Part shown: piece by piece, positions 1-64,000 of the stretch
Layout: every line of letters begins with the position of its first letter
Position numbering within the stretch: the first letter of the stretch is position 1
Assembly: GCA_964631145.1 (NCBI GenBank)
Contig: CAZVXT010000001.1
Span: forward strand, 127,151 to 191,150
Direction: 5' to 3'
DNA length: 64,000 nt
Origin: an uncultured Candidatus Saccharibacteria bacterium
GTDB lineage: Bacteria; Patescibacteriota; Doudnabacteria; UBA920
Made by a program: the position numbers and the translations under genes
Notes under the pieces: generated by a model
The model's database searches: none
Seen by the model: the letters and a program-made list of their open reading frames with translations, nothing else
Told to the model about the DNA's origin: nothing

Positions 1-3000
1 TACGGTTTAGATATGAATGTTACTACTTCGACTGGAGGCGTGATAGATACATATACAGGTGTCAATATTTCTCAGCTTACCAAGGGTACAAATAATGTTG
101 GTATTGCAATCGCAGAAGCAACAGGGACCAAACAAACTAATCTGCTTATTGGCACCACAACTCAACCAGCAGGGTCTTACTCTATATATAACTCTTCAAC
201 AGACAACAACTACTTTGCAGGAAAACTAGGCATCGCTACCACCGCTCCAGACAAACCTCTTGAAGTTAACAGCGCAACAGGTGCTGGTATTAGAATAACC
301 TACAATGATGCAGATGGTAGTGCAACTAACTACTCTGATTTCTCCGTATCATCTGGTGGTGACTTAACCATTGCTCCAAGTGGTGGGGATACTAACATCA
401 CTGGTAACTTGATTGTATCTTCCTTAACTTCAGGTGGTACTCAGTGTTTACAAGCAAACTCTTCTGGTGTTATCTCTGGCACAGGTAGTGCGTGTGGAGC
501 CGGGGGTGGCCTCACTGTCGGAACAACCGCTATTGCTTCTGGTGGTGCCAACAGAATTCTTTATGAAAATGGATCTACTACTTTAAGTTCAAGTAGTAAC
601 TTCACTTATGATGCCACTACTCTAGCTGTTACTACAGCTTCCACTACAGCATCTAACAAAACAATCAATATATCCCAAACTGGTGCTACTTCTGGAACAG
701 ACTACGCAGGTTACTTCTCAAACACAGGGGCTGCAACAACCAACGTAGGACTTTATTCAACAGCAACTGGTGCTACCAACAACTACGCTGCGATCTTTGA
801 CCAAGGTAATGTTGGGATTGGGATTACTACACCAGGTAATAAATTATGGGTAAGTGATAATACTACTAACCCAACTGTAACCATAGAAAATACCAATGCA
901 GTTGGGTATGCAATTGCTGCATATCGTGGTACGGCACGTGAGTATACTGTTGGTACTGCAGGGGCGAGCGAAACCGGATTTGGTTTAGCGAATAAGTTTT
1001 TTGTGTTCGATGGTACAGTGAGTGCTACTCGTTTAGTTATAGATACAAATGGGCTTATGGGTATTGGTACTAATGCTCCAGGTAAACAGTTAGATATTAA
1101 CTCTGCAACTGGCAACAATCTTCGCTTGACATACAACGACACAGATGGATCTGCTGCAAACTATGCAGACTTGCTCATGTCTTCTGGCGGCGATCTAACC
1201 ATTGCTCCAAGTGGTAGTGATACAGCTATTACCGGACAATTAGATGTCTCTGGACACTTGGCTGCTGGGGCTAACTCTGCAGTGAATGATGGTTCATTGC
1301 TATTTTCAGGAAGCACTTACAATACGATGCTGTCATTGCAAGAAAGTTATACTAACTTAACAGCTACTGATTATGTTGAAGGTATCACTAATTATATGGA
1401 GTTTAACCCTACAGCTCATGCTACGACTGAAATTTATGGTATAGATAATGAGTTAGTGGTTAAAACAGGGAACAACAAGAATATTCCAAGCATGTACGGC
1501 AACTTTACATCACTTTCTCATAACGGTACTGGTGCAGTTACTACTGCTATTGGGCAGTCTATTTTGTTGAATAATAGCGCTGCAGGCGGCACAATTACTA
1601 CTGCAAGAGGTTTGCAGGTAAATGTAGTAGATAATGGTACTAATGCTATTACTAATGCTACTGGTATTAGAGTTTTGGCAACATCAGCAGTGAACAGTGT
1701 CGGTATAAACATTGATCAAACTGTAGGAACTTCCAAACAAACCAATCTTCTCATTGGCACCACAACCCAGCCTGCAGGCTCTTACTCTATATATAACTCA
1801 TCAACAGACAACAACTACTTTGCAGGAAACCTAGGTGTTGGTGATTCTTCACCAAACTCACTCTTTACCGTAGGATCTGGCGACCTCTTCCAAGTAAACT
1901 CTTCTGGTGCTATTGCCGCAGCAACTGGTATTACATCTTCTGGAACAATCAACTTCTCTGGTCTTTCTGCATCTTCCGCAGTATATACCGATGGCTCTAA
2001 GAATTTAACTACTACTACACCAAGTAGCGGTACTATTGGATATTGGTCTAGGAGTGGGACTACTTTAAGTACTGCTAATGCAAACGATGTTATTACTGTT
2101 AGCTCTTCTACTGCTAACGCTACTGCTGTATACGCAACAGTAAGTGCTACTACTGGTACTAATTATGCTGGTAATTTTCAAGCCACAGGTGCTGCCACCA
2201 ATAATGTTGCTATGTACCTAAACGCTGCTAACGCTACAAACAATTATGCCTTACAAATTGCTTCGGGTAATATTTCAGCAGGAAGTAGTAATTTAACCGT
2301 TGGTCCAATAACAGTAGGCAATGGTACTGCAACAGCAAATGTCACTGGAGTGTATTCAGGAGTAAGTTCTGCAAGTGGCTCTAACTATGCGGGTAATTTT
2401 CAAGCCAGCGGAGCTGCGACAAATAATACGGGTCTGTATGTAAGTGCTACTGGTGCTACTAATAATAAAGCAATTTGGATAGTTAGCCCTGCCGCAAGTG
2501 CTAACAACTACGCTATCTATGACCAGAGTGGTGCACAGAGTTACTTTGCCGGCAACGTCGGTATTGGTGACACTTCACCAAATTCACTGTTCACTGTAGG
2601 CAATGGAGATTTATTCCAAATAAACTCTTCAGGACAAATTGGCTCCCAGCAAGCTCCTGTGTCTGATTACCTGTTTGCTCTGAACGGCAACACTACAAAT
2701 GATAATTCTCGAATCATTGATATAGTACAAACTAATGATTCAGGTGAAGATAACTCAAGGGTAATTAATGTATCCAATACAAGTAATATTGGAACTATTA
2801 GTAATGTCACCAAATCGATATATAATATTACCACTTCTATAAGGCCAACAGCTTCAATAATATCTACATCTTCTATTGCTTGGATGCAAGTTGTTGGTAA
2901 TAGTGTTAATGTTGATTTGTCCACAACAACTTTAGGTACTGGAACTGCTGGAACTCAAACAGTGTATGGGTATAGTGATCAAGTTATGTCTACATTTAAC

Positions 3001-6000
3001 CCTGTAATAAATGACACTGATGCAGGTGGTAGTAATACTGGGTTTGGCTACGGTGTGCATAGTACTTTATCTGGATCGCCTATTTTAACCAGTGTTTCCA
3101 GTACCACTACTTTTAATACATATTCTGGTTATTTTACAAATAGTGCTACAACAACTGGGAATGCAAATCTTACATATAATTCTTATGGGGTATATGGGTC
3201 TACTACAGGTAACTTAACTACTACTGGAACAACAACTCATTACGCTGGTTATTTTTCTGCAACTGGAACCGCAGATATTAATTATGGTATTTATTCTACA
3301 GTTTCTGGTGCTACTACTAACTACGCAGCTATCTTAACTGGTGGCAACGTTGGTATCGGCACTACAGTCCCAGACAAACCTCTTGAAGTTAACAGCGCAA
3401 CAGGTGCTGGTATTAGAATAACCTACAATGATGCAGATGGTAGTGCAACTAACTACTCTGATTTCTCCGTATCATCTGGTGGTGACTTAACCATTGCTCC
3501 AAGTGGTGGGGATACTAACATCACTGGTAACTTGATTGTATCTTCCTTAACTTCAGGTGGTACTCAGTGTTTACAAGCAAACTCTTCTGGTGTTATCTCT
3601 GGCACAGGTAGTGCGTGTGGAGCCGGGGGTGGTGGGATGAGTATCGGTGGATCCATTACTTCTGCAACAGCGGGGTCTGTATTATTCGCTGGTGCGGCTG
3701 GTGTATTAGCACAAAACAATAATGATTTCTTTTGGGATAATACCAATAAGCGTCTGGGTATAAATACTACAGCAGCTCCTAGTGCAAGCTTGCATGTGGT
3801 TTCATCTGGTGCAAAAACTGTCGCGGATACTGCGTCTTTAGTATCTAACACTTCAACGTCTTCTACTGCATCAATAGATAAAATTGGACTTAGGGTTTCT
3901 TCTACTGGCAGTTGGACTGGTACGAGTGCAAACAATATTGCACTTAAAGTAGATCCTGCTACCGGGGGTACTCAAAATATGGATATATTTAGTGGTCCAA
4001 ATGCTGTATCGTTAGCATGGGCAGGTGGAGAGTCGTTCGGTAAAAATTATTTCTCCTCTTTGAATGCTAGCACTTCAAATGCTACTATGCTTGTTTTGAA
4101 TGAAAGCAATAGTACATCTTCCTTTACTCAGTATGGGGTATTTGGTAGCGCGGTTGGTTTGCATGCATCTGGTACGCGTACAAGAATTTCCGGTATGCAC
4201 TCATTTGCTTATCAAGAAGGGGATGGAAATGTTACACAGCTGCTCGGATATAGCGCCGGTTTACAGTCTGATACGAGTGGTACAGTTTCAATAATGGCTG
4301 CGTTTAAAGCAGATACTAATTATCGATCTGCGGGTACTGTTTCTTTAAACAGTGCAATATATTTAGATGACCAATCTGGTGTTGCAAATACAGCTGCCAA
4401 TAATTATCAAATTTATTCTAATACCACTAGTCCCTTTGTAGTGAGGGCTGATGGTAATGTCGGTATTGGGCTTATTGCCCCTACCGGATTATTACATGTT
4501 AGACAGACTGCTGACAGTACTAATACATCAACTCCAATTGCATTATCTGTTGATAGTATAGGTAGTGCAGGTGAGTTAACTGCAGCTTCTGGTAATCAAA
4601 TCTTTGCACAGATTGCGCCAGTGATTAACCAAAGTGCAACTGGTAGCTATCGCGCATTAGATGTTAACGTAACCGAAACTACTACTTCAAATGTTACAGG
4701 ATTAAATCGTTTGGCTGACTTGCGTGTTGGCGGTAGTTCTAAATTAGCAATTTCAAATAATGGTTCTGTTACATTACAAAACGCTTCTGGGTTATTTACT
4801 TCTAGCTTAAGCGCTGGTACTTTCCAAAACCATTTAGTGAGAAGTGATGATTTTGCAACTACATGGACAACAAGCAGTATTACTGCGTTTAGTAATGATA
4901 CTCAAATTGCTCCAGACGGAAGTACTTCTGCAGAAAGCTTGGCAACAAGTGGTAGTGGTGGTTATGTACAACAAGATACTTCAACAGCTACCTCTTCTAC
5001 TGATTACACTTTCTCTGTATGGGCTCGTTCTACAAGTGGTACCCAAAACTTTAGTATGAGAATAGATGGAACTACAGGTGGAACAGGTACAGAAGTAACT
5101 CATACTGCTACTACAAGCTGGCAAAGGTTTAGCATAACTCAAACTTTGACTGGTGGTTTTACAGGAAATGTGCGTGTTCGTATTTATCCTGGAACTTCTG
5201 CAAGCACTGGTACTATTTATGCTTGGGGTGCTCAATTAGAAAAAGCTTCAAATGTAAATGGCTATGCAAAAACAACCACAGCCGCACTAACTAACTATAA
5301 TCGTGGTTCTTCTATATATTCTAATTTAGATGCAGCGACTGGATTCTCTTATGGCAACAGAAATATTATTCAAATTCAAACAGGTAATAATATAGATGCT
5401 ACTTATGTTGGACAGTTAATTCGTGTGATTGATAATGATTGTGCTACTGATTGTGATAACACAACTAAAGGTTTAGAAGTTCAAGCTTTCAGCGGTACCA
5501 ACTTAGCAGGTATTAACATGGGTATTGATACTTATGGCTATACTTTCGGTTTGAAAGCAACTACTACAGCACAAGCTAGTAATGTAGCTCAACCTGCTGC
5601 AATCTTTGCAGATTTAGATAATGGTTCTGCAACAACAACTGGTAATGCAATTCGCGCTTACACTGATAATGCAACATCAGCAAACTTGGTAAGTATTTAT
5701 CAAGAAACTTCTGCTTATACAGGAACTTTGTTAGCTCTAAGTGCTGGTAATAATAGTGGTAGCTTTGACAGTGGTAACTTCTTAAACTTTACTAATAATG
5801 ATAATACTCCAGGTACTCGTGGTACTGTGTTTAATGTTGATTATAAAGGTTTGTTAACAGTTTCTCCTTCGGATGCAGATAATACAAAAGCAATTGTTAT
5901 CGATACTGAAGAAAGTACGGCTGGACAAAGTGTATTCGAAATAGTTTCTGATGTGACTACCAATGACTCGTTAAAACTTCATGCAGAGGCAGACGGTAGT

Positions 6001-7278
6001 TTATTTGTCAGTTTGAGTGGAACACAAACCACAGTTGCTTTGTGTCATGCAAATAATGGACAAGTAACCAATGATGAAATTGTAGATTGTAGTGGAGCTC
6101 CATCCGACGTTGCCGAATATTTTGGAACTCGTGATGCTTCTATAGAAGCTGCTGAAGTTGTAGTTGGTGCTGAAGATGCAACTCCAATGCATCTTGATGG
6201 TATGCATACATCAAAGGCTTGGGTAAATAAAACTTCTAAGCCATATGACAATCGTATTCTTGGAGTTATTTCTACTTCACCTGCAGCGGTTTATGGAGAT
6301 GAGATTTTCTCACCTGAAGAAAATCCTCGCCCTGTTGCTTTGGTTGGACGTGTTCCTGTTAAAGTAAGTTTAGAAAATGGTCCAATACAAAAAGGCGATT
6401 ACTTAACATCTTCATCTACTCCTGGATTTGCAATGAAGTCAACTCGTCCAGGTATGGTAATAGGACAAGCTCTTAGTGGATATGATGGCAATGGCGAAGC
6501 TAAGGTTATGGTGTTTGTTAACCCATTTTATTACGATCCATCAGTAATAGTTGATAACAATGGAAATGTTCAATTACAACGTGGTTCTGCTTCCACTTCA
6601 TTAGTAGCAAATACAAATGGACAATCAGCATATTTGGTAAACCAAGAAGGTAGTGGAAACATTTTGCAATTGCAGCAAAATGGTATGGATAGATTTTTGG
6701 TAAAGAATAATGGAAGTGTAAATATAAACGTTCAACCCGTTACCGATCAAGATTTGGTATTAGAGGTTAAAGCAGGTGATAAGAGTGTGTTCTCTGTGAA
6801 TGCTAAAGGTTCTCCATTAATTTCTGGTGCAATTGTAATTAAAGATGATACCTTTGCTGGATCTGTTACCACAAATGAAGAAGGTTTGGCTGAGATAACC
6901 TTTAGCTATAATTTAGGTACCGGTAAGCCTGTGGTTCAATTAACAGCGGAATCTCAAATTCCAGTATTTGTGCAAATTGTTGATTTTAAGAAAGATGAAA
7001 ATGGTAATTATACTGGCTTTGTTATGAAGTCCTTCGATTTATTAGCTGGTCCAGTAAAAGCAATTGTTCATTATAATGTAACAGGCAAGGAAGATGGTTA
7101 TATTACTAGTGGTGATCAGCTTCAAGTTGCTCCAAATTCTTCAAACAGTCCAATGTTAATAATTGATAATGGGCAAGTAGTTGGCGGTGACTTTACTCCT
7201 ATTAACCCTGATGATGTAATTGGTGTTATTGGTAATGATTCTAATCAAGAGAGTGCTAATACAGAAGTAATTCCTTAA
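1..7278 (+). CDS. Giant repetitive surface protein (>2421 aa, 5'-truncated at window edge). Contains tail-fibre-like beta repeats, a carbohydrate-binding-module-like segment and a conserved C-terminal domain.
   Basis: Uninterrupted ORF open to position 1 (no stop upstream of the ATG at 13). Repeated motifs: 'NVGIGTTxPxxKLxV', 'YFAGNVGIGDTSPNSLFTVGNGDLFQ'. Internal perfect 263-bp direct repeat. CBM4/9-like stretch '...TDYTFSVWARS...YAWGAQLE'. S/T/G/N-rich composition typical of surface adhesins. Confidence 0.85.
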   Translation, partial: YGLDMNVTTSTGGVIDTYTGVNISQLTKGTNNVGIAIAEATGTKQTNLLIGTTTQPAGSYSIYNSSTDNNYFAGKLGIATTAPDKPLEVNSATGAGIRITYNDADGSATNYSDFSVSSGGDLTIAPSGGDTNITGNLIVSSLTSGGTQCLQANSSGVISGTGSACGAGGGLTVGTTAIASGGANRILYENGSTTLSSSSNFTYDATTLAVTTASTTASNKTINISQTGATSGTDYAGYFSNTGAATTNVGLYSTATGATNNYAAIFDQGNVGIGITTPGNKLWVSDNTTNPTVTIENTNAVGYAIAAYRGTAREYTVGTAGASETGFGLANKFFVFDGTVSATRLVIDTNGLMGIGTNAPGKQLDINSATGNNLRLTYNDTDGSAANYADLLMSSGGDLTIAPSGSDTAITGQLDVSGHLAAGANSAVNDGSLLFSGSTYNTMLSLQESYTNLTATDYVEGITNYMEFNPTAHATTEIYGIDNELVVKTGNNKNIPSMYGNFTSLSHNGTGAVTTAIGQSILLNNSAAGGTITTARGLQVNVVDNGTNAITNATGIRVLATSAVNSVGINIDQTVGTSKQTNLLIGTTTQPAGSYSIYNSSTDNNYFAGNLGVGDSSPNSLFTVGSGDLFQVNSSGAIAAATGITSSGTINFSGLSASSAVYTDGSKNLTTTTPSSGTIGYWSRSGTTLSTANANDVITVSSSTANATAVYATVSATTGTNYAGNFQATGAATNNVAMYLNAANATNNYALQIASGNISAGSSNLTVGPITVGNGTATANVTGVYSGVSSASGSNYAGNFQASGAATNNTGLYVSATGATNNKAIWIVSPAASANNYAIYDQSGAQSYFAGNVGIGDTSPNSLFTVGNGDLFQINSSGQIGSQQAPVSDYLFALNGNTTNDNSRIIDIVQTNDSGEDNSRVINVSNTSNIGTISNVTKSIYNITTSIRPTASIISTSSIAWMQVVGNSVNVDLSTTTLGTGTAGTQTVYGYSDQVMSTFNPVINDTDAGGSNTGFGYGVHSTLSGSPILTSVSSTTTFNTYSGYFTNSATTTGNANLTYNSYGVYGSTTGNLTTTGTTTHYAGYFSATGTADINYGIYSTVSGATTNYAAILTGGNVGIGTTVPDKPLEVNSATGAGIRITYNDADGSATNYSDFSVSSGGDLTIAPSGGDTNITGNLIVSSLTSGGTQCLQANSSGVISGTGSACGAGGGGMSIGGSITSATAGSVLFAGAAGVLAQNNNDFFWDNTNKRLGINTTAAPSASLHVVSSGAKTVADTASLVSNTSTSSTASIDKIGLRVSSTGSWTGTSANNIALKVDPATGGTQNMDIFSGPNAVSLAWAGGESFGKNYFSSLNASTSNATMLVLNESNSTSSFTQYGVFGSAVGLHASGTRTRISGMHSFAYQEGDGNVTQLLGYSAGLQSDTSGTVSIMAAFKADTNYRSAGTVSLNSAIYLDDQSGVANTAANNYQIYSNTTSPFVVRADGNVGIGLIAPTGLLHVRQTADSTNTSTPIALSVDSIGSAGELTAASGNQIFAQIAPVINQSATGSYRALDVNVTETTTSNVTGLNRLADLRVGGSSKLAISNNGSVTLQNASGLFTSSLSAGTFQNHLVRSDDFATTWTTSSITAFSNDTQIAPDGSTSAESLATSGSGGYVQQDTSTATSSTDYTFSVWARSTSGTQNFSMRIDGTTGGTGTEVTHTATTSWQRFSITQTLTGGFTGNVRVRIYPGTSASTGTIYAWGAQLEKASNVNGYAKTTTAALTNYNRGSSIYSNLDAATGFSYGNRNIIQIQTGNNIDATYVGQLIRVIDNDCATDCDNTTKGLEVQAFSGTNLAGINMGIDTYGYTFGLKATTTAQASNVAQPAAIFADLDNGSATTTGNAIRAYTDNATSANLVSIYQETSAYTGTLLALSAGNNSGSFDSGNFLNFTNNDNTPGTRGTVFNVDYKGLLTVSPSDADNTKAIVIDTEESTAGQSVFEIVSDVTTNDSLKLHAEADGSLFVSLSGTQTTVALCHANNGQVTNDEIVDCSGAPSDVAEYFGTRDASIEAAEVVVGAEDATPMHLDGMHTSKAWVNKTSKPYDNRILGVISTSPAAVYGDEIFSPEENPRPVALVGRVPVKVSLENGPIQKGDYLTSSSTPGFAMKSTRPGMVIGQALSGYDGNGEAKVMVFVNPFYYDPSVIVDNNGNVQLQRGSASTSLVANTNGQSAYLVNQEGSGNILQLQQNGMDRFLVKNNGSVNINVQPVTDQDLVLEVKAGDKSVFSVNAKGSPLISGAIVIKDDTFAGSVTTNEEGLAEITFSYNLGTGKPVVQLTAESQIPVFVQIVDFKKDENGNYTGFVMKSFDLLAGPVKAIVHYNVTGKEDGYITSGDQLQVAPNSSNSPMLIIDNGQVVGGDFTPINPDDVIGVIGNDSNQESANTEVIP

Positions 7279-7298
7279 ATATAGACTATAATAAATAT

Positions 7299-8360
7299 AT
7301 GAAATCTTTTCAGCAAGAAAAAAATAATAAAAATTATATGAACGGCGATTATCGTAGAATAATATTATTCGTGATGATTGGTACTTTGATTGGCTCAACT
7401 CTTACGACAGCTATTTTTTACAATAGAATTTTTGGTAATAATTCTTTGAAAAATAACCCATTAGCTATTACTAATCGTTTGGATACAGGTAAGTATAAGT
7501 TTATTAATCCTTTATTGGATTCAAGTTATGCGAATGAAAGTGAAACTCTAAAGTGGTTTCCTGCAGAGAGACAGTTAAAAAGCTCAATTCAAGATATTAT
7601 AGCTTCTAACCCTGAGATTAATACTTCAGTATTCTTTTTGAATCTCAGAAACTCAGGGTGGTTTGGTGTTAATAGCGCTGATGCTTTTATCCCCGCTAGT
7701 TTATTAAAATTACCAATGTTAATTTCTTATTATAAATTAAGAGAAAAAGAAAAAGATTTATTTGATCAGAGAATTACTTATCAAGGAGAGGATTACAATA
7801 AGTATAGAAAAATTGGAGAAGGTGGTATAGTTGCTGGAAAAACATATACAGTTAAAGAATTAATGAATGAAATGATTATTAATTCTGATAACAATGCATT
7901 GCAATTACTGTATAAGTATCGTCAAAACTCTCTACAATTAATATTTGATGATTTAAAAATTTCATTACCATCAACTGATAGCGAAATAGCTGATAAAGAT
8001 TTTGTAACAAGTCGCGATATCGCCCGCTTTTTATTGGTATTATATAACGCATCATATTTAAGCCATGATGATTCTGAAGAGGCATTAAAAACATTATCCC
8101 AAACTAGTTTTAAAGATGGATTAGTTGCCGGTATCCCAAGCAACATTAATGTTAGTCATAAGTTTGGGGAAAGAGAATTATCAGAAAATGGAACTGTAAA
8201 AAATGAGTTGCATGATTGTGGTATCGTGTATAATGAAAAAATTCCTTATATAGTTTGTATTATGACAAAGGGTAAAAATATTGATGCTCAAAAAACTGTA
8301 ATTCAGCAAATTTCTAAAAGAATTTACGAAGGTGTTAGTAAGTTTTCAAATCAAGAGTAA
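7299..8360 (+). CDS. Class A beta-lactamase-like / PBP-like serine hydrolase, membrane-anchored
   Basis: N-terminal TM helix. 'SLLK' (SxxK) and 'SDN' motifs lie ~60 residues apart, as in class A enzymes. A KTG-like 'KFG' lies ~100 aa further on. Confidence 0.6.
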   Translation: MKSFQQEKNNKNYMNGDYRRIILFVMIGTLIGSTLTTAIFYNRIFGNNSLKNNPLAITNRLDTGKYKFINPLLDSSYANESETLKWFPAERQLKSSIQDIIASNPEINTSVFFLNLRNSGWFGVNSADAFIPASLLKLPMLISYYKLREKEKDLFDQRITYQGEDYNKYRKIGEGGIVAGKTYTVKELMNEMIINSDNNALQLLYKYRQNSLQLIFDDLKISLPSTDSEIADKDFVTSRDIARFLLVLYNASYLSHDDSEEALKTLSQTSFKDGLVAGIPSNINVSHKFGERELSENGTVKNELHDCGIVYNEKIPYIVCIMTKGKNIDAQKTVIQQISKRIYEGVSKFSNQE

Positions 8361-8379
8361 ATTAGATTTTAGATAGAAA

Positions 8380-11300
8380 ATGACAAAAATAAAAATAAAA
8401 TTAAATTATCAAAACTACATTAAAGCATTGTTATATGTTGGTGTTTTTATCGTTGCTTCATTATGGTTTTTGGGAAGTGCGCAAAAAACGTTTGCTGCTA
8501 CAAGAACATGGACTGGCATTACAAGCAATTTATGGTCTGTTGCAAGTAACTGGGGTGGAACAGCGCCTGTAACTGGGGATGATTTGGTATTTCCTAGCGG
8601 TGCATCTAACTTATCCAATGTTAACGACTTAACAGAAAACACAATTATTAACTCCATTACTTTTACTGGCAGTGGTTATACCATTTCTGGTAATAAATTT
8701 ATTCTTGGAGCAGGTGTTGCTGGTATTACTGATAGTGTGTCTTCTGGTGGTAATACTCTTAGTTTGGATATTCGTTTGGATTCCACTCGTGACTTTTATG
8801 TCACAAACTCCACTGAAGCTTTAACTATAAGTGGAAGAATTGACGGTGTTGGTGGTATAAACAAAGAGGGATTGGGGACATTGATATTATCTGGTTCTAA
8901 TACTTATGGTGGTACTACAAAAATTAACACAGGTGTGATTAATGCAAGAACTAATACAGCACTGGGTACAATTGCGGCTGGTACAGAAGTTGTCGGTGGT
9001 GCAGCTTTGGAACTACAAAATTCTATTAGTATTAGTTATGAAGCTTTAACCTTAAGAGGTTATGGTGTATCTGGTGGAGGGGCTCTTCGTAATGTTGGTA
9101 ATAATAACACTTTTGGTGGTTTAATAACTTTAACTTCGGCAGGTGGTACAGAAATTTCCTCAGACTCTGGAACTCTTACAATTACAGGAGGTATTACAGG
9201 CGCTTTTCCTTTAGTTTTTGATGGCGCTGGTAATATAACTTTTTCAACCACACCTATTGCCACAGCTGCCGGTATTGTTACAAAAAATGGACTCGGTACA
9301 GTAACATATAATTTCCCTAATACTTATACTGGATTGACTACAGTTAATGCTGGTACGCTTGCTTATGGCATTGATAATGCAATTTTATCAGGAGCAGTCA
9401 CTGTGACTGGTGGTACATTAAACATTGGAACTTTTTCTGATATGGTTGGAACAGTAACTTTGGGTACTTTGGATTTGGCAAACGGAACAATTACTGGCTC
9501 GACCGGTATTTTGAGCAGTGCCACTTGGACAGTTTATAATGGAACCATTAGTGCAATTATTGCTGGTGATGGAGGTGCTCTTACAAAAAGTACGTCAGGA
9601 ACTGTGACTCTTACAAGAGCTAATCAGTACACTGGAGCCACTACTATTAGTTTAGGTGTTTTAAAAATTCAAGATAGCAACGCTTTAGGATTAATTGATG
9701 GTATTACCACAGTTACTGCGGGTGCAACTTTGCAAGTCGACGGAGATGGTTTATCTATTCCTGAATATATTACTTTTTCTGGTGCGGGGCATTTGTATTA
9801 TGGAGCTATTTTAAATAGCACAGGTAATAACACTCTGACAGGACTATTGACTATGGGCGCTACAGCAATGATCAAATCTAATATTGGAACTACTCTTACT
9901 GTAGACGGTAAAGGGCTTTTGGCTTCTGGTGTTCCATTGTATATAGGAGGTGCTGGTGATATTACCTTTACTTCAACTGCTCCTATATATGGAACCACTG
10001 CATCTTTAATAAAAAATGATAGCGGTGTTTTGAGAATACAATCTTTTAGCAACTACACTGGAGCTACTACTATAAATAGAGGTACCTTAGAATTAAGTTC
10101 TGCGGGTGCTTTGCCCTCTTCTGCTATAACAGTTAACTCCGGCGGCGTATTTACTATAGATAATAGCTCTATCTCTGCACTTAATCGTATGAGTGAAACG
10201 GCTGCGTTTACCATGAACGGTGGAAGATTTAATTTTATAGGTAGTGCTACTAACAGTACTTCTGAGTCTACCGGTGCTTTAACACTTTCCTCGGGACACA
10301 ATATTATTACTATTACCCCTGGTTCGGGCGGTTCTACTACTATGACTTTTGCAAGCTTGTCTCGTACTGCAGGTGCTACTGCGTTATTCCGTGGTACAAA
10401 CTTTGGCTCTACCCCAGCAGCTAATGTTTCTACTTTAATGTTTACCACAGCCCCTACCTTAACTGGGGCATCAGGGTCTGCAGGTACAACCACTGTAAGT
10501 GTTATTAAAGGTGTTTTCGGAGATGGTTATTTAAATGGTAATGGCAGTGATATGGTCACTTACAACGTTGGAAATACTAATGGTGTAAGACTTCTTAATG
10601 GTGCTGGGAATTCTGGAGAATATGCTACTACCTTAACAACAAATGCTAACGTCAAATTAACTGCAGATGTTGTAGCTAGTACAGCGAGTATTAATTCATT
10701 AATTTTAAATGGGTTTTCTATTACTAATCCTGGTAGTGCTGCTACATTAACAATCGCTTCTGCTTCTTTATCGGGAAATGTCTTGATAAATTCAGCTACT
10801 AGTATCTCTGGGTCTAATACTACGATCGGAATTACAACGTTGGAATTAGATATATTAGCCACTGCTAATGGAACTATTTCTGCTGTTGTTGGTACTGCGG
10901 TAACTGGATCTATGACGTTAAGTGGAACAGGCAATATTACATTAAGTGCAGCTAGCGCTTATACAGGAACAACTACTATAAATAACGCAACTCTTACTTA
11001 TGGTGCAAGTAATGTTTTGTCTAGTGGTGGTGTCACAGTAAATGGTGGTACATTAGACATTGGTGCAAATAGTGACACAGTAGGTGCAGTTATTTTACAA
11101 AATGGTGTAATTACAGGAGGTGTCGGTATTTTGACCGGAACTTCATATAGCTTTAGAGAAGGTACTGTTAGTGCAATTATTGCTGGAGCCGTTACGGTAA
11201 CCGTTGTGGCAACTAATGCTGCGTCTGATGCAGTTGTCACTATGACAAGAAACAATACTTATACTGGTGCCACTGCGATTTCTAGTGGAATTTTAAAATT

Positions 11301-14300
11301 AGGGGGAGCAGGTGACGGTACAAACTCTCCTTTAGGCACCATTGCAGCAGGTACGACGATAGCTAACGTTGCAGCTCTTGATCTTAATGGATTTACATTG
11401 TCGACCGCGGAAGCAATAACATCTATGAACGGATTAGGATATGGATTTGGGTCTACCGTGTCTGCTGGTAATAGTAATATGGGAGCATTAATGAATGGTT
11501 CTGGTTCATCGGTTAGTTATAGCGGAGCTATTACCTTGGCTGCGGCGTCACGTATTAATGCAGATTATGGCAGCTTAACTATAAGTAGTGCAATCTCCGG
11601 TGCTTTTGGTTTAACTGTTGGTGGTTTTAGCGATAGTACTTTTTCTGGCGTTATCGGTACAGGTACTGGAACTATTACAAAAGATGGTATTGGAGTATTA
11701 ACTCTTTCAAATAGTAATACTTACACTGGCGTAACTACTATTAGCGTAGGAACTGTAAAGTTGGGTACTGCAGGTGGTGCAACTAATACTCCTTTAGGTA
11801 CAACAGCTGGTGCAACTACTGTAGCTTTGGGCGCACGTTTAGATTTGGCTGGTTTTACCTTGGGGGCTGCTGAACCTTTAACTCTAAATGGAGTTGGATA
11901 TGGTCTCGGTGATTTTGCTAGCGGTGCTTTAATAAATAGCTCAATTGCCAGCGTAACTTATAGTGGACTACTTACGTTAGGTTCGGCATCAACTATTAAG
12001 GCTGATTCGGGAAATATTAGTTTGAGTAATGCGGGAACCATAACTGGTGCAACTTTTGCGTTAACATTAGGTGGAGTTGGAACAGGGACAGTGTCTAGTA
12101 TTATTGGAACGACTACAGGTACTGTAACAAAAATTGATACTGGAACATGGACTCTTGCCGGGGTTAATACTTATACAGGTGCAACTAACGTCAACCTTGG
12201 AACTTTAAAATATGGAGTTAATGATGCAGCTGGTGGCGGACCTCTTGGAACAGCTGCTGCAGGAACAAGCGTTTTTAGCGGTGCTGTTTTAGACTTTAAT
12301 GGTTTTTCTACAGTTACTTTAGCTGAGGTGCTTACTATAAATGGACGAGGAATTGGTAATGGCGGTGCTATTGTAAATAGCGCAGGAGGTCTTAAGAGTC
12401 AACTTGGTGGAGTTGTGTTAGGTAGTGATTCTCGCATTTCAATATCATCAGGTACATTAACATTTAATGGAGGTGTAACTGGTGCCTTTGCTTTGTATGT
12501 TGGTGGAGCAGGAAATGTGACATTTACTACCGGGGTGCTTGCTATGGGTGCAGGGTCATTAGTCAAACAAGGAGCGGGAACTGTAACGGCAACAGGCACT
12601 CATACTTATACCGGTGTGACGCGTATTGATGCTGGAACTTTTGCATATGGAAGCAATGTTACGGTTCTGGCAGGTACCAATCTAACTGTAGCTGGAGGTG
12701 TATTTGATATGGCTGCTAGTACTGATACTATTGGTACAGTAACTTTGATTGATGGGACTATACAAAATGGTACTCTGACAGCTACAACTAGCTACACTTT
12801 TGAAAAGGGTACTGTTAGTGCTGTTCTCGCAGGTACGACTTTGCCAATGACTAAAAATACAAATAACACCCTAACTTTAACAGCTGCAAATACAAATACT
12901 GGAACTTTAACCATTAATGCTGGTAGTGTTGTATTTAGTGGTTCCGGTAGTGCAACGGCGATTACAGGTTTAACTCTAAACTTAGGATCAACGTTAACAT
13001 TAGATAATTCTACTACAGCAGTTGCAAGTCGCCTGCCAGATGCGTTGGCTGTAACTATGAATGGAGCTAATTTCAACTTTATTGGTAATACTGCTGCAGC
13101 TTCATCAGAAACAGCTGGTGCGTTGACTCTTTCCTCAGGTCATAATGTTGTGACTATTACTCCTGGTGCTGGTGGGTCTACAACAATGACTTTTGCGAGT
13201 TTTGCCCGCACCGCTGGTGCAACAGTGCTCTTTAGAGGTACCAGCCTTGGTGCAACTCCAGCTGCTAATGTTTCTACACTGTTGTTTACTACATCAACTG
13301 GTATATTAACCGGTGCCGCAGGTGCCGCTAACTCTACTACTGTTAGTGTAATTAAAGGTGCCTTTGGAGACAGTTCTTTAAGTGGTAATGGAAGTGATAT
13401 GGTTACCTATAATACAGGAAATACTAATGGCTTAAGACTATTGAATGGCGCTGGTTTTAGTGGGGAGTATGCAACAAACTTGGCTACATTAAACTCTAAT
13501 GTAAAATTATCTGCTGATGCTGCTGCAACCACACAAAGTATAAACTCTCTTATTTTAAATGGTTTTTCTATTACTAATCCAGGAACTGCTCAAACTCTTA
13601 CTTTAGCTTCTGCATCACTTGCAGGAAATATTTTGATGAATTCTGCTACCAACATAGCTGGTGCTAATGCAACGATTGGTATTACGACGTTAGAATTAGA
13701 TATCTTAGCTACTGCCAATGGTACGGTGTCTGCAGTAGTTGGTACAGCTGTGGCAGGTTCGTTGGTTCTTAGTGGAAGCGGTAATGTAACCTTTAGCGCA
13801 GCTAATGCTTATACCGGTACAACTTTTATAAATAATGCAACTCTAACATACGGCGCAAGTAATGTACTGTCTAGCGGTGGTGTAACCATGGTTAGCGGTA
13901 CTTACAATTTAAATGGTAATTCTGATACAATTGGGGCTTTGGTGGTGAATGCAGCAAGGATTGATAGTGGTGCTGGGACTTTAACTTTTAGCGGCTCGTT
14001 TACTAGCACAGCAAATAATAATGTAACTACCATTGTATTGGGTAATTTGGCGTTGGGTGGGGCTGGAACTTTTAACATTGGAAATGGATTAATGGATAAC
14101 GATGTTGTTATTTCTGCAGTTATTAGCGGTGCTACTACTTTGACTAAATCAACTGGAGCTGGTGTTTTACTTCTTTCAGGTAGTAATACTTACACTGGTT
14201 TAACTACAGTTAGTGCTGGTACTATTCGTCTAGGTGCTACGGGAGGCGCTACTAATACACCACTTGGCACGACAGCCGCCGGTACTACAGTTTCTGGTGC

Positions 14301-17300
14301 AAGCTCTGCTTTAGACCTAAATGGGTATACGTTGGGAACTGCGGAACCACTCACTTTAAGCGGAGCTTTAGCTACAGGAGCTCTGCAAAACACTTCTAGT
14401 ACCGCGGTTACTTATAGTGGATTGATTACTTTAGGTGCTGCTAGTACTATAATTTCTAACTACGGTGATATTAATATTTCTAATGGTGGTACTATTACAG
14501 GTGCAACATTTGGTTTAACTATTGGTGGTGCGGGTAATGGAACATTATCTAGTATATTAGGAACCACTAGTGGAACTTTAACAAAAAATGGTCTTGGTGT
14601 GTGGACAGTCTCCGGTTCCAGTACTTATACAGGGTTAACAACCATTAGTGCTGGAACTCTAAGGTTGGGTTCAGCAGGTGGTGCAACCAATACTCCTTTG
14701 GGTACAACAGGTGGTGCTACTTCAATAACTAGTGGTGCAATTTTGGATTTAAATGGATTTACATTAGGAACTGCTGAGGCTCTTACTATTAACGGTACCG
14801 GTATCGCAAGTATCGGAGCGCTTATTACAAGCTCCGGAAGCGCTACTTCTTATAGCGGTGCCATTACTATGGGTGCTGCTTCGCGTGTAGCTAATTACGG
14901 TAGTGGTGAATTTACCATAACTGGTGCGATATCTGGAAACTTTGCATTAACTACTGTAACTGTAGGTGGAATAACTCAATCTTCTGGTAGTGTTTGGTCT
15001 GGTACTGGGGCTTTGGTAAAAGAAGGATCTGGTGTATTAACTTTAGCTGGTCAGAATTCGATGACCGGTGCAATGACTGTAAGCACAGGAACCTTAAGGC
15101 TTGGTGCTAATGGCGGAGTTACAAATACACCATTGGGTACTATAGCGGGTGGAGTTACGGTATCGGCAGGTGCGGTACTAGATTTATCAACTTTTACAGT
15201 AGGCGGTGCTTCAACTTGGGAACCTTTAACTTTAAACGGTAGTGGTTTATTAAACGGTGGGGCATTGATAAGTAATTCTTCAACAGGTAGTAGCTTTGCA
15301 ACAATAGCCCAGACTAACTCTCGCATTGTTAATAATGGTGCTGGGACATTAACTATTACTGGTGCTGTAACAGGTGCTTCAACATTTTGGGTTGGTGGTT
15401 CTGGAAATACAGCCATTTCTGGTGCACTTAATACAGCTGGTTTGTTATTAACTAAATACGGTTCTGGGACATTAACTCTTAGCAGTGCTGTAAATATAAA
15501 CACTTCTTTGGTTCGTATTAATGCTGGTACTTTGGCTTACGCTGTGGCAGATGCGCTTTCAACCCCGGCTGTAACTGTAGCCGGAGGTACGTTAAATTTA
15601 AACGGATTTAATGAAACAAATATCGGAGCTATCACATTAATTGATGGTAGTATAGTTAACACTGGTGCAGCCGCTACACTAACTTCTACAGCTACATATA
15701 CTTTAGAAAACGGCACAATAAGCGCTGCCCTTGGTGGTACTGTTGTTGCTGCTATTGCAAAAAATACTGCCGGCAGAGTTATACTGTCTGGTGACAATTC
15801 GTTCAGCGGTGCGTCTGCTACTATTGCGGTGAATGCAGGGTATCTTAATTTGCGCCATAACAATGCTTTAGGGGCGGCTGCCAGTGCTAATACGACTACA
15901 ATTTCTGGTGGAGCAACCGTGGAATTAGAAAACAATATCACTATTCCAAGTGTTAAAGCATTTACTGTTAACGGCACTGGTGTTGCAAAATCAGGTGCAA
16001 TCAGAAACGTTAGTGGTACCAATACTATTTCTGCAAATATTACTTTAGGTTCAACCAATGTTCGTATTAACTCTGATAGTGGCACTTTAACAATTCCAAC
16101 TATATCAGGAAATACCTTTAATGTAATTTTAGGAGGTTCTGGTGATACTACAGTTACAGGCGCTATCGGTACTACTAGTGGTTCTGTAACAAAAGATGGT
16201 TCTGGGACCTCTACATTATCTGGTACTAATACTTACACAGGAAGCACTACTATTATTTTAGGAACTATTGCAGCAAATAGTTCTGCATCAATCGGTAATG
16301 GTAGTTCTACTAATACTTTAATTTTTAATGGAGGAACCTTAAAAGCTACTGGTACTATTACGTCTCTTGCGACTAGAGCAGTAAGTTTATATGGCAATGG
16401 AACAATTGACACCAATGGAAATAGTGTTAGCATAGCTGGTACAGTTGGATCTATCGGTGGACTTACAAAGAGTGGTCTTGGTACATTAACTCTCACTGGC
16501 GTTACTGTAATTGGAGGGGACTTAAATATTTCTGCTGGTACTTTTGTAGCACCAACTTCGCTAACATTAAATGGAAATTTGAGTAATAGCGGTACATTTA
16601 CCCATAGCAGTGGAACTGTAACTATTACACCTACAACACCATCTAATACTATTAGTATTACGGGAAGTTCTGGTATTACATTTAATAACCTGACTAATAC
16701 CACACCGGGGTCAACTATTAAATTCCAAAACGGTAATACATATGCATTTAGTGGAACCTTAACTTTAACGGGAACGGAAACTGCTCCTATATGGTTAAGC
16801 AGTGTGTCTCCTGGATCTCAATGGAATGTAACTTTAGCCACTACAGCACTGACCTGGGTTGCTGTCCAAGATTCTAATTGCAGTGGTGGACAATCCATTA
16901 CTGCAGGAAATCAAACTATCCTTGATCAAGGTAATAATACCGGGTCTTGTTGGTTGTTTATTAGCCGTAGTTCTGGCGGCGGTGGTGGACCAAGTGAGGG
17001 CGGTCCTGGTGCTGGTGGTAACAGCGGTGGTAATGGAGGTAGTGGTAACGGTAATAGTGGTAGTGGAGGTAATGTTCAGGCTACAGCTACTGCAACTTTA
17101 CAAAGCGGTGCGGTAAATAATGTAATTTTAGGAGTTGGTGGCAGTGGATATACTGATATTCCATTAGTATGTTTCAGCGGTGGTTCTCCTAGCGTAGATG
17201 GAGTTGTAGTCGCAATTATATCTGGTGGGGCAGTAACAGGATTTAATTTAATCTCAGGGGGTAGCGGATATGGATCCATACCTTTAGTAATTATTGCAGC

Positions 17301-17382
17301 TCCTGGAACAAGTGGTGGTACATGTGGAAGCAGTGTTGGCGGAGGCGGAGCTGGAGGTGGAGGCGGCGGAGCGGCACCATAA
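8380..17382 (+). CDS. Giant (3000 aa) secreted protein built of autotransporter-associated beta-strand repeats (PATR/TIGR02601-like), with a Gly-rich low-complexity C-terminus
   Basis: Signal/TM anchor 'LLYVGVFIVASLWFLGSA'. Dozens of 'GTLTLSGxNTYTGxTTIxxGTLxLG' repeats. ~280-aa internal segmental duplication. C-terminal 'GGGGGPSEGGPGAGGNSGGNGG...GGGGAGGGGGGAAP'. Confidence 0.85.
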   Translation: MTKIKIKLNYQNYIKALLYVGVFIVASLWFLGSAQKTFAATRTWTGITSNLWSVASNWGGTAPVTGDDLVFPSGASNLSNVNDLTENTIINSITFTGSGYTISGNKFILGAGVAGITDSVSSGGNTLSLDIRLDSTRDFYVTNSTEALTISGRIDGVGGINKEGLGTLILSGSNTYGGTTKINTGVINARTNTALGTIAAGTEVVGGAALELQNSISISYEALTLRGYGVSGGGALRNVGNNNTFGGLITLTSAGGTEISSDSGTLTITGGITGAFPLVFDGAGNITFSTTPIATAAGIVTKNGLGTVTYNFPNTYTGLTTVNAGTLAYGIDNAILSGAVTVTGGTLNIGTFSDMVGTVTLGTLDLANGTITGSTGILSSATWTVYNGTISAIIAGDGGALTKSTSGTVTLTRANQYTGATTISLGVLKIQDSNALGLIDGITTVTAGATLQVDGDGLSIPEYITFSGAGHLYYGAILNSTGNNTLTGLLTMGATAMIKSNIGTTLTVDGKGLLASGVPLYIGGAGDITFTSTAPIYGTTASLIKNDSGVLRIQSFSNYTGATTINRGTLELSSAGALPSSAITVNSGGVFTIDNSSISALNRMSETAAFTMNGGRFNFIGSATNSTSESTGALTLSSGHNIITITPGSGGSTTMTFASLSRTAGATALFRGTNFGSTPAANVSTLMFTTAPTLTGASGSAGTTTVSVIKGVFGDGYLNGNGSDMVTYNVGNTNGVRLLNGAGNSGEYATTLTTNANVKLTADVVASTASINSLILNGFSITNPGSAATLTIASASLSGNVLINSATSISGSNTTIGITTLELDILATANGTISAVVGTAVTGSMTLSGTGNITLSAASAYTGTTTINNATLTYGASNVLSSGGVTVNGGTLDIGANSDTVGAVILQNGVITGGVGILTGTSYSFREGTVSAIIAGAVTVTVVATNAASDAVVTMTRNNTYTGATAISSGILKLGGAGDGTNSPLGTIAAGTTIANVAALDLNGFTLSTAEAITSMNGLGYGFGSTVSAGNSNMGALMNGSGSSVSYSGAITLAAASRINADYGSLTISSAISGAFGLTVGGFSDSTFSGVIGTGTGTITKDGIGVLTLSNSNTYTGVTTISVGTVKLGTAGGATNTPLGTTAGATTVALGARLDLAGFTLGAAEPLTLNGVGYGLGDFASGALINSSIASVTYSGLLTLGSASTIKADSGNISLSNAGTITGATFALTLGGVGTGTVSSIIGTTTGTVTKIDTGTWTLAGVNTYTGATNVNLGTLKYGVNDAAGGGPLGTAAAGTSVFSGAVLDFNGFSTVTLAEVLTINGRGIGNGGAIVNSAGGLKSQLGGVVLGSDSRISISSGTLTFNGGVTGAFALYVGGAGNVTFTTGVLAMGAGSLVKQGAGTVTATGTHTYTGVTRIDAGTFAYGSNVTVLAGTNLTVAGGVFDMAASTDTIGTVTLIDGTIQNGTLTATTSYTFEKGTVSAVLAGTTLPMTKNTNNTLTLTAANTNTGTLTINAGSVVFSGSGSATAITGLTLNLGSTLTLDNSTTAVASRLPDALAVTMNGANFNFIGNTAAASSETAGALTLSSGHNVVTITPGAGGSTTMTFASFARTAGATVLFRGTSLGATPAANVSTLLFTTSTGILTGAAGAANSTTVSVIKGAFGDSSLSGNGSDMVTYNTGNTNGLRLLNGAGFSGEYATNLATLNSNVKLSADAAATTQSINSLILNGFSITNPGTAQTLTLASASLAGNILMNSATNIAGANATIGITTLELDILATANGTVSAVVGTAVAGSLVLSGSGNVTFSAANAYTGTTFINNATLTYGASNVLSSGGVTMVSGTYNLNGNSDTIGALVVNAARIDSGAGTLTFSGSFTSTANNNVTTIVLGNLALGGAGTFNIGNGLMDNDVVISAVISGATTLTKSTGAGVLLLSGSNTYTGLTTVSAGTIRLGATGGATNTPLGTTAAGTTVSGASSALDLNGYTLGTAEPLTLSGALATGALQNTSSTAVTYSGLITLGAASTIISNYGDINISNGGTITGATFGLTIGGAGNGTLSSILGTTSGTLTKNGLGVWTVSGSSTYTGLTTISAGTLRLGSAGGATNTPLGTTGGATSITSGAILDLNGFTLGTAEALTINGTGIASIGALITSSGSATSYSGAITMGAASRVANYGSGEFTITGAISGNFALTTVTVGGITQSSGSVWSGTGALVKEGSGVLTLAGQNSMTGAMTVSTGTLRLGANGGVTNTPLGTIAGGVTVSAGAVLDLSTFTVGGASTWEPLTLNGSGLLNGGALISNSSTGSSFATIAQTNSRIVNNGAGTLTITGAVTGASTFWVGGSGNTAISGALNTAGLLLTKYGSGTLTLSSAVNINTSLVRINAGTLAYAVADALSTPAVTVAGGTLNLNGFNETNIGAITLIDGSIVNTGAAATLTSTATYTLENGTISAALGGTVVAAIAKNTAGRVILSGDNSFSGASATIAVNAGYLNLRHNNALGAAASANTTTISGGATVELENNITIPSVKAFTVNGTGVAKSGAIRNVSGTNTISANITLGSTNVRINSDSGTLTIPTISGNTFNVILGGSGDTTVTGAIGTTSGSVTKDGSGTSTLSGTNTYTGSTTIILGTIAANSSASIGNGSSTNTLIFNGGTLKATGTITSLATRAVSLYGNGTIDTNGNSVSIAGTVGSIGGLTKSGLGTLTLTGVTVIGGDLNISAGTFVAPTSLTLNGNLSNSGTFTHSSGTVTITPTTPSNTISITGSSGITFNNLTNTTPGSTIKFQNGNTYAFSGTLTLTGTETAPIWLSSVSPGSQWNVTLATTALTWVAVQDSNCSGGQSITAGNQTILDQGNNTGSCWLFISRSSGGGGGPSEGGPGAGGNSGGNGGSGNGNSGSGGNVQATATATLQSGAVNNVILGVGGSGYTDIPLVCFSGGSPSVDGVVVAIISGGAVTGFNLISGGSGYGSIPLVIIAAPGTSGGTCGSSVGGGGAGGGGGGAAP

Positions 17383-17392
17383 ATAAATTTTA

Positions 17393-17424
17393 AAACTCAA
17401 GTTTTACAACTTGAGTTTTTTATT
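17393..17424 (+). terminator. Rho-independent terminator after the 3000-aa gene
   Basis: Hairpin AAACTCAAGTT-ttac-AACTTGAGTTT followed by TTTTATTT. Confidence 0.8.
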
Positions 17425-17488
17425 TAAAAAGCCATATTATACAGATTATATAGTATAATTAATAATAGAAGAGTTTAATCTAATTCCG

Positions 17489-18418
17489 TTGATTTTTAAA
17501 GGACAAAAAAATAAAAAAATAAGTAAAATTATCAAGTTATATATATTGATAGTAATTTTATTTTTCCCATCATTTTTAAGTATAAATATTGCACATTCAG
17601 CTTCGCAAAATTTGGATGTAACGGCTGTTGTAGTTGATGAAAATGCTTTACCGAGTTCAGGTAGTGGGACTCTTACCGGAACAGTTGTATTGACTGGAAA
17701 TATTTTTCCAGGAGCTAAACTAACATTGCTCAAAGACGGTGTTATTGTGACGACTTTGGTAGTGGGTGGTGATGGCAAATTTCAGATTACAATGAATAAC
17801 TTAAGCTTTGGCTCTTACCAAGTATCTTTACTTGCTGAAGATCCTCAAGGAGTTCAATCTGCACCTTTTACCACTAATGTTAATTTACAAAACACCCAAC
17901 CTATTTCTCTTAACAATGTTTTAATACCTCCAACTTTAAGTTTTAAGTCCACTGTAATTTCTCAGTCAGAAAACATTAATGCTTATGGATATTCTGTACC
18001 AAACTCTACAGTGAGTTTGGAATTACCGGGAAGCGGGCTTTTGGCAAATGCTAATACTGATAGTAATGGTTACTATCAAATTACTACGCATTCTAGTTTA
18101 ACTCCCGGAACTTATTTATTTAGAACTAAAGTTAAATTTAAGGATGTGTATAGTTTATATAGTAAGCCAGTTCAAGTTTTAATTTATAATGGACCACCTG
18201 TGCCGGGAGATGTTAAAGATGATGGAAATCCAAAACCCCCTCCGCAATTTTCTTCTTGTATGGATTTTAATAAGGATCGACGGGTAAATTTGGTAGACTT
18301 CTCTATATTATTATTTTGGTTTAATAAAAGTGAACCCCCAAGTAGTGTAGATTGTAATAAGGATAGGGTGATAGATATCAAAGATTTTAGTATCTTAATG
18401 TATTTTTGGACAGGATAA
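17489..18418 (+). CDS. Secreted Ig-like/Big-domain protein with a C-terminal dockerin-like tandem Ca-binding repeat
   Basis: N-terminal hydrophobic anchor. C-terminus 'DFNKDRRVNLVDFSILL' and 'DCNKDRVIDIKDFSILM' fits the dockerin DxNxDxxVNxxDxxxL pair. The start is TTG at 17489; an alternative start is possible. Confidence 0.65.
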   Translation: MIFKGQKNKKISKIIKLYILIVILFFPSFLSINIAHSASQNLDVTAVVVDENALPSSGSGTLTGTVVLTGNIFPGAKLTLLKDGVIVTTLVVGGDGKFQITMNNLSFGSYQVSLLAEDPQGVQSAPFTTNVNLQNTQPISLNNVLIPPTLSFKSTVISQSENINAYGYSVPNSTVSLELPGSGLLANANTDSNGYYQITTHSSLTPGTYLFRTKVKFKDVYSLYSKPVQVLIYNGPPVPGDVKDDGNPKPPPQFSSCMDFNKDRRVNLVDFSILLFWFNKSEPPSSVDCNKDRVIDIKDFSILMYFWTG

Positions 18419-19347
18419 TGAAGTTATCTATAAAAAAAACTTATTTAATATTGATAATATCTTTGTTGATGCCAGCATGTGTTCATGCGGCTGATTTGGG
18501 TTTTGCCCCTGATGTGGTTTCTCCAAATCAATCTCAAAGTTTCGTTGTAAGTGTGGTCGTGGGAAGTGCAGAACCTATTAATGCTATTGAGGGACAGCTT
18601 CTAGTTAAGTCACCATTGTCTGTAAAAGAGATTAACATCGGATCATCTATAGTCACTTATTGGGTTAAGCAACCAGTTTGGGATCCTGTCAAAAAGACTA
18701 TTTCTTTCGGAGGCACTATACCAGGTGGTTATAATGGTAAAAACGGTGTCTTATTTAATGTTATTTTTAATGCTTTAAACTCAAGCGATGATACAATAGA
18801 TGCCTTAAAATTTATCAAAACTCAAGCTTTGATTAATGACGGGTTGGGTAGTGTAGCCAATATTAATACCACAACATTATCTATCAAGAAAGATACTGAA
18901 GCTTCTAACATCTTAAAAGATATAGAGTTATATGCTGATGATTATAAAAAAGATAGCGTGCCTCCAGAAGTTTTTTACCCTCAGGTATCTCGCGATGACC
19001 GTGTATATGTTGGAAAATGGTTTATAGTATTTTCTACAACAGATAAGCAAAGTGGTGTTGATAGATATGAAATTCAAGAAAGTAAATCAGGAAATATTGA
19101 TTCGCAAAAATGGAAGATCGCAGAAAGTCCTTATGTTTTAGAGGACCAACAACTACAAAGTTATATATATGTTACCGCTATAGATAAGCAGGGTAATGAA
19201 AGAATTATAAAAGTATCTCCAAAGTATTTAATACCATGGTACGATAAGTATAAGAACGCTTTGTATGTGCTAGGGTTGTTTTTGATAATTATAGTAATTT
19301 TTATTGTTAAAAGATTTATCTATAAAAAGAATGAACTTGAAGTTTAA
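18406..19347 (+). CDS. Cohesin-like domain protein with a C-terminal TM anchor. Start 18406 or 18418 (ATGA overlap with the upstream stop).
   Basis: Signal peptide 'MKLSIKKTYLILIISLLMPACVHA'. Cohesin-like core 'SFVVSVVVGSAEPINAIEGQLLV...'. Shares an 'FSTTDxxSGxDRYEI' Ig/FN3-like module with the next gene. C-terminal TM 'LYVLGLFLIIIVIFIV'. Confidence 0.6.
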   Translation: MDRIMKLSIKKTYLILIISLLMPACVHAADLGFAPDVVSPNQSQSFVVSVVVGSAEPINAIEGQLLVKSPLSVKEINIGSSIVTYWVKQPVWDPVKKTISFGGTIPGGYNGKNGVLFNVIFNALNSSDDTIDALKFIKTQALINDGLGSVANINTTTLSIKKDTEASNILKDIELYADDYKKDSVPPEVFYPQVSRDDRVYVGKWFIVFSTTDKQSGVDRYEIQESKSGNIDSQKWKIAESPYVLEDQQLQSYIYVTAIDKQGNERIIKVSPKYLIPWYDKYKNALYVLGLFLIIIVIFIVKRFIYKKNELEV

Positions 19348-21385
19348 GAAAATTTTATTATTACCAATTTTTGCATTTGCTATATTTTTGTCATGGACAA
19401 TTTTTACTAATGTTGCCAGTGCGGCGAGTTTAAATATCAGTCCAGGCTCAGGTACTTATAAAGTAGGTGACACCTTTGAAGTATCTGTTTTGTTAAATAC
19501 TCAAAATCAAGAAGTTAATGCTGTGCAGATGGAGTTGGCGTTTCCTCCTGATAAGTTGCAATTAGTTTCTCCGTCGACCGGGACTTCTATTATTAGCATT
19601 TATACAACACCTCCAAAGTATGATAATGCAAAAGGTGTTGTACAGATTATTGGTGGAATTCCAAATGGTGTAAATGTTCCTAGCGGGTTAGTTACAAAAT
19701 TAATTTTTAGAGTTAAAAGTTTAGGGCAGGCGACTATTAGGTTTACTGGGCAAAGCCAGGTTTTGCTAAACGATGGTAAGGGTACAAATGCTTTAAACAA
19801 TAGCAATGGGGCAACTTTTAAACTTGAGTTACCTGCACAGGCTGGTCCAATTGTAATTTCAGATTCGCACCCTGACCAAGAAACTTGGTATAAAAATCAA
19901 GCTGTAACTTTACAATGGGATTTGGATTTGCCAGCTGCCAATGGTTATAGTTACTCGATGAGTGATAACCCATCTGATGAACCGGATGATTCTATCGACT
20001 CTACAGATACAAAAATAACTTATAAAAAAGTCCCTGATGGTATAAATTATTTCCATATTAAGGCGATGCGTGGTGGTAAGTTTGGAGGTGTAAGTCATTA
20101 TGCTGTTAAAATTGACAGTAGTGCTCCTGCCTTGTTTCCTGTTCAGATTTCTCCATCAGACCACACATTTATTACTAGCCCATTTGTTCAATTTTCAACA
20201 ACTGATACTTTATCTGGACTAGATAGATACGAAATTAAAGTTATTCCTTTAAAAATTGAAGGGCGTCCAAAAGCCGCTGAGGGGGATCAATTGTTTATAG
20301 AATCTCAAAGTCCTTATCAAATCCCTAATTTACTAAATGGAACTTACGAGGTTGTGGTAAGAGCTTACGATAAAGCTGGTAATATCCAAGAAGTTAATCA
20401 TAAATTGTATATTACAGATTCGTGGTTTTGGTTTTTGAGTCAAGATGGCGTAACCTTGCCAGGAGGAAAACAAGTTAGCTGGTCATGGTCTGTAGGTATC
20501 TTACTATTCTTGTTGATGATTCTAATCATTGGTTCATATTATGTTCGCAAATGGTATCGCAGAACTCATCATCAGGTTGTTAATAATCACCTTCCTGATG
20601 CTATTGCGGCGCAGCTTACTGAGCTTCAAACTTATAGAGAAAGATATGGCAAATTGGCCGCTGTTTTATTGCTAGTAATCGGTTTATCTCTATTTTCTAA
20701 ATCTACAATAGTTAACGCACAACAAGTGACTCCTCCGGTAATTTCTAGCTATTCTGCAAATATTAAAGATGACGAACTTTTTTATGTATCTGGGAGAACT
20801 ACAGAGCCAAATAGTACAATAGTCGTACATTTACAAAGTTTGGTTGATGGAAGTAGTTTCGATTTTAACACTCAAGCAGACAAGCTGGGTGATTGGACGT
20901 ATCGCAGCAGCGATTTCTTGGCGGGAGGGAGATATATAGTTTGGGCTCATACTAAATTAGGGGATCAATTATCTACTCCAAGCCCTCAAGTGGAGCTTGA
21001 TGTTAAGCCAGTGGCAATAAATTGGGGTAATAGCCGCATCACATACCAAACAATTTATATTACTTTTATTGCGATTTTAGCATTATTATTGTTTGCACTA
21101 ACGGCTTATATAATTATTCACGCAATCTTACTAAGAAAGCGCAAAAAAGTATTTGCTAACAATTTAAGACAGGCTGAAGATTCGATTAAAAGAGGTTTTT
21201 TGGCACTCAGGCGCGATATTGAAGCAGAGCTTTTGTTGATACGAAAAGCTGGGCTTAATGCAGAGTTGTCAGGCGAGCAAAAAGTTCGAGAACAGCAACT
21301 ATCTGATGATTTAAGGAATATCGAAAATTTGGTTGGCAAAGAAATTTGGCAGCTAGAAACTTTTGAAAAATTGCCAAGTAATTAA
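19331..21385 (+). CDS. Cohesin-like domain membrane protein with Ig-like modules, several TM helices and a C-terminal coiled-coil region
   Basis: Signal peptide 'MNLKFKKILLLPIFAFAIFLSWTIFTNVASA' (ATG at 19331; the track start 19304 is TTG). Cohesin-like 'VGDTFEVSVLLNTQNQEVNAVQMELAFPPDKLQLV'. Shared FN3/Ig-like module with the previous gene. Three TM segments. Confidence 0.6.
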   Translation: MNLKFKKILLLPIFAFAIFLSWTIFTNVASAASLNISPGSGTYKVGDTFEVSVLLNTQNQEVNAVQMELAFPPDKLQLVSPSTGTSIISIYTTPPKYDNAKGVVQIIGGIPNGVNVPSGLVTKLIFRVKSLGQATIRFTGQSQVLLNDGKGTNALNNSNGATFKLELPAQAGPIVISDSHPDQETWYKNQAVTLQWDLDLPAANGYSYSMSDNPSDEPDDSIDSTDTKITYKKVPDGINYFHIKAMRGGKFGGVSHYAVKIDSSAPALFPVQISPSDHTFITSPFVQFSTTDTLSGLDRYEIKVIPLKIEGRPKAAEGDQLFIESQSPYQIPNLLNGTYEVVVRAYDKAGNIQEVNHKLYITDSWFWFLSQDGVTLPGGKQVSWSWSVGILLFLLMILIIGSYYVRKWYRRTHHQVVNNHLPDAIAAQLTELQTYRERYGKLAAVLLLVIGLSLFSKSTIVNAQQVTPPVISSYSANIKDDELFYVSGRTTEPNSTIVVHLQSLVDGSSFDFNTQADKLGDWTYRSSDFLAGGRYIVWAHTKLGDQLSTPSPQVELDVKPVAINWGNSRITYQTIYITFIAILALLLFALTAYIIIHAILLRKRKKVFANNLRQAEDSIKRGFLALRRDIEAELLLIRKAGLNAELSGEQKVREQQLSDDLRNIENLVGKEIWQLETFEKLPSN

Positions 21386-21394
21386 TAATAAAAG

Positions 21395-22438
21395 ATGAAT
21401 TTATTTTTCCGACAAAAAATTATTATCGCTGTTGTGGTTGTAGTGCTGCTTATAGCCAATGTATGTCTGTATAAATTGGTTTTAATGCAGATTAACGGCA
21501 CATCTAACGAAAGGCTAGAGGCAAGGACTTTGGACTTAGAAGATGATATTAGAGATCGCATAGAAATTTACTCAAATTTTATGTACGATGTTGCTGCATT
21601 ATTATCTTCGACCGATAATTTGAAACAGTCTGAGTGGGAACATTATATGGAGACGGCTAAAATGCTTGATCGATACCCAGGCATGCGTTCGGTTGTTTAT
21701 GCTCCCGTCATTGACGCAAAGCAGCGAACTATTTTTGAAGCCACAATTAAGCAATCGTCTGATTCTAGTTTTAGCATCTATCCAGATAAAATTACAGAAC
21801 AGGTTGCTCCTGTATTATTTATAGAACCTAAGACAAGAGATGGTAAACCTTTGAAGGTTGGCTTTAATATTTTATCTGATAGCTCTCGTGCTGCTGCTGT
21901 TAATTTTGCTAGAGATAATAATGAATTGGCTATTACCCAAAAAGTCGGTTTGATTGGTGATCTAAATGGGGTTTCAGAGCCAGGATTTGTTATATATTTG
22001 CCTATTTATAAAAAGAATATGCCTCTCAATTCTGTAGATCAAAGAAGGGCGGCATTTATGGGGGTTGTGGCAACTGGTATTAGGGTGAGCGAGTTAGTAA
22101 ATGGTTTGGTCGGCAATTATTACAAAGATTTATATTTTCAAATTTTTGATGGTCATAATGGTGAAACTCTTAGATCCGAGAATATGATGTATAACTCTGG
22201 ATCAGAAAAAGTTTTGCAACCAGGCTACGCTCCTACATACTCAAAAGTCACTAAAATAGATTGGGCTAACAATTCTTGGTATATTAGATATATTACACCT
22301 CCAAATTTTGGATTAACAAATTTTGAAAAATCTTTACCATTAATAATGACTGGACGAAATATTGTAATTTCTATCTTACTTCTTTGGTTATTATGGAGAA
22401 CTATGGTTAACAGAAATAAAAGGCATCAATCAGTATAA
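21395..22438 (+). CDS. CHASE-domain sensor protein without an output domain (TM - CHASE - TM)
   Basis: 'MLDRYPGMRSVVYAPVI', 'GFNILSDSSRAAAVNFARDNNELAITQKVGLI', 'GFVIYLPIYKKN', 'QRRAAFMGVVATGIRV' match the CHASE consensus. TM helices at both ends. No kinase, cyclase or HTH domain. Confidence 0.6.
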   Translation: MNLFFRQKIIIAVVVVVLLIANVCLYKLVLMQINGTSNERLEARTLDLEDDIRDRIEIYSNFMYDVAALLSSTDNLKQSEWEHYMETAKMLDRYPGMRSVVYAPVIDAKQRTIFEATIKQSSDSSFSIYPDKITEQVAPVLFIEPKTRDGKPLKVGFNILSDSSRAAAVNFARDNNELAITQKVGLIGDLNGVSEPGFVIYLPIYKKNMPLNSVDQRRAAFMGVVATGIRVSELVNGLVGNYYKDLYFQIFDGHNGETLRSENMMYNSGSEKVLQPGYAPTYSKVTKIDWANNSWYIRYITPPNFGLTNFEKSLPLIMTGRNIVISILLLWLLWRTMVNRNKRHQSV

Positions 22439-22447
22439 GCCTTATTC

Positions 22448-22485
22448 AAAAACCTCATGAACATAAGTGCATGAGGTTTTTTATT
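22448..22485. terminator. Bidirectional terminator between the CHASE gene and valS
   Basis: AAAACCTCATG-aacataagtg-CATGAGGTTTT flanked by A/T runs. Confidence 0.7.
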
Positions 22486-24656
22486 TAGTTTAAACTTTCT
22501 ATCATTAGAACAGGTTGTTTTACTAACCCTGCTTCATTTAATTCTTGCCATAATACTTCGGTAATAAATGGCATAAAGGGATGAAGGTTTTTTAATATAC
22601 TAATCAGTGAGTATAATAAAATTTGTTGAGTATTAGATTTTAGCTTGTCGTCCTGTAATTGAATCTTACTTGCTTCAATATAAATATCTGCTAAGTTTTT
22701 CCACGTAAAATCATATAATTCTTGTGCCGCCGCATGAAGGTGTAATTGCTCTATGGATGATATTGTAGTTTGTATTGCTTGGTCTAACTTAGTTAATATT
22801 TCTTCGTCTGCTTCTGTGATGGCTTGAGGTTTATCTGTCTTGGTTTGTTCATCTATGTTGGCTAAGATGTAGCGAGCAATGTTCCAGAGCTTGTTGCCAA
22901 AGTGCTTCATGCCTTTAATTTTATCTTCCGCGAGAGCAATATCAGTGCCTGGAGCTGTATTAAACACTAGTGCAAATCGCAAAGCGTCCGTACCGTACTT
23001 AGAAGTCATTTCTAGAGGGTCGATGATATTACCTAAAGATTTGCTCATCTTGCGATTTTTAGAATCTCTAATTAATCCGTGAAGGTAAACTTGCTTAAAT
23101 GGAATTTGTCCAACATGGTAAGTGCTCATCAAAATCATTCTTGCAACCCAGAAAAATAAAATATCGTAACCAGTTTCTAAAATATTTGTAGGATGAAATG
23201 TTTTTAAATCTTCGGTTTTATTTGGCCAGCCTAATATAGAAAAGGTCCATAGTCCAGAAGAAAACCATGTGTCTAATGTATCTTCGTCTTGGATCCAACC
23301 TTCTCCTTCTGGCGACTCTATACCGCAGTAAATATTGTCATTTTTATACCAAACCGGGATTTGATGCCCAAACCAAATCTGTCTAGAAATACACCAATCC
23401 CTGAGATTGTCTATAAAATGGTAATAAGTTTTGTCAAAGTGAGTCGGGCTAATAGAAATTTGATTTGTACTAACCACATGCTTCATCAATTGCTTTAAGG
23501 TTACTGTTTGTCCTGTAATAATACCTTCAATTTCAGAATGCTTGATTTGAAATTCTTTGTTAACTGCCATAAACCACTGCATTTTTGGTAATGGTTCGAT
23601 AATACCGCCAGTTCTTTCTGCTGTTGCAACATTTTGCTTAATTGCCTCTTCTTTTTCTAGTAAACCTTGTTCTTTTAGCCAGTCTACGACAACTTGCTTT
23701 GCTTCTGTAACTTTTTTATTTAGTAGGCTTTCTCCACCCAGCATCATTTTTGCATATTCATTGATAGCTTGCTTCATTGGTAGATTATGTCTTTCAGCAA
23801 TCTCAGCATCAATGAGGCTGTGTGCTGGTGTCACGCCCAATGCACCCGTACCAAAATCTTTTTCTACACTTTCGTCAGCAATAATTTTAACGTGTATTGG
23901 CACTCCGCAAAATTCTAAATCATACTCTTTGCCAATATACTGCTGATAGCGTTCATCATCAGGATGTACTGCTACTGCTGTGTCAGCTATTTTAGTCTCT
24001 GGTCTTGTTGTAGAGATTGCAATAGGGAAGTCTTTACTGTATTTAAAAGTGTACAATACAGCATCACGTTCTTGATAAACAATTTCTTCATCAGAAATAA
24101 CAGTCTGTCCTTTTGGATCCCAGTTTACAACTTTATAGCCGCGATAAATTAATCCATCATCATACATGGCTTTAAATGCTGTTCTAACAGCTAAGTTACG
24201 ATCTTGGTCTAATGTGTAAGCTTCGCGACTCCAATCAAGTGAGGCTCCCATTGCCTTCATTTGTCCAACAATTGTATCGTGGCTGTTTTGAGCAAACTCT
24301 TCTACGCGCTTTAAAAATTCTGGTCTGCCTAAATCGGCCTTTCTTTTACCTTCTTCTTTTTCTAAAATCTTTTCTACTTTGCTTTGGGTAGCTATTGCAG
24401 CATGATCTGTGCCAGGTAACCATAAAGTTTTTTTGCCTTGCATGCGCTGGAAGCGAATAATGATATCTTGTATGGTGATGCCTAAAGCGTGCCCAACGTG
24501 AAGAGTACCTGTTACATTTGGGGGAGGTAGAACAATGCTAAATGGCTCGTTTTGGTTTGGTAACTTGTCAGGATTAAAATAGCCAGAATTTAACCACTTT
24601 TGATATATATCTGCTTCATATTTAGAAGCATCGTAAGATTTATCTAATTCTTTCAT
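22485..24656 (-). CDS. valS: Valyl-tRNA synthetase (short form, lacking the C-terminal coiled coil)
   Basis: 'PPPNVTGTLHVGHALGITIQDIIIRFQRMQGKKTLWLPGTDHAAIATQ' is near-identical to the ValRS HIGH region. 'KMSKSLGN'. 'WCISRQIWFGHQIP'. Confidence 0.9.
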   Translation of the reverse strand: MKELDKSYDASKYEADIYQKWLNSGYFNPDKLPNQNEPFSIVLPPPNVTGTLHVGHALGITIQDIIIRFQRMQGKKTLWLPGTDHAAIATQSKVEKILEKEEGKRKADLGRPEFLKRVEEFAQNSHDTIVGQMKAMGASLDWSREAYTLDQDRNLAVRTAFKAMYDDGLIYRGYKVVNWDPKGQTVISDEEIVYQERDAVLYTFKYSKDFPIAISTTRPETKIADTAVAVHPDDERYQQYIGKEYDLEFCGVPIHVKIIADESVEKDFGTGALGVTPAHSLIDAEIAERHNLPMKQAINEYAKMMLGGESLLNKKVTEAKQVVVDWLKEQGLLEKEEAIKQNVATAERTGGIIEPLPKMQWFMAVNKEFQIKHSEIEGIITGQTVTLKQLMKHVVSTNQISISPTHFDKTYYHFIDNLRDWCISRQIWFGHQIPVWYKNDNIYCGIESPEGEGWIQDEDTLDTWFSSGLWTFSILGWPNKTEDLKTFHPTNILETGYDILFFWVARMILMSTYHVGQIPFKQVYLHGLIRDSKNRKMSKSLGNIIDPLEMTSKYGTDALRFALVFNTAPGTDIALAEDKIKGMKHFGNKLWNIARYILANIDEQTKTDKPQAITEADEEILTKLDQAIQTTISSIEQLHLHAAAQELYDFTWKNLADIYIEASKIQLQDDKLKSNTQQILLYSLISILKNLHPFMPFITEVLWQELNEAGLVKQPVLMIESLN

Positions 24657-24659
24657 AAT

Positions 24660-24872
24660 AATTTATTAAAAATAAAAACACCTTTTAATTAGGTGTCTAG
24701 AGCGCATGTTGTAGCGCGGTACCATCTAGGTTTGTTGCTTGATTTTGATAATTACGGTTATCTTCCGTCGGGTTCTAATTTCGTAAAGATTTCTTCCCGC
24801 ACTTGTCTGGTTATAGACATCATGGTGACAGCCATGACAAAAGTTTTGTTAAGTGTATGTATATTATATTAG
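24660..24872 (-). promoter_or_regulatory. Candidate T-box riboswitch leader of valS (T-box core + intrinsic terminator)
   Basis: On the minus strand: 'AGATGGTACCGCGCTA' (one mismatch to the GGTGGTACCGCG T-box core) lies immediately 5' of the hairpin ACACCT-aattaaa-AGGTGT + TTTTATTTTT, which ends ~15 nt before the valS ATG. The ~200-nt leader is unusually long for this genome. Confidence 0.45.
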
Positions 24873-24900
24873 AAGCCACAAAAAAAGTAAAGCAATAGCT
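24873..24900 (-). terminator. tsaD terminator
   Basis: Minus strand AAGTAAAGC-tatt-GCTTTACTT + TTTTTTTG directly after the tsaD stop. Confidence 0.7.
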
Positions 24901-25983
24901 TTACTTTAGTTCCCAAGCTGGGTCTGCAGATACAGTGTGGGGCTTAACTCCTTTTTTACCATTGAATAAATCAAAGTATGACGCGATGGCAATCATTTGG
25001 GCATTGTCAGTGCAGAGATCAAATTCTGGTAGCAAAAATTTTAGTTTATTTTTTTGACATGCTGACGCTAAAGAGTTTCGAAGATGTTTATTAGCTGCCA
25101 CTCCTCCAGATAACGCAATGGCTTTGGCGCCATATTGTTCTGCGGCTCTCAGAGTTTTTGTAACAAGAACATCAACGGCAGCATTTTGAAATGATAAAGA
25201 AATATTTGCTTTGGCTTGTGGGTTGAGCTTTATTTTATTTTTTTTAATAAAATATAAAACTGCAGTTTTAAGTCCAGCAAAAGAAAAGTTGTAGTTTTTT
25301 TCTTTTAACATCGGACGGGGGAAGTTGTAATCTTCTATGCCTTCCAACGATAACTTATCGATTTGAGGACCACCCGGATATGGCAGATTAAGCAGTTTGG
25401 CGACTTTGTCATATGCTTCGCCAACAGCATCATCAACAGTGCTCCCAATAACTTTGTAAGTTTTATAGTCTTTCATTAGTAATAGTAATGTATGTCCACC
25501 AGAAACTATCAAAGAAATCACAGGAAATTGAGCTTTCTCTGGCTTTTGTGCAAAGGCAGCATACAAATGCCCAGCCATGTGGTTGGTTGGAAGCACGGGT
25601 TTATTAAGAGAAGCTGCTAGTCCTTTGGCAAATTCTGTGCCTACTACTAAAGATACAATTAGTCCTGGACCTGTGGTCGGAGCAATGTAGTCTATATCTG
25701 ATAGGTTGACTTTTGCTTGCTTTAAAGCTTCGCTAACTACAGGCATGATATGTATAATATGTTCCCGGGCAGCAACTTCTGGAACAACGCCACCTGTTTT
25801 TTCATGAATCTTAATCTGAGAATTAACAATGGATGATAGGATTTTAAATTTAGGGAGTTTTCCCGAATATCCTTCTAATACAGCTGCAGCAGTTTCATCA
25901 CAGCTAGTTTCTATAGCTAAAACTTTAAATTTTTTTGGCAAAAGATTATTCATAACTTTTGTATCATAGCTAGATTTTAACAA
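24901..25983 (-). CDS. tsaD: tRNA N6-adenosine threonylcarbamoyltransferase (Kae1/YgjD family)
   Basis: 'LAIETSCDETAAAVL', 'GGVAANKHLR', and 360 aa length typical of the family. Confidence 0.85.
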   Translation of the reverse strand: MLKSSYDTKVMNNLLPKKFKVLAIETSCDETAAAVLEGYSGKLPKFKILSSIVNSQIKIHEKTGGVVPEVAAREHIIHIMPVVSEALKQAKVNLSDIDYIAPTTGPGLIVSLVVGTEFAKGLAASLNKPVLPTNHMAGHLYAAFAQKPEKAQFPVISLIVSGGHTLLLLMKDYKTYKVIGSTVDDAVGEAYDKVAKLLNLPYPGGPQIDKLSLEGIEDYNFPRPMLKEKNYNFSFAGLKTAVLYFIKKNKIKLNPQAKANISLSFQNAAVDVLVTKTLRAAEQYGAKAIALSGGVAANKHLRNSLASACQKNKLKFLLPEFDLCTDNAQMIAIASYFDLFNGKKGVKPHTVSADPAWELK

Positions 25984-26031
25984 AAAGAAAAGACCCTGTA
26001 TTAAATTACACGGTCATTTCTATGCAATATT

Positions 26032-26253
26032 TTATTGTCCTGCAGAGCAAGTACGACAATCTCCTTTATGGGTAAAGGCAATGTATAAAGCAGATAATCC
26101 TACGAGAATGTAAACAAGGTTTTGTAACCAGCCAATGCTTCCAAGCACTGCATGAACTAAATCAAAATGAAATAATCCAACTAGTCCCCAGTTTAAACCA
26201 CCAACAATCAACAAAATAAATGCAATTATGTGTAAGGCTTTCAAATTTTTCAC
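26032..26253 (-). CDS. DUF378-family small membrane protein
   Basis: 'ILLIVGGLNWGLVGLFHFDLV' is the hallmark DUF378 motif. Two TM helices. Confidence 0.6.
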   Translation of the reverse strand: MKNLKALHIIAFILLIVGGLNWGLVGLFHFDLVHAVLGSIGWLQNLVYILVGLSALYIAFTHKGDCRTCSAGQ

Positions 26254-26353
26254 CCCCTCTCAAGAGTGTTACTTACGCCTTTAGTATACGCTGGCTGTTG
26301 TGTGTAGGCAAGCTAATTGTGCACAGATAAGCAGAAAATGATAAAATTAATTT

Positions 26354-27679
26354 ATGAATAAAATCAATCAAAAATATATAAAAAATATTATATTGTTAGC
26401 TGTAACTTTGAGCTCAATATCATTTTTATTATTGTACTTTTTTGGTATCGATTATAGTGCTGCCAAAGAGGGTGGCTATTTAACTAGTTTGCTGATTTCT
26501 ACAACTGCTAGCATCACTGGGTTAATCGGCGCTGTGTTATTATTTTGGCAAACTATTTTGTCTTCCAAAAAAATTATGTCTGTATTTACACGAGACGTGT
26601 TTTGGCTACAAGACATACATACATTTTTAGGGAAGTATGGAATTTTTTTGATACTTCTACACCCTATATTTATATTTTTTGCTTACAATAAAAATTGGGA
26701 TTTATTTTTAAGTATTTTGCCTACAACAGAATTTGCTGAGCATGTTGCTTTTGGACGTATTGCTTTATTATTATGGCTTGTCATTTGGCTTACTAGTGCT
26801 GTTGTGAGGGAAAAGGTTTCTTACCGCCCTTGGAAATATCTGCATTACTTAAGTTATCCAATTAGATTTTTGGTAATTTTACACGCAGGAGAAATAGGAA
26901 ATTTTGTGGCAAGTAATGTTGTAGTACAAGTTATATGGTGGTTTATGGTCGGGGCGTTTATATTTACTACTGTGTGGCGGGCATTAGAATGGGCAGGATT
27001 CTTAAAAGCAAAATATGAAGTTGTTTCTACTCAAAAAGTAGGAGACAGTATAGTCTTGGTCAAAATGAAGCCAACTGGCAAAAAAATGACTACACCATTA
27101 ATTGGTCAACATGCGTATGTGCAATTTGGTCGTTTTGGTGAAAATCACCCATATACCATTATGGAATGGGATGAAATGAGCGGTGGGGTGCAAATAGGAG
27201 TAAGGGAAGTTGGCAAATTCTCTAAGCTATTAATGAATGCTCAACCAGGACAATCAATATTTATTGATGGTCCGTACGGTACTTATACTTTAGAAGGGCA
27301 AAACGATATTCCAAAAGTTATTATTGCCGGGGGTGTTGGTATAACTCCGTTTACAAGACTTGTAAGAGATTATCCAAAGAATACGTTGTTTATCAATTGC
27401 AATAGAACATATAAAGATATTGTCGACAGGCAAGAATTACAGCAGATTTTAGGAAGTTCTTATTTTGATGTTATGGATTCGGAAACCCAACCAGACAATA
27501 ATAATGTCTTAGTGGGAAGACTAGATGCCCAAAAAATTATACAAATAGTTGGACAACAAAACCTGCAAAAATATAATTATTTTATTTGCGGTAGTCCTGG
27601 ATTTATTGGGGCGATCGAAAAAACTATTACTGGTTTGGGATTAGATGAGAGTAAAGTTTATTACGAGACCTTAGGTTAG
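26354..27679 (+). CDS. Ferric-reductase-like transmembrane flavocytochrome (NOX/FRE family: FRD heme domain + FAD/NAD(P)-binding FNR-like domain)
   Basis: 6 TM helices with paired His ('LLHPIF', 'ILHAGE'). FAD-binding motif 'HPYTI'. NAD-binding motif 'IAGGVGITPF'. C-terminal 'CGSPGF'. Confidence 0.7.
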   Translation: MNKINQKYIKNIILLAVTLSSISFLLLYFFGIDYSAAKEGGYLTSLLISTTASITGLIGAVLLFWQTILSSKKIMSVFTRDVFWLQDIHTFLGKYGIFLILLHPIFIFFAYNKNWDLFLSILPTTEFAEHVAFGRIALLLWLVIWLTSAVVREKVSYRPWKYLHYLSYPIRFLVILHAGEIGNFVASNVVVQVIWWFMVGAFIFTTVWRALEWAGFLKAKYEVVSTQKVGDSIVLVKMKPTGKKMTTPLIGQHAYVQFGRFGENHPYTIMEWDEMSGGVQIGVREVGKFSKLLMNAQPGQSIFIDGPYGTYTLEGQNDIPKVIIAGGVGITPFTRLVRDYPKNTLFINCNRTYKDIVDRQELQQILGSSYFDVMDSETQPDNNNVLVGRLDAQKIIQIVGQQNLQKYNYFICGSPGFIGAIEKTITGLGLDESKVYYETLG

Positions 27680-27721
27680 TGTGCTATACTATTTAAAGTG
27701 TTTAATAATTAATTAATTTTC

Positions 27722-28153
27722 ATGAACAAAACAATATTGGCTTCATTCGTAGTATTAAGCTTGTTGGCAGCTGGCTGCAGCAAAACCAATTCTACAGATA
27801 ATAACTATAATACAAGTGCAACCTCAACTCAGTCTGATTCTTCTTCAACTTCAGTATCAAAAGAATCAGTTAACTCTAGCACTTCTTCTGCAAACGGAAA
27901 TTCTTCTTCCACAACAGCTTCTGGCTACACAATGACTGATGTTGCAAAGCATAGTTCTTCTGGAGATTGTTGGGCTGCTGTAAATGGCGGGGTTTATAAC
28001 TTAACAGGTTGGATCTCTCAACATCCAGGTGGATCCCAAGCTATTATAGGTATGTGCGGTAAAGATGCAAGTGCAATGTTTAATAAACAGCACGGTGGGC
28101 AAAGAGAAGCTAATCAAGCATTGGCTAGCCTAAAAATTGGCACTTTAAACTAA
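27722..28153 (+). CDS. Lipoprotein with a cytochrome b5-like heme-binding domain
   Basis: Lipobox 'LLAAGC'. S/T-rich linker. 'HSSSGDCWAAVNGGVYNLTGWISQHPGG' (HPGG heme-ligand motif), second His in 'KQHGG'. Confidence 0.7.
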   Translation: MNKTILASFVVLSLLAAGCSKTNSTDNNYNTSATSTQSDSSSTSVSKESVNSSTSSANGNSSSTTASGYTMTDVAKHSSSGDCWAAVNGGVYNLTGWISQHPGGSQAIIGMCGKDASAMFNKQHGGQREANQALASLKIGTLN

Positions 28154-28159
28154 AATAAA

Positions 28160-28186
28160 AATACCTCGCAAGAGGTATTTTTTTAT
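28160..28186. terminator. Bidirectional terminator
   Basis: AAAAATACCTC-gcaa-GAGGTATTTTT. Confidence 0.75.
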
Positions 28187-28195
28187 TTTCATTCT

Positions 28196-28627
28196 TTATT
28201 TCCAGTATGTAATTATTATTGCAGCCACGATAGTTGCAATCAAATAATATCCCAAGTCTATTGATATATATTTAAGTTTTTTACCAGCCCATAATTTTTC
28301 GCTATATTTAACCGGTAGAATAAAACCTAACCATATCCATACCGCTGCTCTAATTGAGGATTCAAAATTGCTATCTAGTCCCATAACTTTTGTAAAAGCC
28401 CAAATAATGTGAGCTAGAATATATGAAGTTAGCAATGCCCCAATAAACATTTGTAAGTAAGATGTGCTGGCAGATTTTTTTTGTTGCTCTATAAACTCTT
28501 TATTTTTAGTATTCCAACCTAATCCTTGCATCCATAATTTACCAAACAGTGGTCCGTACCAAATGGCACCTATGATCATAAAAGTAATCGCCGAAGCAAC
28601 TACTGCAATATAATTTATTTCTGGCAT
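28196..28627 (-). CDS. DUF1761-family membrane protein
   Basis: 'INYIAVVASAITFMIIGAIWYGPLFGKLWM' is the typical DUF1761 N-terminus. 4 TM helices. Confidence 0.55.
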   Translation of the reverse strand: MPEINYIAVVASAITFMIIGAIWYGPLFGKLWMQGLGWNTKNKEFIEQQKKSASTSYLQMFIGALLTSYILAHIIWAFTKVMGLDSNFESSIRAAVWIWLGFILPVKYSEKLWAGKKLKYISIDLGYYLIATIVAAIIITYWK

Positions 28628-28660
28628 TTGTTTTTTTACTTTCGCAACTATTAATATTAT

Positions 28661-29800
28661 TTAATTTTTAATTGCACTTGCTACTGTTTTCACTACTGTT
28701 TTGTCTAATGCATCTGGCAAAATTTTGTCTGCACTAACATCGCTAACATGATCTGCCAAATTTTGAGCAGCTTGCAAAAGCATTTGTGGGGTAATTTGTA
28801 CGATATTATTATCTAATGCACCTCGGAATATCCCTGGAAAAGCTAAGACGTTGTTAATTTGATTGGGAAAGTCGCTGCGCCCTGTGGCAACAATTAATGC
28901 ACCTGCTTCTTTAGCAAGATCTGGCATAATTTCTGGTTCTGGGTTAGCTAAGGCAAATATAATTGGGTTTGTATTCATGGATTTTACCATGTCAGTTGTC
29001 AAAACTTTGCCCTTACTGACTCCAATAAAGATGTCACTGTTTTGTACTGCATTAGATAAATTCCCACTAATATTATTTTTGTTGGTCATGGTAACTAATT
29101 CTTGTTTTTCTGAATTTAGATCAGTCCTGTTAGAGTTTAAAATTCCTTTACTATCGCATACAACAATATTTTCAAAACCATAAAGCATTAAAAGCTTGGT
29201 AATTGCCGTACCTGCCGCACCTGCGCCATTAATTACAATCTTTGCGTTAGATTTAGTTAGTTCTGTTTTAACCTTAAGAGAATTAATCAATCCAGCTAGG
29301 ACCACTACAGCTGTACCTTGTTGATCATCGTGCATAACCGGAATGTTTAGTTCGGTCTTTAGTCTTCTTTCAATTTCAAAACAAAGAGGAGCGGCAATGT
29401 CTTCTAGATTAATACCTCCAAAAACCGGTGCAATGTATTTTACAGTTTTGATAATTTCTTCTGGATCCTGTGTGTCTAAACAAATCGGAAAGGCATCGAT
29501 GTCTGCAAACTCTTTAAATAGCAAAGCTTTGCCTTCCATAACTGGTAGGGCACCGATCGGTCCAAGATTGCCTAATCCCAAAACTGCAGAACCATCGGTT
29601 ACTATTGCAACGCTATTGCCTTTGATGCTCATAGTTTTGGCAAGCTCTGGATTTTGAGCAAAGGCGGAGCTAACTGCAGCTACTCCAGGTGTGTAGGCTG
29701 TAGCTAGGTCGTCTTTAGTATTTAACTCAATTTTGCTAGCCAGCTTAATCTTGCCGCGAAGCTTTTTATGTAAATTGATAGAATCTTCAGCGTAATTCAT
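28661..29800 (-). CDS. NAD(P)-dependent malic enzyme (short ~380-aa type)
   Basis: 'GTAVVVLAGLINSLK', 'VINGAGAAGTAI' dinucleotide-binding motif, 'NPEPEI'; overall malic-enzyme domain order. Confidence 0.8.
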   Translation of the reverse strand: MNYAEDSINLHKKLRGKIKLASKIELNTKDDLATAYTPGVAAVSSAFAQNPELAKTMSIKGNSVAIVTDGSAVLGLGNLGPIGALPVMEGKALLFKEFADIDAFPICLDTQDPEEIIKTVKYIAPVFGGINLEDIAAPLCFEIERRLKTELNIPVMHDDQQGTAVVVLAGLINSLKVKTELTKSNAKIVINGAGAAGTAITKLLMLYGFENIVVCDSKGILNSNRTDLNSEKQELVTMTNKNNISGNLSNAVQNSDIFIGVSKGKVLTTDMVKSMNTNPIIFALANPEPEIMPDLAKEAGALIVATGRSDFPNQINNVLAFPGIFRGALDNNIVQITPQMLLQAAQNLADHVSDVSADKILPDALDKTVVKTVASAIKN

Positions 29801-29888
29801 GGTTTTGACAGTTAATTTATATATTAATTGTACCAGTCAGTAGTCATTAAAAAAAGAGAAAGATAAAAACTCTTTGATTCTATTTATT

Positions 29889-29923
29889 GACAAAATGTCT
29901 AATTATTATTACAATACTTGGTC
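29889..29923 (+). promoter_or_regulatory. Near-consensus sigma70-type promoter for the 30005 gene
   Basis: TTGACA - 17 nt - TACAAT, followed by an ~80-nt leader and a GGAGG SD. Confidence 0.6.
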
Positions 29924-30004
29924 TATTTGCTTGAGACTTAAGGCAAGCACATTTTACAAAAACCATAGCCGACTGAGATTGGCTCATAGGCGACTGGAGG
30001 GTAT

Positions 30005-30658
30005 ATGCAAGAACAGCGAAAACAACAACTGCTACAATCATTAGCAGAAATGGCACAAACTAGATTAGTGCTAAGAATTAATAGCCAGATCAACTTCAAT
30101 GCTTTGTATAAATATCATTATCAAGTCGAATTTTTGATTGCTGATAATGAAGAAGTTTGGTTGTTTCGTTATTATGGGCAACCTATGAGAGATGTGATCG
30201 GTGATTCATCGTTTCCATATCTTTATGCAGAGACTGTCTCTGTTGGTTACACATTGTATAAAGGGAAAAAATATCCATTGCTGGACAACGAAGAAGAAGT
30301 TGTCGAGATTTGGCAAAAAGTTCACCCTGATTGGTTAAGCGATGATCAAATCGTCATTACTTTAAGCGATGGCGATCATAAAATGGGTCGTTTGTCCGCA
30401 GTTACTGTAAGAGGATATGGACAACTAATGTGTATATTAGGACTGGCTAGAAAAGCTTATCAGCGGCATGTTGATTATAGACAAGTTCAACTTACAGATC
30501 CTGACAATGCTCAAGCAAAAATTGACCCAGCTTTAGCTATATATGCTGGAGAAGTTCCTCCAACTTCTATACAAAAAAACTTTTGTGTTAGATTGCAAGC
30601 TTGTTTAATTGAGGTTGAAAAAACTTTAATCGAAGCCGGGCAAATTTTAGCATATTAA
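30005..30658 (+). CDS. Hypothetical protein (217 aa), locally GC-richer
   Basis: ORF with GGAGGG SD. No recognisable motif. Confidence 0.6.
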   Translation: MQEQRKQQLLQSLAEMAQTRLVLRINSQINFNALYKYHYQVEFLIADNEEVWLFRYYGQPMRDVIGDSSFPYLYAETVSVGYTLYKGKKYPLLDNEEEVVEIWQKVHPDWLSDDQIVITLSDGDHKMGRLSAVTVRGYGQLMCILGLARKAYQRHVDYRQVQLTDPDNAQAKIDPALAIYAGEVPPTSIQKNFCVRLQACLIEVEKTLIEAGQILAY

Positions 30659-30677
30659 AATAAAGGAGGAAGATTAT

Positions 30678-30926
30678 ATGTCTAACAATTATACGCCCGC
30701 TGTAGATGCTCAGTTAAATGCTTTAGTGACTATGGCAAATTTTTTTGAACATAGTAATAGCCGTGAACAAAATTTTAAATCATTGGTAGATGGACTTTTT
30801 GAAAAGTGGCCGGATTATTATCCTTATCATATAGATGATATGTTAGAGTGGATTAAGTCACGAAATTTACCAGAATGGGCTTTAAAAGTTTTTAATTCTA
30901 CCGTTGAAGAACATAGAATTAAGTAG
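30678..30926 (+). CDS. Hypothetical small protein (82 aa)
   Basis: AAGGAGGA SD 8 nt upstream. Followed by the terminator AGAAGTGT-tatt-ACACTTCTT + TTTTATTTT (30939-30969). Confidence 0.6.
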   Translation: MSNNYTPAVDAQLNALVTMANFFEHSNSREQNFKSLVDGLFEKWPDYYPYHIDDMLEWIKSRNLPEWALKVFNSTVEEHRIK

Positions 30927-30938
30927 TTGCAAAAATAT

Positions 30939-30969
30939 AAGAAGTGTTATTACACTTCTTTTTTATTTT
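30939..30969. terminator. Bidirectional terminator
   Basis: AGAAGTGT-tatt-ACACTTCT + T-run. Confidence 0.75.
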
Positions 30970-31013
30970 GAAAAATCAAGGTTTATTTAATCAACATGCA
31001 TTTATATAGCAAT

Positions 31014-31442
31014 TTATTTTTTGCAAGTTTTACATATCCCAAAAAATTCCAAAGCATGGTAATTAATTTTGGCGAAATTTCCTAATTTTTTGACCTCGTT
31101 TTCAATATTTGAAGTATCGCATTTAGAAACGTCCACCACTTTTCCGCAACTTTGACATATTAAGTGATGGTGATGTATCTCACTTACAAGTTCATAGTGA
31201 TTATGGTCATGCTGAAAATTAACAGTCCGTACTATATTGTTTTGTGTTAAAGATTGTAGGGTTCTATAAATGGTTGCCTGATCTATTGCTTCTGATGCTA
31301 GTCTTTCTTTTAGCTCTTTTACACTCAATGGTTTTTTAGAATTTGTTAAAGCATTTATGATGGCAAATCTTTCAGGTGTAGATTTAAGACCTGCATCCTT
31401 TAAGAGGGGACCGTATTTATCTTTAATAGAAAGTTTGTTCAT
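31014..31442 (-). CDS. Fur-family metalloregulator (Zur/PerR/Fur-like)
   Basis: 'HHHHLICQSCGKVVDV...C..C' metal site. N-terminal wHTH 'ERFAIINALTNSKKPLSVKELKERL'. Confidence 0.8.
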   Translation of the reverse strand: MNKLSIKDKYGPLLKDAGLKSTPERFAIINALTNSKKPLSVKELKERLASEAIDQATIYRTLQSLTQNNIVRTVNFQHDHNHYELVSEIHHHHLICQSCGKVVDVSKCDTSNIENEVKKLGNFAKINYHALEFFGICKTCKK

Positions 31443-31495
31443 ATAAATATATTATGAACCAAAATTATAAGCTTTTCAACTAGATGGTTTATAAA

Positions 31496-31568
31496 TGCGA
31501 ATAATACGCAATTATTTGACAAGCACAAAAACATAAATTATAATAATTGCAAGTAATTCGCAATTATG
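31496..31568. promoter_or_regulatory. Candidate Fur-family operator(s) in the divergent promoter region
   Basis: AATAAT-acgca-ATTATT palindrome (31500-31516). TAATTGC-n9-GCAATTA (31544-31566) overlaps a TATAAT -10 box (31539-31544) and the start codon. Direct repeat 'CGCAATTAT' x2. Confidence 0.45.
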
Positions 31569-32876
31569 GGAAAACTTTTAAAGAATACTAAATTTATTAA
31601 GCAATCTACTGGGTCCGAGAAATTCGACTCGTTTTTAAATATGATTGAGTCTAAGTTTTTAAAAGGCAATTTAAAAGAAAAAATTGTAATAAAAAAGTTT
31701 GCTAATAAAGATGTTATAGATATTAGTTCTGCGACCTCTATGAATATTTTCCATGATTTTATAGAGCCAAAATTAAAAGTAAATTTAAAAAAAGATTCTT
31801 TGGGGATATTAGAAAAGATTCATTCTTATCCTTATCTTATACAACGCGACTTTAAACTAGAAAATAATTTTATTAACTTTATAAAAAAGTGGACTGGTTT
31901 GAGTATTAAGCAGGAAGAAATTTTTATAGCCCCTAATGGGGTTTATGGATCGTATAAAACTATATTATTGTCGCAGCAGGCGCCGATTGTTTTTGTACCT
32001 GAGGTAATACATCAGATAAATAAAGCGGCTTTTACAAGTTTAGGCAAACAAGTTATAGAAATTCCTAATATTTTAGAAACTGGTTTATTAGACTTAGATT
32101 TTTTGGATAAAAATTTAAAAAAGCTAAGTGATAAAACCGCTTGTGTTTATATTTATCATTCAAAGCCAGTTTTACCTATTACTAAATCTTATTATTTAAA
32201 ATTAGCTAAGATCTTAAAAAAACATAATGTACTGGGAATAGTCGATATAGATTCTTGGTATACAAATCATATTGCTGGCGTTACCGCGTGGCTACCATTT
32301 GCTATTCGAGAATTACGCAAACAATGCTTATTTCTTTTTACAATGACGAAAGAATTGGGGGCGCCAGGTTTGAGAGTGGGGATTGGTGTTGGTCCAAAAA
32401 ATGTTGTGAGTAATATTAAGAAATTTCAACAAGTTAGCTTAGAGATGACTTCTTCAGTCACTAATTATTTAACTGGATTAATTTTACGTGACGTGGATAT
32501 GGACAAAATTAAAACTGAGCTTCAGCTCCGCATGAAAACTTTAGTTGAAGGATTGCGTCATCTTGGTTTTCGAGCAGTGTACCCACCGGTAGGAGTTAAT
32601 TTCTTTTTGCATGTCCCAGATAGTTTTGAGAGTTCTAATAGTGTGTTGCCTGACCACCTCTTTGCGTATTATGTCCTTACCAGAGCTAAGGTACTGCTTC
32701 GCCCTGCATCTAATCATGGGTATAGGATGAATCATTGGGTGCGTTTTGTTATTGGTCAACCTGTCTCTAAAATCAAGGAAGTTTTGGAGAGATTAGAGAA
32801 GGCTGGGATCAGGGGTGATATGGCGATGCCTAAAGATTTGATTACCGAGTACAAGAATTTTATTGCAAAATCATAA
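31566..32876 (+). CDS. PLP-dependent aminotransferase-like protein (class I/II fold, divergent) with an N-terminal extension
   Basis: 'TMTKELGAPGLRVGIG' resembles the SxSKxxGxxGxRxG PLP-lysine motif. 'VDIDSWYTN' resembles the D..Y motif. This is a weak assignment. Confidence 0.4.
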   Translation: MGKLLKNTKFIKQSTGSEKFDSFLNMIESKFLKGNLKEKIVIKKFANKDVIDISSATSMNIFHDFIEPKLKVNLKKDSLGILEKIHSYPYLIQRDFKLENNFINFIKKWTGLSIKQEEIFIAPNGVYGSYKTILLSQQAPIVFVPEVIHQINKAAFTSLGKQVIEIPNILETGLLDLDFLDKNLKKLSDKTACVYIYHSKPVLPITKSYYLKLAKILKKHNVLGIVDIDSWYTNHIAGVTAWLPFAIRELRKQCLFLFTMTKELGAPGLRVGIGVGPKNVVSNIKKFQQVSLEMTSSVTNYLTGLILRDVDMDKIKTELQLRMKTLVEGLRHLGFRAVYPPVGVNFFLHVPDSFESSNSVLPDHLFAYYVLTRAKVLLRPASNHGYRMNHWVRFVIGQPVSKIKEVLERLEKAGIRGDMAMPKDLITEYKNFIAKS

Positions 32877-32959
32877 TTGCATAATATATAAAATATCATG
32901 TGCTCAATAGTAATTGATAACATGTAATTTATATATTAAATATTTTAATGGAGGAACAT

Positions 32960-34417
32960 ATGGAAGTTTTGTGTATTTTAGGCACTTTAGGTAGCGGTAA
33001 AACTACTGTTTTAAATCACATTTTGCCAACATGGTCAGATAAACGTGTTTTGGTTGTAGTAAATGATGTTGGGACAGTAAATGTTGATGTTAAAAGAATT
33101 AACCATTCGGGTGAAGTGAAAGCAATGACAGCAGGTTGTATAGGGTGTAACGATTTCGCTGCGTTTCAAAAACTTTTTTTAGAGGCAATTAATAGTGGTA
33201 TCGAATTGTTGATTATCGAGCCTACAGGAATTGCTGATGGTAGAGAGATTGTTCAAGCTGTTAGTGCTCAACAAAACTGTGAAGTCTATTGTTTAACTCT
33301 TGTAGATGTTGCTCATTTCTATAGAAATCGAGCATTAAATACTTTACCAACTCAGATTGAAGTGGCAAATGATATATTATTAACTTGGACTTCAGCAGAA
33401 TCAAGTTTATACAACCAAGTCTTGGATTATATTGCTAGATATTCATTAGGTGCTCGTATAAATGAGATTGATATAGATGATGTTGATGGTTTGCAAAGAC
33501 TTGTTGCTCAAATGTCTCGTAATAAAATCGTTAATTTTAAGTTTGAGAAAGATAATAATTCACATAATCATTCTAATCACGGGGTATATGCTTACAGTAT
33601 TGCTTTTAAAGATACGATTACTTTTGCGGATTTGGTTTTATCTATAATTCCATATAAAGACATTTTGCTTAGAGCTAAAGGATTGGTTGCGGGTAGAGAG
33701 TTTGATTTTGTTCAAGGAGATTTGGTGCAAAGGGGGTTTAGTAATGGTTTATCTGCAGGCAATTTTATTTCTAATCAACCGTTGCCGGAAAATGCTTTTT
33801 CTAATATCCGAGATTTGGTTGTTACTGATCAGCGTAATAAGAAGCAGAGAATGCAAAGTTCTGATGACATACCGCTTAAGGACACTCTTGCAGCAATAGA
33901 CTGGCAATTAGGACAATACCCATCAGTAGAGGGGAATGGATTTTTGCGTGTAGATTTTGAAGCCGATGTTGCTTATCAAATTTCTAAGCGACCAGGTGTT
34001 CCGACTAAAATTTGGCAACAAGTATTACAAAAGTATTTTTATATGAGAGTTTTGGCAGGAAATCAAATTGTTTCTGGCAAATGGGATAGTCATCCAGATC
34101 TTCCATATTGGAAGCGTAGAGTTGGGATGAACTTGGCTTGGCATATGAAAAACTATTCTAATGATTTAACAGATGATCTTTGTATGTCAGCTATGCAGTT
34201 AAACCCGTCTTCTATGGCACTAGATGGCTTGCGACAAATAGAATCCTTGTCTTTTGTAGAAGAGATGGCGGAAGAAAGACCGGAGATTATTAAGGAGGTA
34301 ATAGAGTTTGGTAGTAAGTTTGAAAACTTAAAAAATGCGGAAGATGTAATTTTGAGATGTATTGATCTAGCGGAACAAAACCCTGAATGGAAGGCTCGTT
34401 GGCAGAAGCTGCTTTAA
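32960..34417 (+). CDS. COG0523 / CobW-like G3E GTPase (putative zinc metallochaperone) with a long C-terminal extension
   Basis: Walker A 'GTLGSGKTT'. 'AGCIGCNDF' (GCxCC-like). 'IIEPTGIADG' (ETTG-like switch). GGAGGA SD ends 4 nt before the ATG at 32960 (the track start 32948 lies inside the SD). Confidence 0.7.
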   Translation: MEVLCILGTLGSGKTTVLNHILPTWSDKRVLVVVNDVGTVNVDVKRINHSGEVKAMTAGCIGCNDFAAFQKLFLEAINSGIELLIIEPTGIADGREIVQAVSAQQNCEVYCLTLVDVAHFYRNRALNTLPTQIEVANDILLTWTSAESSLYNQVLDYIARYSLGARINEIDIDDVDGLQRLVAQMSRNKIVNFKFEKDNNSHNHSNHGVYAYSIAFKDTITFADLVLSIIPYKDILLRAKGLVAGREFDFVQGDLVQRGFSNGLSAGNFISNQPLPENAFSNIRDLVVTDQRNKKQRMQSSDDIPLKDTLAAIDWQLGQYPSVEGNGFLRVDFEADVAYQISKRPGVPTKIWQQVLQKYFYMRVLAGNQIVSGKWDSHPDLPYWKRRVGMNLAWHMKNYSNDLTDDLCMSAMQLNPSSMALDGLRQIESLSFVEEMAEERPEIIKEVIEFGSKFENLKNAEDVILRCIDLAEQNPEWKARWQKLL

Positions 34418-34438
34418 TACAAATCCAATTAATTTACA

Positions 34439-34470
34439 TAGACATGGGATTATATTCCATGTCTTTTTGT
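34439..34470 (+). terminator. Terminator
   Basis: AGACATGG-gattatatt-CCATGTCT + TTTTGTT. Confidence 0.65.
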
Positions 34471-34482
34471 TATACTTAATTA

Positions 34483-35652
34483 ATGAATAAGCATTTTTCT
34501 CTTCAAAAAATATTACTAATAATTTTTGGCGTTTTATTGGTTTTAGGTTTGATTATTTTTCAACAGCATTCACCAAATCAATTGTCTTTTCAACGTGATA
34601 ATGCCAGTTTTGACACCTCTACATTTAATAGTTATGAGCGTGGGGTTGTAGATCAGATTTTGGAAGAAAGAATTGATCATGGTCCGCAAAATAAATTATT
34701 ATACCAAAATTTAGATATAGTAATTTTATCCGGAGAAAATTCTGGTAAGAACATCCAAACACAGTTTACTCAAATTTTGGACGCGGCTGAGGGTGTAAAA
34801 TTTAAATCTGGTGACAGGGTTGTTTTGGGCAGGCTGTTGATGCCTCCAAGTGAGGATGCTTCTACGGAGTATGTGATTGTAGATCGTTACAGAATGAATG
34901 GATTGGTTTTTGCAGCTTTGTTATTAGTGCTACTTGCCTTTATATTTGGTAGAAGTAAAGGTTTGCTTTCTGTCTTGGGGTTAATTATTACAACTTTAAT
35001 TTTGGTATTTTTTACTGCACCACAGTTGCTGGCGGGTAAAAATGCAATTTTAGTATCAGGAGTTTCTGCGGGTCTAATTGCAATTGTTACCATGTTAATT
35101 GCTCATGGGTTTAATACTCGCACCAAAATTAGCATATTGAGCACGCTGGCTTCACTAGCTTGCGCTATTGGGCTATCTTATATTTTAGTATTTGTTGTAA
35201 AATTATTTGGTTTGGGTCAGGCTGATGCATTTGTACTGCAAACTGGTTATTTAGGTTCAATTAATTTACAAGGATTATTGTTGTCCGGATTAATTATTTC
35301 TTTATTGGGCGTGCTCGATGATGTAACCACAGCTCAAACTGCTACTGTAGACGAGTTGTTAAAAGCAAATGACCAGTTTACTTTTAAGCAGTTGTTTAAT
35401 GCAGCTATGTCAGTTGGTAGAGAACACATTGCTTCCTTGATTAATACATTAATTTTAGTATATGTTGGGGCTGGGTTACCTTTATTTTTATTATTGGTTT
35501 CGGCAACTAATCAGCCTTTATGGGTCTTATTAAATAGTGAAAATATTGCCGAAGATATAGTAAGAGCAGTGGCTGGAAGCAGTGCTCTTATTTTGGCAGT
35601 GCCTATAAGTACTATTATGGCGGTTTATTTTTACAAAAAGAATCGTAAGTAG
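34483..35652 (+). CDS. YibE/F-family-like polytopic membrane protein
   Basis: N-terminal TM, ~120-aa external domain, then ~7 TM helices. Topology and size match the YibE/F family. Confidence 0.45.
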   Translation: MNKHFSLQKILLIIFGVLLVLGLIIFQQHSPNQLSFQRDNASFDTSTFNSYERGVVDQILEERIDHGPQNKLLYQNLDIVILSGENSGKNIQTQFTQILDAAEGVKFKSGDRVVLGRLLMPPSEDASTEYVIVDRYRMNGLVFAALLLVLLAFIFGRSKGLLSVLGLIITTLILVFFTAPQLLAGKNAILVSGVSAGLIAIVTMLIAHGFNTRTKISILSTLASLACAIGLSYILVFVVKLFGLGQADAFVLQTGYLGSINLQGLLLSGLIISLLGVLDDVTTAQTATVDELLKANDQFTFKQLFNAAMSVGREHIASLINTLILVYVGAGLPLFLLLVSATNQPLWVLLNSENIAEDIVRAVAGSSALILAVPISTIMAVYFYKKNRK

Positions 35653-35791
35653 TTAAGATTTTTAATGCAGTTTTAATGATGCTGTTTTTTAATTGACCAA
35701 TTTAGAGCAAGGTGGAAAACTTATCTAGCCATAGTCAGATAAGTTAATTATAATTTAATTAACATAATTGTGATTTACAGATTTCAAAATA

Positions 35792-36592
35792 ATGCAACAA
35801 CCTTCTATTCAACCAAAGAGTGCTAAGAATAAAACTGGCGCGAAGTTTTTAATTAAAATTGCAGAAGCAGTAGGAATTGAAGCAGGGTATTCTGCTACAA
35901 CTGCGTGGTTTGCAGAGCGCATGCTACTGGCAAGCTTTGCTTTGGCGGTATTATCTTTTGCTGCCGGTGCAATGTTTGTCCTAAAATTATCCGAGCCTAT
36001 TGGCGATAGTGTAATCTATAGTGCAGCAGCACGCAGGGCTAGTTTGGCTGAAGATGGGGTAAAAGTGTTTTCTCAGCAAGTTATTGATGTGGCTTCTCCA
36101 GTGTTTGGTGGCTTGGTCAAAGAAAATCGTGAAGAAGTGGATTCTAAAGTAGAGCAGTTGGCAATCCGTAAAGATAAGCTTCGAGCATATTTAGCTTCTA
36201 AGAAGTCTCCATTTGTAGATGATGAGGCAACTTTAGATGCCTTTGCTCAATCTAAAAATATGAAGATGATGGTGGCTATTTCTTTTGTCGAAAGTACTTT
36301 TGGAAAAAATTGCTATTACTTTAATTGTAGTGGTATTGGTGGCACACCTCCTAAGCTGCGAAAATATAATAGTTATGCAGAATGGGTAAAAGATTTTGAT
36401 AATCTATTAGAAAGCCGTTACAAAAATGTTCCCCCAGAGGATTTTATTGGTTTGTATGTACAACCAGGAAGTCCTAATTGGATTTATGGGGTAAAGCAGG
36501 TGTTGCGTGAATTTGAAGAACAAGGTATTGCTCAAAATCCAAACAAGAATCACCATAATGGTCGCGTCGCTGGAGAGAGTGTGGGGCAGTAA
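35792..36592 (+). CDS. Membrane-anchored protein with a FlgJ-type glucosaminidase-like motif (putative peptidoglycan hydrolase)
   Basis: 'MVAISFVESTFGKNCYYFNCSGIGG' resembles the glucosaminidase ESgwG...NNlFG motif. This is weak. Confidence 0.3.
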   Translation: MQQPSIQPKSAKNKTGAKFLIKIAEAVGIEAGYSATTAWFAERMLLASFALAVLSFAAGAMFVLKLSEPIGDSVIYSAAARRASLAEDGVKVFSQQVIDVASPVFGGLVKENREEVDSKVEQLAIRKDKLRAYLASKKSPFVDDEATLDAFAQSKNMKMMVAISFVESTFGKNCYYFNCSGIGGTPPKLRKYNSYAEWVKDFDNLLESRYKNVPPEDFIGLYVQPGSPNWIYGVKQVLREFEEQGIAQNPNKNHHNGRVAGESVGQ

Positions 36593-36657
36593 AATAGCTA
36601 CCTCGGGCTGAAATCTGGATCCTTTAATTTCCGATTAAGAACTAAAATAAATAATAT

Positions 36658-36692
36658 TAAAAACCCCATTGGAAACGATGGGGTTTTGGTTG
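36658..36692 (+). terminator. Terminator
   Basis: AAACCCCAT-tggaaacg-ATGGGGTTT + TGGTTG. Confidence 0.7.
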
Positions 36693-37031
36693 TGCATTGC
36701 TAACTTATCATTAAAAAGTGTGTAATAAAACCAATGGTGGTAGAAATTTTCTACAATTCAAATACATTTAGAAAACTTTAGTTTAAGAGTGGTTGTATGG
36801 AGTGACCTTACTTTAGTCTTTGGACTAGATAAAAGTCTCCGTCAATAATATAGCTGAAAGTTGTCCAAGAATTTTTAGATTTTTCTTAGTTTAAACTATT
36901 AGAGATAGTTATATGGTTAAATGAAATGATGAATATGCCAGCGAATCATTGCCCTGAAAACTGAGTTTATTTTTTTTGGTGTGGAAGGTTTTTGCTCATA
37001 ATCTATGCAAATAAAAAGGGCAATTACATTA

Positions 37032-37622
37032 TCACACTTCTAAGTTAATTTTCTCTATCCTGTATAGTTCTGGATGGTTTTTATGTCGTGCTGAGTTGTT
37101 GCTCCATCTAAGAGCAGAATAACCATTTATTATCCCGTGGGCACACCATCGTGGGTCGGTTATGAGAAATCCAAATGATGGTTTATTCCATAAAATCAAC
37201 GAAGCCATAAACTTAAACCAACTACTTTCATTTAACACAGTGGGGAAGTATCCATGGAATGAACGGTTTGTTTTGTATATCCAGAGATGTTTTCCAAGAT
37301 TATGGTCAGGGTGGGAAGTAATTTGTAAAACTTCTAATATGTTGCTACCCAAGAAATCTACCAATGGTAAATGCCCAAGTAAGTTTTTAGTGGAATCATA
37401 AACTCTTGACTGTAGGGCAAATTCGTATCCTGGTTTTAAGCTGGTTATATGTAAATTTAAAAATTTTTCATCTACATTTGAAAATCTTGTAAGAAATACT
37501 TCGCGGCTTTGATCGGTGTTGGTTTCTGATTGGTATTCGTATTTAGAGAACTCTAAAAAATGGCTCGGAGGGATTAAGTCCCTTAAGCATTTAAGAAAAT
37601 GTATAGGATGTTTTTTCCACAT
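37032..37622 (-). CDS. Hypothetical protein (196 aa)
   Basis: ORF only; no motif recognised. Lies in an AT-rich island-like region. Confidence 0.45.
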   Translation of the reverse strand: MWKKHPIHFLKCLRDLIPPSHFLEFSKYEYQSETNTDQSREVFLTRFSNVDEKFLNLHITSLKPGYEFALQSRVYDSTKNLLGHLPLVDFLGSNILEVLQITSHPDHNLGKHLWIYKTNRSFHGYFPTVLNESSWFKFMASLILWNKPSFGFLITDPRWCAHGIINGYSALRWSNNSARHKNHPELYRIEKINLEV

Positions 37623-37901
37623 ATATTAAACCTCGCTTTTAAGTTGATGATTAAGTGTATCAAATAAAGAGGGTCGATGCAATTAAACAATGATAATCTA
37701 AAACACCACTTTTCAGTGGTATTTTGTATGTATAAATCAAGTGTTATAACACTACTTAGCCATTCACTTCACTTTACCATTTTCGGCATTGCCTCTATGT
37801 ATTCTGATGTTTTTTTCAGCAATGGTAATGTTGGCTGCCTGTCGGTGCTTCGCTCAGCGGTATCGCCTACAATTTTCACTTTGCTAAATTGAATTGAGAA
37901 T

Positions 37902-37976
37902 CTCACTTCGTTCGATTCCTCTATACCTACACCAATAATAAAACACCAGACAAGCTGATGTTTTATTATTGGTAGC
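37902..37976. repeat. Direct repeat copy 1 (~75 bp; 67-nt block identical to 40515-40581)
   Basis: 'CTCACTTC..GTTCGATTCCTCTATACCTACACCAATAATAAAACACCAGACAAGCTGATGTTTTATTATTGGTAGC'. Contains the hairpin CCAATAATAAAACA-n13-TGTTTTATTATTGG. Ends with GGTAGC (= the tRNA 3' GCUACC...). Confidence 0.85.
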
Positions 37977-38203
37977 CCGAGACGGGAAGCGGTTCGAATT
38001 TTAGAAAGAATTGTGAAAAAACTTTACAAGCTTTTCAAAGATGGAGGAAGCTTCAAAAATGAGTAAAGAGTGTAAAGATTACGTTACTCTAAAAAGTCAA
38101 GGTATATTATCAAAAGTAGTATGTCTAGACTTAAATATATAAACAAGTATTCCACTCTGATTTGGTAAAGTATTTTTCTTGTTATGCTATAACCTTAGAA
38201 TGT

Positions 38204-39334
38204 CTAATCTTTTTTAAAACCTGCCCAACTGTCTATTGGTAATTCTATATGGGGAATATTCGGTATTGCATAATCAATATTTTTGTTTCCAAAATTTTGA
38301 ATTACAAATTTAATTCTACTATATGGATTTTCGTGGCATTTTTTAAATTTTTTACCGCTTTTGCAACCGCACAAATCATTTCTACCTAAACCCTTGTATT
38401 GACTAAAGTTCATAAGTTCTAGCATGTCAAAAGCTTCTTTATCAATTGGGTCGTAGAATACTTCTTTCTTTTTTATCGCTCCAGTTGTATATCCATTAGG
38501 ATTTCCACCTGCGTATATTTGCGTAGGTGATGAAAACCTAAAATCTTTATGAGCTTGTTCGACTCGTTCTTGTTTTTTTGCAATACTTTTTATATAAGAG
38601 TTATTTATTATTGACCTATTCACGTTGATTAATTCATTTTCACTAAGTAAGTTAATTTTTTCTGCTATGAAATTCAATTTTGCAGAATTCCAATATGCAA
38701 CGTAGAAGCTAGCGTTGACTGGGATAAGAACTAAGGTTTCTGTTAATCCAATATGTCGATTGCTAACATCGAAAAATCTAGATTTTATTCCAGTTGCGAC
38801 GGTTGAAATAAATTGATCACTCATTAAGAAGTCGTCACTGCTTTCAATTATCCCGCAATTGTAAAAATTTTCTAAAATTTTAGAAAGACTTTGGATGTAT
38901 TCAATATTCAAAATTTTTTTTGTGAGTAAAGGGATTTTATGATCACTGTTTCCACTAGCAAATTCAGTGAGTAAAGCCCCGCTTCTATAATAAAATACTA
39001 ATAACTTTGGGAGCATCTTTGTTAAACACTTCTTTATATCTGCAAATTCTTTAGCACCATTTTTAACATCCGAAATAACGCTAAGTAATTCTGCCATTTC
39101 ATTTATTGCTTCATTGTCTAATTTGGCAAATTGGTTTTCTAATTCATTTTTTTCTAGTGCTTCATGTTCGTATACAAATGTTTCTGACATTGAATTACTA
39201 GGACTGGTTGGGTAGATTTTTGATTTAGATAACAGTATTTCAAATATCTGACCTTTTTCATTAGTAAAAAAACTAAGCAACCCCTCAGGTATGTAATGTT
39301 GGTTTTTTACTACGTTAGAGTTTTTTAAAGCCAT
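38204..39334 (-). CDS. DUF4238-like protein with a C-terminal SEC-C zinc-binding motif
   Basis: N-terminal 'NQHYIPEGLLSFF' (conserved HY motif of DUF4238). C-terminal 'GRNDLCGCKSGKKFKKCH' (SEC-C motif). No SD. Confidence 0.5.
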   Translation of the reverse strand: MALKNSNVVKNQHYIPEGLLSFFTNEKGQIFEILLSKSKIYPTSPSNSMSETFVYEHEALEKNELENQFAKLDNEAINEMAELLSVISDVKNGAKEFADIKKCLTKMLPKLLVFYYRSGALLTEFASGNSDHKIPLLTKKILNIEYIQSLSKILENFYNCGIIESSDDFLMSDQFISTVATGIKSRFFDVSNRHIGLTETLVLIPVNASFYVAYWNSAKLNFIAEKINLLSENELINVNRSIINNSYIKSIAKKQERVEQAHKDFRFSSPTQIYAGGNPNGYTTGAIKKKEVFYDPIDKEAFDMLELMNFSQYKGLGRNDLCGCKSGKKFKKCHENPYSRIKFVIQNFGNKNIDYAIPNIPHIELPIDSWAGFKKD

Positions 39335-39466
39335 TAGTTAAAAAAGACAAATTAAGGGATTTCTATTTGATTTTACCTGTCCAAAACAAAATTTAGAAAA
39401 TATTGACATATTTGTTCTACTTATAGAATTATAGAAATAAATAATAGAAAGTTGTAAGAATTTAAA

Positions 39467-39949
39467 CTAGAAAATAAATACAGAGCTAACAATTAATAAA
39501 CCAATAATCCCTAAACCAAGAGATGCTATTTGTAACTTCAAAATACTATCAGATGTATTCTGAGGTAGCTTGTTAAAAGTTATATTTACTAAGCTGTTAA
39601 TTTTTTCTTGACTATCAACAACCCTTTTTGAAATGGCTTCTGCTATGCTTTCTGCTGCTGTAGCCCAGTCGCCAAAAAATCTGCGATCTTTTATAAAAAT
39701 CGATACACCTAAACCCATTGAAATAATAAATGAAGACCAAGAAAGTACCAATATTATTTTAAATATTTGGCTTAAATCTACTTCTAAATTATCCTTTTGC
39801 AATACAAATAGTGAAGCTGTTAAAAAGACAGTGGCAACAAGTATTAATTGTCTAACCGCTTCTGTCTCTGAATCGTTAAGTGCTTTTACATAATGATCTC
39901 TAACTGATTCATATTTATTTTTTTGTTTATTTAATTCTTCTGGTGTCAT
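39467..39949 (-). CDS. Small 3-TM membrane protein (160 aa)
   Basis: Three predicted TM helices ('LILVATVFLTASLFVL', 'IILVLSWSSFIISMGLGVSIFI', 'IASLGLGIIGLLIVSSVFIF'). Confidence 0.5.
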   Translation of the reverse strand: MTPEELNKQKNKYESVRDHYVKALNDSETEAVRQLILVATVFLTASLFVLQKDNLEVDLSQIFKIILVLSWSSFIISMGLGVSIFIKDRRFFGDWATAAESIAEAISKRVVDSQEKINSLVNITFNKLPQNTSDSILKLQIASLGLGIIGLLIVSSVFIF

Positions 39950-40368
39950 AATGATTTATTTGCTATTTTCTTCTTCTGGCACTCCGGGAAGGTCTGGTAT
40001 TGACGGGCGAGCGTGACCCTTTTTTTCGTCATCTTGAATCATATTGGTAATAATCATGGCTTGTGAATGATGAGGTGCTTATCATGGATAGAATTTCTAT
40101 ATCCATTAATGGTTTAGTGAATTGTTATTGTCTTACATATCTTATTTTACCCTCTAGGTAAATTCTCGCAAGCCCTTGCCAGATTTAGACTTATGTGCGG
40201 AAATAAATAGACGACAGTTGCGTATTTCGGCAACTTTTTACCGCTATTTTTATTATGAGATTCAAGTTAGGCTAAATACATACTGATCAGTATAAATATT
40301 AAAAAACTAGGAGAAGTGCGTGAATAGGGGTAGAAATCAAAAAACCCCTTTTCGTGATAGATAAGTTT

Positions 40369-40395
40369 TTTTATTGGTAGCGCTGCGGGGAATTT
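40369..40395 (-). repeat. Remnant of the tRNA-Glu 3' end (att-like partial duplication)
   Basis: 'TTATTGGTAGCGCTGCGGGGAATTTCG' matches the genuine tRNA 3' end at 40571-40597 at 24 of the first 25 positions. Confidence 0.6.
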
Positions 40396-40501
40396 CGCCT
40401 TGCTTGCCTCTGGCAAGCTTCGTTGTCCTGGGTTGCAAAGAACTTCCACAGGAAGTTCTTTGATCGTTCGCTGCGACTTGGGCTTACGCTCCCAAGTCTA
40501 G

Positions 40502-40581
40502 CTCACTTCAACCCGTTCGATTCCTCTATACCTACACCAATAATAAAACACCAGACAAGCTGATGTTTTATTATTGGTAGC
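40502..40581. repeat. Direct repeat copy 2 (~80 bp), overlapping the 3' end of tRNA-Glu
   Basis: Identical to copy 1 over 67 nt, plus 'CTCACTTC' with a 5-nt indel. Confidence 0.85.
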
Positions 40582-40649
40582 GCTACGGGGAATCGAACCC
40601 CGATTACCAGGATGAAAACCTGGCGTCCTAACCATTAGACGATAGCGCC
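40575..40649 (-). tRNA. tRNA-Glu (anticodon UUC)
   Basis: Minus strand: GGCGCTA TC GTCTAATGGTTAGGAC G CCAGG TTTTCAT CCTGG TAAT CGGGG TTCGATT CCCCG TAGCGCT A CCA. Cloverleaf with G1-U72, anticodon TTC, encoded CCA. Confidence 0.85.
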
Positions 40650-40748
40650 GTATTTAATTTGTACTTCAATATTCTACTATAATTGCCACTTTTTTTCAAG
40701 TCCCAGACTTGGTATAATTATTAAGAAATAGTAATACTTTGACTAAAT

Positions 40749-41684
40749 ATGAATGAAATTTATAACACAATTATAGTTGGTTCTGGTCCAGCTGGATTAA
40801 CAGCTGCTTTATACACGTCTAGAGCTGGTCTTAAACCTTTGGTGATAGCTGGTCTAGAGCCGGGTGGACAGCTAATGTGGACAACAGAAGTTGAAAATTA
40901 CCCTGGTTTTCCAGACGGTATTATGGGTCCAGACTTAATGGGTAATATGCGTCAGCAGGCAGAAAAGTTTGGAGCAGAAATAAAAAACGAAACCGCAAGT
41001 AAAGTTGATTTTTCTAACAAACCTTTTGTGGTAACTACCGAAAATGGAAGCTATCAAGCTCATACAGTTATTATTGCAACTGGTGCAGAAGCAAAATGGC
41101 TTGGACTTTCAAACGAACAGCGTCTTCGTGGTAAAGGTGTTTCTGCATGTGCTACTTGTGACGGCTTCTTTTTTAGAGGTAAAGAAGTTGTAGTAATTGG
41201 TGGTGGAGATAGTGCTATGGAAGAGGCTTTGTTTTTAACTAAGTTTGCTAGTCAAGTAACATTGGTACACCGTAGCGAACAATTTAAAGCTTCTAAGATT
41301 ATGCTAGGTCGTGCTCATAGTAATGACAAGATTAAATTTATTACTAACAGTACAGTTGTAGATGTGTTGGGCGAAAATAATGTCACTGGAATTAAAATTA
41401 AAAATAACGCTACTGCAGAAGAAAGCGTAATAGATTGCAGTGGCTATTTTGCAGCTATTGGGCGTAGTCCAGCTACAAAAATTTTTATAGAAGCTGGAAT
41501 CACTGCTGATGACCGTGGCTATATTGTTCCTCAAGAATTTACTTCTACTAACATCGAAGGTGTTTTTGTGGCAGGAGATGTTCATGATCATCGTTATCGT
41601 CAAGCTGTAACAGCAGCAGGGGAAGGATGTAAGGCGGCTATTGATGTAGAAAAATATTTAGCCGAAAAAAATATTGCCGAATAA
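40749..41684 (+). CDS. trxB: Thioredoxin-disulfide reductase
   Basis: 'GSGPAGLTAALY' FAD motif. Redox-active 'CATCDG'. 'GGGDSAMEEA' NADPH motif. TTCAAG-n-TATAAT promoter upstream. Confidence 0.9.
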   Translation: MNEIYNTIIVGSGPAGLTAALYTSRAGLKPLVIAGLEPGGQLMWTTEVENYPGFPDGIMGPDLMGNMRQQAEKFGAEIKNETASKVDFSNKPFVVTTENGSYQAHTVIIATGAEAKWLGLSNEQRLRGKGVSACATCDGFFFRGKEVVVIGGGDSAMEEALFLTKFASQVTLVHRSEQFKASKIMLGRAHSNDKIKFITNSTVVDVLGENNVTGIKIKNNATAEESVIDCSGYFAAIGRSPATKIFIEAGITADDRGYIVPQEFTSTNIEGVFVAGDVHDHRYRQAVTAAGEGCKAAIDVEKYLAEKNIAE

Positions 41685-41690
41685 AATAAA

Positions 41691-41722
41691 GCACTTCCAT
41701 AATGTGAAGTGCTTTTTAAATA
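41691..41722. terminator. Bidirectional terminator
   Basis: AAAGCACTTC-cataatgt-GAAGTGCTTT + TTT. Confidence 0.75.
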
Positions 41723-41763
41723 AATAAAAAAGCGACTGCTAATTGCAATCGCATAAATAATTC

Positions 41764-42417
41764 TTAAAACTTATAAGCAAACGTTGCCACCAGATGTGGC
41801 TTTAAAGTTTTTTCTTTTAAGTCGGTATAAACAATGCCTCCAACAGTAATCTTTTTGGTTAGGTCATATGTTCCTCCAAAACCTTGATAGTTGGCACGGG
41901 TGCCAGTTTTAAAAGCAAACAAGTAATCTGCGTAATAAAACAGGTTAGTTTTTTGATATTTAAAACCAACATTGGTAATTAACTTGTCAGTATGATCGCC
42001 CTGTTTTGCATTGGGGCTAACTGACAAAAAGTTTGCAGCTCTGGCGTTAAAAGAAAGTTTTTTGTTAATTTTATGCTTATACTGCAAGTCGTTGGACAAT
42101 AAAGCCTGATAAGAATTGGTGTTTCTTTTACGGCTTGTAACTTGAATGCCCAATCCGGCAGATAGTTGCAAGTTATCCTTCTCGGTATTCTTGTTAATAA
42201 CTTTTGCTTGTAAAGAAAATCTAATGCGTTTTTGAGCAGTTAGATTTTTATACCAAATCTGTGTATTAACGCCCATTGTCTTGTTCCAAAAATTATTAAC
42301 TACGAGCTTATTCCAGTCATGTGGATCAATGCTTAGATTTACCACAGTTGTGCTTTGTCCAAAGCTGGGCAATGTAACTGCAAAAAATAAACAAAATAAA
42401 ATTAAGAATTTCTTCAT
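41764..42417 (-). CDS. Secreted beta-barrel-like protein (OMP-like, C-terminal Phe)
   Basis: Signal peptide 'MKKFLILFCLFFAVTLPSFGQ'. Alternating amphipathic beta-strand pattern. C-terminal 'FAYKF'. Confidence 0.5.
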   Translation of the reverse strand: MKKFLILFCLFFAVTLPSFGQSTTVVNLSIDPHDWNKLVVNNFWNKTMGVNTQIWYKNLTAQKRIRFSLQAKVINKNTEKDNLQLSAGLGIQVTSRKRNTNSYQALLSNDLQYKHKINKKLSFNARAANFLSVSPNAKQGDHTDKLITNVGFKYQKTNLFYYADYLFAFKTGTRANYQGFGGTYDLTKKITVGGIVYTDLKEKTLKPHLVATFAYKF

Positions 42418-42605
42418 TTTTCCTCCAATATTCTGATATTTTTGTTAAATCGCTATAAAATATAGCTCTTTATTATATCTAATTTGCATAAAATGTCAAG
42501 ATTAATTTAACCAATTGTATATTGACAGTTTTTAATAATTATGGTATTTTGATTAGTCATAAATTTATTTATGAAAATTTAAAAATATTTCTAGGAGGAA
42601 ATAAA

Positions 42606-43700
42606 ATGTCACAACAATTTAAAGTTAAAAAAGGTCCAGTTTTTGGTGGGGTTATCTTTATTATCTTAGTCTTCGTTTTGGTTTATTGGCTGTTGAGTTA
42701 CTTTAATGTTTTTGGCGGTCATAATGCTAATAACAATGTTACTCAGAGCAATAGGTCTTCTGGTCTCGACGGGGTTAATTCTCAGTCTTCAGCACCGACA
42801 TTAAATAACGGCAAATACGATGTTGTTGTCCCGGATTTCGGACGAAAAAATCGTAATTCGTTTCCGGTTTCAGAATCTTTAATGCCGAACAAACAATGTA
42901 TGATTACTATGTGTTTAGTTAAAAGGTGGTTGTTTACATTTGCGTTTAAGACCGATGGCAAAAATCAAGAACTGGTTTATTCTAACGCTAATCAGCTATT
43001 GTTTGATTTAGCATTAGAAAAAGAAGCTAATAAAAATGCAGAAAATTTTAATAGACTGGCAATTGGCGAACTTCGTTCTGCCAATGCAGAGTGTGCAACA
43101 CCTTCAAATAAGCCTGGTAATATTCAATTTTTTATGAATTCAACGGCTGCACAATTGCCGGGAGTAATCGCGGCTAAGCCAGGAATTTCAGAAAAATTTG
43201 TTGTTACAACAACTGATGTTACAAAGGAAGGAGAAGGTGGTCTATTGTCGGCTATACCTGATTCTTTAAAACGCAACGCTGCTGTTTGGGACTTAACATC
43301 TGATTTTTCAAGAATCTCTTATTATGATCAGAATGGCAATCCTAAAACTAATAAGGAAGAAGGATTGGGATATGACTTTTATTCAAAAAAAGTTGATCCA
43401 GAAGTCATTCGACAAAAAGCCATTGATGCTGTTAATAGGATCCCGGCACAAAATCGGCAAAACATTATTATCATTTGGACAGCCCTTAAAAACTTGGGCT
43501 ACAAAGATAATAATCAACCGTATATGTATCTGGGCGAGATTCAAGGTTACAGCTTTACGTCTATTGAAGATGAAAAAATGATGGTAAAAAGCGGATTGTT
43601 TATTTTAAATACCGCTCAAAATGAGCTGGACAATGAAATGGTTTATAGTTTGAAAGACCACTTTACAATTGGTCTGACTAAATTAATGTTCAAAAATTAA
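42606..43700 (+). CDS. Hypothetical membrane-anchored secreted protein (365 aa)
   Basis: GGAGGA SD before the ATG at 42606 (the track start 42522 lacks an SD). N-terminal TM helix. Confidence 0.55.
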   Translation: MSQQFKVKKGPVFGGVIFIILVFVLVYWLLSYFNVFGGHNANNNVTQSNRSSGLDGVNSQSSAPTLNNGKYDVVVPDFGRKNRNSFPVSESLMPNKQCMITMCLVKRWLFTFAFKTDGKNQELVYSNANQLLFDLALEKEANKNAENFNRLAIGELRSANAECATPSNKPGNIQFFMNSTAAQLPGVIAAKPGISEKFVVTTTDVTKEGEGGLLSAIPDSLKRNAAVWDLTSDFSRISYYDQNGNPKTNKEEGLGYDFYSKKVDPEVIRQKAIDAVNRIPAQNRQNIIIIWTALKNLGYKDNNQPYMYLGEIQGYSFTSIEDEKMMVKSGLFILNTAQNELDNEMVYSLKDHFTIGLTKLMFKN

Positions 43701-43793
43701 CTTTTTGAATCACAAGGAAGTTTATATAGCTTCCTTTTTATTTTTCTTAAATTTATTAGAAATAAAAAACGCCATAAGGCGTTTTTTTGTAGT

Positions 43794-44354
43794 TTAGTTA
43801 TTTACGCGTTCGATGTATTCTGCGGTATCGGTGTTGATTTTGATTACATCACCTTCTTTGATAAACATCGGAGCTTGGACCATTAAGCCTGTTTCCATTT
43901 TTACTGGTTTAGTTACGTTTCCGCCACTATTACCAGTTACCCCTGGGGGAGCTTCTACAACCTTAAGGTCAACTTTAATTGGAAGTTCAATTGATACTGG
44001 CTTACCGTTAAAACGAAGAACAATCACTTTAGTACCTTCAATTAAAAATGGCTCTTGTTCTAAAGTTACTTCTTTTGGAAAATCTATAGTTTCGTAAGTC
44101 TCATTGTTCATAAAATGAGTACCTTCGTCATCGGCATATAAGAAATTTGCGTTTTCTCGTGTTACATCTGCAGATTCTACTTTTTCTCCAAATTTAAAGC
44201 TATACTCCAATACTTTGCCAGTAATTACATTACGAAGCTTAGCTTGCATAACTGGCTTGCGCTGCGCTGTGCGCATGCGGTTAGACCATATTACTTGAAA
44301 AGGTTCTTTGTTCATTAGAACAATCGCACCTAATTTTACATCGTTTAAATCCAT
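43794..44354 (-). CDS. efp: Elongation factor P
   Basis: 186 aa. KOW/OB arrangement. 'GKVLEYSFKFGEKVE' and 'KPVSIELPIKVDLKVVEAPPGVTGNS' are typical of EF-P. Confidence 0.85.
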   Translation of the reverse strand: MDLNDVKLGAIVLMNKEPFQVIWSNRMRTAQRKPVMQAKLRNVITGKVLEYSFKFGEKVESADVTRENANFLYADDEGTHFMNNETYETIDFPKEVTLEQEPFLIEGTKVIVLRFNGKPVSIELPIKVDLKVVEAPPGVTGNSGGNVTKPVKMETGLMVQAPMFIKEGDVIKINTDTAEYIERVNN

Positions 44355-44520
44355 TTTATTTTCGGCTTTATGAGTCCGGATTTATTCAAACCAATTATTT
44401 TATGAACCCGCGCCCAAAAGCCTCTCCTTATAACATATCCATAAATGCAAATTATTTAAAATATCTTGGAGAAAAATCTGCACTTATGAATTGTATTATC
44501 TAATTAAGAATTAAAATATC

Positions 44521-44571
44521 AGCAAACTAGTAAGAATTTTTAAATTTTCTTAATAATTTGCTGATACTGTT
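44521..44571 (-). terminator. Long nested hairpin terminator after rpsR
   Basis: ATCAGCAAA...TTTGCTGAT 9-bp stem enclosing a TAAGAA/TTCTTA inner stem, followed by a T-run on the minus strand. Confidence 0.55.
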
Positions 44572-44572
44572 T

Positions 44573-44806
44573 TTATGGTGCTACGAAAGGTAGTAAAGCC
44601 ATGTGGCGTGCACGTTTTAGTGCAACAGTGATCATGCGTTGGTGCTTTGGGCAAGAGCCAGTGCGGCTACGAGCTAAGATCTTTGCATGAGGTGACATAA
44701 AACGACGTAGCGTTTGAGTGTCTTTGTAATCTACTGTAGAAAGTTTGTTAGAACAAAAGTAGCAAACTTTTTTTACAGGTTGGTTGTTATTAGTTGGTTT
44801 AGGCAT
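44573..44806 (-). CDS. rpsR: 30S ribosomal protein bS18
   Basis: 'CYFC...VDYKDTQTLRRFMS...GSCPKHQRMITVALKRARHMALLPF'. Confidence 0.9.
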   Translation of the reverse strand: MPKPTNNNQPVKKVCYFCSNKLSTVDYKDTQTLRRFMSPHAKILARSRTGSCPKHQRMITVALKRARHMALLPFVAP

Positions 44807-44822
44807 GTTAGTTAAATATTAT

Positions 44823-45290
44823 TTAAAACGGAATATCATCTACATTTATCTCTTCGGCTTGTATTGTTGGAAGCTCTTCTTCGTAGTTTGATTGAGGTTT
44901 TTGAGCAGGTCCGCTTTGGTTAGAATAATTATTTTCTGAACCATTGCCGCCATTGCCACGTCCGCCATCAAGCATGATCATGTTATCTGCAATAATTTCG
45001 GTGCGGTTTTTCTTTTGACCGTCTTGAGCATCCCAGCTACGAGTTTGAATTCTTCCTTCGATATAAACTCTTTGACCTTTTTTAAGATATTGACTAGCAA
45101 TTTCTGCTAATTTTCTCCATGCAACTATATTGTGGTATTCAACTTGTTCAACTTTTTGACCAGTTTGTTGGTTATTATACACATAGTTTGTCGCAATGCT
45201 AAATTGGCAAACATTGGCACCACCTGGAGTAGTGCGAAGTTCTGGATCGCGAGTGAGGCGACCGATAATCATAGCTTTATTAAGATCCAT
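44823..45290 (-). CDS. ssb: Single-stranded DNA-binding protein
   Basis: OB fold 'MIIGRLTRDPELRTTPGG'. Gly/Asn-rich tail ending in acidic 'DDIPF'. Confidence 0.9.
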   Translation of the reverse strand: MDLNKAMIIGRLTRDPELRTTPGGANVCQFSIATNYVYNNQQTGQKVEQVEYHNIVAWRKLAEIASQYLKKGQRVYIEGRIQTRSWDAQDGQKKNRTEIIADNMIMLDGGRGNGGNGSENNYSNQSGPAQKPQSNYEEELPTIQAEEINVDDIPF

Positions 45291-45333
45291 AATGTAGTTT
45301 GATTTTTTTGGTTGAAATAACCAAAGTTTAATT

Positions 45334-45783
45334 TTAGATTAAGTCTTCAGATAATGCTTTTTCGATTTTTTCATCTAATTTTGCACTGCCTGCTTCTTTT
45401 GGTTCGTTAGAAGTTTTTTCATCTTCCATTTTTACTGGACGATTTTTAACCATCTTTGCTTGAGCAACTTCGTCTTTACCACTACGAGCAATATGGTCTT
45501 CTAAGTTGATAATCAAAGAACGAATAATTGTGTTCTTTTGAGTTCTGATCTTTGCTTCAAATGTATTAACCTTTGCTGCAGGCATTTCGAAGTTGATTAC
45601 TCCGTAATGACCGTTGCGGGTTTTTTTGATTGTGTAAGCAAGTTTCTTTTTACCAAGCAATTCGTGCTTGATGTCTGTGCCGCCAAAATCAGCGACTTGT
45701 TGCTCAATTTGAGCAGTTGTTTCTGGAACTATGTCATCAGAAACAGAGGAGGCGAGAATGTACATTAATTCATATCTCGGCAT
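45334..45783 (-). CDS. rpsF: 30S ribosomal protein bS6 (with an acidic C-terminal extension)
   Basis: 'MPRYELMYILASS' start (ATG at 45783 with an AAGGAA SD; the track start 45828 is less likely). rpsF-ssb-rpsR synteny. Confidence 0.85.
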   Translation of the reverse strand: MPRYELMYILASSVSDDIVPETTAQIEQQVADFGGTDIKHELLGKKKLAYTIKKTRNGHYGVINFEMPAAKVNTFEAKIRTQKNTIIRSLIINLEDHIARSGKDEVAQAKMVKNRPVKMEDEKTSNEPKEAGSAKLDEKIEKALSEDLI

Positions 45784-46028
45784 AAGGATTCCTTTCTTAT
45801 TGGAATTACTGAATATAGTATTTTCCAAATCCTTATCTCTATAAAAATAGAGAATATTAATTAAATGTTTACGGAACTTTTATAGCATAACATTGTTAGC
45901 TTCAAGAAAATGTAAATTTCCTTTAAAAATCCTATAAATTTCTTTAATTTTAACTAATTTTTATAGTTTTGTCTAGTATTGACTTAGATTAAAAAATATT
46001 GTATGCTGACAAAAAATATGGAGGAAAT

Positions 46029-46553
46029 ATGACCAAAAATCCAGGTAAGCATATGTTTAATATGCTATTGCAAAATAGCGGTCCACGATATGATCATGAC
46101 GCATTAGATTTTATGAAAAAACTTTATCCTGTAATTCCTGAAAATAAATTAATTCCTTATAAGGTAATTGCTAATTTAGAAGCTAATGTTTTCAAATTAA
46201 CTGTTATGGACCATTGGTTGTTAGTTATTTTTTTGTTTAATAAAGAAAAAGCCAAAACCCTTATTGATAGTAGAGTTATTTTGTATTCAAACTCCGCTGA
46301 TCAAGTTTTGATCAATGATACCTATCGGGGCTTGTTGCCTCGGCAATTATTAGGCACTGATTATAAAAATGTTAAAAATTCGCAATTTGAATCAATCAGA
46401 AGTAATATGAATAAAATAATAGATAACATTGCCAGCTTGGCAGTATCAGATCCGGTTGATCTGTTGCATGACTTATATTTGCTTCCAAGACCTAAATGGC
46501 AATCTGTTGGATTTTTTATTACTAGAGCAAAAATAATGCAAATTTATTGTTAA
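46029..46553 (+). CDS. Hypothetical protein
   Basis: GGAGGA SD before the ATG at 46029. Terminator AGACCCTC-ctaagaaa-GAGGGGTTTTTATTT downstream. Confidence 0.5.
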   Translation: MTKNPGKHMFNMLLQNSGPRYDHDALDFMKKLYPVIPENKLIPYKVIANLEANVFKLTVMDHWLLVIFLFNKEKAKTLIDSRVILYSNSADQVLINDTYRGLLPRQLLGTDYKNVKNSQFESIRSNMNKIIDNIASLAVSDPVDLLHDLYLLPRPKWQSVGFFITRAKIMQIYC

Positions 46554-46689
46554 ATAATAGACCCTCCTAAGAAAGAGGGGTTTTTATTTGTCTTATTTTT
46601 TTAAAAATCCACGTGCTAGATTTTTTAAAAAAGTATATAATATTAACAAATCCATATAGGATTTTAATTTTTTTGGAGGAAATATTAGT

Positions 46690-47085
46690 ATGCAATCAGT
46701 TAGTAAAGTAACCGATATAAATTTGCCAAAATCTATGGCAAGTTCGATTGTTACCCTAAAGAATAATAGTGGAAGAGGTTTTGCTAAAGATTTAATTTTA
46801 TGGGTTGTTAATAGTTTTGAGAATCCAGAAAATATTAAACGTATGATCGAAGAAAGAATATTTTTTTCTAAAGCCAATGCTATATGTTTAAGACGAGATA
46901 GCGGGGTTGAGCTTTCTTTGGCTAATCTTATAGATATGGTTAAAAATGCTAAGAAGAAATTGCGAAGAGGGGTTTATTATCTTAAAGAAAGTTGCTTTAA
47001 ATTAATTGTCGAAAATGCACATGAAGGTGCAAATAGAGTAGTTTTGAAACGTGGTGCATTACGCAGAGTTTATCAAAAGTTTTAA
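46690..47085 (+). CDS. Hypothetical protein (131 aa)
   Basis: TGGAGGAAAT SD. Followed by the terminator AAACGCAGG-aaaatat-CCTGCGT + T7. Confidence 0.5.
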   Translation: MQSVSKVTDINLPKSMASSIVTLKNNSGRGFAKDLILWVVNSFENPENIKRMIEERIFFSKANAICLRRDSGVELSLANLIDMVKNAKKKLRRGVYYLKESCFKLIVENAHEGANRVVLKRGALRRVYQKF

Positions 47086-47128
47086 ACTTTTCTAAATAAA
47101 AACGCAGGAAAATATCCTGCGTATTTTT

Positions 47129-48214
47129 TTATCTATTAAAATGAAAATGAACCACATCGCCGTCTTGCATAACATACTCTTTGCCTTCCATACGTAACCA
47201 ACCCTTTTCTTTTGCTTGCACATAACCGCCAGCTTCTAGAAGTTTATCGTAGCCAATTACTTCGGCACGAATAAACCCTTTTTCAAAGTCTGTATGAATT
47301 ACTCCCGCAGCTCCAGGAGCTTTTGTCCCTGCTGGGCAAGTCCATGCTTTGCTTTCCATGGGTCCTGCAGTAATAAAAGTAATTAAGCCTAGCGTTTGAT
47401 AAGCTGCTTTGATGATTTTGTCCAAACCGCTTTCGGACATACCTATCTCTTGCAAATAAGAGGTTCTGTCCTCATCTTCTAATTCTGATAACTCGCTTTC
47501 CAGCTGGGCGTCTATAATTAAAGCGTTGCTCGGCATTGGGTCTGGAACATTGCTATATGTTTTTGCGCTCATGTCGTAGCTGCTATTAAAAGCATACAAA
47601 AATGGTTTTGTCGTTAGGAGTTGAATATCCTTAGTGGCAGACTTTTCTTCATCACTTAAGTTTACTGTGTTTGCCATTTGACCTGCTTCTAAAGCAGCTT
47701 TATATTTTTCCAGCACTGTCTGCTTAATTTTTGCAATACGGTCCCCAGACTTTACTAGCTTGCTATTAGATTCTAAACGCTTGTCTACATTTTGCAGATC
47801 GGCAAGTTGTAGTTCTATGGCAATGGTTTCCATATCTCGTTTTGCATCTACAGATCCATTTACATGAATAATATCGTCATTATTAAAGACGCGCGTGACT
47901 TCTAAAATTGCATCAACTTCACGAATATGTGATAAGAACTGATTTCCCAAACCTTCACCTTTATGGGCACCGCTAACAAGCCCAGCTATATCAACAAATT
48001 CAATGCTTGTCGGTACGATTTTTGCGCTTTTTTCTTGCACTGCTAACTTAGCAAGCCTATCATCAGGTACAGGAACAACGCCAACATTAGGGTCGATGGT
48101 TGCAAAAGGGTAGTTAGCTGCTTCAACTTGAGATTTGGTTATTGCATTAAATAAAGTTGATTTTCCTACATTTGGTAAACCAACGATTCCGATTGTCTGT
48201 TTTGAACCCGACAT
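47129..48214 (-). CDS. ychF: Ribosome-binding ATPase YchF (Obg family)
   Basis: 'GIVGLPNVGKSTLFNAIT' G1 motif. C-terminal TGS domain 'GFIRAEVI'. 361 aa. Confidence 0.9.
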   Translation of the reverse strand: MSGSKQTIGIVGLPNVGKSTLFNAITKSQVEAANYPFATIDPNVGVVPVPDDRLAKLAVQEKSAKIVPTSIEFVDIAGLVSGAHKGEGLGNQFLSHIREVDAILEVTRVFNNDDIIHVNGSVDAKRDMETIAIELQLADLQNVDKRLESNSKLVKSGDRIAKIKQTVLEKYKAALEAGQMANTVNLSDEEKSATKDIQLLTTKPFLYAFNSSYDMSAKTYSNVPDPMPSNALIIDAQLESELSELEDEDRTSYLQEIGMSESGLDKIIKAAYQTLGLITFITAGPMESKAWTCPAGTKAPGAAGVIHTDFEKGFIRAEVIGYDKLLEAGGYVQAKEKGWLRMEGKEYVMQDGDVVHFHFNR

Positions 48215-49796
48215 AATTTGAATTAGTTAATGGTAAGTATCCTGTGACTTGCAGCTGATTTTTATCGCTTACAACCTTTTCAACAGTATTGAGTATTATT
48301 GCCCGTTTAGGTTCAAATTTCAAATCCTGTAAGGTCTTTTTAGCTTTTTCGGCAAATGCTTTAATGTCACGTTGGCTGGGTGCTTCCAAGAGCGTTTGGT
48401 TAGCTTGGTCGGTAGTGTTTGCGACTTGTGCTTCAAGTTTAGTGATTTTATCTCGAAGGGGGATAGTATATTCTTTAAGTTGCTCTAAAGTAAATGCTCC
48501 AGCTCCGTAACCTTTGTTATATCGTTCAATCTGACCGTTTAATTTACTGATTTCCTTTTTGGTAGCTTCAACATCTACCAAAGTAGATTTTGCTTTGATT
48601 TGTCGGTTCTTGAGCCAGCGTTCAACCTGTTCGGCTAATAACTTGGGAGAGCTCATCAAGCCAGAAACCTTTTTCCATACCAGTTCATCAGCAACTCTTG
48701 CGTTGATACCTCTTTCTTCACATTTAGGCGGCAAAGGGAAACTTAATGTTCTGTCAGTGCAGCGGTAATATAGGTTTGGCTTATTATAATAGCCTTCACC
48801 CATCCGCTTTCTACCGCATACGCAATCAATTTTCCCAGACAGTAAATACTGATTTTTCTTATTGCGTTTACACAGAGCAAAGTTTGTCTTTAGCTGTTGG
48901 CCTGCTTTTTCAAAAACTTTTGGTTCAATAATTGCAGGAATGGGTATTGTTATCCATTCTTCGGTAGGTCGTAACCTACGACTGGTCTTTTTCTGCTTTT
49001 TATACTTTTCGTTTTTGAGCGGTCTTTCTGGAACAACAGCGTAAGAAGCTCCATAATGGGCTTCGCCAATATAACCCTTGTGTCGCAGCATAGTGCTTAA
49101 GGTGCTGGTGCTCCATACGCCTCTTTTGCTGTTACGTGGCCTAATACCAAGCTGTTGTAGCTTCCTGACTATGGCTCGCAGTGTCATTCCGTCATTAGCT
49201 ACCCAAGAGAATATCATTTTTACAACTCGTGCTTCCTCTGGATTGATTTCATAATAACCGTGTTGCTTATCCTGTTTCGGGATGTAGTTATAACCGTAAA
49301 GGGGATGCGTTGTAAGAATATGTCCTTCTTTTACCTTTCGCAGTTTGCCAAGTCTAAATCTTTCGGCAATTTTCGCACGCTCATATTCAGCAAACAAACC
49401 TCTAACACCGTGCAGAATTTTATCTTCGCTATTTTTTGGTGCAGGAACAGTAACAAAGATAACTTCCACTCCAGCTTCCCGCAACTCATCCATTACTAAT
49501 TCTTGGTAGGAATAACGGCGAGCCAATCGGTCAGGGTCGTAGATAAGCACGGCTTCCCAAACTCTGTCTTTGCTTTTCGCATCCAGTCGAAGCCTATCCA
49601 GTGCTGGGCGTTCCAAAATATCGCCGCTCCAGTCATCATCCTTATACTCCTGAACTATCTGCCAATTATTTTTTCCAGCCAGCTCACTAAAAGTCATTAG
49701 CTGGTTTTTTATGGTGCGTTCTTCTTCGTCAGGATTTTCAGATACACGAGCGTATGTAGCGATTAGCTTAAATTGTTTGTCTGCTTCTGGTGTCAT
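48147..49796 (-). CDS. Large serine recombinase (resolvase catalytic domain + recombinase domain + zinc ribbon + coiled coil)
   Basis: 'YARVSENPDEEERTIKNQL' (catalytic Ser region). 'VLIYDPDRLARR'. Cys cluster 'CVCGRK...YYRCTD'. 549 aa. Confidence 0.85.
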   Translation of the reverse strand: MTPEADKQFKLIATYARVSENPDEEERTIKNQLMTFSELAGKNNWQIVQEYKDDDWSGDILERPALDRLRLDAKSKDRVWEAVLIYDPDRLARRYSYQELVMDELREAGVEVIFVTVPAPKNSEDKILHGVRGLFAEYERAKIAERFRLGKLRKVKEGHILTTHPLYGYNYIPKQDKQHGYYEINPEEARVVKMIFSWVANDGMTLRAIVRKLQQLGIRPRNSKRGVWSTSTLSTMLRHKGYIGEAHYGASYAVVPERPLKNEKYKKQKKTSRRLRPTEEWITIPIPAIIEPKVFEKAGQQLKTNFALCKRNKKNQYLLSGKIDCVCGRKRMGEGYYNKPNLYYRCTDRTLSFPLPPKCEERGINARVADELVWKKVSGLMSSPKLLAEQVERWLKNRQIKAKSTLVDVEATKKEISKLNGQIERYNKGYGAGAFTLEQLKEYTIPLRDKITKLEAQVANTTDQANQTLLEAPSQRDIKAFAEKAKKTLQDLKFEPKRAIILNTVEKVVSDKNQLQVTGYLPLTNSNYVGFKTDNRNRWFTKCRKINFI

Positions 49797-49972
49797 TTAA
49801 TTTTATGCTTTTCTAAAAATTTACTAACTTCGGTTTTTGGAATGCGAAGCAGAGAAGTCTTGCCATCACCAAGCTTATAACCTTTAAGCGAGCCACTTTT
49901 AAGCCAGCGCAATATGGTGCGCTTGTGAACTCTTAATTCTTTTGCTACTTCTTCCAATGTGAGAAATTCCAT
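49793..49972 (-). CDS. Excisionase/MerR-like HTH DNA-binding protein (59 aa), translationally coupled to the recombinase (ATGA overlap)
   Basis: 'MEFLTLEEVAKELRVHKRTILRWLKSGSLKGYKLG...' is a classic Xis/HTH_17 domain. Below the 60-aa ORF-track cutoff; read directly from the sequence. Confidence 0.65.
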   Translation of the reverse strand: MEFLTLEEVAKELRVHKRTILRWLKSGSLKGYKLGDGKTSLLRIPKTEVSKFLEKHKIK

Positions 49973-50117
49973 AAGTTTATTATAGTCTTAATTGTCATCA
50001 GTTGTCAAATTGCCGTATTTCAGTAATGTTTCTTCAAATAAAAGGTCAAAGGCACTTTCAATCAGCCCATTGGTGTCTTCTATGGGCTGGTATCTCACTG
50101 AAGGCTGACTTCGTTTT

Positions 50118-51284
50118 TTAGTCTTGTTTGAAGTCATACCTTTCGAATTTTTCTAATGCTGATTGTATTTCGCTGATAGCGAGCGATGGTGGCGTTCCTC
50201 GTAAGGTAGTAGCTGCGACCTTTATTTTAGGTGATAGCCGTGTCCAGCTTTTGCTTGTCCAATTTTTCTCAATTTTATCTCTGGTTTTCCTAACCCCATA
50301 TTGGTTGATAAGTGTATAGAGACCAAGACTGGCGAGTGCGGCATTAAGTGAGTGCGCCTGCTTCTTCTTTTTGGAAGTTAATCCAGCAATCATTGCATCA
50401 AACACTTCTTCAGTTGGTCGTTCCAGCTTAAAGGCGAGCTGACTGGCTGGTGATTTGATTATTTCTGACCACTTGGTAAGTAGGGTTTTTTGCCAGAGTT
50501 CTTTGTTGAATAGCTCCTCAAAAGCAGCTTCCTTAATTTTTTCGCCTTTTATTTTCGAGAGGAAAGCAGTCAGGCTTTGCTGCTTCGCCAGTCTGATTTC
50601 GAAACGTAGAATTTCAGGCTTTTGTTCATCGTTCCAAATGTCTGTAAACATTCGTTCCAGATAAAGTTTGTCTTTATCAATGGCCTTCGCTTTAGGGGTT
50701 TGAATGTCTTTGAGTTTGTCGTAAAAAATGATATTGGCAGAGGAAGCATAAAAATATAAAGCTTGGCCATTATTGCCGTAGTGCCTCACATTCACGTCTT
50801 TTGTTTTGCCGATGTCTGCTTTGTAAAGCGTTGAAATAGCATCCTGCACGGTCATTGGAGCAGGTAGCACGATATTCTTACCAAAGTGTGCTTTAACAAC
50901 TATCGCTTTGCGAAGTAATGCCTTGAAAATTTTAATTCCCATCTGGGAAAGGCGAGCTTGGAGTTCTTCTATAACCCTGTCAAAGTCCGTGTCGTTGTAT
51001 TCTTGAACGCTATTGCCATTTAACAGTTTGGGAACAGAAAATTCAATGTGCAGGTCGTATCTCACCTTAAAATCCTCAAAACGCTGATATACGGTCAGCC
51101 TTGGTAAGTAAATACCAGCCTGTTTGTCTGCGAACGTGGCGTTCTGGGTGAACTTTTGGAACTTATGGCGTCCGTAGTTAAAATCAGTAGTTTTGTCGTT
51201 GATAATTAACGCAGGAGTAAAAAGGTTGGGGTTTCCAACCATAAAGTTCGGATATGTAATTCTGATAGCAACTGTATCCAGCAT
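50118..51284 (-). CDS. Rep_trans-family rolling-circle initiator / MobT-like relaxase
   Basis: 'QALYFYASSANIIFYDK' fits the Rep_trans 'lYiGsrxSxxxxRiYDK' signature. N-terminal 'MLDTVAIRITYP'. ~390 aa. Confidence 0.5.
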   Translation of the reverse strand: MLDTVAIRITYPNFMVGNPNLFTPALIINDKTTDFNYGRHKFQKFTQNATFADKQAGIYLPRLTVYQRFEDFKVRYDLHIEFSVPKLLNGNSVQEYNDTDFDRVIEELQARLSQMGIKIFKALLRKAIVVKAHFGKNIVLPAPMTVQDAISTLYKADIGKTKDVNVRHYGNNGQALYFYASSANIIFYDKLKDIQTPKAKAIDKDKLYLERMFTDIWNDEQKPEILRFEIRLAKQQSLTAFLSKIKGEKIKEAAFEELFNKELWQKTLLTKWSEIIKSPASQLAFKLERPTEEVFDAMIAGLTSKKKKQAHSLNAALASLGLYTLINQYGVRKTRDKIEKNWTSKSWTRLSPKIKVAATTLRGTPPSLAISEIQSALEKFERYDFKQD

Positions 51285-51314
51285 AACGCCTGCGTTTGGC
51301 TGCCTTTCGGCTGC

Positions 51315-51602
51315 TTATTTTTGTCTTGGCGTCCGTTTTTTGTTGTCCCGAAATTTCGGGGAATACTCCAAGACGTTATGCGGATACTGGTTTGCAATCA
51401 TTTGCGGAACTAATATCCAGCCTCGACCTTTACATTCATCACACGTCAAATAATCACTGCCGACTACTGTGAAGTCGTCAATTCTTTCACTGTGCCAAAT
51501 GATATTTTTTGGCACTTCAATTTTGCCAGTGCAGTCGCACAGTAAACACTTGTATTTAACCGACGGCACTGAACAGTGATGGCATTGTTTTGATTGGTTC
51601 AT
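51315..51602 (-). CDS. Small zinc-ribbon protein
   Basis: 'CHHCS...CLLCDC...CDECKGRG' Cys pairs. Confidence 0.45.
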   Translation of the reverse strand: MNQSKQCHHCSVPSVKYKCLLCDCTGKIEVPKNIIWHSERIDDFTVVGSDYLTCDECKGRGWILVPQMIANQYPHNVLEYSPKFRDNKKRTPRQK

Positions 51603-51611
51603 AAAATTTCC

Positions 51612-51944
51612 TTATTCGCTGTATAGTCGGTTTTTAAGCATTTTGAGGTTATCGAAAAACGACCTCGCTTTAACTTCGAGGCGGTCAGCCCAATAATCGT
51701 CTACAACCCGTTCTATCCCTGCTTGTCGCAGGAAAGCAAACTGGACTTTACGTGAGTTAGTTTTATCAAGCAAGGCAAGCTGAAAGCCAGCTGAAACCAG
51801 TGCTGCGGCTGCACCTAAATCGAACGTGTATAAGTAATTGCGGTAATCTTCGGCATAACTTTGGGTGTCTGCCTGACCCTTTGGTAATTTTCTGGTCATT
51901 GATTTTTTGTTAATGGTAATGTTTTGGCGAAAGAAAAAAGCCAA
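51612..51944 (-). CDS. Hypothetical protein (110 aa)
   Basis: ORF within the element, same strand as its neighbours. Confidence 0.45.
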   Translation of the reverse strand: MAFFFRQNITINKKSMTRKLPKGQADTQSYAEDYRNYLYTFDLGAAAALVSAGFQLALLDKTNSRKVQFAFLRQAGIERVVDDYWADRLEVKARSFFDNLKMLKNRLYSE

Positions 51945-52047
51945 AGCGTATTGTGCTTTGACTTTATCCTTTTATTATTCAATTATGGACGGAAAGAATG
52001 TGCGATTATTGTGGTTGTATTATGGGCTGAATGTGCTTCAGGTGTGC

Positions 52048-52503
52048 TTAAACTATCAGTTTGTATCCGTGTTGCTTGATATTTTCTATACAGTCTCGGT
52101 TCTTGGCCTGTCCTTTCGGCAAAATACCCAATATCTCTTTAATGTTTCTAATAATAAAACCAAGTTTACGTTTGGCGTCTTTTGAGGGATTTTCTCCCAA
52201 CAAATCGGTATAAGTCGCTAAATACTCATCACTGCTCATTAACGTGTGTAGGATTGCAAATTCTTGGGTCTGTGGGTTAATACTCGCTTTCACTTCGTTG
52301 AATTGCACAGAACCTGCGCTTTCGTTAAGTGTTAAAAGCCCGTGCTTTAATTGGACGCTTAAGACTTTATTTTTTGGCGTTGGCAAAGCCTCAACTTTAG
52401 GCTGTGGTTGCGCAGGAGATGCACTGCCTAAAACTTTTTCTTTGTATTGACTATACCGCTTTTCGAAATCCTGCGGGAATTGGATTGTGAGAATACTGCT
52501 CAT
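52048..52503 (-). CDS. Hypothetical protein (151 aa)
   Basis: ORF within the element. Confidence 0.45.
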   Translation of the reverse strand: MSSILTIQFPQDFEKRYSQYKEKVLGSASPAQPQPKVEALPTPKNKVLSVQLKHGLLTLNESAGSVQFNEVKASINPQTQEFAILHTLMSSDEYLATYTDLLGENPSKDAKRKLGFIIRNIKEILGILPKGQAKNRDCIENIKQHGYKLIV

Positions 52504-52507
52504 ACAA

Positions 52508-53134
52508 TTACCTCGCTGCTCCTATAATTCTAAATTTTGAAATAAGTCCTGCTTGCTCCAGCAGCTTTAATATGTTTTCCAGCTCATACCAGTCTGTAAT
52601 GCCGCATTCTCTCATCCAAGAATGATATTTTTGGGTCGATATTTTAGTCTCGCCCGTGTTTGGAGTTAGAGCCCATTCTTCTTTGAGCTTTTCAAGTATG
52701 AATAACTTTTTCTGGTCTGCCGCAGACAGGTTAGTCTTTTTTGGTTCAGGCGGCTTATTGGCCGACTGACTTAATACTTGGACTTGCTTGGTAAGAAATT
52801 TTATGTGGTCAGCATTATATTCTTGAGTAAAAATACTTTCGTATAGAGCGTAGACTTCCTCGAATCTTGGAAGTATAGGCTCAACCTTGTAAGCATTGGG
52901 TCTGGTATGCACTCCATTTAGCTGTTGTATGCTTCTGAAGGTAGCCAATAAGGATGTTTGGTATTCTAATGCTTTAAGGCTGCCCGTTTTAGCAATCATC
53001 CTAACAGCTCGTTCTCTGACATCAGCGTTAGTATCAATAATAATCCACTGGTCATTAGGAGTAGCGAGCTGTTCTTGCTGGATTTCGCATAAGATTTGCC
53101 AAGCAGTTTTGTGTAATTCTTCAATAGGGGACAT
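52508..53134 (-). CDS. Hypothetical protein (208 aa)
   Basis: ORF within the element, 4-nt spacing to the downstream gene. Confidence 0.45.
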   Translation of the reverse strand: MSPIEELHKTAWQILCEIQQEQLATPNDQWIIIDTNADVRERAVRMIAKTGSLKALEYQTSLLATFRSIQQLNGVHTRPNAYKVEPILPRFEEVYALYESIFTQEYNADHIKFLTKQVQVLSQSANKPPEPKKTNLSAADQKKLFILEKLKEEWALTPNTGETKISTQKYHSWMRECGITDWYELENILKLLEQAGLISKFRIIGAAR

Positions 53135-53219
53135 CGTAATAATATGGTAATTTAGCTTAATTTTAAGCTATTTACGCTCGAACATCAATCTTGTGGGCAG
53201 ATACGAGGATTAACCGATT

Positions 53220-53246
53220 ATGGTATTATTCCTAATAATAGGATAA
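53220..53246 (+). promoter_or_regulatory. Candidate erm leader peptide uORF (MVLFLIIG) / translational attenuator
   Basis: GAGGA SD 10 nt upstream. The 8-codon ORF ends 3 nt before the erm ATG. The weak erm SD (AGGATA) lies inside the uORF. Local hairpins ATTATT-cct-AATAAT and AGCTTAA-ttt-TTAAGCT. Confidence 0.35.
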
Positions 53247-53249
53247 CCA

Positions 53250-54131
53250 ATGAACTTACAACATTCCCAAAATTTTTTACGAGACCCCAAGCTCGTTCAG
53301 GAGTTGATACAGAAGTCGTCTTTGCGTAAAGAGGATACGGTTCTTGAAATTGGGGCAGGAAAGGGGATTATTACCGAGTTGTTAGTCAAGTCGGTTAAAT
53401 CAGTAATTGCCATAGAACCTGACCCAAAACTTTATGGTTACTTGCAGGACAAGTTCAAAGAGTATGGCAATGTTCGCATAGAAAAAGCTGACTTTCTTAA
53501 ATCCGATTTGCCCAAAGAACCATATAAGATTTTTTCCAACATTCCCTTTAACATTACTGCCGATATAATTAAGAAGTTGCTGGGAGCACAAAATTCACCC
53601 GAAGATAGCTATTTAATCGTGCAGGAAGAAGCAGCAAAAAAGTATGCTGGGAAGCCATATGCCAGAGAAACATTATTGTCCATTCTATATAAGCCGTGGT
53701 TTAGTTTCAGTGTTGTTCACAAATTTAGACGCAACGATTTTACTCCCACACCACAAGTAAATTCAGTATTATTACGAATAGAAAAATTGAAAAAGCCGCT
53801 TATTCCACAACACACTGCGGCTTTGTTCAAAGATTTTGTTGCGTTCGGTTTTACGTCGGTAAGACCAAATCTTAAAAAGGGTTACAAAAATGTTTTTGGA
53901 CACGTCCAGTTTCTGAAACTGGCTGATGAGCTTAATTTTAATCCTGATGCCAAGCCCACAGACCTCGACTTTGAGCAGTGGTTGGGTATATTTAATTACT
54001 TTGTCGTTGGGGTGGAAGAAAGAAGGCAAAAACAAGTTGTGGGTGCAGTAGCAAAGTTGGCCGAGCAGCAGAAATCTTTAGATAAAATCCATAGAACCCG
54101 CACAGCCAGAAATTGGCAGAATAAAAAATAA
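53250..54131 (+). CDS. erm: Erm-family 23S rRNA (adenine-N6)-methyltransferase (putative MLSB resistance determinant)
   Basis: 'HSQNFL', 'LEIGAGKGIIT', 'PYKIFSNIPFNITADIIKKLL', 'SYLIVQEEAAKKY', 'TPTPQVNSVLLRI', 'FEQWLGIFNYF'. Each has a close counterpart in ErmC/ErmB, less so in KsgA. Confidence 0.8.
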   Translation: MNLQHSQNFLRDPKLVQELIQKSSLRKEDTVLEIGAGKGIITELLVKSVKSVIAIEPDPKLYGYLQDKFKEYGNVRIEKADFLKSDLPKEPYKIFSNIPFNITADIIKKLLGAQNSPEDSYLIVQEEAAKKYAGKPYARETLLSILYKPWFSFSVVHKFRRNDFTPTPQVNSVLLRIEKLKKPLIPQHTAALFKDFVAFGFTSVRPNLKKGYKNVFGHVQFLKLADELNFNPDAKPTDLDFEQWLGIFNYFVVGVEERRQKQVVGAVAKLAEQQKSLDKIHRTRTARNWQNKK

Positions 54132-54138
54132 GCCCATC

Positions 54139-55074
54139 TTACGATAGGGCTAATTCCAAAGTTCTTTTTGTCGTAAGTTCAAGGTCTTTCCAGTTGCGCT
54201 TGAAAGCGTTGTAGCTCATTCCATTAAGACCAATACTAATTTCGTAACAGCGCAAACGTTCTTCAAAATTAGGCACTTCCAAGCCTATTTTTTTGTAATG
54301 ACTTCGGGCTTCTTCTACCCAGTCTATATTTTGCATTGCGGAATACCAAGGCGACCACACGATAAGTCCAGCTAACTCATACAGGAAATCGCCATACATC
54401 GCATTACCCCAATCAATGACAGCATTGATTTTCCCATCTTGAACCAGCACATTGTAATGCAAAAGGTCAGTGTGAAGTAGATGACGTTCTTTGGGACACT
54501 TGTCTACGAGAGATTTTAAGACATCAAAAGCCTTGTTAAAAGGCGCATCGCCCATTGGCGAGTTTTTTAGTGAAGCACGCCAACCATATGTTCTGCTGGT
54601 CATTGGGTCGTTCCAAACATCTAATAGACATTCTTGCCAAGTTGGATATGGAGCAACTTTTTCGGTATTCCAATTACCATATCCAGAGGTAGAGCTTATG
54701 TCAGTCATCCTCATAGCATCAAGCATCTGAAAAACAGCAGGAACTATTTGAACCATTTGTGGCTCGTCTAAACCATCCAGCATATTACCAAAAGCTCTTT
54801 CCGAAATAGCGAAACTTCGACCCAAAGCTTGCCCAATTTCCGTTACCTGCGGTATTGGCAAGTGTGATACAGCATAAGCGGCGGCAATTTGGTCTTTCTT
54901 AAAATCATCGCTATATAAGCCAAACCGAATAACGTAGTCCTTTCCTAAATGACGAAATGAAAAAGCTTGAGACCATACACCTTGCCCTAAATGTGCTATA
55001 TCACTCACTGTTTGTTTGAAGCGAGTGTGTAAAAAGTTTTCTATCTCTGTAATTTCTAAAGGTTTTAATTCCAT
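54139..55074 (-). CDS. Aminoglycoside phosphotransferase (APH) family kinase (hygromycin/APH(4)-like motif pattern)
   Basis: 'HTDLLHYNVLVQDGKINAVIDWGNAMYGDFLYELAGLIVW' matches the APH catalytic loop and IDW...GD..YE.A segment. Confidence 0.7.
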   Translation of the reverse strand: MELKPLEITEIENFLHTRFKQTVSDIAHLGQGVWSQAFSFRHLGKDYVIRFGLYSDDFKKDQIAAAYAVSHLPIPQVTEIGQALGRSFAISERAFGNMLDGLDEPQMVQIVPAVFQMLDAMRMTDISSTSGYGNWNTEKVAPYPTWQECLLDVWNDPMTSRTYGWRASLKNSPMGDAPFNKAFDVLKSLVDKCPKERHLLHTDLLHYNVLVQDGKINAVIDWGNAMYGDFLYELAGLIVWSPWYSAMQNIDWVEEARSHYKKIGLEVPNFEERLRCYEISIGLNGMSYNAFKRNWKDLELTTKRTLELALS

Positions 55075-55405
55075 ATTTGAATTATCGGCTTATACTGGCA
55101 CAGAGCGGACAATCTGCCCAGTCTGCTTATTTCGTGCCACTATGCGCCGTCCATACTGCGGTGGCGGCAGTTTAATCGTAAAACTAAATGGTATGAGTTT
55201 GGCTGTTTCTTCAAGAATAGGATGTCTGGTTGTGTTCGCTCCATACCGATTTGAAATGACATAAAATTTAAATTTAAACTTTAATCATTCTACTTTACTT
55301 TTATATTAATATCAAGCCTAATATTGACACAATAAGTCAAAAGTAGTAAATTAGTAACACGTTCTATTAAATAGAGCGATATATTTTATGGAGGAAACTT
55401 TATTT

Positions 55406-55741
55406 ATGTCGATAGAAGCTGCTTCAACTCAGCAACAAAAAACCAACCACACACCTATAATCAGAACAATGCTTTCTATTTGTCCGCAAGTAAGAAATCA
55501 TGTCCTGGATTTGGCTAAAGAAAAATTTTCTAATCAGACCGAAGTCTGTCCCAATCAATTAGGGGATTTTTTGCTCGAAGCATTTGGGCAAGCCAAACAT
55601 TTACCAAACAGTAATGTTGTAAGTGTTGTAGAAAAAACAGATATACCAAAAATTTATAATTTTGGTAAGGTGGTGGTAGTAGAATTGTCAGACAAATCTA
55701 TTGTAAACGTGTCTGCCAATCAATATCGGCGATTTTTATAA
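55406..55741 (+). CDS. Hypothetical protein
   Basis: ATGGAGGAAAC SD before the ATG at 55406. Confidence 0.45.
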   Translation: MSIEAASTQQQKTNHTPIIRTMLSICPQVRNHVLDLAKEKFSNQTEVCPNQLGDFLLEAFGQAKHLPNSNVVSVVEKTDIPKIYNFGKVVVVELSDKSIVNVSANQYRRFL

Positions 55742-55898
55742 ATTATTTAAACTAATGGTCAAGGCTATGCTTTGACCTTTTTTATTTTTAATAGCATGAA
55801 AGTTTTTATTATGCTTGATGTTTGACACAAAGAAAAGTTTGTGTTAAATTTTAGCTTAGCATTACGCTAATATATAAAAAATACGGAGGATTTAAATT

Positions 55899-56279
55899 AT
55901 GAGTTCGCAAGTTGCGGGTGTTGCACCCGACGGTAATTTTAATATCACAATTCCAATGTTTTCGATGTTGGAAAAGAAAAATTTTTTTCCGCAGACAAAA
56001 TGGGAAACAGTTACAGGAGGATTTAACAAACTTACTTCAAAACAACAGCAAGAATTTTTAGAAAACTTTACAGAAAGATATGCCGGTAAACCAGTTACCA
56101 CTGAAGCAATCAAATGTTGTTTAAAATCAATGAAAGATTTTTCATTCCGTATTGAAGGGTTATCTTGGCTCCAAAAAATCCAAGGCGACAATGATGAAAG
56201 CACTGGCGTTATTGTTCCTTTAGGAAAAGATAAAGTTACCTTAGTATCTGTTGCAGATATTAAAAACCAATTACAGTAA
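55899..56279 (+). CDS. Hypothetical protein (126 aa)
   Basis: ACGGAGGAT SD. Confidence 0.5.
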   Translation: MSSQVAGVAPDGNFNITIPMFSMLEKKNFFPQTKWETVTGGFNKLTSKQQQEFLENFTERYAGKPVTTEAIKCCLKSMKDFSFRIEGLSWLQKIQGDNDESTGVIVPLGKDKVTLVSVADIKNQLQ

Positions 56280-56363
56280 CCATAATTTTAAAACTTTATA
56301 GCTATGTGATTTTTATCGCATAGCTTTTTTGATGATATAATAAAAGAAAGTTTTGGAGGTAAT

Positions 56364-56675
56364 ATGAACTGGTCTAAGTATTTATTCGTCGTTAATTATG
56401 GCAAAAAGCAGCACGATCAAATATTTTACAATAAAGAATTACAATTTTTGCTGCAAGAAATTGCTAATCGTCTTGCTAAGCTTTCTGTTAGAGGTTTTGA
56501 AGGCGATCTAAAAGAGCTTTTGGCTTATTGGCTTTTTATAACCGACTACTTTAGGTATGTTAAAGTTGGATCAGGCGATGCAATTTTAATGAGTCGCCGT
56601 AGAGGGGGTTTAACTTTTGGTTTTCGGATTAGAGATTTAGAAAAAATTAGAAAACTGCGACATAAGCACCAGTAG
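56364..56675 (+). CDS. Hypothetical protein (103 aa)
   Basis: TTGGAGGTAAT SD. Terminator downstream. Confidence 0.5.
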   Translation: MNWSKYLFVVNYGKKQHDQIFYNKELQFLLQEIANRLAKLSVRGFEGDLKELLAYWLFITDYFRYVKVGSGDAILMSRRRGGLTFGFRIRDLEKIRKLRHKHQ

Positions 56676-56687
56676 AGATATAAAATG

Positions 56688-56755
56688 ACAGGCTAGATTT
56701 AGCCTGTTTTTTTTGATAAAATAAATTTACTTAGCCTAGATTTAGGCTTTTTTGA
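56688..56755 (+). terminator. Two tandem related terminator hairpins
   Basis: ACAGGCT-agattt-AGCCTGT + T8. Then AGCCT-agattt-AGGCT + T6. Confidence 0.65.
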
Positions 56756-56772
56756 TTTTTAATATTACAAAT

Positions 56773-58143
56773 ATGGAAGTAAATACTAGTATTTTTAAAG
56801 CCTACGACATTCGTGGTACTTATCCTGACCAGCTTAATGAAGATACGGCTTACTTAATTGGACGAGGTGTTGCAACCTTGCTTATTCAAGAAAACCCTGG
56901 TCGTCAGTTAACTCTTGCAATTGGCGGAGATATGAGAGTCCATACCAAACCTCTTAAAGATAAATTAATCTCTGGTTTAATAGATAGTGGTGTTAATGTG
57001 GTTGATATTGGTTTAGTTTCTACTCCTACTTATTATTTTGCAGTTGGATACTTTGGATATGATGGCGGTGTTCAGATTACTGCTTCCCATAATGCTAAAG
57101 AGTATAATGGCTTTAAAGTTGTGCGCAAAAATGCAGTTGCTATGGGTGGTAAAACAGGTATCGAAGCAATAAGAGATATTATTACCAATGATACTTTTGT
57201 GTCTTTGCCAGATGCAAAAGGGCAGTTGTCTGCCAAAGATGATGTTACTAAACTCGCCGTAGAACAGTACTTGCAGGTCGCTGGTACTAAAGCAATTAAG
57301 CCTCTTAAGCTAGTTATTGATCCTGCACATGCAATGGGATTGGTTGATAGTGATATGTTGTTAGCTCGTATTGATGCAGATGTAGTTAAAATGAATTATG
57401 AGCTTAATGGAGATTTTCCTAGTCATGAAGCTGATCCTTTAAAGCCGGAAAATACCGCGGACTTGCAGGCAAAAGTTGTTGAAGAGAAGGCTGACTTTGG
57501 TGTTGCTTTTGATGGGGATGCGGATCGTATTTTTATCATTGACGAAAAAGGAGAGCGAATACCTTCTCCAATTTTGTACACCATTCTTGCTCATATTGAA
57601 CATGAAGAAAATCCGGGTCAACCACTTGCTTACGAAATCAGACTTGGTAATTTGGTAGAAGAAGAGTTTGAACACGTGCATTTAATTCAAACACCAGTTG
57701 GACATTCTTTAATAAAAGCAGAAATGCTTAAGCAGGATGCATTATTTGGAGGTGAGATCAGCGGGCATTACTTCTTCAAAACACCGTGGGGAACATTTGA
57801 AGCACCAATTTTATTGTTTATAAAATTTATGCAGTGGTTATCTGCTCAAGATCAACCTTTGTCTTATTTGGTTGCTAAGTATAAACGTTATGTTTCTTCT
57901 GGAGAAATTAATAATAAAGTAGCAAGTAGGGAAGAAGTTGAAAGCAAGATCTCAGAGATCATTGAAAAGTACAAAGATGGTAAGCAGATTAAAATTGATG
58001 GTATAAAAGTAACTTATCCAAATTATTGGTTTAGTGTGAGAGCTTCAAATACCGAGCCATTGATTAGGCTTGTGGTAGAAGCAAAGGATCCAGCTGTAAT
58101 GACTGCTAAGCGAGACGAATTGCTGCAAATTATAACTAGCTAA
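56773..58143 (+). CDS. Phosphoglucomutase/phosphomannomutase (alpha-D-phosphohexomutase family)
   Basis: 'TASHNAKEYNGFK' (active Ser), 'FDGDADR' (Mg site), 'GGEISGHYFF' (sugar-binding loop). The ATG at 56773 is preferred over the TTG at 56752, which lies in the terminator T-run. Confidence 0.85.
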   Translation: MEVNTSIFKAYDIRGTYPDQLNEDTAYLIGRGVATLLIQENPGRQLTLAIGGDMRVHTKPLKDKLISGLIDSGVNVVDIGLVSTPTYYFAVGYFGYDGGVQITASHNAKEYNGFKVVRKNAVAMGGKTGIEAIRDIITNDTFVSLPDAKGQLSAKDDVTKLAVEQYLQVAGTKAIKPLKLVIDPAHAMGLVDSDMLLARIDADVVKMNYELNGDFPSHEADPLKPENTADLQAKVVEEKADFGVAFDGDADRIFIIDEKGERIPSPILYTILAHIEHEENPGQPLAYEIRLGNLVEEEFEHVHLIQTPVGHSLIKAEMLKQDALFGGEISGHYFFKTPWGTFEAPILLFIKFMQWLSAQDQPLSYLVAKYKRYVSSGEINNKVASREEVESKISEIIEKYKDGKQIKIDGIKVTYPNYWFSVRASNTEPLIRLVVEAKDPAVMTAKRDELLQIITS

Positions 58144-58213
58144 ATAATATAAAAAGCACCTCTTGGTGCTTTTTATTTTTTGTTTTATAATCAAGGCAAA
58201 GGAGGATTGCAAT

Positions 58214-58438
58214 ATGTTAACAATCGATCAAATTGAAAAAGCCGCTAATTTGGAGCATCAAATTGGCACCGGATGTGCTAGTAAAAACTCTACCCGTCCA
58301 AGCAAGAAAAAAGTTAAGTCAATAAACACTTCAAGTGAAAATGTTAATGATCGTAATGATGTTTTAACAGAAATTAAAACTAAATTTGTCACTGCTGTTG
58401 ATAGTCGGGGCAAAAAAATACTGAAGCAAATTAGTTAA
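58214..58438 (+). CDS. Hypothetical small basic protein (74 aa)
   Basis: AAGGAGGA SD before the ATG at 58214. Confidence 0.45.
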   Translation: MLTIDQIEKAANLEHQIGTGCASKNSTRPSKKKVKSINTSSENVNDRNDVLTEIKTKFVTAVDSRGKKILKQIS

Positions 58439-58442
58439 ATAA

Positions 58443-58484
58443 AAATCGGACACTGTATATTACAGTAGTCCGACTTTTTCTTTT
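58443..58484. terminator. Bidirectional terminator overlapping the trpS stop
   Basis: TCGGACACTGTA-tat-TACAGT(a)GTCCGA + TTTTTCTTTT. Confidence 0.65.
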
Positions 58485-59422
58485 ACTTCGCTTAAAGTAA
58501 GCTGGGCGATGATGCGAGCTTGCTCTGCGCCATCAGCTAAGATTCGTGCTAATTCTGCTTTATCGTTAAGTAGTTCTTTTTTCTTTTCTCGAAGAGGTTT
58601 GAAGTGCTCACTTATTACCTCTGCTAAGGTGGTTTTAAGTTCGCTAAATTTTATAGAGCCATCTTTAAAGTCTGTTTCAAATTTTGCAATTTGTGCTGGT
58701 TCTCCAAAATGTCTAAGTAGATCCAAAAGATTTGCTGCTCCTTTATCAGTGGTCACAGCTTTTTTTAATTTTGTCGCGATATCTGCAGGGCTGTCGCTAA
58801 TGTAAATTGGATCATCATTGGTTTTGCTCATCTTTTTTTCTGGATTTTTTATGCTCATTATACGCAGCGGTTTTTGGATAAATGGTTTTGGTTCTGCAAA
58901 AGTTTGTCCAAACTGTTTGTTAAATTTTCGAGCAATGATACGAGCAAGTTCAATATGCTGAGTTTGATCTTCTCCTACTGGAACTAAATTAGGTTTGTAC
59001 ATCAAAATATCTGCTGCCATTAAAACAGGGTAGGTAAGAAGTCCTGCATTTACTTTATCTTTTTGAGCTTCTCCTTTGTCTTTAAATTGAGTCATGCGAT
59101 AAAGTTCGCCAAGGGGAGTGATACAGTTAAAAATCCAAGCTAGTTCTGCATGCTCTAAAATATGGTTTTGTATAAAGATTACAGATTTTTGCGGGTCCAG
59201 CCCGGCAGCAATATATTCCGCCACAATTTCCAGAGTATCGGTACGAAGCTGTTTTGGGTCTCGTGGTACAGTTAATGCGTGCAAGTCAGCAATAAAAAAG
59301 TAGGTTTGATATTTGTCTGTATTGTTTTGAATATCAATCCAAGGTTTTAACGCACCTAGATAATTACCAATATGGAGTTTGCCGGTAGCCTGTGCCCCCG
59401 AAAGTATTGTTTCTTTATTCAT
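58460..59422 (-). CDS. trpS: Tryptophanyl-tRNA synthetase
   Basis: 'TGKLHIGNYLGAL' (HIGH). 'KMSKT'. 320 aa. Confidence 0.9.
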   Translation of the reverse strand: MNKETILSGAQATGKLHIGNYLGALKPWIDIQNNTDKYQTYFFIADLHALTVPRDPKQLRTDTLEIVAEYIAAGLDPQKSVIFIQNHILEHAELAWIFNCITPLGELYRMTQFKDKGEAQKDKVNAGLLTYPVLMAADILMYKPNLVPVGEDQTQHIELARIIARKFNKQFGQTFAEPKPFIQKPLRIMSIKNPEKKMSKTNDDPIYISDSPADIATKLKKAVTTDKGAANLLDLLRHFGEPAQIAKFETDFKDGSIKFSELKTTLAEVISEHFKPLREKKKELLNDKAELARILADGAEQARIIAQLTLSEVKEKVGLL

Positions 59423-59477
59423 ATTGACATTTTAGCATAAAATTGGCATATTTATAGCAGATTTTTTAGGAGGAAAT

Positions 59478-60014
59478 ATGAAAGCACAAATTTCTAAAGC
59501 CGATAATAACAATAATAATCATATAAATTATATGGAAATTAGAGAAAAGCAACAACAATGGGAAAGCAAAATTTTAATAGTTTATAATTATCTTTTTGGT
59601 ATTCAAGATAGACTAAAAATTTTGAAGCTTAAATCTCCTGTAAAATTTACAAAAGTTCCCGGTATGTTAAGTAATGTAAGTTATATGATGGCTTTGCCAA
59701 AAAAACTAAATCAGTTATTTTATTTAAAAAAACATAATAAACCAATCTATTGGGACCCACAATTTCCTCATAAAGTTCATTGTTATTATGTAAAAAATTC
59801 TGGAAATTTTGAGGCATGTTTTTTAACTCTCGAACAAACAGAAACAATATATTCTACTCTTAAACATTTAGCTGTAAAAGTTTTTGCACACTTACATCAT
59901 GCTGAAAATAATTTAATTAAAGAGTATGGTTACCAAATGTCTTTTGAAACTATAATTTTAGAACAAAATATATTAGGAGGTAGTAATGGCAAATTGGTTA
60001 AAAATAAAATCTGA
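59478..60014 (+). CDS. Hypothetical protein (178 aa)
   Basis: AGGAGGAAAT SD. Confidence 0.5.
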   Translation: MKAQISKADNNNNNHINYMEIREKQQQWESKILIVYNYLFGIQDRLKILKLKSPVKFTKVPGMLSNVSYMMALPKKLNQLFYLKKHNKPIYWDPQFPHKVHCYYVKNSGNFEACFLTLEQTETIYSTLKHLAVKVFAHLHHAENNLIKEYGYQMSFETIILEQNILGGSNGKLVKNKI

Positions 60015-60195
60015 ACATGAGCATCAAGAAAATGAAAGAAAAAGGATAGAGGCAGAAAGGAAGCAGGCAGCAGAGGAAAACAATACTGAGTTGACTGAAA
60101 ATAATACAGCACCGGCTTCTCCTGTTAATCCGAATGATTTTGGCTATAAGTATGATAATACTGTAAATATTCCTTCGGCAGAAATGCCAAGGTGA
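59986..60195 (+). CDS. Hypothetical small protein (69 aa)
   Basis: AGGAGGTAGT SD. Terminator AAGCGACG-ataattt-CGTCGCT + TTTTATTT downstream. Confidence 0.45.
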   Translation: MANWLKIKSEHEHQENERKRIEAERKQAAEENNTELTENNTAPASPVNPNDFGYKYDNTVNIPSAEMPR

Positions 60196-60272
60196 GATAC
60201 TATTTATATTTCTGCCAGTTTGGTAGAAAAAAATAAGCGACGATAATTTCGTCGCTCTTTTATTTATCTTAG

Positions 60273-60770
60273 TTATCTAGCTAATGCAATAGCCTCTTCT
60301 GGTTTTTCAAAAAGCTGTAAAGATTTTTTGATATTTTCTATTGCGAGATGTTCTGGAAAAAATTCTATTATATCGCTAAGCATTTTGGTTCTACAAAGTA
60401 GATATTTTCCAAATTGTTCTTCAGTCAAATTTGTTTTTGCAAATTTAATTTCTTCTGCAAAAAGGCTTGCACATTGCTGATAATGATTTTCTGGACCACA
60501 ATTAATTTCGTGATCAAACCATATCCCGCGCAGGTATAGGGGCACTTCATCAGATATGGCAATTATTTTTGTTTGACTATTTTTGTGTGCAAAATATTTT
60601 GGCGTTTGAATTCCTGCTGCCTGGAAGGCATGACGACTTATCACAAAACAGCTAAAGTCTTTAATGTTATATAAGTCAATGTAACTGTTTATAATAGTTT
60701 TTAGGATAAGCGTAAATTCTTTAGCGACTCTCTCTTTGACCAAAAATTCTTTTATATTCAAAATTGGCAT
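60273..60770 (-). CDS. Hypothetical protein (166 aa)
   Basis: AAGGAGG SD before 'MPILNIKEF' (the track start 60830 is less likely). Confidence 0.5.
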   Translation of the reverse strand: MPILNIKEFLVKERVAKEFTLILKTIINSYIDLYNIKDFSCFVISRHAFQAAGIQTPKYFAHKNSQTKIIAISDEVPLYLRGIWFDHEINCGPENHYQQCASLFAEEIKFAKTNLTEEQFGKYLLCRTKMLSDIIEFFPEHLAIENIKKSLQLFEKPEEAIALAR

Positions 60771-60890
60771 AAAAACCTCCTTAAGTTTTATTCTGGCGTT
60801 TATAATAACAGTTTTGTGTAGTAAAATCAACTCTTGATTTTAAATATTTATTATGTAAAAATAAGTAAAATTTTATGGAGGTAAATTATA

Positions 60891-61366
60891 TGGGATGTGG
60901 AGATAGATATGATGAAGATAGTTATTCCGGTAATTCTTCTAGTGAGTATGAATTGCAAAAGCAGGCTCAAAAATACAAAGAAGATCAGCAAATGACACCG
61001 GTTAGGCAGTGGTTGTGCGATCAATTGCCTGTAAAAATGTTGTCATTGGAGGAATATGAAAAATTATTGAGCAAAGTTTTGCTGGGTCAATTAATTACTC
61101 GTGAAGAGCAAATTAAAATTTTTGTTTATAACTATTCTGAAAAATATAAAGAAAACGAATTTAATAAAAAGCGTTTGCACATAGGCGATGTCGTGTTGTT
61201 AAGACAAGGATATGATGAGTTTGCGTTTATTGTCCAAGAAGTTTACTTTGATGGAACATATAAAGTAACTGGTTATAATACCAAAGAGCAACGAGTAAGT
61301 GGCGAAACCTTAGTAATTAGCCATTATAAAGAAGTTTTGCAATATGCGGTAAAGAAAGCGGCATAA
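60891..61366 (+). CDS. Hypothetical protein
   Basis: ATGGAGGTAAAT SD before the ATG at 60891. Two terminator hairpins downstream. Confidence 0.5.
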
Positions 61367-61452
61367 TTTTAAACTGTAATTTTAGAGCATGTATTATTTG
61401 CATGCTCTTTTTTGATAAATAAAAAACACCCATAAAGGGTGTTTTAAATAAA

Positions 61453-63372
61453 TTAAACTTCTATAACAACAGGTAAAATCATTGGATGGCGTTGGGTTTT
61501 TTGGAATAAATATTCTCCCACTTCATCACGAATTTGTTGACGCAAATTGGTCCAGCTTTGTTCGCCTTTGCCTTTATTGCTTTCAATCATTTTTCGAATT
61601 TCGTGTTTTACCTCTCTAATAAGATCATCATTACTCTTCATGTAAACAAACCCTCGAGATAAAATTTCTGGTTGATTTACAAGTTTGCCGGTATGGCGGT
61701 CCACGGTTGCGATAATTACAAACATACCATCTTGAGCCATAGCTTGACGGTCACGGATAACAACTTCACCGACATCGCCAACACCAAGTCCATCTACGAA
61801 AACATAGCCAGATGGAATCTTTTCGTTAAGAACTTTAGCTTCACCACGTTGGTTGATTTCTAATATAGAACCATTTTCCAACAGGAAGCTATTTTCTTCT
61901 GGAATTCCGATACTGGTAGCTAATTTTGCGTGAGCTGCAAGCATGTGAAGCTCTCCGTGTATCGGCACAAAGTACTTTGGCTTAACAAGCTGCATCATCA
62001 TCTTTAATTCTTCTTGTTGACCATGTCCACCAGTGTGAATATCTAAAATTTTATTATAAATAACGTTAGCGCCAGCGCGAGTAAGATTATCAAGTACTGT
62101 TACAATAGAGCGTTCATTACCTGGAATGGTAGATGCAGAAATTACAACAGTGTCACCCTTTTTGATTTTTACAAAACGGTGTTCGCCTCTAGACATGCGA
62201 GCTAATTGTGAACTTTCTTCACCTTGTCCACCAGTTGATAAAATTAAAATTTGATTATCAGGGTATTTAGCTGCTTGTTCTGATTTGATAATTATTTTCG
62301 GTTGAATTGTTATGTAGCCTAAGCTAAGAGCAGTTTCTATTGTATTAACAATAGAGCGACCAGTAATAATAACTTTACGGTTATGTTTTGCAGCCAAATC
62401 TAGTACTTGCTGTATACGAGCAATCAAAGAAGAGAAGCTGGTAAAGACAATTCTACCTTTGGCATCAGAAAAGATGCGATCAATAGTTACGCCAATTTCT
62501 CGTTCTGACTGAGAATATCCAGGTTTGATAGCATTGGTAGAGTCGCTCATTAAAGCAAGAACGCCTTCGCCGCCATACATTGCCAGTTTTTGAAATTCTG
62601 TTTGAACTTCGTTTACTGGAGTGTGATCAAATTTCCAATCTCCCGTATGAATAACTTGTCCGATAGGAGTTTTGATACACAATCCCATAGAATCTGGAAT
62701 GTTGTGATTAACAGCAAAAAAGTTAACGCGAAAATTTCCAAGAGGAAGACTATCGTCTAATTGTACAACATTAATACGTGCTCGGTTTTCTAAGTTAAAT
62801 TCTTCTAGACGTTTTTTGATCATCCCTGCAGAAAGCTTTAGTGTATAAATTGGAGGATCTCCAAGTTTACCTAACAAGTAGGGAATAGCACCAATGTGGT
62901 CCATGTGTCCGTGGGTAACAAAAAGTCCGCGGATGTTTTTTCGCTTTTCTTCTAAGTATTTAGTTTCTGGAATAATATAATCAATACCTGGTGTATCGTC
63001 ACCAGGAAAAGCAAAACCGGCGTCAACAATAATAATGTCATCGCCAAATTCATATGCCATCATATTAGCACCGACTTCTTCAAGTCCACCTAATGGGATA
63101 ATGCGAAGAGTATCTCTGGATACTGTAAAAGCGCTGTTGCCTGGTGCAACTAAGTTTTTGCTTGGTATATGATTGTTGGTAGAGCTGCGACTTGGGTTTA
63201 AGCTACGATTAGTAGTTTTAAAGTTAGATCTGCTTGCAGCCATTTTACGAGGACTGCGAGGTCCTTTGCTATTTGGCTTTGCGTTATTAGCGCGCATTGG
63301 TTTTGAATTGTTAGCAGTGCTATTAGCAGCTGCTGGTTTTCTCATTGCATTCATGTTTAAAAGTATATGCAC
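61453..63372 (-). CDS. rnj: Ribonuclease J (metallo-beta-lactamase + beta-CASP) with a basic low-complexity N-terminal extension
   Basis: 'THGHMDHIGA' (HxHxDH). 'GDW' and 'HTGGHG' beta-CASP motifs. ~85-aa K/R/S/N-rich N-terminal tail. The exact start is uncertain. Confidence 0.85.
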   Translation of the reverse strand: MHILLNMNAMRKPAAANSTANNSKPMRANNAKPNSKGPRSPRKMAASRSNFKTTNRSLNPSRSSTNNHIPSKNLVAPGNSAFTVSRDTLRIIPLGGLEEVGANMMAYEFGDDIIIVDAGFAFPGDDTPGIDYIIPETKYLEEKRKNIRGLFVTHGHMDHIGAIPYLLGKLGDPPIYTLKLSAGMIKKRLEEFNLENRARINVVQLDDSLPLGNFRVNFFAVNHNIPDSMGLCIKTPIGQVIHTGDWKFDHTPVNEVQTEFQKLAMYGGEGVLALMSDSTNAIKPGYSQSEREIGVTIDRIFSDAKGRIVFTSFSSLIARIQQVLDLAAKHNRKVIITGRSIVNTIETALSLGYITIQPKIIIKSEQAAKYPDNQILILSTGGQGEESSQLARMSRGEHRFVKIKKGDTVVISASTIPGNERSIVTVLDNLTRAGANVIYNKILDIHTGGHGQQEELKMMMQLVKPKYFVPIHGELHMLAAHAKLATSIGIPEENSFLLENGSILEINQRGEAKVLNEKIPSGYVFVDGLGVGDVGEVVIRDRQAMAQDGMFVIIATVDRHTGKLVNQPEILSRGFVYMKSNDDLIREVKHEIRKMIESNKGKGEQSWTNLRQQIRDEVGEYLFQKTQRHPMILPVVIEV

Positions 63373-64000
63373 TTAGAAAAACTTTGGATTTCTTGATAAT
63401 AAATTTATGACTATGCCTCTGTAAAAAAGTACTTGTCAGACAAGTGCAAAATAAATTTATTTTGATTTATATCTTCCGGAAAATCTTTATGATATTAAAG
63501 ATATCCAAAGCTTTCTATTAATTTTTGATTTTGTGTCAAAGAACTAAATGATATTTAAAAATGGCAAAATAAAAAGTTCCCAATTAAATATAATAAGTTT
63601 TTGTATCAAGAGAAGTGGCTTCCGGGGCCGCCTTCAAGTGATTTGAGATTGCATAATGTATGCAATTAACACATGGATGGTTACTTTCTAAAGTTAGAAA
63701 ATAAACTAACATGTGGTAACTGATAAAACAAGTATAGCAATATTGGACAGTTTTGTCAAAGATTTTGCTGTTTTTTGGCTTATTTAAAGGCTTTTTATGA
63801 TATAAAAAATTCGACAAAATATTGTCGAATTATGCGAATATAAAAACTCATTTATCTGAGATAAACAAGAATAACTTTTCTTTGAAAATTATATAATCAG
63901 TAAAAAAATGATTTGGATATAGAGTTTTGATTTGGGCAAATAAGAATCTTTCTATTTTACAACAAATTGAATACCATTTTTCATGCCAATCCTGGTAGGT

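What the first reader, a model, noticed from the sequence alone, without database searches (positions are those of the whole stretch)
48147..55260. Integrative mobilizable element carrying Erm + APH, inserted at the 5' end of ychF
A same-strand module of a large serine recombinase, an Xis-like HTH (ATGA-coupled), a Rep_trans/MobT-like initiator and four small ORFs is followed by a convergent gene pair. That pair has strong Erm (23S rRNA A2058 methyltransferase) and APH-kinase signatures. The block looks foreign in two ways: it is GC-richer by eye, and none of its genes has the AGGAGG SD that almost every host gene shows. Macrolide and aminoglycoside resistance cargo on a serine-recombinase IME in a genome of this style would be a notable HGT and AMR observation.
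Basis: partly seen in the sequence, partly recalled or inferred. Interest (0 to 1): 0.75.

Follow-up and report, generated by a model that had tools for sequence, protein, structure and literature searches.

The report
Mobile resistance-gene element in Saccharibacteria ychF
A 7,057-bp self-integrating DNA element carrying an Erm-type ribosome methylase gene and a hygromycin-kinase-like gene sits in the start of the ychF gene of a Saccharibacteria (CPR) genome. Mismatch-free copies in at least four or five quite different host genomes show that it is spreading now.

Summary
The finding is real and its core reading is right. Window 48189-55247 is a 7,057-bp integrative element. It encodes a large serine recombinase (LSR), an ATGA-coupled excisionase-type HTH, a Rep_trans/G2P-fold rolling-circle initiator, five small backbone proteins, an Erm 23S rRNA methyltransferase and an APH kinase closest to hygromycin-B kinase APH(4)-Ia.

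Comparison with 30 fetched loci fixes the crossover at a GG in ychF codon 6. The same 7,059 bases occur with zero mismatches in hosts whose ychF is only about 70% identical in DNA. An empty ychF site and a joined attP contig were both found.

- attP lies inside the recombinase gene, so integration replaces a conserved 51-aa tail.
- The element supplies a new ychF start (MSGSKQTIG in place of MSFQIG).
- The displaced ychF promoter now faces aph.

Relatives in Saccharibacteria, Doudnabacteria and other Patescibacteria keep the backbone and the ychF site but carry restriction-modification genes instead.

Not shown: resistance phenotypes, the APH substrate, and the transfer route; "mobilizable" is unproven. 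The Shine-Dalgarno argument failed and the GC contrast is modest. This is a new variant of a known kind (serine-recombinase IME-like elements).

The parts
47129..48214 (-). ychF (361 aa). It is the target gene and is still intact. Codons 1-8 and the GG of codon 9 (48189-48214) come from the element, giving the N-terminus MSGSKQTIG in place of the native MSFQIG.
   Evidence: TIGR00092 YchF 434 bits. Junction alignment. Native starts in 84 of 120 related YchF clusters.
48170..48210 (-). ychF-proximal junction (P arm + B' arm). On the minus strand it reads ...GGTTCAAAACAGACAATC GG | AATCGTTGGTTTACC. The crossover GG is at 48190-48189.
   Evidence: The element side is constant. The host side varies in L001, L003, L014, L015 and L016 straight after the GG.
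48147..49796 (-). Large serine recombinase, integrated form (549 aa). Residues 1-536 are encoded by the element. The last 13 aa (NRWFTKCRKINFI) are an out-of-frame read into ychF.
   Evidence: PF00239, PF07508 and Zn ribbon. phrog_95 integrase 293 bits. The C-terminal end differs by host: 541, 544 and 549 aa.
49793..49972 (-). Excisionase-family HTH protein (59 aa), coupled to the recombinase by ATGA. It is the candidate recombination directionality factor.
   Evidence: PF12728 50.6 bits, TIGR01764 51.3 bits. ATGA overlap.
49979..50008 (-). Perfect sigma-70 consensus promoter (TTGACA-18-TATAAT) just upstream of xis and rec. It is the probable source of read-through transcription into the rebuilt ychF.
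   Evidence: 12 of 12 consensus matches. Function is inferred.
49988..50137 (-). 49-aa backbone protein of unknown function, conserved in relatives.
   Evidence: tblastn 50-100% identity in L014-L025. No family hit.
50118..51284 (-). 388-aa rolling-circle initiator with the Rep_trans / phage G2P fold. Y188 (IFYDK), E229 and R231 are invariant.
51315..51602 (-). 95-aa Cys-rich (zinc-ribbon-like) backbone protein.
   Evidence: Conserved in relatives at 77-100%. Only a faint Anti-TRAP hit.
51612..51944 (-). DUF5659 backbone protein. The likely true start is MTRKL at 51899.
   Evidence: PF18903 39.8 bits. Start conserved in relatives.
51937..51965 (-). Terminator-like hairpin followed by a T-run, between p151 and the DUF5659 gene. 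The structure is kept in relatives but the sequence is not.
52048..53134 (-). p208 (52508-53134) and p151 (52048-52503). Together they look like a split form of the single 540-764-aa protein at this position in relatives, which has a p208-like N-terminus and an OmpR-type winged-helix C-terminus.
   Evidence: Weak Trans_reg_C hit. p208 matches the N-terminus of the L017 540-aa protein. ORF comparison.
53250..54131 (+). erm: Erm-family 23S rRNA adenine N6-methyltransferase (293 aa). It would be a new class, at most 44% identical to any named Erm.
   Evidence: NF000499 250.1 bits against cut-off 212; ksgA 172.4 bits. PDB order ErmE > ErmC' > ErmB > Dim1/KsgA. Plasmid Erm(42)/Erm(53) at 41-44%.
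54139..55074 (-). aph: APH-family kinase (311 aa), closest to hygromycin-B 4-O-kinase APH(4)-Ia.
   Evidence: PF01636 58 bits. APH(4)-Ia 162 bits, E = 1.6e-46, and the only PDB family hit. 34% identity to plasmid aph(4)-Ia.
55090..55245 (-). 3' 'exon' of the recombinase gene. It encodes a 51-aa tail (YGANTTRHPILEETAKLIPFSFTIKLPPPQYGRRIVARNKQTGQIVRSVPV*). The tail joins the recombinase ORF only in the circular form, giving a 587-aa protein.
   Evidence: Conserved at protein level in L015, L016, L020 and L021. Read as one ORF across attP in contig L028.
55226..55266 (-). Promoter-proximal junction (B arm + P' arm). On the minus strand it reads ATGTCATTTCAAATC GG | TATGGAGCGAACACAACC. The crossover GG is at 55247-55246. 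The displaced native ychF start codon is at 55262.
   Evidence: The host side varies (ATGTCATTTAAAATCGG, ATGAGCTTTAAGATTGG and others) while the element side is constant.
55287..55315 (-). Promoter-like site of the host's ychF (TTGATA-17-TAGAAT). After integration it points into the recombinase tail segment and aph.
   Evidence: 10 of 12 consensus matches. Function is inferred.

Best explanation
Window 48189-55247 is an integrated copy of a 7,057-bp site-specific integrative element of Candidatus Saccharibacteria.

Integration. The element's large serine recombinase recombines attP with attB. attP lies inside the 3' end of the recombinase gene itself. attB lies at codons 1-13 of ychF. Strand exchange is at the GG of Gly codon 6.

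Consequences of integration:
- ychF is not destroyed. The P arm carries a substitute start and eight codons, so YchF begins MSGSKQTIG-IVGLPN instead of MSFQIG-IVGLPN. Its transcription probably comes from the consensus promoter upstream of xis-rec.
- The conserved 51-aa C-terminal tail of the recombinase is replaced by 5-13 host-dependent residues.
- The orphaned ychF promoter now faces aph.

Circular form. It probably arises by excision, helped by the co-translated excisionase-type HTH, or persists as an un-integrated replicon. It restores the 587-aa recombinase gene. The Rep_trans/G2P-fold initiator can then copy it by rolling-circle replication.

Cargo. The cargo slot lies between the regulator-like backbone genes and the P' end. 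Here it holds a convergent erm-aph pair. Erm is predicted to methylate 23S rRNA A2058 (MLSB resistance). The APH is predicted to phosphorylate a hygromycin-B-like aminoglycoside. Relatives carry restriction-modification genes or a reverse transcriptase in the same slot.

Shown: anatomy, junctions, empty site, attP junction, recent horizontal spread, family membership of the proteins.
Inferred: excision control, replication, transfer route (conjugative mobilisation or natural transformation), resistance phenotypes, promoter effects.
For: - Protein families.
- Junctions and the GG crossover, from host-variable against element-constant bases in the window, L001-L007, L014-L016, L020 and L021.
- The 7,059 bases have 0 mismatches in the window, L001, L003 and L005 (full length) and in L002, L004, L006, L007, L008, L010 and L014 (partial).
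- The ychF of the window, L001, L003 and L014 hosts is only 69-74% identical in DNA. TrpRS is 58% identical in protein.
- Empty site L029 has the same synteny, and the rebuilt attB translates to the same MSFQIGIVGLPNVGKSTLFN.
- 84 native against 30 element-type YchF starts among the 120 nearest clusters.
- attP junction with a continuous recombinase-tail ORF followed by aph, in metagenome contig L028.
- Tail conserved at protein level in diverged relatives.
- Relatives with the same backbone and the same ychF site but R-M or RT cargo.
- Promoters.
- No phage structural families, no IMG/VR, phage or plasmid match.
Against: - No experiment or read-level data shows excision of this exact copy. 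The attP contig is a 77-86% identical variant and could be a tandem copy rather than a circle.
- No origin (dso) or oriT was found, and the Rep has no direct Pfam hit.
- The integrated recombinase lacks a conserved tail, so it might be impaired for excision.
- Erm also just passes the KsgA cut-off (172.4 against 171).
- CPR methyltransferases expressed in E. coli gave no resistance in one preprint (10.64898/2026.07.13.738296).
- The APH is far below the APH(4)-Ia cut-off.
- The GC difference is modest and the SD contrast is not significant.
Confidence: 0.82

Rival explanations
1. It is a true integrative and mobilizable element. The Rep_trans-fold protein acts as a MobT-type relaxase at an oriT, and the excised circle is transferred as single-stranded DNA through the type IV secretion system of a co-resident conjugative element.
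For: Serine-recombinase IMEs with Rep_trans/MobT proteins are common in Firmicutes, and MobT can serve as both relaxase and replication initiator (PMC5704250). The element has the Rep_trans fold, is small and has no T4SS genes. It is identical in diverged hosts.
Against: No oriT, coupling protein or helper T4SS was seen in the window or in the fetched loci. Homologs hit phage G2P (PF05144, 12 of 45) more often than Rep_trans (4 of 45). No conjugative partner is known here for Patescibacteria.
Confidence: 0.3
2. The cargo is not antibiotic resistance. The 'Erm' is a KsgA-like or other rRNA methyltransferase serving ribosome biogenesis or self-protection, and the 'APH' is a small-molecule or protein kinase. 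The element then spreads for other reasons.
For: The KsgA model is also passed, marginally. Erm-like genes at 48-62% identity are widespread in Patescibacteria chromosomes without mobile-element context. CPR methyltransferases gave no resistance in E. coli. The APH scores 160 bits against a 725 cut-off.
Against: The Erm equivalog model is passed, 78 bits above KsgA. The three best PDB relatives are proven Erm enzymes. The full-length matches at 41-44% are to resistance genes Erm(42) and Erm(53). The erm-aph pair travels together on two very different backbones. The slot is a variable cargo slot otherwise filled with defence genes. The only solved relatives of the APH are hygromycin-B kinases.
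Confidence: 0.2
3. It is a degraded prophage or a filamentous-phage-like (inovirus) or satellite element, with a G2P-type replication protein and a serine integrase.
For: Homologs hit the inovirus G2P family PF05144. The recombinase hits the phage integrase family phrog_95. Two unnamed viral proteins match the Rep model at E = 7e-8.
Against: No morphogenesis ATPase, coat or other structural family was found. Six of eight backbone proteins have no PHROG hit. There are no relatives in IMG/VR or in 50,697 phage records. The small proteins are not coat-like: p49 is hydrophilic by inspection, and none gave a coat-protein family hit. No transmembrane prediction was run.
Confidence: 0.07

Closest known systems
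Serine-recombinase integrative and mobilizable elements of Firmicutes (Tn4451/Tn4453 with TnpX; streptococcal IMEs with Rep_trans/MobT), as reviewed in PMC5704250
   Same: A small (a few kb) integrated element with one large serine recombinase, junctions without long repeats, an RCR-initiator-type protein, no transfer apparatus of its own, and resistance cargo.
   Different: - The host phylum is Patescibacteria.
- The target is the 5' end of an almost universal gene, and that gene is rebuilt. The review says serine-recombinase IMEs disrupt dispensable genes.
- An excisionase-type HTH is coupled to the recombinase. The review notes that no RDF is known for such IMEs.
- attP lies inside the recombinase ORF.
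- The initiator is nearer to phage G2P.
- Mobilisation has not been shown.
SCCmec-type cassettes (CcrA/B/C large serine recombinases)
   Same: The best NCBIfam recombinase hits are CcrB and CcrC (101 and 74 bits). Both are site-specific insertions at the end of a conserved housekeeping gene, carry resistance cargo and spread between species.
   Different: The scores are far below the Ccr cut-offs (900). SCC inserts at the 3' end of rlmH, is much larger and has no Rep_trans initiator.
Erm(42) and Erm(53) macrolide-lincosamide resistance methyltransferases
   Same: Full-length alignment, including the C-terminal extension, at 41-44% identity. The Erm equivalog HMM is passed. The SAM motif LEIGAGKG and the NIPF motif are present in the sequence.
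   Different: It is below the 80% identity convention for an existing erm class (convention quoted from my own knowledge), so it would be a new class. No upstream leader peptide or attenuator is apparent in the 115-nt upstream region. Activity is untested.
APH(4)-Ia hygromycin-B 4-O-kinase
   Same: It is the only solved relative (E = 1.6e-46, residues 5-297). The catalytic HxDxxxxN and IDW..GD motifs align.
   Different: 34% identity, and 160 bits against a 725 cut-off. The substrate is unknown. Streptomyces plasmid phosphotransferases are equally close at 35-37%.
Rep_trans initiators (pT181 RepC/RepD, RepSTK1) and filamentous-phage gene II protein (PF05144)
   Different: 13% sequence identity, no direct HMM hit, an extra C-terminal helical domain, and an unknown origin.
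Integration-dependent immunity of mycobacteriophages (attP inside the repressor gene). Recalled from memory; not checked here.
   Same: attP lies inside a coding sequence, so the integrated and the free forms encode proteins with different C-termini.
   Different: In the phages the gene is the repressor and the integrase is a tyrosine recombinase. Here the gene is the serine recombinase itself, and a regulatory role is only a hypothesis.

Membership tests
Large serine recombinase (LSR) integrative element | N-terminal resolvase catalytic domain, recombinase domain and zinc-ribbon/coiled-coil domain | tested here: met
   PF00239 94.7 bits, PF07508 69.2 bits, Zn_ribbon_recom 23.8 bits (just under the 25.3 cut-off), and coiled-coil-type hits at residues 375-482. 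The RVS catalytic motif is visible in the sequence.
Large serine recombinase (LSR) integrative element | Site-specific insertion with a 2-bp crossover, no long terminal repeats, and distinct attP and attB | tested here: met
   The GG crossover is defined by host-variable against element-constant bases. No terminal repeats. Empty attB and joined attP were recovered.
Integrative and mobilizable element (IME) | Own integration/excision module and no complete conjugation apparatus | tested here: met
   LSR plus excisionase HTH. The 7,057 bp contain no T4SS or coupling-protein gene.
Integrative and mobilizable element (IME) | Relaxase and oriT that let a helper conjugative element transfer it | tested here: inconclusive
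   A Rep_trans-fold protein is present but could be a replication initiator only. No oriT or helper was identified.
Integrative and mobilizable element (IME) | Demonstrated horizontal movement | tested here: met
   0 mismatches over 7,059 bp in at least four ychF backgrounds that are 69-74% identical in DNA. The transfer mechanism was not tested.
Erm 23S rRNA A2058 methyltransferase | Score at or above the curated Erm equivalog cut-off, and above KsgA/RsmA | tested here: met
   NF000499 250.1 bits against 212. TIGR00755 ksgA 172.4 bits against 171. PDB ranking ErmE, ErmC', ErmB ahead of Dim1 and KsgA.
Erm 23S rRNA A2058 methyltransferase | Membership of an existing erm class (at least 80% amino-acid identity; convention quoted from my own knowledge) | tested here: not met
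   The best named relatives are at 41-44%. All class-specific NCBIfam models are far below cut-off.
Erm 23S rRNA A2058 methyltransferase | A2058 methylation and an MLSB resistance phenotype | not testable with these tools
   Needs expression and MIC or primer-extension assays.
APH(4) hygromycin-B kinase | Curated APH(4)-Ia model cut-off | tested here: not met
   159.8 bits against 725; 34% identity. It is an APH-family member (PF01636 58 bits against 23.2) and only 'APH(4)-like'.
APH(4) hygromycin-B kinase | Phosphorylation of hygromycin B or another aminoglycoside | not testable with these tools
   Needs an enzyme assay or MIC.
Rep_trans / G2P rolling-circle initiators | Pfam PF02486 or PF05144 match | tested here: inconclusive
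   The window protein has no hit. 12 of 45 homologs hit PF05144 (best E = 1.7e-10) and 4 of 45 hit PF02486.
Rep_trans / G2P rolling-circle initiators | Rep_trans fold | tested here: met
Rep_trans / G2P rolling-circle initiators | Catalytic tyrosine and nicking at a double-strand origin | tested here: inconclusive
   Y188 is invariant in 45 sequences. Its equivalence to the RepD catalytic Tyr was not checked by superposition, and no origin was found.
Prophage / inovirus | Virion or morphogenesis genes | tested here: not met
   No PHROG structural hit. No IMG/VR or phage-record relative.

The most novel reading that the evidence does not exclude
The element belongs to a large, old clade of serine-recombinase elements. 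They use the P-loop-coding 5' end of ychF as a near-universal landing site, and their attP lies inside the recombinase gene.

Integration therefore does three things at once:
- it swaps the recombinase's conserved C-terminal '(I/V)PFxFxIxL' tail for junk residues, which could act as a built-in sensor of the integrated state that tunes directionality;
- it rebuilds ychF with an element-encoded start;
- it hands the ychF promoter to the cargo.

Combined with rolling-circle copying and the natural competence of Saccharibacteria, this would be a conjugation-independent way of moving resistance and defence genes through the Candidate Phyla Radiation.
Probability: 0.25. Interest if true: 0.8.

Novelty: new variant of a known kind. 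Interest (0 to 1): 0.68.

Why it matters
- Mobile elements of the Candidate Phyla Radiation are barely described. Surveys of 'resistance genes' in CPR genomes (PMC8651080) gave no mobile context.
- This is a precisely delimited, currently spreading element with both attachment sites, an empty site and a joined form. It carries an Erm-family gene and an APH(4)-like gene between Saccharibacteria that differ at about the genus level.
- It gives a concrete, testable vehicle for gene flow in these episymbionts.
- It is a candidate integration tool: an LSR with a 40-bp site in a universal gene, for organisms that have only just become genetically tractable.
- It is a natural case in which integration edits the recombinase's own C-terminus.
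- If Erm and APH are active, Saccharibacteria may use them against macrolides and aminoglycosides made by Actinobacteria, which I recall, without checking here, to be their hosts. CPR bacteria would then count as a mobile resistance reservoir.

Tried and rejected
- Direct Pfam, NCBIfam and PHROG searches of the 388-aa protein found nothing. A profile search of PDB sequences also found nothing. The function came only from homolog scans and fold comparison.
- The search for an origin or oriT failed. Repeats inside the element looked like chance. The conserved hairpin upstream of the DUF5659 gene behaves like a terminator, with structure kept and sequence not.
- Phage reading rejected.
- Known plasmid reading rejected.
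- The BFVD fold search gave two unnamed viral hits that could not be interpreted.
The look-up of P0248, the 303-aa YchF call from the 654-kb NCBI contig, found no record.
- Host-flank protein look-ups gave only short contigs that break at the junction.
- Sample accessions could not be linked to any paper, so the environment is unknown.
- The literature search for APH(4) substrate-binding residues was unproductive, so no residue-level substrate test was made.
- I considered that the 96-98% BLAST blocks reaching into ychF meant ychF was part of the element. Sliding identity showed 100% inside the element and 57-82% in ychF, so this was rejected.
- The extra genes in L030 gave no informative resistance annotation.

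Full report
**1. What is there**

On the minus strand, in order of transcription:
- p208 (52508-53134) and p151 (52048-52503; weak OmpR-type winged helix);
- a DUF5659 protein (51612-51944);
- a 95-aa Cys-rich protein (51315-51602);
- a 388-aa protein (50118-51284);
- a 49-aa protein (49988-50137);
- a 59-aa excisionase-family HTH (49793-49972; PF12728, TIGR01764);
- a large serine recombinase (48147-49796; PF00239, PF07508 and a zinc ribbon), joined to the HTH gene by an ATGA overlap.

To the right lie erm on the plus strand (53250-54131) and aph on the minus strand (54139-55074). They are convergent and 7 nt apart.

**2. The resistance-type genes**

*Erm.* It scores 250.1 bits on NCBI's Erm equivalog model (cut-off 212). 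It scores 172.4 bits on KsgA, which just passes that model's 171 cut-off.
- Among solved structures the order is ErmE (110 bits), ErmC' (94), ErmB (92), and only then Dim1 and KsgA (about 80).
- Among 72,556 plasmids the best full-length matches are Erm(42)/Erm(53)-type resistance genes at 41-44% identity.
- Homologs at 48-62% identity are common in Patescibacteria, and PGAP names them Erm. At least one of these is chromosomal with no mobile-element genes nearby (L032).
- It is therefore an Erm-family enzyme of a new class. It is not a KsgA.

*APH.* It is an APH-family kinase (PF01636). Its only solved relatives are hygromycin-B 4-O-kinases (E = 1.6e-46). Identity is 34%, and the score is far below the APH(4)-Ia cut-off. 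'APH(4)-like, substrate unproven' is the honest label.

**3. The 388-aa protein**

It has no direct family hit. A homolog search found 282 relatives.
- Of 45 diverse relatives, 12 hit PF05144 (filamentous-phage G2P) and 4 hit PF02486 (Rep_trans).
- An AlphaFold2 model built on that alignment is confident (pLDDT 90.8).
- Y188, E229 and R231 are invariant.

**4. Boundaries, mobility, empty site and joined form**

*Exact copies.* The exact Erm protein occurs on 12 public contigs. Across window 48189-55247 these copies show zero mismatches. Full length: L001, L003, L005. Partial: L002, L004, L006, L007, L008, L010, L014.

*Diverged hosts.* The flanks fall to 57-82% identity. The ychF genes of four carriers are only 69-74% identical to each other. 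TrpRS is about 58% identical in protein.

*Junctions.* Aligning the junctions shows, on the minus strand:
- host ATG TCA TTT CAA ATY GG | TATGGAGCGAACAC (element) at the promoter side;
- element ...ACAGACAATC GG | (A/T)AT(C/A)GT... (host) at the ychF side.

The only bases common to every junction are the GG (55247-55246 and 48190-48189), as expected for the 2-bp crossover of a serine recombinase. The circular element is 7,057 bp.

*Empty site.* Joining the two host arms gives an attB that encodes MSFQIGIVGLPNVGKSTLFN. That is exactly the start of an uninterrupted ychF in the same gene neighbourhood in another Saccharibacteria genome (L029).

*Prevalence.* Of the 120 nearest YchF clusters, about 84 have the native start and 30 have an element-type start.

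*Joined form.* A metagenome scan for the predicted attP found contig L028. In it a related variant (77-86% identical) reads recombinase 3' end, attP, aph, erm without interruption.

*Graph breaks.* In one sample the assembly graph breaks exactly at both junctions.

**5.

(a) *attP is inside the recombinase gene.* In the joined form the ORF continues for 51 codons and ends 15 nt before aph, giving a 587-aa protein.
- The tail is conserved at protein level in diverged relatives.
- A similar '(I/V)PFxFxIxL' ending is seen in distant LSR homologs.
- In the integrated state the tail is replaced by 5-13 residues read out of frame from ychF (549, 544 and 541 aa in different hosts).

(b) *Every relative supplies a replacement ychF start.* The starts are MSGSKQTIG, MSNNSRSIG, MSSSKLSVG and others. 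The essential-looking gene stays intact.

(c) *Promoters.* A 12-of-12 consensus promoter sits just upstream of xis-rec, and could read through into ychF. The promoter-like site of the host's ychF now faces the tail segment and aph.

(d) *A wider ychF-targeting clade.* Among the 150 best recombinase cluster representatives (31-49% identity), at least 17 of the 125 full-length ones end in the out-of-frame P-loop peptide. Targeting the ychF 5' end is thus a trait of a large clade.

**6. Family and host**

A scan of one genome per GTDB species found 14 loci. Most are in Candidatus Saccharibacteria MAGs. Others are in Doudnabacteria, Minisyncoccia and unclassified Patescibacteria.
- Wherever the contig reaches that far, nine of the 14 loci show the recombinase abutting ychF, preceded by as much of the DUF5659-p95-Rep-p49-xis backbone as the contig holds.
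- The cargo differs: erm + aph (L015, L016); erm (L018); type I R-M-like genes (L020); type III R-M-like genes (L021); a reverse transcriptase plus type III R-M-like genes (L017).
- The erm-aph pair also occurs at 71-72% identity on a far more distant backbone at a different chromosomal site (L030; Rep 29% identical). The pair therefore moves as a module.
- Nothing matches in IMG/VR, INPHARED or PLSDB, and no phage structural family is present.

**7. What failed**

- The Shine-Dalgarno argument does not hold. 13 of 41 host ORFs have a GGAGG-type motif, against 0 of 8 in the element.
- GC is 0.406 against 0.360, and ychF is as GC-rich as the element.
- No origin or oriT was found.
- No paper describing this element was found. 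Surveys of CPR 'erm' hits exist but give no mobile context (PMC8651080). One preprint reports no resistance from CPR methyltransferases expressed in E. coli.

**8. Verdict**

This is a real, recently and repeatedly transferred integrative element of Saccharibacteria with Erm and APH(4)-like cargo. In function it resembles the serine-recombinase IMEs of Firmicutes. It differs in host phylum, in its target, in repairing the target gene, in carrying an excisionase-type partner, and in having attP inside the recombinase ORF. The transfer route and the resistance phenotypes remain to be tested.

Noticed in passing
Proteins P0361-P0510; in the window compare 48147-48188: Many distant LSR homologs (31-49% identity) end in the out-of-frame translation of the YchF P-loop region, for example ...NRNCRASKRRKIDAI and ...SRNCWSTQRWKINFI. 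Others end in a '(I/V)PFxFxIxL' tail. This points to a large recombinase clade that targets the ychF 5' end with attP inside its own gene.
   Followed up: partly
L030:4113-12665 (Logan SRR28148141 contig); also L031: The same convergent erm-aph pair (71-72% aa identity) sits on a distantly related backbone: a 517-aa LSR, an HTH_17 protein, a Rep homolog at 29% identity and a SpoVG-like protein. It is not at ychF but next to pilin-like genes, and it also carries a SAM methyltransferase and a second APH.
   Followed up: partly
window 45829-47128: A 1.3-kb low-GC (0.25-0.31) stretch holds two ORFs (45999-46553 and 46690-47085) with no Pfam hit and good GGAGG motifs. It lies between rpsF and ychF. 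In L001 and L029 these two genes lie close together (about 315 and 165 nt apart), so this may be a second small insertion.
   Followed up: partly
L017:184-7395: In one relative the cargo slot holds a 338-aa reverse transcriptase next to type III restriction-modification-like Mod and Res genes. L020 holds type I R-M-like genes and a proteasome-like protein.
   Followed up: no
L023 (CAZRJH010000022.1, 2,684 nt): This contig is binned in a 'Gammaproteobacteria' MAG, but it consists of the element's Rep-xis-rec end plus a Saccharibacteria-type ychF start identical to that of L015. It is probably a binning error rather than cross-phylum transfer.
   Followed up: no
L011:1, L005 (both from SRR12712864); window 55246 and 48165-55275: Logan unitigs from one sample stop exactly at the crossover dinucleotide or k-1 bases beyond it, at both junctions. 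The assembly graph therefore branches there, which suggests mixed occupied and empty sites, several hosts, or circular forms in that sample.
   Followed up: partly
window 13-7278 and 8380-17382: Two giant ORFs (2,421 and 3,000 aa) lie at the left end of the window. They were not examined.
   Followed up: no
window 49979-50008 (-): A 12-of-12 match to the sigma-70 consensus (TTGACA-18-TATAAT) lies inside the 3' end of the 49-aa ORF, immediately upstream of xis. It is the only perfect match in the 8.5 kb scanned.
   Followed up: no
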